Source: Podarcis vaucheri (Eukaryota). From it: 64,000 bases of DNA. The number at the start of each line of letters is the position of its first letter. Within the stretch, counting starts at the first letter, position 1. The stretch lies in the NCBI GenBank assembly GCA_965113315.1, contig OZ220378.1. The stretch is one strand, 5' to 3'. The notes below the pieces were generated by a model that did no database searches, was not told where the DNA came from, and saw only the letters and a list, made by a program, of their open reading frames with translations. Positions 1-64,000 of this stretch are shown here, piece after piece. The translations under genes were made by a program, and so were the position numbers.

Positions 1-195
1 TACAGGGAACCAGGCAGAGGGCCTTCTCAGTAGTGGCGTCCTCCCTGTAGAACACCCTCCCTTCAGATGTCAAGGAAATAAACAACTATCTGACTTTTAG
101 AAGACATCTGAAGGCAGCTGTGCTTAGGGAAGTTTATAAGGATTGATGTTTTTATTATATTTTAGATCTGTTGTAAGCTGTGTATAAATAATAAA
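1..195 (+). mobile_element. L2 LINE 3' fragment (related fragment ~10985-11110)
   Basis: agggccttctcagtagtggc...tttagaagacatctgaaggcagc, A-rich end. Confidence 0.65.
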
Positions 196-768
196 ATAGT
201 TGTTGTTGTTGTTGTTAACAACAACAACCACCAGAAGGGACGGACACTTGACATATTCCTCTTCATTTCTTCTAATGCCCCCTTGTTGCTCCTTCACAGC
301 ACTCCAAATCCCCCCTTAACCCCATCCACTTGCCTCCTCCCCAGTTCCTTCTCTTCAGCTTTCGTCCCCATCTACAGAGCCCTAAAACACACTCTCTCTC
401 TAACACACACACACACACCCTTCCTCCCTACCTTCCACATGCCCCCTCATTCTGCCAAATGCCACATGTTTCTTTAACCACTTCCACCTTCCCTTTCCCC
501 CATTCCTCCTTTCACTTCCCCAGTCACCAGCTGACTAAAACTGTCATGCACAGAGAAACCCTTCTCCCAAGTCATTTACTACAGGCATGAGGCTCCTCCT
601 CCTCTTCCTGCCCCTGCCTTTTGTGTTTTGTATTTTTATTTGTAAGCCACTTTGAGTTCTGGTCCAGGGAAAAGGCAGGATGTAAAAAAATATAATGCAC
701 ACAAACGAAAGAGAGAGAAATCAAGCAAAATTGTTGTGTTCCCCCTCCCTTTTTTGTTTTTGTTTCAG

Positions 769-936
769 ATATCCGGGAATTAATTGAAGTGGACGATGTC
801 ATGGAAGATGATTCTCTAAGGTTTGGCCCCAATGGTGGCTTAGTATTTTGTATGGAATACTTTGCAAGTAACTTTGACTGGCTGGAAGGATGTCTTGGCC
901 ACGTGGAAGACGATTATATACTCTTTGATTGCCCAG
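769..936 (+). CDS. GPN3: GPN3 exon (GPN loop)
   Basis: tttcag|AT ATC CGG...TGC CCA G|gtgag; FGPNGGL. Confidence 0.95.
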
Positions 937-3900
937 GTGAGCAAAGAATTTTAAAATAACAAAGGGAAACAAAAGCTTAGTACAGTTGTGGGGGGAGCCT
1001 TAGTACACACACTGTGGGGGAGGGACCACTGCTTTGCAGTAGTGCCCTTGGGACCCCCTCCAGGCCCTGCCTCCTTCCACTGGCGCAACCCCTCCCTCAG
1101 CTCTGTTCTGCACCCTCCTTAGGTGCTTTTACCTGGCTGGAATCGGGCCTTGAATTGTGATCATTCTTCTTGCTTGCCTGAATGGAAAAAGATCTGGTGT
1201 GTAGGGGCTTTAGGAACCCAATTTGGCTTTTTTGTGGCTAGAATGTCACCTGCTCTATAAGGGTAAAATTCATGCCTGTTGCTCTGAGTCTGGGCCCCAC
1301 TTGCTTTCGCCTTTGTCTTTAAACCACTGTCGTTTTTGTCTATTTCGGTTTTCAGTTCTTAATTATATATTGTTGTTTTTATTGGTCTCAAATAGATTGG
1401 CTGTTTAAAAAATGAAGAAGTTTAGCTACCTTGAACCTTTTATGGAAGGGCAGGGTGCAAGTCCATGAAACGAATACATTTCTTAAAAGTTGTGACCCCT
1501 TCCTCAGGTCAGATTGAGCTCTACACGCACCTGCCAGTGATGAGGCAACTTGTCGAACAGCTTCAGCAGTGGGAGTTCCGCGTCTGTGGCGTTTTTCTTG
1601 TTGATTCTCAGTTTATGGTGGAATCCTTCAAGGTAACTTATAATTCTGCCCACCCCCAACAAGTGACAAATCTAGACACACACCCCTTTTTTCTTTTTAG
1701 GGTCTTAACACAATTTGGCATCCAAATATGACTCTGAGGCAAATTAACCTGCTGTCTTAACCATCTGGCTGCTTGCTTTCTTGTATTGCTGTAGCAACTG
1801 GATTTCTGGACAGTGGAAGACATAAGACTTTGCACTGGTTCAAGTGGAGCCCTAATCTCCATCCCCCCCAGCCCCCCGCTGGGCCAGTGCTACAAAAAGT
1901 CTTGCTGCACCATTCAGACTCCAGTTGATGAGAACATAAATAAGAGCAATGCAACTGGTTTTGCCTCAAGGCCTGTCCTTTTTCCCACAGTGGCTCACCA
2001 GATGCCTATGGGAAGGAAACTTGCGAGCAGGACCTGGGCGCAGCAGCCCTCTTCTCCATATGTGATTCCCAGCAACTGGATCCTGAGAATCATCTAGTCC
2101 AACCCCCTGGAATATGCAGCTGCCCATACAGGGATTGAACCTGCAACCTTGGTGTTATCAGCACCACACTCTAACCCAGGGGTCAGCAACCTTTTTCAGC
2201 AGTGGGCCAGTCCACCATCCCTCAGACCATGTGGGGGGCCGGACTATACTTTGGAAAAAAATATGAACAAATTCCTATGCCCCACAAATAGCCCAGAGAT
2301 GCATTTTAAATAAAAGGACACCTTCTATTCATGTAAAAACATGCTGATTTCCAGACCGTCCGCGGGCCGGATTGAGGAGGTGATTGGGCCGCATCCAGCC
2401 CATGGGCCTTAAGTTGCCTACCCCTGTTCTAACCAGCTGAGCTGTCCCGCCTCTGATATTGGACGTAGTACATAGCCTTATCTTCCGTGAATTTGCCTAA
2501 CCCCATTTTAAAGCTGGTAGCCATCACTTCCACTTTTGGGGAGTGAATGCCATAGTGTAACTACGTGTGAACCATTGTCTTCTTTTGTGTCTCCTAAATA
2601 TTCCAGCATTGAGCGTCATTTGGTTCTGGTATTATGGGAAAGTGTGGAACTTTTCTCTATCAGCTTTCTCCACATCATGCATAAGTCAGGTGGGCAGGGT
2701 ACAAATAATAACATCATCATCATCATTATTATTCTCTTACTTGCCTGTTCTCTAAATTGCAAAGTCCCAATTTTTGTAAGCTTTCCTCACAGGGGAGCTG
2801 CTCCACTCCCTTGATCTTTCTGCTTGCCCTCTTCTTCACCCTTTCTAGCTCTACAATATCCCTGCCTTCATCTATCCCTTGCGACCTCCAGATGCCACCT
2901 ATTTCACCCTGCTGAATGGCTGGCCTGAGACATCCCTGCAGCAGCGGTTAAACAGGTGGCATTTTCGGAACAGGGCACCTTCACATCTCTTCTCAAATTC
3001 CGTTCATTTTTGTGTCTTTCTCTCTCGCTAGTTTATTTCCGGAGCCATGGCTGCCCTGAGTGCAATGATATCGTTAGAGATTCCCCAAGTCAATGTCATG
3101 ACAAAGATGGACTTGCTGAGCAAGAAAGCCAAAGCAGAAATTGAAAAGTAAGCGTGTGGAAATGCGGACTTTTTGCCTCAATGTTGTGGGGCTGGATCTC
3201 ATGTTTTATTATTTATGTAAATTACACACTGCCTCATATTTCAAAGAAAACCTCTCAGTGGTTTGTAACATCCTAAAAATGTCAGAAATAAAAGTCAAAT
3301 ACCAAAATACAGGGTAAAAATGAAATTTTACAGCAGCATAGATATCAGTTATATAAAATATCCTCTTAAATAGCAGTATAAAATGAAACAAATAAGATAT
3401 GGGGAACACAGTAACAACTAGCAGATCCAGAATACCACAGAGACAACCACCCACCAAATACAGAAGACTCTGTTTGTAGGTAGCAGCAGCAGCAGCAGCA
3501 CATTCAGTTCTGCCACAATCTCAAAGCCTCCCTCGTCATCCTCTGGACGAAATCCTGGCATGAGGCTCAGGCTGCCCTATTTACCACATGTTTGGCAGAA
3601 AAGCTAAGTGTTTAGGGTGACTCTTAACTGGAAAAAAAATTAATGGTTAAGCGATGCAATAATAAAAAGGCAAAAGGAATGAGATGAGAAGGAGAAAAAA
3701 AGTACTGTATTTTTCCATGTATAAGACTAGGTTTTTTTCCTTAAAAATAATGTCCAAAATTTGGGGGTGTCTTATAAAGAGGGGGCACCTCCCTCCATTT
3801 TCTTAAATTGGAGTCCCCAAAAATAGGGGTCGTCTTATACATGGGGGTGTCTTATAGACAGAAAAATATGGTAATTCCCATCCCTTTTTGTATATAGCAA

Positions 3901-6543
3901 AGTTTATATAATTGAGACCTATCTGGGAAGGAAGGTACTGAGTGGCAGTTTCCAGTCCCGAGCAAGTTCAATTCTCAGCATCTCCCAGTCAGGCTGGGAA
4001 TGGCCCCTGCCTGAAACCCTAGACAGACACTGCCAGTCAGTGTAGACAGTGCTAAGCTAAATGCACCAATGAGCCTGTCTTAGCATATGACAGCATATTC
4101 CTAACCTGACACTACCAACTCCCATCAGCTCCACCTTTCAGAACTGTCCAGGATAAAGTCAGCCACACTAGATGACTTCAGTTCAGCTTCCAATGAAAGG
4201 AGGAAAATGCAATAATGGAAAGGAGGGGTGAAGATATCCCCACCCCAAATAAAAATGATTTTTTAAGAAATAGTCTCGGAAGGGCAGAAAGGGCTAATTT
4301 CTTGCCCTTCAGATGTAGTTGGATTAACTCCAGCTAACATAGCCAGTGGTTGGGAATGATGGGAGTTGGAGTCCAGAGGGCAACAGGTTAGCCACCTGGA
4401 GATATAGAGCATCTTTGTACATGTGGTGGAGGTTGACATCTGGTGCCACTCACAAAACTTCCAGGGTTGGGTTCTTAGCCCTGTGACAGCTTGCAGTGGT
4501 TTGTGTACCTGATCCTGTGCACAGTTATTTGTGAGGGGAAACAGCCCTGGATTGCAGCTTAGGGCAGGGACGAACTTCTGTGATCTACTTACATGTTTGT
4601 GGTTGTTTGGTTCGTTTACTAGAACGCCAAGATCTGCTGAAGCAGAGCCATTTGTCAAAGATGTACAGTTAGAATCCAAGCAGATTGCTTGTGGTATCAG
4701 AACTGAGCTGAGCTCGCAGTTCCATCTCACACACATTCACACAAATCCACTCTTGACTAGCATTCTTCATTTCAGCTGCCTGATTTAGGTGGGGAAAGTT
4801 GTTCTGTTAGCTGCTGGGAGTTGTAAACACTTGCTGATAAACTGCAAATCACCCAGAGATCTACCAAAAGCTCCTCATCAACTTCTTCCCCTGTGTCAGG
4901 GAACACAAACAGAAATTTTGGGGTGGGGAGTAACTAGTATAAGGCGCAGCTAATGGACAGTTAGCATGAAGATCTTTTCAAACTGCTGTGTTTTTTAACT
5001 TTTCAACCAACACCTTCCAGGTATCTGGATCCTGACATGTATTCTACACTGGAAGATTCTACAGATTTGCTCAAAAGCAAACGGTTTAAGAAGCTAACTC
5101 AGGCGATCTGTGGGTTGGTAAGTTGTGTTTTAAGATCCAGCAGTGGAGATTAGTACAGTTATACCTTAAAATTGCCACCTGCAATAACCCAATGCAGTAG
5201 CTTCTAGTTGTTGTTTTTTCTAGTTCTTCCTTTGCAGCTCTGGCTTTAATTTAAGCTACAGCTACAATGGAAGATTCCTGTTACACAATTTTCCTGTTTC
5301 ATCCACACCAAGAAACTGTGGTTAGCTCCCAGCTTCAGAACAAGCCAGGATCATAAACTGTGGTTTGAAGTTGGTTTGAGATCTGATATTTGTGCATAGC
5401 CAGTAACCACAGTGTCCTGGTTTTGATGAAACAGGAAACCGTGGCTAATTGGAGACTTCTGCACCAGATCCAGGTGTGGTGCAAAGGGAGGAGAGAAGAA
5501 GGTGGACATGCAGACACAAGGGTCATTCATAACCTGGCTTGATTCACAGTACAGTTGTCGGTCCATTGCCTATTAAAGCAGACTGTATCAGCATTAGCTG
5601 CCTCTCCCACTTGTAAAGTACTCTGGGGGCTAAGTGTTTTGCTTGTTAACTGTTGCTGCTTGAATTCGTTGCCACTCACTCTCTCCATATCTGTTTATTG
5701 CCTCTTTTTTAGATTGACGACTACAGCATGGTCCGTTTTTTGCCATTTGATCGCTCCGATGAGGAAAGCATTAATATTGTACTGCAGCACATAGACTTCT
5801 CCATTCAATATGGGGAGGATCTGGAGTTCAAAGAGCCAAAGGTAAAAAGTTCCAAAGTCCTCCTGCAACATTAGCTAGGCTTCAGCCAGCCTTGAACATT
5901 AAGGCCACAAATCTGCCCTTAACCATTGTGGCTAGCAGCCATTGATATGATCTCCCTCCAGTACTGGCCACGCCCAGGAGGGGTGACCTTTGTGTCAAGG
6001 TAGACCTCAGTCTGAGAAGGGTTAGCTGCTGTTCGGTTGCAGGGGTGTTAACCAGAATAACCCTGAATTTGCCCCCTAAAAAGCATAGTCTCATGCATGA
6101 AGTGCCATATTGTTCACTGGAGTTTATTCCCAGGTATGCATGTATAGGGTTGCCATGAAAGAAAGCTGGCCCAAATTGTGGGTGTTGCATCTTATTTTGG
6201 GGTCCATTCAGTATGTTCTCCATCTTCTTTAAATCTTGTCAAAGGGTAAGAGAGACAAAAGAAAAGACAACCTATCACAATTTTCAGGTAGAAATATTTA
6301 CTCTGGTGTCCTCACTGTGGATTATGGACCATAAAAAATTGTGTGTGTGTGTGTCGGGGTTGTTATTTTCATGAGGAAAGATTACAACAGGGTTTCTTCC
6401 TTTTTTTGACAGTGTGTGTATCTTTTGCTGTCTTGAACTACTCAAAATGTTAAAGGTTTGTGTGTGTTTTTCCCCAACAGGAAAATGAGGAAGATAAATC
6501 ATCTGCTTTTGATGAATACTTCCAAGATCAAGTAGACGAATAA
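769..6543 (+). CDS. GPN3: GPN-loop GTPase 3, partial (5' exons outside window); join 769-936,1508-1632,3032-3147,5021-5117,5713-5841,6481-6543
   Basis: Spliced translation [31 protein letters not shown]...[20 protein letters not shown]...EYFQDQVDE*; GPN motif; all introns GT-AG with matching phases. Confidence 0.96.
1508..1632 (+). CDS. GPN3: GPN3 exon
   Basis: cag|GT CAG ATT GAG...TTC AAG|gtaac; [41 protein letters not shown]. Confidence 0.95.
2177..2426. mobile_element. hAT-type MITE nested in a SINE
   Basis: TIR CAGGGGT...ACCCCTG; 8-bp TSD (c/t)tctaacc. Confidence 0.8.
3032..3147 (+). CDS. GPN3: GPN3 exon
   Basis: tag|TTT ATT TCC...GAA AA|gtaag; [29 protein letters not shown]. Confidence 0.95.
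3705..3871. mobile_element. Tc1/mariner-type MITE
   Basis: TA-flanked TIR ctgtatttttc...gaaaaatatgg. Confidence 0.65.
5021..5117 (+). CDS. GPN3: GPN3 exon
   Basis: cag|G TAT CTG GAT CCT...GGG TTG|gtaag. Confidence 0.93.
5713..5841 (+). CDS. GPN3: GPN3 exon
   Basis: tag|ATT GAC GAC TAC...CCA AAG|gtaaa; [43 protein letters not shown]. Confidence 0.95.
6481..6543 (+). CDS. GPN3: GPN3 last coding exon
   Basis: aacag|GAA AAT GAG...GAC GAA TAA; AATAAA at 6784 and 6911. Confidence 0.9.
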   Translation, partial: ENEEDKSSAFDEYFQDQVDE

Positions 6544-7621
6544 AGATTTAAGGGTTTATTTTGTAAAAAGAAAAAGGACTCTTCAGATTTTCTATGCATT
6601 GTGTTTTGAAAACCACAAACTGCTTGATAAATTTCGGGCAGCGATTGAAGTAGGGGCATTTCTCCCCACCGCAAAGCATTTTAATATGTGTATGTGTGTG
6701 TAATACATTAAGTGTATATAATGCCGCTTCACACAGTTGTATTATTCGTAGAAGTGACTAGGCAAAGAAGGGGCATCATGAGAAATAAATTATTGACTCT
6801 CTGCATTTCTTGGTTGCTTACTGAGCTACAAAAAAGATGGAGCATTTTCATTTTAGCCTTGTAACCATTGATGGTGGTATTTACTTAAGCAACCGGAGCA
6901 AGTATGTACAAATAAATTGGGAGTGTGTTTAATCTGAACTGAACTACAGTGCTGTGGTCCTGCTGCTCAGTGCTGCCTTTCTGTGCTTTGTGAAGGACAG
7001 CAGCTTTTAACAAAAGAATTCTCATGTGTATTCAGGTCATTCCCTCCATGGCCCATGCTGAAAATTAAGACAGAACTTTCCGTCTCCTTAGTCTCCAGTA
7101 AAACAGGGGTGGAGGAAACTTGTTGCCCAACAAATTATGTTGGACTCCAACTCCCATCATCTCTGCCCATTGGTCATCCTGGCCGGGGCTCATGGGGGTT
7201 GGAATCCAGCAACATCTGGAGGACCACAGATTTTCCATGCCTGCACTAAAAATTATTTCCCACAATCCAGCAGAAGCAGTCCTTGCATTAACTATCTTTT
7301 TGCTTCTTCTGCATGCCTGGACAGCAGGAATAAGTTGTTGCATCCTAGGCTATCTGGTGCACGCCTAGCTAGGCGTAAGTTCCATTGAACTCCATGGGGC
7401 TTTCTTTTGAGTAGACCCAGAAGGCTGCATTGTTAAGTCAATAAAGAGGTCAGTGTAAAGTAGCATCTTAGGCTGGACTCTGGAACAGGAAGGGCTGCGC
7501 TAAGATACGTCAGAAATGCTGTAATGGCCTTCAGTAAGCCCCACTTTGCCAACCTCAAGGCACCTCCTTCCCCACTTATAGATAGGCGGGGAATAATAAC
7601 AGTGCCCTAACTTACAGGGCA

Positions 7622-7966
7622 GGATGCGGGTGGCGCTGTGGGTTAAACCACAGAGCCTAGGACTTGCCAATCAGAAGGTCGGCGGTTCAAATCCCCATGA
7701 CGGGGTGAGCTCCCGTCGCTCTGTCCCTGCTCCTGCCAACCTAGCGGTTTGAAAGCACCTCAAAGTGCAAGTAGATAAATAGGTACCGCTCCGGCGGGAA
7801 GGTAAACAGCGTTTCCGTGTGCTGCTCTGGTTTGCCAGAAGCAGCTTAGTCATGCTGGCCACATGACCCATGACCCACATGCTCCTTCAGCCAATAAAGC
7901 GAGATGAGCGCCACAACCCCAGAGTCGTCTGCGACTGGACCTAATGGTCAGGGGTCCCTCTACCTT
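7622..7966 (+). mobile_element. Sauria-type SINE
   Basis: gcgggtggcgctgtgggttaaacc...ggtcaggggtccctctaccttt; tRNA-like head; shared with 3 other copies. Confidence 0.85.
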
Positions 7967-8875
7967 TAAGCCCCACTTTGCCAACCTCAAGGCACCTCCT
8001 TCCTCACTTATAGATGGGCGGGGAATAATAACAGTGCCCTACCTTACAGTGCAGGCACACCAACTCCTAGGGGCCAATACAGTTTCAGCCCCCCCCCTGT
8101 ATTTTTTGAGGCATTTAGCTCTGCCACCTGGCTCCTTGTGGTGTACGATGTCAAGGTGGCTATGCCATGACGTCATGATGTTGCACGGTGTCAATCTGCT
8201 TCAGAGGATGACACCTCTGTTACAGGGTCACTGTGTGGATATATGGAGAGACCTTCCCCAGTTCAGGCGATGGTGGGACTCAAAAGAGGGCCTCTCTTTT
8301 AGATCTTAATGAGACAGGCTCATGTGAGAGGAGCTGGTCCTTTGGTGGGGGAGCCTGTGACCCTCCCTATCCTGCTGAACTACTGTTGGCCATGCTGGCC
8401 GGGGCTGACCCAAGCCCAACAACATCTGGAAGGCCACAGCCTCCTTGACCTTGCTTTAGATATCATGGGTCTAAGCAAGCAACCCCTTGCATGCAAGCTT
8501 CACTCAACTTGGTGGGACTTCCTTCTGAGTAGACCTGCACTGCCGGACCCCCATTCACACATCCTCTTGCTCTCCACCACCAGCCCACGTTCTCTGCTAG
8601 ATTCCTTGCTCCTTTCCTCCTGGTGGACAAGGTCTGTGCATGTTTAATTCAGATAAATATGAACAGAGCCAGCCCTACCATTAGACAAAGTGACCTGGCA
8701 GGTGTTGGGAGTCACCCCAAACTTGTACAGCCTCAGGTGTGATGAAGGATGCTGTCCTTTCAAAATCAGTGAAATAAGATCCAGCCACCAGTCTAGTTGG
8801 CTTCTGTACAAGGACTGGGGAGGACCCGCCCTGACTATGAGAAGTGTTTTGGTGACAAGTATTGTGTGTAGACAG

Positions 8876-9230
8876 AACGCGGGTGGCGCTGTGGGTTAAA
8901 CCACAGAGCCTAGGACTTGCCGATCAGAAGGTCGGCGGTTTGAATCCCCGCGATGGGGTGAGCTCCTGTTGCTCAGTCCCTGCTCCTGCCAACCTAGCTG
9001 TTTAAAAGCACATCAAAGTGCAAGTAGATAAATAGGTACCACTCCGGCAGGATGGTAAACGGCGTTTCCGTGAGCTGCTCTGGTTTCGCCAGCAGTGGCT
9101 TAGTCAGGCTGGCCACATGACCTGGAAGCTGTACGCCGGCTCCCTCGGCCAATAAAGTGAGATGAGCGCTGCAACCCCAGAGTCGGTCACAACTGGACCT
9201 AATGGTCAGGGGTCCCTTTACCTTTACCTT
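8876..9230 (+). mobile_element. Sauria-type SINE
   Basis: Full copy, (ACCTTT)n tail, ~13-bp TSD tat(t/g)gtgtgtaga. Confidence 0.85.
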
Positions 9231-9624
9231 TATGGTGTGTAGAGCAGGAGTATCTGGTTTTGGATAGTGGCCTACCTTGCAGGCTTCTTGTGAGGAGAAA
9301 ATTGAGCAATATCACATACACTCCCCAAAGCTACTTAGAAAAAGGGTATGATGCCAATGTGAGAGATCGGGCGGTCGATCATGGGCCGTCCCTGGTTGAT
9401 CCTGGTTGGTTACATGATCGCCAGCAATCGCCTCACCACCACCCCGAAAAAAACTGGCTCACCCCTCTCAAATACAGCTCGACAACTCTGGTCAATCCAG
9501 TGGGTAGATCGCTGCCCGTTTATTTATAGTGGGAGTAGATCGCAGTCTCTTGGAAGCTGGACACCCCTGGGATAGATAAAGGGGGGGGCTAAGGCCTGAT
9601 TCCTCATGCACTGGCTCTTTGATG

Positions 9625-9714
9625 CATAGCTGTCAACTTCTCCCTTTTATTGCGAGGAATCCTATTTGGAATAAGGGAATTTCCCTTAAAAAATGGGAAA
9701 TGTTGACAGCTATG
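9625..9714. mobile_element. 90-bp hAT-type MITE
   Basis: TIR CATAGCTGTCAAC/GTTGACAGCTATG; TSD (c/t)tttgatg. Confidence 0.8.
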
Positions 9715-10079
9715 TTTTGATGGTCCAACTCTCTCTGCCGCCTCAGAACTGTACATATTAAATCCTGTTTGCATTGCTGCAATGTACAGTTTTCTGTGTT
9801 GTTAAAGAAGAAGAAAGAAACAGCAAATATTAATGTAAGCTTCTGTGGGAAAAACAAATGTGGAGCCTGACCTGCATGCACATTTACTCAGAAGTAGGCA
9901 CTCCAGAAGACTTACACATGACTTAGTCATGAAGCTTCAGTCCTAAACTGGGTTTCTCAGAAGCAAGCTTAATTTAGTTCAATGAGATTTAAAAGAGGTG
10001 GTCGCCTTTTTAATTCCTGTATTATTGTCAATCATTAACAACCGCACATACCTGGCAGTAAGCTGCGTGGAATTCAATA

Positions 10080-10280
10080 GGACTTGGCTTCTGCTGCCCC
10101 CTGCTGGCTCTCCGGGTCCATGGCCGCCGCCTTTGCCTCGCCTGCCTCTCACTTCCTGCCTGGGTGGAGCAGGAAGCGCTTTGCCTTTTGCAAGATTTCG
10201 CTGCCTCGCTCGCTGGAAGGGCGCCTCTCACCTCTCCCTCCTGGGTCACTTTGCGTTGCTGCGCCCCAAATATGCCGGTA
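10080..10280 (+). promoter_or_regulatory. ARPC3 promoter/5'UTR, CpG-enriched
   Basis: Local GC/CpG enrichment with ETS-like ACTTCC/GGAAG motifs just upstream of ATGCCG|gtaag. Confidence 0.65.
10272..10277 (+). CDS. ARPC3: ARPC3 exon 1 coding part (MP)
   Basis: ATG CCG|gtaag in CpG-rich region; phase 0 fits exon 2. Confidence 0.85.
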
Positions 10281-13200
10281 AGGGGAAAGATCCGCGTACC
10301 TTTTAGAACTGCAGCTGGTGCACTTGCCTAAAACAGCATTTATTTATTCTTTTAAATGTTAGTTCATAGGGATTTTTAAAAACAGGAACTGGGGGCGTAA
10401 GATGCTGGGCCCGGGGAGAGATGGAAGGCGGTCTGTTAATTGAGCCCCTTGGATTTCTTCCTGTGATCCAGAACGTGCGCAAGGAAGCTGGGGTGTATTT
10501 TTAAAACCCTCCCCTCCCCACTCTGGGTATAGATCCATTTGGGTTTCTAATTTCTGGGTCTCTGCGCCCGGATTAGCCTTGTGTTGTGAATTGCTGGCGA
10601 TGTCAGGGGAAAGAAGAACTTCCTTATATGGCCAGCGGGTTTTTCTTTTCTATAACAAAAGCACCCTCTCTGCGGTGGAGGATTCGCACTGCAACATCCT
10701 TGTTGAAAAATAAGGGATGTGTTTTTAATGTGCATCAAATAATCACACTCGGCAGCAGTAAATTCGCAGGGCAAAGGAAACGTCAGTTGCTCTTTCTTTT
10801 TTTAAAAGTTGCTATTTGAAAAACATTGACCCAAATACAACTTTTGATACCTGCAGTCCTGTGTCTGGACCTGTGGGCTGGAGGTTACTCAAAGGACGCT
10901 AGGCTGATACCTTGATTCATCCCTGGTTTGCTGGGTCCCCTGTGAATCAGTACCGTTTATCACATTTCTTGGAGTTTAAAAGACTGGCATTTAGAAGACA
11001 TCTGTAGGCAGCCCTGTATCAGGAATTTTTTTAGTGTTTGATGTTTTATTATGTTTTTATCTATTTTGTAAACTGCCCAGAGTGGCTTATTATTATTATT
11101 ATTATTATTTTAACTGTACTCATTTGCCCCAAATGACCTACATCGACCAGAGCACCAGGTACAGTGATACCTTGGATTAAGAACTTAATTCGTTCTGGAG
11201 GTCCGTTCTTAACCTGAAACTGTTCTTAACCTGAGGTACCACTTTAGCTAATGGGGCCTCCCGCTGCCACCGCACCGCTGGTGCGCAATTTCTGTTCTCA
11301 TCCTGAAGCAAAGTTCTTAACCCAGGGTACTATTTCTAGGTTAGTGGAGTTTGTAACCTGAAGCGTATGTAACCTGAGGTACCACTGTACTTTAATGAGC
11401 ACCTTATGTTTCACTCTAGACCAGGTGTGGGGAACCTTTGGGTCCTCCAGATGTTGCTGAGCTTCAACTCCCATCAGACCCAGAAAGCAAGGCATATTGC
11501 CCGGGATGATGGGAGTTGTAGCTCAGCAACATCTGGAGGACCCAAAAGTCTCCCCCCCCCATGCTTTAGACACATTGACTTCTGTATTATGTGGGTTGGT
11601 CCTGCCTAGCAGCAGAGGTTGGATTTGTTGACCTTCTCACCCAGGGGTGGGAAACCTGACTCTGGGTCTCCAGATGTCGTAAGACTCCAACTCCCATCAT
11701 CCCCAATTATTGGTTTTGTAGACTGACATTAAACCTCTGCTGCCTTGAGGGATCTCTTTGGGGGAAGCAAAGGCTAAGGAGTAAGTAAACCTTACACGAA
11801 TCCAGAGTGGAGTCCCAAAGGTGGTTGGATGGCGTCTTCTACGCCTCCTTCCAGCAACTCCTGCGGCCAAGCTGATGCCAAACGTCTTGCTCTGCTTTCC
11901 TTTGGACCACATCAGTGAGGCTGAGAGGGGGGGGGTCTTGTTGTCTGGGCAGCCCAATACCTCCATGCACACTGCCCAGGGAGGTCACATTGGTGCTGCT
12001 ATTGCAGCAATTTGTCTTAACCCCCAGAGGTGCACTCCATTGTCTCAAGATGCCAGCAACAAGGCTGAGATTAATCAGAGTTGGAGCCCAAGGATATCTG
12101 GAGAGCCACGACTTACCTATTCCACTGAGCAGCTGAGCAATTTGAGGGAGTGAAGCCCATCCCAGAACAGGGGTAGCCCTTGAAATATTTTGGACTACCA
12201 GCCCAATTAGCATCAACTGGTTTAGCCAATGTCAGTGAATAATGGGAGTTGTAGGCTACAGCATTGAGGGTCCCACACTGACTACCCACTGACCTGGAGC
12301 AAGAATAATATAATAATTCCAATTGTAGAGTTGGAAGGTACCCCAAGGGTCCAGACCAACCCCCTGCAATCCAGGAATTTTGGCACGTGGTTCCCTATCC
12401 AATTTGAAACCATAGCGGACCCTGCTTAGCTTTGCAAACATGATAGCAGTTTTATTGCTGCACCACAAGGAGGAGAATGCTTAGGTGGTTGTTACTTTAA
12501 AAGTTGCTTTATACAGTGGTGCCTCGCAAGACGAAATTAATTCGTTCCGCGAGTTTTTTCATCTAGCGAATTTTTCGTCTTGCGAAGCACGAAATCCCAT
12601 AGGAATGCATTGAAATTCAATTAATGCGTTCCTATGGTCAAAAAAAGTCCAAACAAAGCCAAATCTGGTACAACAAGAGTTTATTAAGTGCTCTTTAAAG
12701 TCACACATGCTGTAAAGAGCATTTCAAAAATTGAAGGAACAATAAATTAAGTTTCTAAACATGACAGAAAAACATTTTTTAAAAGAAACACAACATGGCC
12801 CAATGGTCACAGAAAATCATAAAAATTCAAAAAAAACCCCACACAAGCTCCCAGATTCTTGCAAACCCCTCCTCAACTGTTCCCCCAGCCATCCACCACA
12901 CAGAAATTCAAACCCAGATTTTTTTAAAAAAACAACAGCAGAGTGGCCCAATGGTCACAAAAAATCATAAAAATGCAGGAAAAAAACCACACAAGCTTCC
13001 AGATTCTTGCAAACCCCTCCCCAACACCAAGTCCTTGAATTCCAAACACCCCAACCCAAAATCCAAAAAAACCCCCAAAAAGTTTTAAAAGTTTAACTTA
13101 CCAAATGGCTGCAAAAGAAGTTTTGGAAAAGCTTCAAAAATCAGCAAAGTCTTCAAAAACCTCAAAAAAGGCTACCACACCACGTGCTATGAGTTGCTCC

Positions 13201-16200
13201 TCAAAGTCAAGTCGCAACTGCACCTCTTCAAGCAATGCACCCTGGGGATTAACGGTTTTAAGAAAAAGGAAACAAACTTGCAAGACGTTTTCATCTTGCG
13301 AAGCAAGCCCATAGGGAAATTCGTCCTGCGAAGCAGCTCAAAAAACGCAAAACCCTTTCGTCTAGCGAGTTTTTCGTCTTACAAGGCATTCGTCTTGCGG
13401 GGCACCATTGTATTGGGTCAGATCATTGGTTCATCTGTACTGTCTACACTGGGGAGAGACAGGCCTCAGGCCCCTCAGGATTATTCTCAGGCCACACCCC
13501 TCGCTGGACCTCCTTCATACTCTCCTTGAGTGCATTTGCTTGGCTGAAAAATGCCTGACTTTAAGGAAGGATGGAGAAACCCTCTGACTCGTGTGTGGCT
13601 AAAATGAAGCCTGCCATACGCAGGAAGGAGGGGCTTCCACTGCCCTGCAGACTTTTGCCCCTGGCTCTGCCTACTGCTGGTATGTGGCCCCCAGAAAGTT
13701 CCCCCACAAAGGAATGTGGCCCTCAGGATAAAAAGGTCCCACTGTCCCTGGCCCAGCTCGACTGGCAGCTGCTGTCCATGGTTCCAGGCAGGGGACCCCC
13801 CTAGTCCTACCCAGAGATGTCAAGGATTGCAGCAGGACCCTGCTCCGCGCAAGGCAGCTGCTCTGCCAATGAGCTGTCTCTTCCCACGAATGCTGCTCTT
13901 TGTCGCTGCCTCCTTCCCATTTGCTCCCCTTGCTGGAAGCAGACAGAAACAAAAAAGGAGAAAGAAGATATATTGGAGGACCTGGCAGTTGTTAACCCAG
14001 GTGGCACTTAGGTGGCACCTTTAATAATTGTGCAGCAGAAGAGGGGGTTTCAACAGGTGCTGCTTTGTGAAGCAAGCTTGAAGCTGCTGCGATCCCCACT
14101 TCTGCACAACTAGTAAAGGTGCAGGAGCTCTGCCTTCATTTCTACTTAACCACATGACTTGTGGGCCAGGAGGCCAATATTTGCCAACCCCTATTCTAGC
14201 CTTTGGGTGCTGTGACCGGCTAAAGAGCCTCCAGGGACTGGGGAACTCTGACTCTTCTGTACATTTTTGGGAAAACATAGAAACAGCTTTTCTGTGTGCC
14301 TGTGGCTTTTTGTTACTGATTATCCCTTCTTTTCCCTCTTACAGGCTTATCATTCCACTCTTATGGACCCAGACACCAAACTGACTGGGAACATGGCGTT
14401 GTTGCCTATCAGGAGTCAGTTCAAAGGGCCGGCACCCAAGGAAAGTAAGTTCACAGCAGGCCTCAAAAGGGTGTTTTCCGCAACATGGAAGGTTTGTCCC
14501 TCAGTGGTAGAACATCTGCCTTGTACACAGAAGGCCCCAGGTTCAATCCTCCAATAGGACTGGAAGGGTTTCCCTGCCGGAAACTCTGGAGAGCTGCTGC
14601 CAGTCAGTACAGACAGTACTAGGCTAGATGGACCAAGGGCCTGGCTATGTTAGGATGCTGAAGCAGTTTATCATTTGCATCTGACAGAGTTACCCCAGCC
14701 ACTCTGGGTTGCTTGGGAACTACACTTCCCAGGATTCCTGGGGGGAAGCCATGACTGCTTAAAGTGGTGTGGTACTGCTTTAAATGTACACTGCAAATTG
14801 AGTCTAGAAAAAAAATGCCTATGTAAACAAATGTGTTCTTAATAGTTCTCGGAAGCACCCTGATAGGAAGAGGTATTTCTAAGAGGGGTCTCCCCTACAG
14901 AGAAGTCCCTTTTCTGTGCTGTTGTCAAGCAACATATTTTGAAAAGCAGCACCATTAATGAGGTTTAGGGTGCATGTCAAAGCATTCTGTGTAGGCATGC
15001 AGTTTACATGGATAGTTCCTGAGCTCTGTATTCTACCAAGGTAAAGGACCCCTGACCATTAGGTCCAGTCGTGGACGACTCTGGGGTTGTGGCACTCATC
15101 TCACTTTACTGGCTGAGGGAGCCGGTGTTTGTCTGCAGACAGCTTCTGGGTCATGTGGCCAGCATGACTAAGCCACTTCTGGCGAAACCAGAGCAGCGCA
15201 TGGAAACGCCGTTTACCTTCCCACCAGAGCGGTACCTATTTATCTACTTGCACTTTGACGTGCTTTCGAACTGCTAGGTTGGCAGGAGCTGGGACCGAGC
15301 AACAGGAGCTCACCCCATTGTGGGGATTTGAACTGCCGACCTTCCTATCGGCAAGCCCTAGGCTCTGTGGTTTGGAACACAGCGCCACCCTAACCTTATG
15401 TATATTATTTAAAGTACAGTACTAGAAACTGAAGCTGCAATCCTTTAAATGCATTCTTAGCTGGGAGTAAGTCCAATTGAACTTGGTGGGGCTTACTTTT
15501 GCATTGTCAATCAGACATCTTCAGGAGTCAGCTTGCATTTCTTGCGATACCTTGTTTTCTTATAATATTCCAAGTACATCTATCTTCTTTCTCTTTCTTG
15601 GTAGCAAAAGATACAGACATCATAGATGAAGCCATTTACTACTTCAAAGCAAATGTCTTCTTTAAAAATTATGAAATCAAGGTAAGGAGGATGGGAAAAC
15701 CTGCTTTAAAATGCTTGCTGTGCATTCTGGAGGGCCAGGGACTTGTTTTCGGAAACATAGGATTGTATCTACTTGGAGCTGACCCATTGACATTAATGGG
15801 CATGGCTAACTTAGATCCATCAATTTCAGTGGTTCTACTCTGAGTAGAACTTAAATGGACACAACCCAAAGAAATTAAATACAGACATAAGAGTGACTTA
15901 AGTACCCAAAAACAAAACAAAACAACCTGTGATTTGCATATTAAAGGGATCAGTTGCTCCTGCTATTAGAACAGCCCTGCTGGAAGGTTCCCCTTGTCCA
16001 GGGCCTCTTTTCTCAAAATAGGCCAGCCAGAAGGTTCCAGCAGGGATGAAGGCAATTTCCCCGGTCAGCTGGTGTGCGGAGGTTGACTGCATCTGGATAA
16101 GGAGGCTCCATTATCCTGGCTAATAAACCTGTCCCCCCTTGTCTGATCCCTTTTTAAAGTCTTTTAAAATATTGATGCATTAATCATGTATTGAACAAGG

Positions 16201-19200
16201 ACATTCCCAATGATTTTCAATCAGCTCTAGTATTATAGAAGAGGAACAGTGTGTGTGTTGAATAATCCCCATGCATGACATTCACACGATGAGTGGCAAT
16301 GCTTATGGTTCACTGGTTTGAATCCCCTTCCTCCCACTTGGTCTGTTTCATCTGCTTTCATATTGCTGTTTTATTGGCTCTAGGCTGCATATTTATTTTA
16401 TTTTTTTATAAGATATTTATTAATATTTTTTAAGATATTACAATACAAAATGAAAAAGAGAGAAAAAAATACAAAATAAAAATGATTAAAAACCACTCCA
16501 TTTTTCTATTACTTATTTTCCTTAGCTTGTTTCTCAGACCTCCTCATACCTCCCTTTTTTGTATTCCAATTCAATCCTTACCCTCTTTGTTTATCCTAAT
16601 CTTTGGTCTTAAAATAGTAACATTAGATTTTTCCCTATTAGCAACCCATTTTTCATATTCCCTTAAAGCATTACAGCTGGAAACCACTTAATTTCTATCC
16701 AACATCATTCTAACATTCATTAATTTTACAATATTTCTGTAGATAGTCTTTAAATTTCTTCCAATCTTCTTCCACCGACTCTTCTCCCTGGTCTCGGATT
16801 CTGCCAGTCATTTCTGTCAGTTCCATATAGTCCATCAGCTTCATCTGCCATTCTTCCAGGGTGGGTAGATCTTGTGTCTTCCTCTAGGCTGCATTTTTAG
16901 TAACTATTTTTTTTTATTTAAAAAAAGGGTTGTATGCTGCTTACAGATTTTAAATAACCAATAGAAACTACGGCGCAATCTTAACACAACGAGGAGGTGC
17001 TAGTTGGTTTGGGCAAACTAAGATTGCAGAAAGAGGTGAAGAAAAGAGATATTAAGTTTTCCCAGGAGATGACTTGGATTTATTTTTATTTTTAGAATGA
17101 GGCCGACAGAACTTTGATCTACATAACACTCTACATTACGGAGTGCTTGAAAAAGCTGCAGAAGGTAACAGCATTGAAAAGGGCACTAGCCTTGTCTGCC
17201 TCCATGGACTTTGTCTGCCAAGGGTAATGAGTCAGGATGTTGCTCTCATTCCCAGGAAGCGCCGGTGGGGAGAATGCCTTTGGGCCCCCATCCTGCTTGT
17301 GAGCTTCCCAGGAGTAAATGGTTGGCCACTGTGAGAACAGAATCCTGCTTTCAGACCCAGCCAGGAGGATGTTCCTTATGTGCTGAGAGCTGGTTGTTGC
17401 TTTTAAGCCGAAGGAAATAAAAGTTTAAAAACAAGAAAATATAAATGTATTATTTTCCTATGTCTGTCCTTTTTGGGGATGGGGTTGAAAATTAAAATAA
17501 AACTGTAACCGTTCTTAGGGATTACAGTGGGTATGGGGATACTGCCGAGCAAGTCCCTTTGAACACAGCAGAACTTGCTTCTGAGTAAAGACACATAGGA
17601 TCCTGCTGTAATCCTACCAGTTGTGTGTTGCGTGTACATTACGTTTTGTGTTGTCTTAAGTAGCTCATGCTTCCTTGTGCTCTCTTTTCCTCCAGTGTAA
17701 TTCCAAAGGCCAGGGAGAAAAAGAAATGTATACATTAGGAATAACAAATTTCCCCATCCCTGGAGAGCCAGGATTTCCACTGAACGCTCTCTATGCCAGA
17801 CCTAGCAGCAAACAGGAAGAAGGTAAGGGCAAGGTAACAATGCGGACTGCAAGCTTGAATTGGTGGATTTAATCCACTTACAGCTGAATCTTAAATATGC
17901 TCATTCATCAGCCTTACTGAACTAAAGGGGGCTTACCTCTGGATTAAGGGTGTACAGGATAGGATTGGATCCTTCCTCTCATTGCATTTAGAGTAGGACG
18001 CAAAGCAGCCTCTGCCCCCATTTCCCCACAACTTCATTTTCAGTGTAGCATTTCCTCAAGCTCCTACTCTTTCAATCTTGCGAACCTACAACTTGATTTA
18101 GAGGTCTGGGTGTGCCTGTGCCCCTTGCAGTCTGATGGAAAGAGCAGCTCTGCCTGGGCAACAGAATGGGCAGATGGGCTTTCTCCATCTGATCGGGGAG
18201 ACTTTTCATGGCAGCTTGCTGCTTGTGAACCAGCATCACGTTCCTAGGAACCACAGGCTTCAGGTGTTCACTTAGTCCAGCAGAGAACATCCCAGCTTGT
18301 TTTGTAGGCAGCTTTCAAAGAGAGGAGAGGGGCAAAGCCAGCTTCAGCTGCAGGCTGGCTGCCGAAACCACCTTTTGGGAGGTGGCATAGCAAAACTAGT
18401 TGCAAGGTGTTGAAAATACCGTATTATTTGGGAAAGCAGGACACCACGAGGCTGTTTAGTATGAGAATGGGAGAAAATCATTTAACATGGTTTTATTGTA
18501 CTTGTATTTATTTAATGTGTTTATATCTACTGTATGTGTTTATATCTACTGTAAACTTTTGGGATCAACAGATAAATGGAAATATTATTAATATTTTTTT
18601 TAATTCATCAAAACTGTGACTGAATGGGAGCTATAATATGATCTGGCCGTGGTTGTACGTCTTTGTTTTTCAGAGATTATGAGGGCCTACTTGCAGCAGC
18701 TGAGGCAGGAAACCGGCCTGAGGCTTTGTGAAAAGGTCTTTGATCCCCAGAGTGACAAACCAAGCAAGGTCAGATATTGATCTCCTCTGTGACTTGGCTC
18801 TATTTAAGCTAGGAGTGCCTCCCCTGTGGTGGCCGTGGGGACTCCCTTCAGTCCCAGCCAAGTTAGCCATCCTTGGTTTAAGTCTCAGCAGACTCCTGAC
18901 AGAACAGACCTGGGGAACCAGTGGCCTTCCAGATGTTGGACTACAGAGCCCATCATCCCTGATCACTGGCCACCACACTGGCTCAGGCTGATGGGGGATA
19001 AAAGTCCAACACCTTCTGAGTGCCACAGGTTCCCCACCTCTGCCTTATGTTTTTTGGGTTTTTTAGAAGGACCAGTGGAATTTGGCAAATAATTCATGTA
19101 TTTAATTAAAAATTCTCTGTTCATATCTACGTTATCAGTTGTGTACATCCATGGCAATGCCCTCAGGGTGTTGGATTCCCATCTTCCCTGCCTCAGCAAG

Positions 19201-20605
19201 CGTTGTCACTGGTCAGAGATGATGACAGTTACAGTGCAAGGACATCTGGAGAGCCCAGGCTGGGGCAGGCTGTTTTATGGCATTGTACCTTAAGCCGTGC
19301 GCTGCTCTGGTTCGCCAGAAGCGACTTAGTCATGCTGGCCACGTGACCCGGAAGCTGTACGCCGGCTTCCTCGGCCAATAAAGTGAGATGAGCGCCGCAA
19401 CCCCAGAGTCTGTCACGACTGGACCTAATGGTCAGGGGTCCCTTTACCCTTTACCTTACCTTAAGCCAATTGGATAGGGTGTGGTATATTACAAAATAAA
19501 TACAGAGAGTCTATCAGTAATCAGGGTGTGTTTTGTATGACTATCTTTTTACTTTACAACATCTAGCTAGAGCAGCACCATACTTGATTGCAGAGCCAGG
19601 ATGGCTGCCAAACAGAAGCTGTGTGTTTAGTTTTCCCCAAAAGTCTCTTGTGGGAGATCAGAGGGGAACGTGGCACACAGCTTCAGTTTTTCGCAGCAGC
19701 CTCATGTCTGCTATCAAGTCCAGTTATACATGGGGCTGCCTCAGTTTGGAAAGCAGCCAGGTTGATCGGTGCAAGGCAGTTTGAGCATATAACACTAATC
19801 CTGGCCCAACTGCACTGGCTGCCAGTTAGTTTATGGGTCCAATTCCAAGTGCTGGTTTTCACCTATAAAGCCTTAAGTGGCTCAAGACTGCAACACCTCA
19901 AGGACCGCCTCTCCGCACCTGAGCAACTCCGGACCCTGTGATCAGCATCTGAGGCCCTTTCTTTGTGTGCCTCCTCAATGAGAGGTCTGGAAGGGAGCAA
20001 CATGAGAACAGGCCTTTTCTGTGGTGGCTCCCCATTTGTGGGAGGTTCGCCTGGCACCTTCTTCACATATTTTTAGGCATCAGGCAAAAACATTCCTCTT
20101 CTCCCAGGCCTTTGGCTGGTTAAACAATCTATGGCCTTTTAAACTATGGAGGGGGTTATTATTATGTTAAGTATGCCTGTGTTTTAAAACTAAACTGCCC
20201 TGTGATCCTCGGATGAAGGGCAGTATAGAAATTTATTATTATTATTAATTATTTTGTGAAGTAATTTACAAAACATTGCGAAGTAAAAGCATGGATAATA
20301 CGAACCCACAGTATGTGATGTCATCTCACTGAGATGTTACACCAGCCAATCACGTGCTCCTGGTGTGACAATGTCATGTCACATCATGAATTTTGTTAGA
20401 CGTTAATGAGAGATCGGGGAGTGCAGGGTTGTATTTTTCACTGCGATGTCTTTGAAGACAAGTTGCAGGGTGGAAACTTGGATGTATTTCCACTTCTTCG
20501 CTCCATTTTCACACTTCCTCTTCTTTTCCCTTTGTCTCCTAGTGGTGGATGTGTTTTGTGAAAAGACAGTTCATGAACAAGAGCCTGTCGGGACCAGGGC
20601 AGTGA
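10272..20605 (+). CDS. ARPC3: Actin-related protein 2/3 complex subunit 3, complete 178 aa; join 10272-10277,14345-14444,15605-15681,17096-17164,17696-17822,18674-18768,20543-20605
   Basis: Exons sum to 537 nt; [33 protein letters not shown]...[20 protein letters not shown]; AATAAA at 20796. Confidence 0.97.
11162..11387. mobile_element. Tigger/pogo-like MITE, 226 bp
   Basis: TA TSD, TIR cagtgatacct/aggtaccactg; same length and family as 54642. Confidence 0.85.
12514..13410. mobile_element. Tigger/pogo-like non-autonomous element, 897 bp
   Basis: TA TSD; TIR cagtggtgcctcgcaagacgaa/ttcgtcttgcggggcaccattg; no transposase ORF. Confidence 0.8.
14345..14444 (+). CDS. ARPC3: ARPC3 exon 2
   Basis: acag|GCT TAT CAT...GAA A|gtaag. 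Confidence 0.95.
14490..14650 (+). mobile_element. tRNA-derived SINE (related copies ~3935-4100, 43565-43690)
   Basis: ctcagtggtagaacatctgc...ggttcaatcc...gaaactctggagagctgctgccagtcagt. Confidence 0.6.
15038..15390 (-). mobile_element. Sauria-type SINE
   Basis: Reverse complement of the 8876 copy. Confidence 0.85.
15605..15681 (+). CDS. ARPC3: ARPC3 exon 3
   Basis: [25 protein letters not shown]|gtaag. Confidence 0.95.
16391..16881 (-). mobile_element. L1-type LINE 3' fragment with TSD in ARPC3 intron 3
   Basis: (-) [22 protein letters not shown]...[10 protein letters not shown]-rich tail, TSD CTCTAGGCTGCAT at 16378-16390 and 16882-16894. Confidence 0.8.
17096..17164 (+). CDS. ARPC3: ARPC3 exon 4
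   Basis: [23 protein letters not shown]|gtaac. Confidence 0.95.
17696..17822 (+). CDS. ARPC3: ARPC3 exon 5
   Basis: [42 protein letters not shown]|gtaag. Confidence 0.95.
18674..18768 (+). CDS. ARPC3: ARPC3 exon 6
   Basis: [31 protein letters not shown]|gtcag. Confidence 0.95.
19297..19456 (+). mobile_element. Sauria-type SINE, 5'-truncated
   Basis: 3' half only; TSD TACCTTAAGCC at 19286 and 19457. Confidence 0.85.
19760..20250 (+). mobile_element. L2 LINE 3' fragment
   Basis: [30 protein letters not shown]; (TTA)n tail. Confidence 0.8.
20543..20605 (+). CDS. ARPC3: ARPC3 exon 7
   Basis: tag|TGG TGG ATG...CAG TGA. Confidence 0.95.
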   Translation, partial: WWMCFVKRQFMNKSLSGPGQ

Positions 20606-22538
20606 AGAGAGGCGTGTGGCTGTCTTGCCAAAGCACTTTGCTGCCAGATGTATAAAATTTTGCCTCTGTTTTAATATATGTTTTCTACCGAGAGAATAAG
20701 CGCTTCTGTGGGGGAAAGATACCCACCGGTGGATGAAAAGGTGGAGCTAAAATCATGTGCAAACCTTGCTGAGCTGGAGCTTTATCACGATGAGGAATAA
20801 AATGTGGTTTCTAGCATCGTTTGGGCTGTTCTTGTGTCTTTGACAAAAATGGGTGAGGAACCTTTAGGCCCTGGGTCAACTGTGGCCCTCCAAGCCTTTT
20901 TGTCTGGCCCTTAAGATTCTCCTCACTGGCCTTCTCTGTATTTTTTATTGCTTTTGCCTGGCTGGAGTATGTCCATCAACTGTGATAACACCTCTGACTT
21001 TTATGTGGCTACTTTACAAAAGTCAGAGCCACGTCCCCTGCTTTGCCCACTTCCGCCCTGCCTGCTGCTTTCATATTGTTCCCTTTAAAGTTCCCTAGGA
21101 GGGAATGTGACTCTTGGGCTGCAAAAGGTTCTCCACCCCTTTCAGACTGTTCTGGAGTACCCTGGAGACCCTCAGAAGCCTATTGGGGAGGTTCTCAGTT
21201 GGAAGATCAGCAGCGACCAACAAGTTTCCTTGAAAGACAGTTGCTTTCCCAGCACTACGGATCTCCCAGCACAGCTGGGGCACATGCTCAGTTTGGCTGT
21301 GAGCTTGGCTGCAAAGCCCACACACCAGTGAACTGTGTGACCAAGAATACATCCCAGGATCTTTTGGGTTCTATGGGAGACAGGCTGGCCCATCCCAAAT
21401 GCTTATCTCAGTTGGCAGATTGGGAGGAGCAACAAAATCAGGACACCCACCCCAGTGCACACCACCTGTGTGTCAGAAGGAGTATGACTGTTTGTCTGTT
21501 GCTGTCACACTGCTTGAACTTCCATTGCTGGCAGTTTTGTGGCCAGGCAAAGCCACACAAGCCGTGCGACAGCTTCTCCGCAATGCCTGCAGTAAGTTGC
21601 AGCAGGGTAAAGAGGATCCCATATCCTGGGTGCTAAAATGGCTTGGGTCAGCCCTGGAGACAGGCTGCGGGTTGTTAAACAGACCAGCAAGTAAGGGCAA
21701 AGGATTCTCTTCTTGCTTAAGAAGAGCAAGGTAAATTTACTCCAGGGGTTGCCAAACTTTTCAGCAAGTGGGCATTTTTAGAAATCCATGAGTGTGGATG
21801 CCAGTCCCAAAATGGCTGTTGTGGGGGGCGGGGGGATATGGCATAACACAATGGCAGCTGCAGGGTGTGTGGCAAAATGCAAGAAGGCTGCCATATCTAA
21901 AAGAGCAGAAAAAGACGAGTGCACAATCTGCTGGGGGCATCCTCTGTGTCTTCTCATGCACCACAGATTTTTTAAGGGGATATTTATGGAAACATGCTGT
22001 GGCTGCCTAGCTAGTGACCCCTGACTTGAACTCATAACAACATAAAATTTGGAATGAGCTGAATAGCTTTTCAGGTCAGTTTGTTGTTAGACAAGACAGT
22101 AAATCGGCTAGAGCAGCGAGGTGCAGTGAATAATGTCAGACTAGGACCTGGGAGAGACCAAGGTTTAATTCCCCACTAGGCAGTGAAGTTCACTGAGTGA
22201 CCTTGGGCCAGTTACAGACCCTCAGCCTGGCCTACCTCCCAGGGTGGTTGTGAGGATAAAACGGGAAAAGAGAAGCATGCACCCCAGATTGAGCTCTTTG
22301 GGTATAAATATAATGAAATCCTGCAACAAAGCTAAGCAAGAAATGTGCCTCCATAACCAAATATATTTAAATGATGCTAGACTAGATGGGACCTTTGGTC
22401 TGATCCAGCAGGACTCTGATGTTCTTACTCTTGAGGAACCCACCTCGTAAGAGGCTTTGTCTCAGGGAATTTTTATCTTTTCAACGTTTTTAATTTGTGC
22501 AGCTTTTTAGTAGCTGATTTTTACCTTCTTGTTCCTTG

Positions 22539-23112
22539 CATAGCTGTCAAGTGTCCCTTATTTGAAGGGACAGTCCCTTATTCCAGCGCCATGTCCCGCT
22601 GCTGTCCCTTATTGATGGATGTCCCTTAAATGATGTCCCTTAAATTTCAAAGGAAGCAGCTCCTCTCCCTCCCTCCCTGCCGGCCAGGGAGGAGGGAGGC
22701 TCCAACTGTGTTGCTTGGCTGTGTTGCTCACTCAATAAGAAGTCTAAGAACGACTGGGGGGTGGACCTTGCATGCCTTGTGTGTGGCTAGTTAATGCAAG
22801 CTGAGGGGTTTTTTGAATGCTGGACACCATTTTGTTGCACGTGCCGCTGCAAACTTTGCAGTGCAAAGCCAGGCCGGGGAGCCATCTTAAGTTTAGGCTG
22901 CATAGCCTTGTGGTGCATGTGATTCAGATTCTATTCAGTTGAACCTCTGGTTACAAAGTTGGCTGGACAGTGTTCTCAAAGCTACCAGCATGAGTTTGAC
23001 CAGACTGTAGGAGGACAGGAAGACTGGAGTGCCTGGGACAGGTGAGGCTGCAGGTCCCTTATTTTCAAGGCTGCTGATCCCTTATTTTCAAATCTGTAAG
23101 TTGACAGCTATG
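22539..23112. mobile_element. Non-autonomous hAT-type element
   Basis: TIR CATAGCTGTCAA; perfect 8-bp TSD GTTCCTTG; subterminal tcccttatt repeats. Confidence 0.88.
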
Positions 23113-23299
23113 GTTCCTTGTTTTATATTAACGTCTCCCCTTTACTTATTAATGTACTACAGTTGTGTTTTAGCAGTGAAATCTTAGGAGAAAGCCCTAT
23201 TGTTGTATCAAATTCAAGACGAGCAGTGTTTGACCTCCCCCAATGGCGTGCCTTTTCTATTGAAATGTGGGTAAAATCCGCCAAAGGGCTTTGTACCAA

Positions 23300-24230
23300 G
23301 CTGAGGCATAGCTGGGGGTACCTAACGCGCATGCTCAGATATTTTCTCGCTCGCCCTCTGCCTGGGCTGCCTGTGGCTTTGGAGGTACAGCAGTGGCGCC
23401 TAACGCGCATGCTCAGGCCTTTCTTTCGCCGCCCCTCTCTAGTCTAATGGTCTTAGCTAGCGGAGGGTGTCCACACTAACGCCTCATTTCTTTATATTTC
23501 TTATCGCGCTTTTCTGCGTGAACAAGAATATACAAAATATCTTTTTTTAAAAGCGCATAGCGAGTCCAGAGTTAGAGCTGCGGCTCCCGCGGTGAATAAC
23601 TGGGTCATAGCCTACGCAGGCGAACGTCGCGGGCAGCCCCTACCCCCCCTCCCGCCGGGCTGGCGCTTTGTGCAATGGCGTTTTCTGCGCGGGTGTCATG
23701 GCTGCCTTCTCCGCCAGGACCCCTCGGAGAGGCGCCATTTTAGAGTTCCTGAGGCGACCCGGAGCTTTCCCTGCCGCCGAGTTCGTAGCTGCCGCAGCCG
23801 CCTCCTCCTCCTCCGCCCTTCTCTCGGCTCGCCCGCGGCGATGAGCGTGGTAGACCATGTGCGGGAGATGGCGGCCGCCGGGCTCCACTCCAACGTGCGG
23901 CTCCTCAGTGGGCTTCTGCTCACCATGAGCGGCAACAACCCGTGAGTTGGGGGGCGGCCCGAGGAGGGGGGCGGCGGCGGCGCCGCGACTGCAGCCCCAG
24001 AAAGGGCTCGTTTCCCTCGCGCTTCCCCGTCCTCGAACTCCCCCCCCCCGACCGAGCGGCGCCATCCTGCTCCGCCTCTGCTCCCTCGCGTCCCCCGCCG
24101 TCACGACACCCCTGCCAGGTGGGGCGAAAGCGCGCCTGACCCGAGGCTTCGGCCAGGAAGGGCCGCGGCCTCCTGTCCCTTTTTTAATGTGACATTCAAG
24201 GCGACCCTCGTCACACGCCCGGGACTCTGC
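23300..24230 (+). promoter_or_regulatory. CpG island / ANAPC7 promoter
   Basis: Very high GC and CpG density around exon 1; YY1-like CGCCATTTT at 23733; duplicated NRF1-like GCGCATGC motif. Confidence 0.85.
23841..23941 (+). CDS. ANAPC7: ANAPC7 exon 1
   Basis: gcggcgATG AGC...AAC CC|gtgag. Confidence 0.93.
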
Positions 24231-27200
24231 TTACTTTTGTACACCGCCCTTCATCTGTAGATCTCAGGGCAGTTCGCCACATAAAAATACGAGATAAAAT
24301 AAAAACACAAAATACATGACAAGAACAAAAGCCCATTTGCAGTTGCAAACATTTTGTGCCCCCTCCTTATGGTTTCGTTTCCCCCCTTTCTTTTGTTATA
24401 ATTGTTAACAATAGATTGTTGGTTGGCAATGGCATCCATCTGCCTGTGAGACAATGGAAGAGTTTGCCTTTGGGAGTGAAGTCAAATCCATAATAATAAT
24501 AATAATAATAATAATAAAGCAGCCAAGTGATGTCGGACATCACTGGGGCTGTGCTGAGAGGGTGAGGTGGGGAACCTGTGGCTCCCCAAATGTCGACTGG
24601 GCCCCCAACTCCCCCCATTTTGACTTGATGAAGTGAAGAAAAAGAGAGGAGGGAGACTTGCAGCATCTTCATCACCGTTCTGTTTGCATGCTGCCCTTCC
24701 CATAGTTAAAACCGCGCTCAAGATTTATGTAACTGCAAAAATATAACAGAAAGTAGGCATGAGCAGTAAATTAAAACCATCTTGGTAAACATGCAGCAAA
24801 ATTTAAGCAGCCCCCACATAAGTCACAATGAGGTCTTTAATGATAAAGATGCGCACACACACACACACACACACACCAGTAACAGCAAAAAAGCACATCA
24901 GAAATTAAATTGCAATGTCTGGAGGGCCATAGGCTCTCTGGCCCTGGCCTGAGGTCACCAGTGAGCGGGATGACCAAGTGGGGATTTGAACCCAGGTCTC
25001 CCTAGCCCTGGAGTCTGTAATGAATGACTGCAATCAGTGCCACATTTTTTGCAGGAAATAGGACCTGCCTGCAGACACAGAGGAGAGTTAAGCTACATCC
25101 TACTAACCCTGTTTACTTTGGAGTAAGCCCTATTGAATTCCACAGGGTTTACTTCTAGGTAGACACATTTAGGATCACACTATTAAAAGAACTCCATAGA
25201 ATCTTCATGGATGGTAGCTTTTTCATTTTTTCAGTTGTTTGACCCCATTTTCCCTCTTCCATCTTTCTTTATAGTGTTTATCTATTTCATAAAAATTATA
25301 CATTACGTCATTGTAAAAAACAAACCTCAGAGTGGTTTACGGAAGAAAAAACAGTAAAATCAAGAAAAATTCACAACCAGACTTTAAAACATACAAAGGT
25401 TAAAATACTAAAGCAGATTAAAATTGCCGTAACTTTCTAAGCATCTGGGTAGGCTTGTCTAAACAGGAATGTTGTTAGCAGGTGCCGCAAAGCGAACAGT
25501 GATGGTGCCTTCTTGACTTTAATAGGCAGGGAGATCCAAAATGCTGGTGCTGCCACACTAAGTGACCAGAGTTGGAAGAACAGGTATTATGTGGCACCTG
25601 CAGTAGTGCCAATTCTAATACCCAATGACTGCTGATAATACTTCACGCAGCTAATTAAGAGGACTACACTAAATCTGTTCAGGCTGCAGTTTGTTGCACA
25701 CTTCCTAAACACAGTAGTAAATCCCAGTAAACATCCATAGGCCTGTGCTGCATGTATTTAAACAGTTTTTGGGCATCTTTACATTAACTAAGCACAAATG
25801 AACGTATTCTCAAAAGATTAAGCTCATTTAATCAACCTGTTTAGAATTTAAGGTGCTACAAGACTTTTTGATTTTTGTTGAAATAACTGACATGCTTGCT
25901 ACACCTACCCATACTGATTTAAAAGCCTAGAGGGCACTGGTACTTTGGGTTAAGAATTAGACCATCAAAAACATAATTTCCCTACCGTGGGTTATTGGTA
26001 GTTCCAATACTTTGAAGGCCTGTGGCGTGTGTGAAATGGCAAGCTGTGCACTGCATGGTATCTCAAGGTACATGTGCTTCACCCTTCTCTCCTCTCACGG
26101 GTTTAAGTGCAAGAGACCTTGGAAATGAGTTGAATCCTATAGAATACTAGTATATTTTAAAAAGGCATCTTCAGCATCAGTGCAAAAGGCACCAACAGGG
26201 ACAGTTGGCTCAGGGACACACACCTTTCCATTTATCTTCACAAGAATTCTGTAGAGTAGGTTAGGCTCAGAGAGTGGAGAGCGAGTGGCTGTCTTACCCA
26301 TGGTCATCCAGTGAACTTCACAGTAGACAGGCAGTCATGTTGTGTATCCATAGCAGTGACCAGAGGAGAAATGACCACTTGGAGGAGTGCAAAGAAAAGA
26401 CACGCCATGGTGCATTTGCAGCATCACAACTGAACGCCTTCATCTGTCCCAACTGCAACAAAACATGTGTATCCCACATCTGTCTCTACAGCCACAGCGG
26501 GCACTGCAACCTTCCGGCAGCTTGACCTCACCCCCAAAGGCTCAATCCTCCATTGTCTCCCGAGACAGATGGATGCCAACCAAGCATGATAGCATTTACG
26601 CGATGCTTTATCAAAGCTCTTTATAGTTGTTATCTCAGTAAATCTTACAAAAGCTTTATAAGTACAGTGGTACTTTGGTTTAAGAACAGCTTAGTTTATG
26701 AACAACTTGGATTAAGAACGCTGCAACCCCAGAAGTAGATGTTTTGGTTTGTGAACTTTGCCTTGGAAGCATAACATGTCTCGCTTCCTGTTGAGTGTGT
26801 TCCATTTGTAAATTGAGTCCCCCACTGCTATGGGAAAGCATGCCTTGCTTTAAGAACGCTTTGGTTTAAGAATGGGACTCTGGAACGGATTAAGTTCGTA
26901 AACCAAGGTACCACAGTAGGTCCCTCCCTATTTGTAATACTAATAGTACTACTAATAAACTGCTCTGTTACCTTCAGATAAAGGGTGGTATAGAAATTTA
27001 ATAAATAATAATAGTTGGAAGAGGTATCTTGAAATAATAGTTTGCTTACGGTCACCTGGTAAGTTCATAGTTTCCTGGATGACAGATAAAGTTTAGCAAC
27101 TTTATAGATTTTGGGGATGCTTAATGCTGTCATTGTAGGATAGCATTGCATAGTCAGAAAATGGAATGGACAGGTGGTTTCTGAATACAGACTCGTTTCT

Positions 27201-30200
27201 GTTTATTGTTTTCACCTTTCAGTAGTTCAGGGATGTTTGCTCCAGGATTTCCTCATGTGGTCAGCTAACACTGGTTTGTCTTGTGTTTCTTACAGTGAGT
27301 TATTTTCTCCATCACAGAAGTATCAGCTTCTTGTATATCATGCAGATTCTCTCTTCCATGACAAGGAATATAGAAATGCTGTCAGCAAGTATACAATGGC
27401 TTTGCAGCAGAAGAAAGCACTGAGTAAAACTTCAAAAGTGAGACCCTCAACTGGGAATGCTGCATCTGCTCCTCAGAGCCAGGTGTTCATAGCTTAAATT
27501 CTGATTATAGCTTGGTGCCTCAGTGCAAGAGTCTTGCATTCACTGTTTATTATACATGGCAAAAGATATGAATTCATTTATATCTGAAAAGTTTTTTTCT
27601 CCTTATGTGAGTTCTGGGAGAAATTAAATATATAATTGAATGTGATTTAACACTCGCCTTGAATAGACAGAATGGGATGGCAGATACTTGGAAGCCTAAG
27701 AAAGATGTTATTGTCTTGTAGTTTTCCTTCATAATGTATGTGGAAAGTGTCCCAGCCTTGGAGTAAACTCCTGAAAAGTAAAGATTACCTCTGACAACCC
27801 CAAGCACCCTACAACACACAACTTGGTCTTTCCTAGATCTTGACTATCCTCTCCATATATCAGGGTGGGGAACTTGTGGCCCTCCAGATGTTATTGAACC
27901 ACTGTTGTATTTTGTATGTTGTCTTCTTAGTGCCTGCCTTCTGAAATTGAAGTGAAGTACAAAATGGCGGAGTGCTATACAATGCTGAAGCAAGACAAAG
28001 ATGCTATTGCTATACTTGATGGAATCCCTTCAAGACAGAGAACCCCAAAGGTAGTACTTTCCTAGCTAAGTTATGCTCCTTGGGAGCCTTTGGCTGAGAT
28101 ATGGATACAATTTATAGGGTTGTAACCAGTGCTGTTCCTACTCAATAAATCCATTGACATCAATGGACCTAAGACAGCCATGTGCCTCGGTGGATCTACC
28201 CTCAGGAAAACTAGTACGGAATACAACCCATTCTTCGAACACCCTTTGGCTGACACAAATCCCCAGGTTTTTTGAATAAAGGTAAAAACTTGCCGTTAAT
28301 AACTGCAAGCCCCGAGAGTTGTGCATCAACAGGTAGAATTAACAGATCCAAAGTGGTGCAAAATGTTATGTCTTATGTCAACATTAAAACATGATTGTTC
28401 TCATCACTGGATTTCTGTGGGTTGCAGATTAACATGATGCTGGCAAATTTGTACAAGAAGGCAGGTCAGGAACGCTCTTCTGTGACGAGTTACAAAGAAG
28501 TGCTGAGGCAGTGCCCACTAGCCCTTGATGCCATCCTAGGTAGCCACTTTTCTTCTGATCAATGATTATTGTTGAAAATTGTGATTGAGACGTTGGCATA
28601 TCTGAACAGTCTTAGCATGGGCAGGTGAACAAAATATGAATTAGTGCAGTCCGCCATTGGCCTCCTCATGAGTTACAACATTAAAGGGGTGCTTGTTATG
28701 ACTGCATATATTGTGTCTTAGAAGACGTAAGGGCTGGGAGAGGCAGTAACGATAGCATTGCAATGCTCTTTCTGATCTGAGGGAGGAGTGTGGTGCTAGA
28801 GATGGCAAGACAATTGGCGTGGATAAGTTTTACAAAATGCATCTGTCTGCAGGACTTGATCACTGTAATCCAGCAGTAGGGAATCTGTGACTCTTCAGAT
28901 GTTGTTGGTGTTCAGTTCTCATTGCTTACCAATGGCCATGTTGGCTGGGATTTAAAGGAGTTGTAGTCCAGCACTGCTCAAAACTCCCATTGTTCTAGGT
29001 GCTTTTTGCCACATGGAATTTCATTAGCCCGAGCAGTTTCTGAGCTCTGGGCGCAGTACTGCACCTAAGATTTCAGATTAAAACTGCAGAGTGGAAGGAA
29101 AGGAAGACCTTTTTCTGCCTCCCCATTTCCAGCTACTCTCTGAAGACTGGAGAAGAGATCCTCTTAAGAATATTAGGGGGGTGGGCAGGGGAAGGACTAG
29201 ATCATGTGAAAAATGAACAAAATATTTTAGTTGCAGTTCATTCATTTTTAGCTTTGTATTCTTGTTATTAAAAAAGCTTGCCTAGACATAGGTTTAAGGT
29301 GCCATTTAGCTCCTAGCTTTCATATCTCAGTTTCTAACACTGATCCAGCAACATTTGGAGGATCACAGGTTCTCCAGTCTTTGGTCAATTATCTGCTGTT
29401 GTCGGTGCCTGAGGACTTAATTTCCTTGCGACTACCAAGAACATTTTGTCAAAATGGTGGTCACAACAGCTGTTGCTTCTCATTTAGGCTTGCTGTCGCT
29501 CTCAGTGAAAGGTGCAGAAGTCGCTTCCATGACAATGAATGTGATCCAGAGTGTCCCAAACCTGGACTGGCTTTCAGTATGGATCAAGGCATACGCATTT
29601 GTGCACACAGGTGATAATACCAGAGCAATCAACACCATCTGGTAAGAATCTAGAGCAAATACAAATGAGCTTTCTCAAAGAACCTCTAGCCTGGTATCTT
29701 GTAAGATATACTACTTGGGTATATCTCAGCCCCACTCACCTCACAGAGTGTTTGTTGTGGGGGAGGAAGGGAAAGGAGAATGTTAGCCGCTTTGAGACTC
29801 CTGAAGGGGAGTGAAAGGCGGGATATCAAATCCAAACTCTTCTTCTCTTCTTATTGAAGGCTGCTTCCCCTTTGCAGCAAGACAGTTACAATGCTAAGTG
29901 TTTGAATGCTTAACAGCTCGTGGAATTTAAATCCCACATATATATGTCTTTTAAAACAAGGATGGGGAACCTGTGGTCAACTATTAGTCATGCTGTTGAA
30001 GGTGCCACAGTCGCTGCCCCCCCCCGGAAGCCAGAGTTGCATGCCTTACCAGGTTGCACAGCTGCAGCAGCGGGGGGCCCCTCCCCTCCTACCATGGGCA
30101 AAGAAGTCTATACCCCTTGGGCACCAAGCTGACCTAGAAACAAGTTGATTGTGGTTGCATTCTTAGTGTTGTTAGAGGAGTGTGTGCGGCCCAAGTAATA

Positions 30201-33200
30201 TTTGGAGATGTTCCACTGTGAAAGAAAGCAAAGCGTACACCTTTCTCTTACTGACTTTATTTGTCTCATGCCCTTCCTTTTAATCCTCTTTGGGTGGAAG
30301 ATGCTTTGAATCTAGACGTGCTGTAGTGGAGAATGATAAATTGTGACATGTAGATATGTTTGCCTTAAGGAAATGAACCTTTCCCCATAAAACAGAATAA
30401 AAATGCTCCAAGAAGTTCCAATATATTGATTTTATCTTTCAATTTGTTCTTCCCACAAAAGCTCGCTGGAGAAAAAGTCACTGCTGAGGGACAATGTGGA
30501 TATACTAGGGAGTTTAGCTGATCTTTATTTCAGAGCGGGTGACAATAAGAACGCAATTCTAAAATTTGAACAGGCGCAAATGTTGGATCCTTATTTGATA
30601 AAAGGTAAGTCTCTAGAAAATATGGAGACCTTGTTAGAATAATTTGTATTCTGTATTCAACTTTTATAGTGCAATCCTATGCATGTTTATTCAGAAAAAC
30701 ATCCTACTGAATTCCCATGTAGGTATTTGTAGTACTGCAACCTTAACTATATTTTTAACAGAGCAAAAAATTCTCACTAGTTTTATTTTTTGTTGGTAAG
30801 GTTGAAAGAAAAACTAGTACAAATGAGGCAAAAAGAGGGATTTTTTCCTTCTGTCCTTACACTTAACTAAAATAAGAAATGGTTAAACCTCAAAAACACT
30901 TGTAATTTGTTGAAGACACATTTATATTGTAAACAGCTGATGCAACAACAGCATTGTGTCAATGAAATACATTTGTGGTTAATGGTACAAAAATAAAAGA
31001 TGTTATATTTCAAATTTGTGTTGAGCAAATTCCCAGCCAATGGGATTCCTTTGAATGGCAGGTCTGCTGTTTGTTTCCCCCACAAATTGTACATTTGGAT
31101 CACTGTGGAGCTCCAAATAATGTGGAAAATACATGACAACTGATTAGAACTGGAGCAACCAGTTTTATGGAAAATATTTTTGAATCTTCATTTTGAATTT
31201 ATGCTAATGGATACGTGTATAGAATATAGAAGTTGAGAAAACATTTGGATCTGTTCCTGCCTTTTAGGTGAAAGCTGTGAACAGTCTTGTCCTCTAGTTT
31301 TCCTTGATCTTTTTTCCTTCATAGCTTTTGTGTGTGTGTGTCCAACTCTTTCATGCTTTGTCTTTAGGGATGGATGTATATGGCTACTTGTTAGCCCGCG
31401 AGGGTCGCCTGGAGGATGTGGAGAATCTCGGCTGCCGGCTCTTCAATATTTCTGACCAGCACGCTGAGCCGTGGGTGGTATCAGGGTAATGGGCTGCTTC
31501 TTGCTCCTGTTTGGCTTTACATTGAACTTTCTGAAGGCAGAATCTTCCCTATTAATGAGGAGAGTCAGATGGTCTTGGGTTTATTGCTAATGGCTTAGTG
31601 TTGGGCAGCAAAATCTTGACTGACACAGAGTTGGTGAATTCACCGAAGTCTGTGGGAGTTCGACCAAAGCTTTGTGTAGGATGTCCTGGAGTCTCTCTAA
31701 CTGGCATACTATTGAAATGCCACTTTCAAAGCACCTCTTGCTATTCTTGAAATTCAAAGAGGTGTTGGATCTAAAAATATCCAAAGCCACTGTCTGAAAT
31801 AAAATTCTTCAGGGAGCTAAATAGCCTTTAATATATTTTGTAACACAGCCTTCTCAGCAACACTGCTCAAGGCAGATTACAAAAATTACAAAACGTACTT
31901 AAAATCTTCCCTTAAAAAACACTTTGTTGTGGTGTCTAAAAGCTGGTTGTCTACATTAGAAAATTATTAATGTGTTTCTTTACTTTGGAGGCATCACTAA
32001 AAAGTAGGTCACTTTTCAGAATGCTGAAGCTAAAATTACATTTCCTGATAGCAACAGGCATTTCCGCTTTCATTAGGTAGAACACATCATTCCCGTGTGT
32101 GTGTGTGTGAGAGAGAGAGAGAGTATATTTCCCCCCCATCATCAAAAGTAATTGAAATAGAAGGTTGTAGGAGTTGGTGCTGTGGGTCTATAACAGAATA
32201 GCCCATCCTACTTTGGCAAGATGTTCTGCCCACACCCTTTAATAATACAGTGACAATGCTGCCATGGCTGTAAAACTCTCTGCTTGTCCTCCTGAGATGG
32301 AACAGATTGAGCATGTTAACCACAATTCCCTCTTCTTTCTGCAGGTGTCATAGCTTCTACAGCAAGCGCTATTCCCGTGCCCTGTATTTGGGAGCCAAAG
32401 CCATTCAGCTGAACAGCAATAGTGTGCAGGCTTTGCTGCTGAAAGGCGCTGCTCTTCGGAACATGGGGAGAGTGCAAGAGGCAATCATCCACTTCCGTGA
32501 AGCGATACGGCTTGCCCCTTGCAGGCTGGACTGCTACGAAGGCAAGTAAAAAGGACGGACTTCTCCAAACAGGAGTTGTTAAAGCTGGTAGTGAAATGAA
32601 AGTTTCTGTAGGCCCACATATGACTGTCACCACTGAGATGTCTTTCTGACATGCCAAGACCCCACCTTAAAGTCGTGAACTGTCAGCCTACTGTGCTAAA
32701 TTCGGTGACCATTGTTTAGATGAGCGCTGGTTTTGAAAAAAAGCCAAATATTCTCTCAAATATGACTTTTACCCCTCTGACCCTCAGGCCTCATTGAATG
32801 CTACTTAGCATCCAATGGTCTTCGTGAAGCCACAGTCATGGCTAACAATGTCTACAAAACCCTGGGAGCCAACGCACAGACACTCACCCTCCTGGCAACT
32901 GTTTGTCTGGAAGATCCTGTTGCGCAGGAGAAAGCAAAGACATTGCTGGACAAAGCACTGACACAGCGCCCTGATTACATCAAAGCAGTGGTAAAGAAGG
33001 CAGAACTTCTCAGTAAGTCTTTCCCCCTCCTCTTTTCTTGTGCGCAAGTCTTATTCAGCATGAATAGAGATGTATGCAGATGCAACTCCCACCAAGTCTT
33101 GAAGATGGTGGAAGGCAGCAATTTTCACCCACATCTCTCCGTACTATAGCCATAATCAGACTTACAGCACCCTCTCACTCCTGTTGGGAACAACCAGCTG

Positions 33201-34237
33201 AAAATGCCCATCTTGAATTACTCATTACATTTCAAGCTTTCCATTTTGGCAAGAAGTCATGTGAACTGGAGATGCAGGGTTTTGTCATTTTCTTTAAATT
33301 GATATTTTTTAACGTGTCTCTTTAAAATTCAAAGTGTTTGCAAATCCATAGGTAATTAGGTGGTTTAGAATAGGCATTCTTCCTTCTCTGTCACAGAGAA
33401 CTTCTTGTATATGTCACAGGAAGACACAATCTCGGCATCCTCTGAAACAAACTGTTTCCTCCTCTGAAAACCTAACTGCAAAAAAATGTGTATCTGAATG
33501 CATAATTGCAGAAATGGTTTTAGTTTGCTGGGTGCATAGACTTCTGTGTTTTTTCTTATTTTTATCTTGTTGTGCAAGATAAAAAAAGCTTTTGGCTGTG
33601 AGACAGTCTATACTTCTGCAAATTAAATTAAAGCCTCATACAGTTATTTATGATTTCTTTTTTGGGTGATGGCCTCAACATAAATAGCTTGAAATAACCC
33701 TTCTTATTGACAGGCCGAGAACAGAAATATGAAGATGGAATAGCTTTGCTGAGGAATGCCCTTGCCAACCAGAGTGATTGCATTCTCCATCGAATGTTAG
33801 GGGACTTCCTTGTGGCTGTTAATGAGTATCAGGAAGCCATGGACCAGTACAGTATTGCTCTAAGGTAAGTTTCTGGAAAATCCTGTTGTGATGGCCATGA
33901 GTTGAAGGACGGTTGCAGGAGCTTTATCTGTGGGTTGCTGATAGATGTCAGTGAGCTGAAATGGAGATGTGCATAAGCCAGCCTGTCCTGTTCTTGCTGC
34001 TGCTCCCTGACTCCAGGATGTCTTTCTCTTACTTTCTGTTCCCCCAGTTTGGATCCCAATGATCAAAAATCACTGGAGGGAATGCAGAAAATGGAAAAAG
34101 AGGAAAGTCCAACGGATGCCACCCAGGAGGAAGATGTGGATGACATGGAAGGCAGTGGAGAGGAAGGTGACCTGGAAGGCAGTGACAGTGAGGCAGCCCA
34201 GTGGGCGGATCAGGAACAGTGGTTTGGCATGCAGTGA
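23841..34237 (+). CDS. ANAPC7: Anaphase-promoting complex subunit 7 (TPR protein), complete 565 aa; join 23841-23941,27296-27482,27931-28050,28428-28539,29488-29641,30462-30604,31368-31485,32345-32541,32788-33012,33714-33864,34048-34237
   Basis: Exons sum to 1698 nt; MSVVDHVREMAAAGLHSNVRLL...EAAQWADQEQWFGMQ*. Confidence 0.97.
26325..26585 (+). mobile_element. RTE-clade LINE 3' fragment
   Basis: C-terminal zinc knuckle FICPNCNKTCVSHICLYSH followed by short 3' tail gtctcccgagacagatggatgccaac. Confidence 0.65.
26665..26916. mobile_element. Tigger/pogo-like MITE
   Basis: TA-flanked cagtggtactttggtt/aaccaaggtaccacag. Confidence 0.75.
27296..27482 (+). CDS. ANAPC7: ANAPC7 exon 2
   Basis: ELFSPSQKYQLLVYHADSLFHDKEYRNAVSKY...PQSQ|gt. 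Confidence 0.95.
27931..28050 (+). CDS. ANAPC7: ANAPC7 exon 3
   Basis: CLPSEIEVKYKMAECYTMLKQDKDAIAILDGIPSRQRTPK. Confidence 0.95.
28428..28539 (+). CDS. ANAPC7: ANAPC7 exon 4
   Basis: INMMLANLYKKAGQERSSVTSYKEVLRQCPLALDAIL. Confidence 0.95.
29488..29641 (+). CDS. ANAPC7: ANAPC7 exon 5
   Basis: LLSLSVKGAEVASMTMNVIQSVPNLDWLSVWIKAYAFVHTGDNTRAINTI. Confidence 0.95.
30462..30604 (+). CDS. ANAPC7: ANAPC7 exon 6
   Basis: aag|C TCG CTG GAG; SLEKKSLLRDNVDILGSLADLYFRAGDNKNAILKFEQAQMLDPYLIK. Confidence 0.93.
31368..31485 (+). CDS. ANAPC7: ANAPC7 exon 7
   Basis: MDVYGYLLAREGRLEDVENLGCRLFNISDQHAEPWVVS. Confidence 0.95.
32345..32541 (+). CDS. ANAPC7: ANAPC7 exon 8 (GC donor)
   Basis: CHSFYSKRYSRALYLGAKAIQL...RLDCYE G|gcaagt. 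Confidence 0.92.
32788..33012 (+). CDS. ANAPC7: ANAPC7 exon 9
   Basis: LIECYLASNGLREATVMANNVYKTLG...KKAELL A|gtaag. Confidence 0.95.
33714..33864 (+). CDS. ANAPC7: ANAPC7 exon 10
   Basis: REQKYEDGIALLRNALANQSDCILHRMLGDFLVAVNEYQEAMDQYSIAL. Confidence 0.95.
34048..34237 (+). CDS. ANAPC7: ANAPC7 exon 11
   Basis: LDPNDQKSLEGMQKMEKEE...WFGMQ TGA. Confidence 0.95.
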
Positions 34238-35539
34238 AATCGCCTTCCTGAACTAACCTGGGACCATAGCCCTTGATGAGTGACACCCAATAAGACATTC
34301 TTCTCCCTGGAATGAAGAATGCCAAGGGGGCACTGTGTGCTGCTGGAAGAACTGGACTGAGGCAAGATCCAAGCAGCCCCTTCTGTCCCTTTTTTGTTTC
34401 TACGTTATGCTTTCGGTGTTCCTTATTTCATGGTGAAGTCTGAGCAACTTAAGTGCTGGGGAGGCATTCGTGCCAAGCAGCAATTTTGAGTTCTTATTTC
34501 TAAAATTAGAAGCTTTCAAATGATATAAAGCATTTTTCAAACATTTGTTAATGACTAAAACGATGTCAGAATCATGTTGTAAACTAATTATGCTTGATCC
34601 CCAGTGGTGCATAAATGTAGGCTACTTTTATATCCTTTTATAAAAGAGGCTTTATTCGCAAAGCCTGTACGGTGTCGTTAGATACACAAACTCCTCCAGA
34701 AAGCTGCTGGAATCTCACACAGGGGCAGTACATTTCTTTCCAGCCTTTTCCTGGCCTCCCCAGTGTTTTTTGTGGAGGATATTTAGCGTGCACACTCTAA
34801 AATAGAAGCATGCTGCTTCAGGCTCCTAACTGATGAGGAATTCTATAGCTGATGAATCCATATACACAAGAAATTGTGGCCTGTGAAATAGTTGGTTATT
34901 TTCACATTCTGTGCTAACAAGTGCCACTCCTTTTAAGCCTCTGTAAGGATATTAGAGAAAGTGAAATGGAGCAGCGTTGAGGAAATTACAGCCAGTGAAA
35001 GGTTCTTAAGGTTACTTCTTACTGGGTAATACCAATTAACAATATCTAAACCACATAATCCTTTCCTGCATACATGACTATTAAAAGCAGCCTTGCTAAC
35101 ATACTGTGCTTCTGACTTTGATTTGGCTGCATTAAATAACTTCCTCAAAGCACAGTCCAGCAGCAGTTTCTGTTGGGTGCCCCATCTGCACAAGACCACA
35201 GTGCTGTGTTCTCTGTTAAGTAATTATTTTTTTAAATGATGTGGCCTTCCCTTTCACAAGGGTGGCTAGCCTGCAGCCCTCCAGATGTCGCACTCTCAAC
35301 TCCTATCATCCGTAATTGACTCCATCAGCTTGAAGCAGATGGAAGTTGCAACATCTGGAGAGCCATGGGTCCCCACCCTTCTCTTTTGAATCACAGTAGA
35401 ATTTGAAAGACCCCATGTGTCTTGATCACCTGCTGAAAACTACTAATACTACCAAAGATTCAGGATGGAAAAGGTTGTTGATACTGTTATAGGGTTCTTG
35501 TGAATGGAGATACAACATTACCTGTACAGAAACATTCTT

Positions 35540-36742
35540 AGAATCATAGAGTTGGAAGAGACCACAAGGGCCATCGAGTCCAACCCACTGCCAAGCAGGA
35601 AACACCATCAGTGCACTCCTGACATATGGTTGTCAAGCCTCTGCTTAAAGACCTCCAAAGTAGGAGACTCCATCACACTCCTTGGCAGCAAATTCCACTG
35701 TCGAACAGCTCTTACTGTCAGGAAGTTCTTCCTAATGTTTAGGTGGAATCTTCTTTCTTGTAGTTTGGATCCATTGCTCCGTGTCCGCTTCTCTGGAGCA
35801 GCAGAAAACAACCTTTCTCCCTCCTCTATATGACATCCTTTTACATATTTGAACATGGCTATCATATCACCCCTTAACCTCCTCTTCAGGCTAAACATGC
35901 CCAGCTCCCTTAGCCGTTCCTCATAAGGCATCGTTTCCAGGCCTTTGACCATTTTGGTTGCCCTCCTCTGGACACGTTCCAGTTTGTCAGTGTCCTTCTT
36001 GAACTGTGGTGCCCAGAACTGGACACAGTACTCCAGGTGAGGTCTGACCAGAGCAGAATACAGTGGCACTATTACTTCCCTTGATCTAGATGCTATACTC
36101 CTATTGATGCAGCCCAGAGTTGCATTGGCTTTTTTAGCTGCCACGTCACACTGTTGGCTCATGTCAAGTTTGTGGTCAACCAAGACTCTAGATCCTTTTC
36201 ACATGTACTGCTCTCAAGCCAGGTGTCACCCATCTTGTATTTGTGCCTCTCATTTTTTTTGCCCAAGTGCAATACTTTACATTTCTCCCTGTTAAAGTTC
36301 ATCTTGTTTGTTTTGGCCCAGTTCTCTAATCTGTCAAGGTCGTTTTGAAGTGTGATCCTGTCCTCTGGGGTGTTAGCCACCCCTCCCAGTTTGGTGTCAT
36401 CTGCAAATTTGATCAGGATGCCCTTGAGTCCATCATCCAAGTCGTTGATAAAGATGTTGACTAAGACCGGGCCCAAGACAGAACCCTGTGGCACCCCACT
36501 AGTCACTCTTCTCCAGGATGAAGAGGAACCATTGATGAGCACCCTTTGGGTTCGGTCAGTCAGCCAGTTACAAATCCACTGAGTGGTAGCATAGTCAAGA
36601 CCGCATTTTACCAGCTTCTTTACAAGAATATCATGGGGCACCTTGTCAAATGCCTTGCTGAAATCAAGGTAGGCTACATCCACTGCATTCCCTTCATCTA
36701 CCAGGCTTGTAATTCTGTCAAAAAACGAGATCAGGTTAGTCT
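35540..36742 (-). mobile_element. CR1 LINE, 5'-truncated, RT C-terminal half
   Basis: [39 protein letters not shown]; one frameshift near 36180; CR1 3' end ...CCAACTCTATGATTCT. Confidence 0.93.
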
Positions 36743-38150
36743 TGAACACAGGATGCCAGATGCACATTGATACAAAGAGATACTTTAGTTCAGATAAGGG
36801 AATAGTGCTGGTACAATGGAAATGTATTGCTTTCTCTTTAAACAGAAGAAGCACCACTCTTCCCCCCTTTCCACAAACCATTTTGGAAATTGGAGGAGAA
36901 TGTCTAAAATCACCCTTTGCTTCACACAGTTGGTTCATGGTTCCAGGCCCAGTAGATAAATGAAAGGGAACAATGGCTTGTCAAAATCAGTTTGTGGCTA
37001 AGATGAGATTTGAATTGGGGCCTTTCCCTGTTTGTGATGCCACTCCAGCTCTTGTGATCACCCACCACCAGCAAAACCAGGCACACAATTATTTGCTAGA
37101 CAAGCTGCTGATTTTCAGTGTGTGGGCATTCTTATTTTCGGGGGGGGGGGGAACTATCTTAATTGGAGCATGTAAATTAGTTGTCCATTGTTATTTATAT
37201 AGTACCATTACATTACAATGGTTCATAAAACTCATCAACAAGGAAGAAAGCACCCTAGTCCCTGGTCTGTGATTTTTAAAAATTATTTCACTTATGAACT
37301 ACTTCCTATGAGGCATCCCACAGTAAAACAAAAAAAATATTTTAAAACAGTTGTGCATGTAAAAACAGTTCTTTAAAATTAATTGTATATATGAAATGAA
37401 AGCAGTTTAAAACAAGAATAGCGCATAGTTCAAATCAATTCAGATCCAATGCTGATAAAGAGCTCCAGCTAGACATTTTGCTGGTTGAAACTTTGCTAGT
37501 GGTGTAATGAATATACATGCAAATGCAGTAAGTTCTGTGCCACCCTTTACACACCCTCTCATAATGTTAATCTTTATAAAAGGGAAAGGAGGATGAGGAA
37601 GACAGCTCATCACATCCTTTTGGAAGAAGACTCTTAAGAAAAATGGTGCATAAAGGGGACTGCTGAGAGGTCCTGGGGAGAGTGGAATTCAGCTAGTGGG
37701 ACTGCTGCTAGTGAAGAATGAGGAGGCCAGGGTTCCTGCTCCCGTCATAGTTGTGTGGAAGAGGGAATCTGCATCCACCTGCCTTGTACTCTGGCCTCTT
37801 TCAGCTCACCTGCAGGAGACCATACAAAAAGGAGTGTGCCTATGTCCTGGACTGTGGAGACCCAGAAGACACTTAGAGCAAGGACAGGGAACCTTTTTGG
37901 ATGAGCAGCCCACCCCTGCAGACCTATTTTTGATGGGTGAGACAACCCACCTGTCTTTGGCCTGACTTGGTGACACCAGATGATTGTTTGGCAGATTAAG
38001 CCCACTCACATGTAAGAAGGCCTTCAAGCACTGATCTTTAAGTGCCTTGACAGACAGCCTGGGAACCACACTGCACAGTTATAAGTGTCGGGCCGCCAGA
38101 GCTGCTGGCTGTGCAAATGAGTTCCCACTGTAGGTGTTTGACGCGGAGAA

Positions 38151-41100
38151 TAATAATAAATAATAATAATAATAATAAATTTTATTTATATCCCACCCTC
38201 CCCAGCCGAAGCCGGGCTCAGGGCAGCTAACAACAATAAAACAGTGCAAAAGTACAGCACAAACAACACTCTAAAATCATTCATTATAAAATTAATTAAT
38301 TCAAGCCACTGGCAACCATTGGGCCAGAGCTCTGCGAAGATTGCCGAGGGAGGGAGTCAGGCTGTGCCCTGGCCAAAGGCCTGGTGGAACAGCTCTGTCT
38401 TGCAGGCCCTGCGGAAAGATGTCAAGTCCCACAGGGCCCTGGTCTCTTGGGACAGAGTGTTCCACCAGATCGGAGCCACAGCCGAAAAAGCCCTGGCTCT
38501 AGTTGAGGCCAGCCTAACTTCTCTGTGGCCTGGGACCTTCAAGATGTTTTTATTTGAAGACCGTAAGTTTCTCTGTGGGGCATACCAGGAGAGGCCGTCC
38601 CGTAGGTACGAGGGTCCTAGGCCGTATAGGGCTTTAAAGGTTAAAACCAGCACCTTAAACCTGATCCTGTACTCCACCGGGAGCCAGTGCAGCTGGTATA
38701 GCACCAGGTGAATGTGATCTCGCAGCGAGGACCCCGTAAGGAGTCTCACTGCAGCATTCTGCACCCGCTGGAGTTTCTGGGTCAGTCTCAAGGGCAGACC
38801 CACGTAGAGCGAGTTACAATAATCCACTCTGGAGGTGACTGTCGCGTGGATCACAGTGGCTAGGTCAGGGCGAGAGAGGTAAGGAGCCAACTGCTTAGCT
38901 TGGTGGAGATGGAAAAATGCCGCCTTTGTTATAGCTGCAATCTGCGCCTCCATGGAAAGGGAGGTGTCGAAAATTACACCCAAACTCTTAACGGACGGTG
39001 CTGGCACTAACTGTGCCCCCGCAAGAGATGGGAGTTGCCCCCCCCATCCCATATCGTCCCGTCCCAGCCACAGGACCTCTGTCTTCGAAGGATTTAGCTT
39101 CAACCGGCTCCCACGTAACCATCCAGCCACAGCTTCCAAACATCTGGTCAGTGTGTCTGGGGCCGAGTCAGGATGGCCATCCATCAACAGATAGAGTTGG
39201 GTGTCATCGGCATACTGATGGCAACCCAGCCCAAAACTCCGAACAATCTGGGTGAGGGGGCGCATAAAGATGTTGAAAAGCATTGGGGAGAGTATCGCAC
39301 CCTGAGGTACTCCACACACCAAGGAGTGGCGCGATGACAATTCGCCCCCCCCAAGTGCCACCCTCTGTCCCCGACCAGAGAGAAACGAGCGCAGCCATTG
39401 AAGGACTGTGCCCTGGATCCCCACGTCGGCAAGGCAGTGGTCCAGAGGTTCGTGATCGACCATGTCGAAAGCTGCTGACAGATCTAGAAGAATCAGCAGC
39501 CCTGACCCGCCTCGATCCAGCTGTCTACGAAGATCATCTGTTAGGGCAACCAGAGCCGTCTTGGTCCCATGACCAGCGCGGAAGCCGGACTGGAATGGAT
39601 CCAGAGCCGATGTTTCATCCAGAAACCCACCAAGCTGTTCAGCAACCGCTCTCTCAATCACCTTACCCAGGAACGGAAGATTCGAAACCGGGCGGTAATT
39701 GGATAGATCTAAAGGATCTAATGATGTTTTCTTTAAGAGCGGGCGCACCACTGCCTCCTTCAGTTCCCCTGGGAATGTCCCCGTGCCAAGGGACAAATTG
39801 ATGATATCCCCCAGGAGGGCCCGCACCTCGTCTGGACACACTCTAATCAGCCAAGACAGGCACGGGTCGAGAGGACAGGTGGTGGGCTTTCCAGCTCGGA
39901 GGAGTCTGTCCACATCGGCTGGGGATATCCGGTCGAAGTGGTCCAATACTGGACCTGAGGACAGTCGAGGGGCCTCCAGTTCCTTTATTGTATCCAAATT
40001 GGCAGGGAGGTCATGGCGGAGCAACAAGACCTCCGCAAAAAAGCTCGCAAATGCCTCACAGCTGTGTGTCAAATTGTTATTTAAATTTGGCTGTCCCTCA
40101 AGGGACATTAAAGACCTGATTATACTAAATAATTGCGCTGGGCTGAGAAGTATGACTTCTTAGCAGCCTTCACCGCCATCTCGTAGGTTTTCATAAAAGC
40201 CCTATAAGATGTTCTTGAGGCTCCGTCACAGGCACCCCGCCATACTCGCTCTAGCCGTCTGAGGTCCCGCTTCATTTTCCGGAGCTCCTCGGTAAACCAG
40301 GGAGCCCGGTTTCTGCGGGGTCGCAGAGGGCGCTTAGGTGTGATCTCATCAATGGCTGCCAGGAGCTGGGTATTCCAGCCCTCAACAAGCTCAGTCAATG
40401 AGTCGCCAGGGGGAGCAAGGTCCTGTAAGGCTTGGCGGAATCTATCAGGGTCCATCAGCCTCTGCGGGCGAGCCCAAATCGGCACGCCACCTAAGCGGGG
40501 GGTGGGGTGGAAAGTCAATCCTGGCTTTCAGAGCGTAGTGATCGGACCATGGCACCTTCATTGAAGGAGACATGATCACATCTATACCTACGCCAAAGAT
40601 CAAATCCAGCGTGTGGCCTGCTTGATGTGTGGGGCCCGAAACAAACTGGGAGAGCCCTAGTGTCGCCATGGAAGACACCAGGTCCAGAGCCTGTGAGGAG
40701 GGAGTGGCATCAGCATGGAAGTTGAAGTCTCCCAATACCAATAGGTTAGGGAACTCCAAGGCCCAGCCGGCCACCGCCTCCAATAGGCCTGACAGGGTGG
40801 CTGCTGGTGCGCTAGGTGGCCGGTACACCAGCCAGACAGCCAAGCTCACCTCGGAGCCCCACACTAGGCAAACACATTCAATGCCGGGAATCGATGGCGA
40901 TGGTAGAGCCCTGAAAGAACAATCTTCCCGGATTAATAATGCCACCCCTCCCCCCCGGCCCACAGTCCGCGACTGGTGGAGGACGGAGAAACCCGGGGGC
41001 ACCATCTCTCGTAAGGTAACTGTTGCCCCTTCGCGCACCCAGGTCTCCGTCACACAAGCCAGGTCGACCCCCTGCGAGATAAATAAATCTCACAGGGTGG

Positions 41101-41837
41101 CGGTTTTATTGCCTATAGACCTGGCATTGCACAGCACCACTGACAGAGGTGAGTAATCCTTGCTCACCCTACCCTCGTCCCTCGGGATGAGGCACAGATT
41201 GGAAGGGGTACGAGCATATCCATATCTCGATCCCCTTCGCCTATAACATCTGCCCCCACCGCCACACCTCCCTCGCCCCTCCACGGTAGCAATCCCAAGC
41301 CTCATAGTAGCCTCCATTGATGGCAATTAATGTTATTCTTTCTCAGCCTAAAACAATAAAACCTTAAAACCTTAAAACAATAAAAACAAAAAACAAAAAC
41401 AACCCAGAAAACAATAAAACAATACAAATAAAAACTGCAAAAATTACAAATTCATCAAAATCTAACAAATTCCCAACATCCATCCCACCCACATATATAA
41501 AAAATCTAAAGGGAAAGGAAAATATTTTTTTAAAAAAAACATGTTAAAAAGAACTCTGCACCCCTCTGGGTCCTCCTGGGCAGTAGCAGCATCAGTGGCA
41601 ACAACCATCCTTGTGAGGCCCCACCCTGGGCCGATAGTAAGTGTCAGGAGCAGTCCTTGTGAGGCTTCAGGCCCCGCCCCGGGCCAGGTGGTAAGTGGCA
41701 GGAAGGAGCAGGGCCCTCAGGCACTCGCACAGGGGAGTCCTCCTGGGCAGCAGAGCAGTCCTTGTGAGGCTTCAGGCCCCGCCCCGGGCCAGGTGGTAAG
41801 TGGCAAGAAGGAGCAGGGCCCTCAGGCACTCACACAG
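38151..41837 (-). mobile_element. L2-clade LINE, near full length, endonuclease + reverse transcriptase, disrupted
   Basis: ORFs 41090-41326, 40445-41053 (TETW, YRPP, GDFN, SDH), 40120-40518, 38357-40108 (GVPQG, YADD, LHWLPV); (TTA)n 3' tail; candidate TSD GGAGAA at 38145 and 41838. Confidence 0.92.
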
Positions 41838-41840
41838 GGA
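41648..41840. repeat. 105-bp tandem repeat (~1.8 copies) at L2 5' end
   Basis: gagcagtccttgtgaggcttcaggccccgccccggg at 41648 and 41753. Confidence 0.9.
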
Positions 41841-41999
41841 GAAGAACAAGACAGCCACAATTCATCTGTATCCCATAGTTTCATGAGAACTGCTGTTAAT
41901 TGATGTGTTTTCCTTCAAGCCAGCCTCCCTCTGGTTTGAAAACACAAGCTGTAGTTAAGCTGGCCATGTGCATTTTATGCAAGCACTGCACAGTGCAAT

Positions 42000-42185
42000 G
42001 GCAGTGTGGCATAGTGGTTAGGGTGTCAGGCTAGGACCTGGGAGCCCAGGGTTTGAATCTTCACTCAGACACTCACTGAGTGACCTTGGGCCAGACATTG
42101 CCTCTCAGCCTCACAGGGTATTGGTTGTGGGGGAGAACCACATAAATGACATTGAGCTCCTTAGAGAAAATGGTGGGATATAAAT
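42000..42185 (+). mobile_element. MIR/CORE-like tRNA SINE (second copy ~22110-22290)
   Basis: gcagtgtggcatagtggttag...ctaggacctgggag...gagtgaccttgggcca...ctcagcct. Confidence 0.65.
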
Positions 42186-45100
42186 GCAATCCATAAATAC
42201 ATTTAGCTGGTGTTCAGGGCTAGGGGTTGCTGGCATGGAAAAACACAGCAGGTCATGTGCATCACCCCTGCCTTCCTCTCGGGTGCACAACACTGCTACA
42301 AAGAAACCTGAAATGCTGCTGGAGGGGCAACGGTTAATGTGTCTTGAGTCTGCTCTTAAAACAAATGATATTAATTGAATTGCAGGCAGCTGCGCTTTCT
42401 CCAGGGAGCTGGGTTTGGATCTTCGATTTCTGTAAGCCTTTTAGAACTAACAGGTGAGGCTAATAGAAGTCTCCCTTGAGGCTAATATTCCTGAAAAACA
42501 ATACAATACTGGTGGGTGGTTTGCACTGTCGATAAGCACTTGCTCCTAATGTCTCTAGACTAGCTGCCTCCAGAACTGCTAATGATGGATTTAATAGCTT
42601 TTTAATGCTCTACACGGAAGGAGCGTTGGAAATTTCACTGCAGCTGGTGACGGATGTTTATATCATGAAATCCATCATTAAAATTACTGCCAGCCTTCCC
42701 TTCTCCCTCCAGCACAGCAGCAGAAAGGGCCTTAATGGACTTGCAAAGGCACTTTCCCTTGTCGCAGAATCAGCGGCTTTCTAAATCTTTCCGTAAGGCT
42801 CCAAGGTGGACACCTGACCCAGGACTGTCTGAGCACTGCCACGTCAAAAGAAACAACAACCCCCCAAAACCAAAGCCAGATAGCTAATAATAAAACAAAA
42901 CAAAACAAAACACTTACTGATGACAAATGTATATATTCCCTCAGCAAAGAAATGTGAATCCTTGGCTGTATTTATTGGAACCTTAAATAGAAACCCTTCT
43001 ATATAAGATAGGGATGGAAAACCTCCTGTCTAGGACTAAATGCTCCCCTACAAGTTGTCTCCCAAGGCCCACACCTTCTCTCTCAGGGCCCCGCACCTAA
43101 CAGGTCTTGCTTCTCACCTTCTCATCAGGTGCCTTTGCCTGTCATGTTATTGTCCTGGTTTCATTTTCTTGCTTGAGCTCAGAGAAGCAGCGGGGAGACG
43201 GATGGGACTTAATTCCAACAGTAACCTGCCAAAGCCGGATCTAAGGCAGTACTACCTGTTTGGGTGCACCAGGCACAGTGATTCTGGGATGCTGCAGCAG
43301 GAACTGCAGCCATGAAGTCCAATAGAAGGCAAGAGGGCTGCTAGATTTTGGCGTTGCACAGGGTGCTGCTGGAGTTGGTGATGCCAAGGTTCGCCACTGA
43401 ACCTGGGACAGGTAAATGGAACAGATTGTGAATGTATGCAACTGTGGTCACTTTAAATCTAAATAATAAATGAATTAGGTACATGGGGTTATTCAAAAGG
43501 ATTAATGTTTGAAAGATGCATTTATACCCAGCATTTTTGTTTCACAGTCCACCAGGAGAGAAGGGCTGTAGCTCATTAACAGAGCAGAGGCTTTATTTGT
43601 ACAAGGTCCCGGGATCAATCCCTGGCTGATATGGCAGCTGCTCTTACTAAATTCCTGCCTGAAACCCTGGAGAGATGCTGCTGGCAGTTTATTAAAAAGA
43701 AGCTCCACCCCAGGAGCCGGCAGGGGTTGCTGCGCCGCTGTCTCACAGGGTTGTTGTGAAGATAAAACAGGGATGGAGAGAACGGCATATGCTGCCTTAT
43801 GCTCCTTGTCGGACAGTTGGGATATAAATGTGATGAATTATTATGATGGGATGATGTTGAGACTGTGGCAGTTTGCTAAATAAATAGAAGAGCTAAGATA
43901 TGGTTCACAACAATTAGCCATTATGTTATTCTAGCACTCTGGTTTTATTTTATTTTTTAGCATGCGCATGTGTGTGTGTTTGTGTGTGCATGCGCATGCG
44001 CACCCGCACACTTTAAAGAGTGAAAAACCACTGAAATGCTTGAAATGACATTAATGGAAAAATATAGCCACTTCTCTTCTGTTCTGTAATTTGATGTTTA
44101 ATTGTGATGTTATTTACATGTATTGAATTATTATAGTATAAAATAGATAGAGAAAAACATACCCAAACTTCAAAATTCCTTCTGCCACCTACAGTTACAG
44201 GTAAGTACGCATCTTCCTTCTTATTGCTTCCTGATTAACAGCTGGTAAACTGTGGGCCAGACTCTGGAAAATAGAAAGTGAGAGAGGAGGAGGAGGAGAA
44301 CCGGTTAGATTTCTAAGAGTTTACCAGAGAACAGAAAGTACTATTGCATCAAAGCCAGCTTGGCTAGCAGACAGAGGTAAGCAACCCACAGTGTGCTTTC
44401 AGGAGTTTGGAACATTTCCCAGCTGGGATCCCAGGCTTAGAAAGAGTTTAGCAGCTGGCAGGAATTGGATGATTCTATTGGCAGCCAATCCAGAAACCTG
44501 GCACTGATAGAGGCTGTGCGAAAGCCCAGATCAGGTAGGGGATTTAGTTTCATGGAGCTTTAAGAAATGCTATCGCCTCAATGAGCTATTTCTTTTCATC
44601 CCAGCATAACCAACCGCCCCATTTGTCAATCAACAGACAGCACTTTATTGACTATACCGTCATAATAAATACCTTATATACAGCTGTTCTTGCTCCACAG
44701 TTGTGGTACTCCCTTCCTTTCTAAAGGACTGCCCAAGTAAAAAAAGGGGGGGCATGCAATTTACTTTTCAGACTGGCATTCAGAAGTCTAAAGTCAGGGA
44801 GGCGGAGCATACGAAAACAGTATAACGAGGTGTTTATAGGATACAATGCATGTGTTTTACCTGTTATTTAAAAAGCCCTGGGGAATGGGCCACCTAGAAA
44901 TTGAATTAAGTGATTTATTAGCTTATTATGCACAGAGATTGGCTGGGAAGATCCACTGAAGATGTTGTGCTGGAAACAATGGTAGCTGGTGCATGTTAGA
45001 ATCAAGAGGGCAGAAGGCAGGCAACCCAAATGGTAGGTGGAGCCAGAGCCAATGAAAAGACAGAGTCAACTATGTGCACCTTGCAGCTTGGGTGAATTGG

Positions 45101-46399
45101 ATTGAAAAGATCACTTACAGTTAATGGAGGTCAAAGGCTTTATTCATGCAGGAACTATTTACAGGATGAGTGACAGACCAGGCCCACTGGTGAGGCAAGG
45201 TGAGGTGCCTACCTTGAGCAGAGGAAGCAAGGTGAGGTACCTGCCTCTGCCACCCTCCCCACTGCCTCTACTTCCAGTAGTGGCACCAGTTTCTGGAGAG
45301 ATCTTTCAATATCTAGCTGGAAGCCAGTGCCACTGCTAGTGTTTCCCAACTGTTTCCGTGCAGCACAGTTAAGACAGGTACGGCGGCAGGGCGGCAGTGA
45401 AGGGTGATGATAGCAGAGGGTGCCAGCATGTTCCCATTTCACTTAAAGTGGTGAAACAGAATGTGCCGCCCCTGCTAAGTGAAGCTAAGAAGAATAAAAT
45501 AGTAGGCATGTTGTCTCAACAAGTTGGGAGAGAACAATACACAAAATGGCTTAGCCTTTTAGGGGTGGAGTTAACTTAGAGAGGCTACAAGCAAGTGCTG
45601 GCTAAAATCCAGGAGAGCCATAATAAACAATATGGCTGTAAAAGTCTAGGATCCAATTTTAGGCCTTGCCTGAGGCAGGAGCCTGTTCTGCTACTGTGAT
45701 GACCATTCTCAATGCCTCCATTTATTCTCTGTTCACACAAGGTGTGAAATATCTAGATTGGGAGCCTCAATATTAAATAATTCCTGCTGTGTGGTTCCTT
45801 CTAAGCAGACTGTCCAAAAGGTTACCATGGTATTCTCCTCTCTGAAATGAACATTTAAATCCAAAGAAGAGAAGAGAAAGATGAAGCTATTTGCAATTAA
45901 GAATTAGCATCAGCCAAATGATCTGGAAATTTCCATGGAACAATACCATAAAAAGGAAAACTGCAAGTCAAGGTGGGGTGGGGGACATTGTTCAACATTT
46001 CAATGCCTCTCTGGCTACTGAATTGCAAAACACCAACTTAACTCTGCAGTATGTTTAGAGGAGGGAATGTTTTGGGAACGCTTTATTCCCACTCCATATC
46101 CATTTGCTGCTCTGTCTGCCAAGGATTATCATTGACAACGACAACAATGGTGAGAATTACCTCGGATTATTTAGCTTACTTCTTAGCTGCAAGGGCCAGG
46201 AAGATTTGATCCTTTAACCCCTAACTGTCATAATTGGCAGCAATGAAAAGGACAAGAAAATTACAAATGTAGTTGGGTGTATGTGCAAAACTATGCACAT
46301 TGAGGCAAAAATATAAATGACGTCTATGACAATGGGGGTCTGAGCAAGCAGGTTCGCACTGAGCACAAAAGGGATTGTGGGGTCAGGGTAGGCAGGTCA

Positions 46400-46640
46400 A
46401 TAAAAGTGTTGAGCCAGTGTGAGGCAGCTGTGGAAAAAGGCAAATTCCATGCCAGGGATCATTAGGAAAGGGATGAAAAACACAGCTGCCAATGTTGCAA
46501 TGCCATGACTAATGCAATCCCACTTGAAATACTATGTACACTGCACCTCAAAAAGGGTATTTCAGAACTGGGAAAGGTAGAAAAGAGTATCTAAAATGGC
46601 TGAAGGTCTGAAGCAAATCTCCTATGGCGAAACAGGGTGG
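46400..46640 (+). mobile_element. Degenerate CR1 fragment
   Basis: gagccagtgtgaggcagctgtggaaaaaggcaaattccatg...cacttgaaatactatgtaca resembles CR1 ORF2 SQQC..AAKKAN/HLEYC. Confidence 0.6.
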
Positions 46641-46937
46641 AGATAAAGTCACTAGGAAGCTGGTGGTAAGGATTAGACAATAATGTGTGAATTGTTTTGA
46701 ACAGTCTGGTATGCCTTATATATTCTATGTGGGGGGTATTGGTTTTGTTTGTTATTGTGTTATGTATTTTTGTGTTTAATATTCTAAACTGCCCTGTGAT
46801 CCTTGGGTGAAGGATGGTACAGAAATGTAATAAATAAGCATAATACAACTTGTGCAAGGAAGCCGGTAAAACGTGGGTTGAACAAGGTAACTACTAGGTG
46901 GATTTGTAGCCAGTTAACTGACTGATCCCAAAGAATG

Positions 46938-47452
46938 CATAGCTGTCAAGCGTTCCTTATTTGGAGGGACAGTCCCTTATCCCAGCGCTGTGTCTCGCTG
47001 CTGTCCCTTATTGATGATGTCCCTTAAATTTCCCGGGTTTCAAAGGAAGCAGCTCCTCTCCCTCCCTCCCTGCCAGCCAGGGAGGCTCCAACTGTGTTGC
47101 TTGGCTGCGTTGCTCACCCAATAAGGAGTCTAAGAACGACTGGGGGGTGGAGCTTGCATGCCTTGTGCCGATCAAATTGGCCATGTTGCCTGGGGACTCG
47201 GCTTTGCTCAGCGCTTCCCAGCGGAGAGGGGGTGGTGGTTTTCCTTGCTGCATCCCCTTTGCCAGGTTGCTGCGCTGTGGGAACCACCGCTTGAGGCTTC
47301 GTTTGGCTGCTGGCTGGGCTTTCTGCCTTTGGCTCAGAGGGGCTCAGAAGTCGAACATACCTGCGCTCTGAAAATCCCTTATTTTGGCTGCTGATCCCTT
47401 ATTTCCGAGGCTGCTGGTCCCCTATTTTCAAATATGTAAGTTGACAACTATG
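46938..47452. mobile_element. Non-autonomous hAT-type element (same family as 22539)
   Basis: Same TIRs and shared 5' ~250 bp; flanks caaagaatg/caaagagtg. Confidence 0.85.
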
Positions 47453-47522
47453 CAAAGAGTGCCTGTCTTTATCCTGCTCTTCCCCTCCTTGCAATGCTGC
47501 GTCTTTCCTCCCTGCTGTCCAG

Positions 47523-49153
47523 AGCCTTGACCTGGGGGGCCACCAGCTGATCCACGAGGGGCATCTTCGCTTGCACACCACCCAGAGGAAGACTGTGGGT
47601 CAGTGACTGGCCAAAGCTAGCCCTCTTGGTGGGGAGGGGGATGCACTTCCTTTGAACAGGAATCAAAGAGGGGAGAGGCTGTGGCTTAATGGAGAGTTGG
47701 CGAGAGGGAGCTGGGTGCACCAAGGGAAGGGAAGAGAGGAAACCACACCATCTCTCTCTTAGGCCTGTGTGTGCTGCTCTTCATGGACCTGGTGGTGCTT
47801 CTGGAATGCCACAGGAAGGGGGCACAGAGCCCCTCCTTCAGCCCCATCCTCCCTCTGAATGAGGTCCTCCTCTGTCCCACGGCCACAGGTAAGAAGGGAA
47901 GCCACACAACCATGTTCCTCCTCACTTAAAGAGTACTTAACCTGTAAAGCTGCACAGGCCAGCCCTGCTGTGTGGATGTTTCTTCCATCTTGTCTCTCTT
48001 CTCTGCATTGCTGTACCTGGGCCCACACTCCTGGTATGTGTGTCTATCATTCTTAACTACCTGCCCTTCACTCACAGGTCCCAGGCACGGGCAGAGAAAG
48101 GGGGGTGCGAGGGTGCAGTCTGCTCCAGGTGCCATCCGGGGAGGGGACATCGCCACAGCCCCCCATGCTCACTGCGCCCCCCATACGCTCACCGCAGGCA
48201 GTGGGAGGCTAGCAGCACCCCAACACTCACCGCACGGGTGGCGGGCGGCTAGGGAACTCCGGTCCACTCTGGGTGCTGGAGCAGGTATCTCCGCCTCTGC
48301 TCCCAGGTTGGGTTACAGCAATGAAATTAGTTTAAAACAACCTACTAGCACAGAAATGGGATGCATAGTTTATGAATCACCTTAAGGGTCAACAGCCCAG
48401 GTAAAGACATAGCTACCCACACTAGCTCAGTGTTGTGTTGGAACCCCCTGGAGAAAGATGCTGCCGGAGAGTCACTCAGCTCTTCTCCTTTAGAAAGTCT
48501 CTCTGTCTCTCTCTCTTCCCCTCCCTTTTCCTGGCAAGTGGCTGGAGGATCTGGAGGGGGTCACAAAGAACGCCTGCAGGCAGCCCCCCCAAGGCCCAAC
48601 TGCACCTTCCAGGTGAGGGAGACCTCCACCCTGATGTTTCCTTCTGAACTCAGGGGGGCGAAGGGTTACTTGCACCACACACTCCACCAATGGACATATT
48701 TGCTCCTCTTTTTTTAGGATGCTGGTGCTGGTCCAACATCATGCTGTTTCCATTCCTGTGACTCCAAGGAGAAGGAGCTAGAGTGGGGCTCCTGGCGAGT
48801 TGTTGGAGGTGGCTGGGTGGGTGATGATGGTGGCAGCCTCAGTGGTCAAAGTTTGAGGGTGGCAAGGCATGATGGAAGTATCCTCCCCTCCTCCCCCTCC
48901 TCCTAAGATCTGGGAGGGGTCAAAGCCCCCTGCCCCCCATTGCCTTCTTCCTCTTTTGGACCTTGGTGGAATGGCTTCCTTTCTCCCCTCCCCAGACAGT
49001 AAAATGGTACCCCACCTCTGCCATGCCTGAAATTAAACTGCTGGTGGGAGGAGGACAAGAATGACAGTGAGGAGGATGAAGAGCATGAAGATGACAAGGA
49101 GGAGAACCAGGAGGAGGAGGCAGAGCTCTTGGTCAGGCAACTGCTGCAGGATG
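47523..49153 (+). pseudogene. Intron-containing relic of an RGS-RhoGEF (ARHGEF11/PDZ-RhoGEF-like) gene, PH-domain exons
   Basis: Exons 47523-47598 SLDLGGHQLIHEGHLRLHTTQRKTV; 47763-47888 (G)LCVLLFMDLVVLLECHRKGAQSPSFSPILPLNEVLLCPTAT; 48539-48612 WLEDLEGVTKNACRQPPQGPTAPS. AG/GT borders; recalled ARHGEF11 reads SLDLTTRKMIHEGPL.../DLHVLLLEDLLVLL...CHSK...FSPVLKLNAVLIRSVAT/WMELLEEAVRNA. In-frame deletion, stop and transposon insertion indicate decay. Confidence 0.75.
48086..48299. mobile_element. GC-rich hAT-like MITE
   Basis: Imperfect TIR cacgggcagaga/tctccgcctctg; TSD (g/c)tcccagg. Confidence 0.6.
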
Positions 49154-50267
49154 GCGAGGCTTATTTTTTGTGCCTGCCTTTGCCAGGGCGAGGGGGGCTC
49201 TATGCAACTGCCCTCATATCCAGACAAAAGAGGGAACTGCTGCTGCCACGGCCCACTTTCCTCTCTCCCCCAGAACCTTCTTCTTGTTATTTTTTACAAC
49301 AATGAATACCACAATAAATATTAAACAGTAGTATACGTATCCAGTAGTATACGTATATATAGTAGTATATGTTTGTTCTGTCCACTGAGCTATGCCCTTC
49401 CCCATGTTATAAAAATTATAAGGTGTCAGAAATAAAATGAATGTTCATAAAGAATACTTAAAGCAATACAACAGTCAGATAAATTTCCAAGTGGGGCTAG
49501 ACATATGAGCAGCAGTTAAAAACAACTAGAGTGTAAGATGAATTAAGAGGGGCAGTAATGAAGGAAATTCAGCTAAACAAGGATTAAATAAGAACCCATG
49601 GAGGGATGTGTGGGGAAGTCGAAGAATGATGATCGCTCTAAAGTGCATGTATGGAAAATGCATACAAAATGAATGTTCATAAGTGCACAATGTAAACACA
49701 CATAAGTACATAAACCACATATGTTAAATATTACAGGAGAGCAATCCTGAAACCATCTAGACTTTCTTAAGGACCCCAAATATTTACTCTGCTGTAGAAA
49801 GGACTATCTTGGGAAGAACCTTTCCCAATAGTTATTTTCACTTACAAATCCTTCAAATCCAGTCAAAATAGCACGTTTTGTGTATGAGCAGGGGAGGTTC
49901 AGAAACAATTGGTAGTTACAATTTTCAAAAGAATGACCCAGACGGGCCAAGAAAAGGCAATCAGGAAACATTATCAGGTATCTTGCTTGACGGACAGGAG
50001 ACAAGACACACACTCAAATTTCTGTTGCATTTCTGCCTCTTTCTGTGATATTTATATGATGCTTTTGGGTGGTCTTTGGCTAAGGGTTTGGGCAATTTCT
50101 AAGCCATTAAAGTATGTTACACACCTTTGTTCTGGGTCCTCACCCGCAGCGGTGGCGGGGACTCAATTGCAGCAGAAAAAAATAGTATCTGCCTTGCTTT
50201 GACTGCTTCCTGCCTCCATCAATTCTTCTCTGACTAATAAGAGGGGTAGAAAGCTATGCATGGTAGA

Positions 50268-50490
50268 AGAAGAAGAGTTTGGATTTGATATCCCGCCTTT
50301 CACTCCCTTTAAGGAGTCTCAAAGCGGCTCACATTCTCCTTTCCCTTCCTCCCCCACAACAAACGCTCTGTGAGGTGAGTGGGGCTGAGAGACTTCAGAG
50401 AAGTGTGACTGGCCCAAGGTCACCCAGCAGCTGCAGGTGGGGGAGTGGAGACGCAAACCCGGTTCCCCAGATTATGAGATTACCACTCTG
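50268..50490 (-). mobile_element. tRNA-derived SINE with (CTT)n tail (3' fragment of same family at ~29723-29850, +)
   Basis: Two copies share ctcagccccactcacctcacagag...gcgggatatcaaatccaaactcttcttct. Confidence 0.7.
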
Positions 50491-50944
50491 GTGTGAGTTT
50501 TCCTCCAATTTGCATAATACTAGAATCCAGGGTCACAGAGTTCTACAGTGTTAACAACAGATCCATTTAAAGCACACCCAACAAGGTGGATGTACAGGTT
50601 ACAGAGGCCATCCCTCATACGGCTTGCAATTATTAAAACAAAGCAAGTCTTGGTCAAACAGTTAAAATACAGCTGTAAAAAAAGAAAAGAAAAAAGAATT
50701 CCTTGATTCATGTGGGTACAAATAATACTGCCACACACAGCCTGCAGCGCACAGCAAGGGACCGTGAGACCCTGGGCAGGGAGCTGATGGGACTTGGGCC
50801 ACAGGTGGTTTTTTCATCACTCCTTCCTGTTGAAGGTCGTAGCCCAGGAAGAGAGAGGAAAATACTCTGATGTCTTTAAATCATGGAGATTTAATTGAGT
50901 GGGTAGAACTCATACAATTATTTTGTTTGTGTGAGCTCTACCAT

Positions 50945-51018
50945 GAAGGTGTTTCCTGCTTGGCAGGGGGTTGGACTTGATGGCCCTTGTGGTCTCTTCC
51001 AACTCTATGATTCTATGA
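50945..51018 (+). mobile_element. CR1 3'-end fragment
   Basis: Nearly identical to the 3' tail of the 35540 element, ending ATGATTCTATGA. Confidence 0.8.
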
Positions 51019-53515
51019 AGCCAGTGGCTGGTGCCCATTGGGACTGGTAGGGCAGAATATAGGGAGACTGACAGTAGACGGCACCAGAACCAACTCATTT
51101 TGGCCCCTTCATCCCTGATGAGGGCAACACTGAGGAGGAAGTTGACAAGGAGTGACCTCCCCCTGGAGAAAGGAGGCAGGCAGAAGATTGGTGGGCCATT
51201 CACCCTGCTGGACCAGACTCCACTACAGAAAGCACTTTACAGGTTAAGTACTCTGACTTGGGAGGATGATTATTTCACCACACAGAAAACTTCCTGTGCT
51301 TTAAAGATTTTAACGTCTTGTGTATGAACAGTTGTACACTCTTTAGAAAATTAAATAAATATAAATATAAATATAAATATAAATAATTCAGTTGGGACAC
51401 AAGATGGTTTGCGTCTCTCACTTTTTTTATACAAACAATGGAAAACATTTTTTGTTTTGTTTTGAAAAAGGTGATTATATAGAGGTTGTCTTCTAACACA
51501 CACTCTCTACCCCAGTCATGCCACACTCCAAGAGGAACGCTATGTAGTTCTAAGAGGAAGAAGTGTTGCCTTGGCATTGCTAGGAAATCGTGCGCAAGTA
51601 ATGCCACAAACTTAAAAGTGTGAAGAGCTTGGAAGGAAATCTCACTGGAACCGATGTCACAGATCCAAAGCAGCAGCACCCAAGGGCTTGGGCCTGTGTT
51701 AAGTGGCATTCTCTTTCCTTTGAATGACATGTGCATAGGCCATATCACAAATGGGGTTTGAAGTCCTCTTCAACTTCAGAGGGCATTTTCTCTGCAACGT
51801 GCCGTTCTAACAAGCCCAATTCAAAAGCTTCCTTCTTTGGTTCTTTGGATCCCAGCCAGTGCAATGTGCTTTTATTCCTGAGAGCCAGCCAATCCACACA
51901 TTACATAGAATGAAAAGCAGAATTCTGAACTCTCCCACCTGAGCCTGTGGTTGGGATTTCATAGCTCTGAATATTCTCCCATGTAAGAAAAGCTCCCTAA
52001 AATGGGAACTGGGCTCGACTTAAAAAGAAAAGAAAAGCACTCTCTCAAAGGACAGTGATGGCCAAACTCGGCCCTCCAGATGTTTTGGGACTACAACACC
52101 CATCATCCCTAGCTAGCAGGACCTAGTGGTCAGGGATGATGGGAATTGTAGTCCCAAAGCAGTTGGGCCAAGTTGGCCATCACTGTCATAGAGGATAGAG
52201 TTCTCAGTGGCTCCCAGCCACAAGGACTACATGCCACCTACAGGATCAGAGGCAGACTGGCTCCGAAGGCTGGGAATCTCAGGTGGGAAGAGTCCTGCTC
52301 CACTCAGGCCCTGCTGGCCAGTGTCCCAGTGTGGAACCTGGTTGGCCACTGAGAGAACAGGCTGGTGGGATGGATGGGTTACTGGCCTGATCCAACAGGC
52401 TGGTCTCTCTCTTTCTGAATTTCTAGTTCAGTATATAAAAGGAGCAGACATCTTTTGCTTTAGTATGCAGGGAACATTAAAAATGTGCACTCTCCAATAG
52501 TTTGAAGCAGTGAAGTCCAGAATCCTACCACCTTACTCTGCATCATGTGCAGGACAGGCTCTCAGTAAACGTGTTTAGAATTAGCTTACAAGGAAGCCTG
52601 CGTGTTCCTAAACAGGACTAAATGCATATCCAATAAAACACACAAACTATGTATCATAGAATAAGTTTATTTTACCCGAAACCAGGATGGCAGGTGTGAT
52701 GCTTGTCACCATCAGCATTGAATCAGACAATGTTATTTACAACTTCTAACAAAGAAAAAAGGTCACACATGCTGTTTTATGAACTAGGTTCATTATTAGG
52801 CTTTTGTTGTTAAGATAAAATGCACCACAACATGTGTATTGCACCAGTGTGTGTCTACGGCTTTAGATTTAAATAAGTTACATTATTACAGTGCAAAATA
52901 GACCTATCTGCACACTCCAAGATATTTTTTTTTAAGCTGAAGTTATGGAATTGAAGGTTTAACAGTTTCTTAAACGTTCAGCAACAGTACCGTTGTCAAC
53001 GAACCTGTATAAATAGAATTGCATATTGTACAGAGCTGTTTTTAAGTGTTATGTTGAGATACAATAGAGATTATCAGCTACTTACAACTGAAAGCATGCA
53101 TTACAGTCCAATATTGTACATTTTATAAACTATGACATTTTACACAACGAAGTATGGAAAGAAAAAGAAAAAAGATAAAACTTGGCGAATCACCACTCAT
53201 TAATTCTTGCTCAGCAGTTTAGGGAGACTTGTCTTCATGCAACCCCAAAACTTCTTCGCAGAGGTCTGTTTTATCAGTTAAAAACCATATTGCACATTGG
53301 TAGATCTGTATATAAACTGAAGCTTTTTAAGAGCACCACACACTTCCTTCGTGGAACACGAGTTTTCAGTTCTATTTTTTTCTCCCTCCTTAAGGAGAGA
53401 TTTTTATTTTCCCATTTACAAGACTCATGCAGATGTTTTCGGTAGATGCGTTCCTAAAGACGCATGCAAGAAAATTAACCTTACAATTCTGCAAAATTTG
53501 TCTAGGACTAAGTGA

Positions 53516-63829
<10,314 letters not shown>

Positions 63830-64000
63830 TTAATCATGTTAACTGAAGGATTTAATGGATATGTTGTACTTAGGGTTTTCACAGCATGAGAGGAAACTGG
63901 GTTACAACTATTTAAGAGTCAAGTATTCAAATTAGCTGCAATCCTAACAGTTCTTGACGCTATTCGACAACCAAGGCAAGTCCTATGCAGCCTATGGAAA

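Follow-up and report, generated by a model that had tools for sequence, protein, structure and literature searches.

A probable unprocessed pseudogene fragment of an ARHGEF11-type RhoGEF PH domain between ANAPC7 and ATP2A2 in Podarcis vaucheri

In Pfam, the family PH_16 (PF17838) represents the PH domain found in exchange factors of the Lbc/RGS-RhoGEF group. Besides that of ARHGEF11, the PH domains of LARG (ARHGEF12), p115 (ARHGEF1), AKAP-Lbc, GEF-H1, p114, and p190RhoGEF likewise belong to PH_16, and structures of these further members are in the PDB as well. The three known RGS-RhoGEFs lie in the 1q23/19q13/11q23 paralogy group, the fourth region of which is 3q13 and not 12q24. The family links G12/13-coupled receptors to RhoA and is counted as having three members (PMC9700851). 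Activated RhoA is bound by strands beta5-beta7 of all seven Lbc-family PH domains (PMC5988292). Here we describe a short run of exons in Podarcis vaucheri (assembly GCA_965113315.1, contig OZ220378.1) that resembles part of such a PH domain and that probably represents an unprocessed pseudogene fragment, judged from sequence, and not a hidden working gene.

The ANAPC7-ATP2A2 spacer and its exons

The window, by which we mean the whole stretch of 64,000 nucleotides that was analysed, is free of N and carries GPN3, ARPC3, and ANAPC7, all on the + strand, followed by ATP2A2 on the − strand. We take this gene order to be that of human 12q24.11. The genes were located from the following pieces.

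696-956, + strand: GPN3, piece with a match to ATP_bind_1 (Pfam)
17696-17821, + strand: ARPC3, piece with a match to P21-Arc (Pfam)
34235-34237, + strand: ANAPC7, stop codon (PDB 4ui9_X, E 5e-27)
near 60884, − strand: ATP2A2, end of the SERCA2b tail exon (PDB 7e7s_A, E 5.5e-45)

The last coding exon of ANAPC7 reads through what looks like a donor at 34166 and continues to the stop, after which AATAAA signals occur at 35080 and 35131. ANAPC7 and ATP2A2 are convergent, and the exons of interest lie in the spacer between them, as the preliminary description of this DNA had claimed and as the PDB matches of both genes confirm. The spacer measures ~17 kb when the ATP2A2 3′ end is taken at the ~52.6 kb given in that description. 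It contains three segments on the + strand that could be read as consecutive exons.

47523-47598, + strand: PH exon 1, 76 nt, phase 0 to 1, SLDLGGHQLIHEGHLRLHTTQRKTV plus one leftover base
47763-47888, + strand: PH exon 2, 126 nt, phase 1 to 1, (G)LCVLLFMDLVVLLECHRKGAQSPSFSPILPLNEVLLCPTAT
48539-48612, + strand: putative PH exon 3, 74 nt, phase 0 to 2, WLEDLEGVTKNACRQPPQGPTAPS

The translations proposed earlier for the three segments were reproduced exactly, and the proposed phase match of the first two holds, with exons 1 and 2 joined in frame through the split codon G/GC (Gly). The intron between them is 164 bp long, and ~650 bp separate exons 2 and 3; the three exons together amount to only ~90 codons. 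Each of the six borders is a canonical AG or GT, and a pyrimidine tract precedes every acceptor, again as described before. When scored against all 4594 AG and 3403 GT sites on the + strand of the window, the acceptor and donor reach percentiles of 99.6 and 92.4 for exon 1, 97.7 and 99.5 for exon 2, and 96.1 and 99.8 for exon 3, which places the six borders within the top 0.2-8% of such sites. These scores are approximate, coming from a simple position-weight matrix built on consensus frequencies. The three exons are internally devoid of stops and frameshifts, and reading through past each donor leads to a stop after 2-13 codons. We note that decoy "exons" with fair flanking splice sites are frequent in the ANAPC7-ATP2A2 interval.

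The spacer is also rich in repeats, of which three bear on the arguments below.

35608-36938, − strand: second reverse-transcriptase LINE fragment
38357-41053, − strand: LINE with an intact 583-aa reverse-transcriptase ORF (RVT_1, E 2e-36)
46936-47452: interspersed-repeat (transposon) copy, 88% identical, in two blocks, to 22537-23112

The LINE at 38357-41053, in which two more ORFs (132 and 202 aa) precede the reverse-transcriptase ORF on the same strand, may be a young element. The transposon is unclassified and about 520-580 bp long, and its other copy lies shortly before the first ANAPC7 exon; the spacer copy ends 70 bp upstream of exon 1, within the would-be upstream intron, and holds a 20-nt internal tandem repeat at 47374-47413. 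The 3′ end of the repeat carries AAATAT/GTAAGT, a mimic of a splice donor.

Several smaller repeats were observed in the window. Beside the LINE at 38.3-41.1 kb, a GC-rich 105-bp unit stands in tandem at 41648-41839 (98% identity), adjoined by an A-rich 8-bp microsatellite at 41349-41424. A 123-bp stretch of the spacer (50268-50390) recurs in opposite orientation at 29724-29846 within the ANAPC7 span with 97% identity; the latter copy probably sits in an ANAPC7 intron, and the pair is probably a recent repeat insertion. Downstream of the SERCA2b stop of ATP2A2, the Rfam model RF00005 has a tRNA-like match on the − strand at 58041-58099 (34.8 bits, model positions 8-63), which probably marks the head of a tRNA-derived SINE.

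Resemblance to Lbc-type PH domains

The exons were searched one by one in Pfam and the PDB. The sole Pfam match of exon 1 is PH_16, at E 0.038 and 14.3 bits, which falls under the Pfam cut-off of 22.8 bits for this family. The match covers profile positions 10-33 of 128 and corresponds to strand beta1 and the beginning of the Lbc-type PH domain. For exon 2, the best four PDB matches are all to the DH-PH module of ARHGEF11, in four distinct sequences (1xcg_A, 5jhg_A, 3kz1_A, and 3t06_A; E 0.18-0.23). The alignment spans chain residues 283-325 and has one 5-residue gap; of its 38 aligned residues, 18 (~47%) are identical. The residues in common include CH.K, FSP.L.LN.VL, and a final AT. Among solved relatives, exon 2 found ARHGEF11 alone at E<=10 in the PDB, where no solved structure of another Lbc-family PH domain was matched within that limit. 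The fragment looks closer to ARHGEF11 than to the other members of the Lbc family, a statement about likeness in sequence that is not a phylogenetic placement. The halves of exon 2 returned nothing from Pfam, and the first 13 residues of the exon may resemble the strand that precedes residue 283 in ARHGEF11.

Exon 3 gave no match in Pfam or the PDB, including when trimmed versions were run against Pfam. It begins with the Trp typical of PH domains and would form the C-terminal helix; its likeness to ARHGEF11, proposed in the preliminary description as well, is putative. The earlier proposal that the segments follow the order of the ARHGEF11 PH domain stands for exons 1 and 2, whose order is borne out by database matches, and is putative for exon 3.

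Taken alone, each match is at noise level (PH_16 E 0.038, PDB E 0.18). In Pfam, each batch of 150 unrelated pieces returned 18-27 families at E<=1, with noise families reaching down to E 0.003-0.07, and unrelated control pieces gave PDB E values of 0.8-2. PH_16 itself was matched by one of the 150 + strand pieces of a first batch; it was absent from the families listed for a second batch of 91 + strand pieces and from the 25 (of 27) families listed for 150 − strand pieces. The parts of the domain matched by exons 1 and 2 are consecutive, and the two exons, which share a strand and have 164 bp between them, join in phase. From the PH_16 match of exon 1 and the ARHGEF11 match of exon 2 combined, each below threshold, the homology to RhoGEF PH domains that had been claimed for the locus is upheld at the level of the family. 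We accept the fragment as a likely homologue of the Lbc-type PH domain, with ARHGEF11 as its nearest solved relative.

Searches of larger sequence collections returned no credible relative. Exon 2 yielded one match among 1.84 billion protein representatives, P0001, a repeat protein whose match is compositional and which we set aside as spurious; the representatives stand for clusters at 50% identity, so the lack of a close match is weak evidence. Neither a 79-aa + strand piece around exon 2 nor a − strand ORF overlapping that exon had a homologous protein among those of 0.55-1.75 times the query length, a range that leaves full-length RhoGEFs outside. A metagenome scan with the 79-aa piece also found no relative, and literature searches turned up nothing relevant on a fourth RGS-RhoGEF or an "ARHGEF11-like" gene.

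Missing parts of the domain and of the gene

Between exons 2 and 3, the PH frame requires a further exon of phase 1 to 0 encoding strands beta6-beta7. In a by-eye, nonexhaustive search for phase-compatible AG...GT pieces, this exon proved missing or unrecognisable, and only one weak candidate was found. Beyond exon 3, one possible continuation was noted.

47963-48033, + strand: weak beta6-beta7 exon candidate, 71 nt, phase 1 to 0, (A)LLCGCFFHLVSLLCIAVPGPTLL
48718-48781, + strand: possible next exon piece after exon 3, R-MLVLVQHHAVSIPVTPRRRS, then a stop at 48779-48781

The beta6-beta7 candidate has a good donor (CTG/gtatgt, percentile 97.7) and an acceptor that has no pyrimidine tract and scores at percentile 42.8; it has no Pfam match. 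A GC-rich stretch with repeated "gctcaccgc"-like motifs occupies 48078-48306 on the + strand, between exons 2 and 3; it may be inserted DNA by which the missing exon was disrupted or displaced. The downstream piece opens at a strong acceptor (tttttttag/G, percentile 99.6) and likewise has no match in Pfam. The frame set by exon 3 stops 21 codons beyond that exon, at 48779-48781, and AATAAA signals follow at 49313 and 49320. A 100-codon open frame at 49003-49302 on the + strand, ~400 bp past exon 3, contains an acidic low-complexity run (EEDKNDSEEDEEHEDDKEENQEEE) and matches no family; it was left out of the fragment, given that a stop comes just after the nearest strong in-frame acceptor.

As far as the sequence can tell, an intact PH domain could not be made from the segments. 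For its known function the domain relies on the very part that is unrecognisable here, because RhoA binds beta5-beta7 (PMC5988292) and beta6-beta7 is missing. The shortened exon 2, the unrecognised beta6-beta7 exon, and the stop at 48779-48781 agree with the decay of the domain that had been reported. That exon 2 is shorter than its ARHGEF11 counterpart also agrees with the preliminary description, but the deletion of ~14 aa given there, from its own alignment, compares with a gap of only 5 residues in the HMMER alignment.

For the rest of a RhoGEF gene, the + strand from 36700 to 52497 was cut into 241 stop-free pieces (150 + 91) of at least 24 residues, or at least 20 within 41.9-49.4 kb, and each was scanned against Pfam. 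No catalytic DH domain (RhoGEF, PF00621), no RGS-homology (RGS-like) domain, and no PDZ family was matched by any of the 241 pieces, a result that tells against the earlier claim of a whole RGS-RhoGEF gene at this locus. The same scan detected single exons of ARPC3, GPN3, SERCA, and ANAPC7 as a positive control. It is insensitive to diverged exons, having picked up just one of the three PH exons, and degraded DH exons could escape it; the absence of DH, RGS, and PDZ exons from the interval is accordingly suggestive. On the − strand, 150 pieces from 41.1 to 54.1 kb matched noise families only, and Rfam matched nothing in the ANAPC7-ATP2A2 interval.

An upstream coding exon or start codon for the PH exons was not found in the interval. 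One candidate "exon 0" at 47338-47435, with good splice scores, an end in phase 0, and an ENPL motif, was rejected because it lies inside the transposon copy; the same GTAAGT recurs in the other repeat copy, at 22.5-23.1 kb, and the PDB matches of the candidate are unrelated, none being to a RhoGEF. A stretch at 46466-46591 that appeared DH-like by eye had no Pfam support and was dropped; BLASTP against the LINE ORF of the window gave no confirmation of the alternative, a degraded CR1 LINE tail.

Origin of the fragment and comparison with known systems

The reading that we consider probable is that the locus is an unprocessed pseudogene fragment, made up of two database-supported exons and a putative third, stranded in the ANAPC7-ATP2A2 spacer. 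Such a fragment would be inert as an exchange factor, because no DH, RGS-homology, or PDZ domain was found upstream and the PH domain is incomplete, and we infer that it is dead. It is not a retrocopy, because the segments are separated by introns; the kept introns and the canonical splice sites at all borders agree with the genomic, nonretro copy that had been proposed. It could have arisen when part of a RhoGEF gene was copied at the DNA level. It could also be all that is left of a full gene worn away by deletions and the insertion of transposons. We lean slightly toward the partial copy.

One point speaks against a long-dead relic, namely that six splice sites and three frames are intact despite an identity to ARHGEF11 of ~45-47%. 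Because neutral drift should have broken some of the twelve AG/GT bases or one of the frames, selection probably acted on the exons until fairly recent times, within a divergent paralog at this locus or elsewhere in the genome, or else they are still spliced into some transcript.

These considerations bear on the rival explanations. The one that survives best, although we regard it as rather unlikely, is that a complete extra RGS-RhoGEF paralog once sat between ANAPC7 and ATP2A2, that the exons are its last remnant, and that it may be intact in other non-mammalian vertebrates. The introns, phases, and good splice sites are kept as this explanation would have it, the ~47% identity of exon 2 to ARHGEF11 is more in keeping with an old paralog than with a young copy of ARHGEF11, and the transposon and LINE insertions could have displaced or destroyed upstream exons. 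However, the Pfam scan of the 241 + strand pieces left no trace of DH, RGS-like, or PDZ domains in the interval, and a transposon copy directly precedes exon 1. From the likely ANAPC7 end to exon 1 there are ~12 kb, of which some 5 kb is LINE, very little room for at least 25 upstream exons. The lack of a close match of exon 2 among the 1.84 billion representatives points the same way, weakly in view of their clustering at 50% identity. As a further lead, the paralogy of the known family members does not make 12q24 the expected fourth region. The more specific proposal that the exons are a remnant or a still-spliced piece of an unrecognised fourth RGS-RhoGEF paralog, intact in some non-mammalian lineages and lost in mammals, strikes us as quite unlikely.

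We judge it improbable that the exons are alive, spliced into an unannotated transcript that encodes a small partial-PH protein or serves as a non-coding RNA. The splice percentiles of 92-99.8 at all six borders, the open frames, the strong acceptor at 48718, and the AATAAA signals at 49313 and 49320 downstream of the stop would suit such a transcript. Against it, the interval offered neither an upstream coding exon nor a start codon, 47338-47435 being inside the transposon copy; the middle exon required by the PH frame has a sole candidate with a poor acceptor (42.8); and no matching protein was present in the collections searched.

A chance resemblance of ordinary intergenic reading-frame pieces to a PH domain is very improbable, for although each match by itself lies at the level of noise (E 0.003-0.07 for noise families in the Pfam batches of 150, E 0.8-2 for the PDB controls), and the interval has many decoy "exons" with fair splice sites, two independent libraries each gave as their top match the family that had been predicted beforehand, in colinear, adjacent, and in-phase exons, and we roughly estimate the joint probability as far below 1e-6, from ~1e-3 for a PH_16 match in ~390 pieces and ~1e-5 for a PDB top match in the corresponding part of an Lbc-type PH domain.

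As a probable pseudogene fragment, the locus makes a small annotation point, in that an orphan RhoGEF PH fragment in an intergenic spacer will be missed by gene finders and ORF lists. With its unusually well-kept splice sites, it may also exemplify the reuse of leftover exons in a new transcript. Should an intact gene exist at this position in other vertebrates, the RGS-RhoGEF family would gain a fourth, lineage-restricted member.

Set beside the PH domain of ARHGEF11, the fragment is colinear in exon order and strand, but its identity is only ~47% and its scores lie under the Pfam threshold. Unprocessed pseudogenes and DNA-level partial copies likewise keep introns, comprise a subset of exons, and show internal losses, an early stop, and nearby transposon insertions. 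Unlike in the usual unprocessed pseudogene, the splice sites here are unusually well kept for the divergence of the protein.
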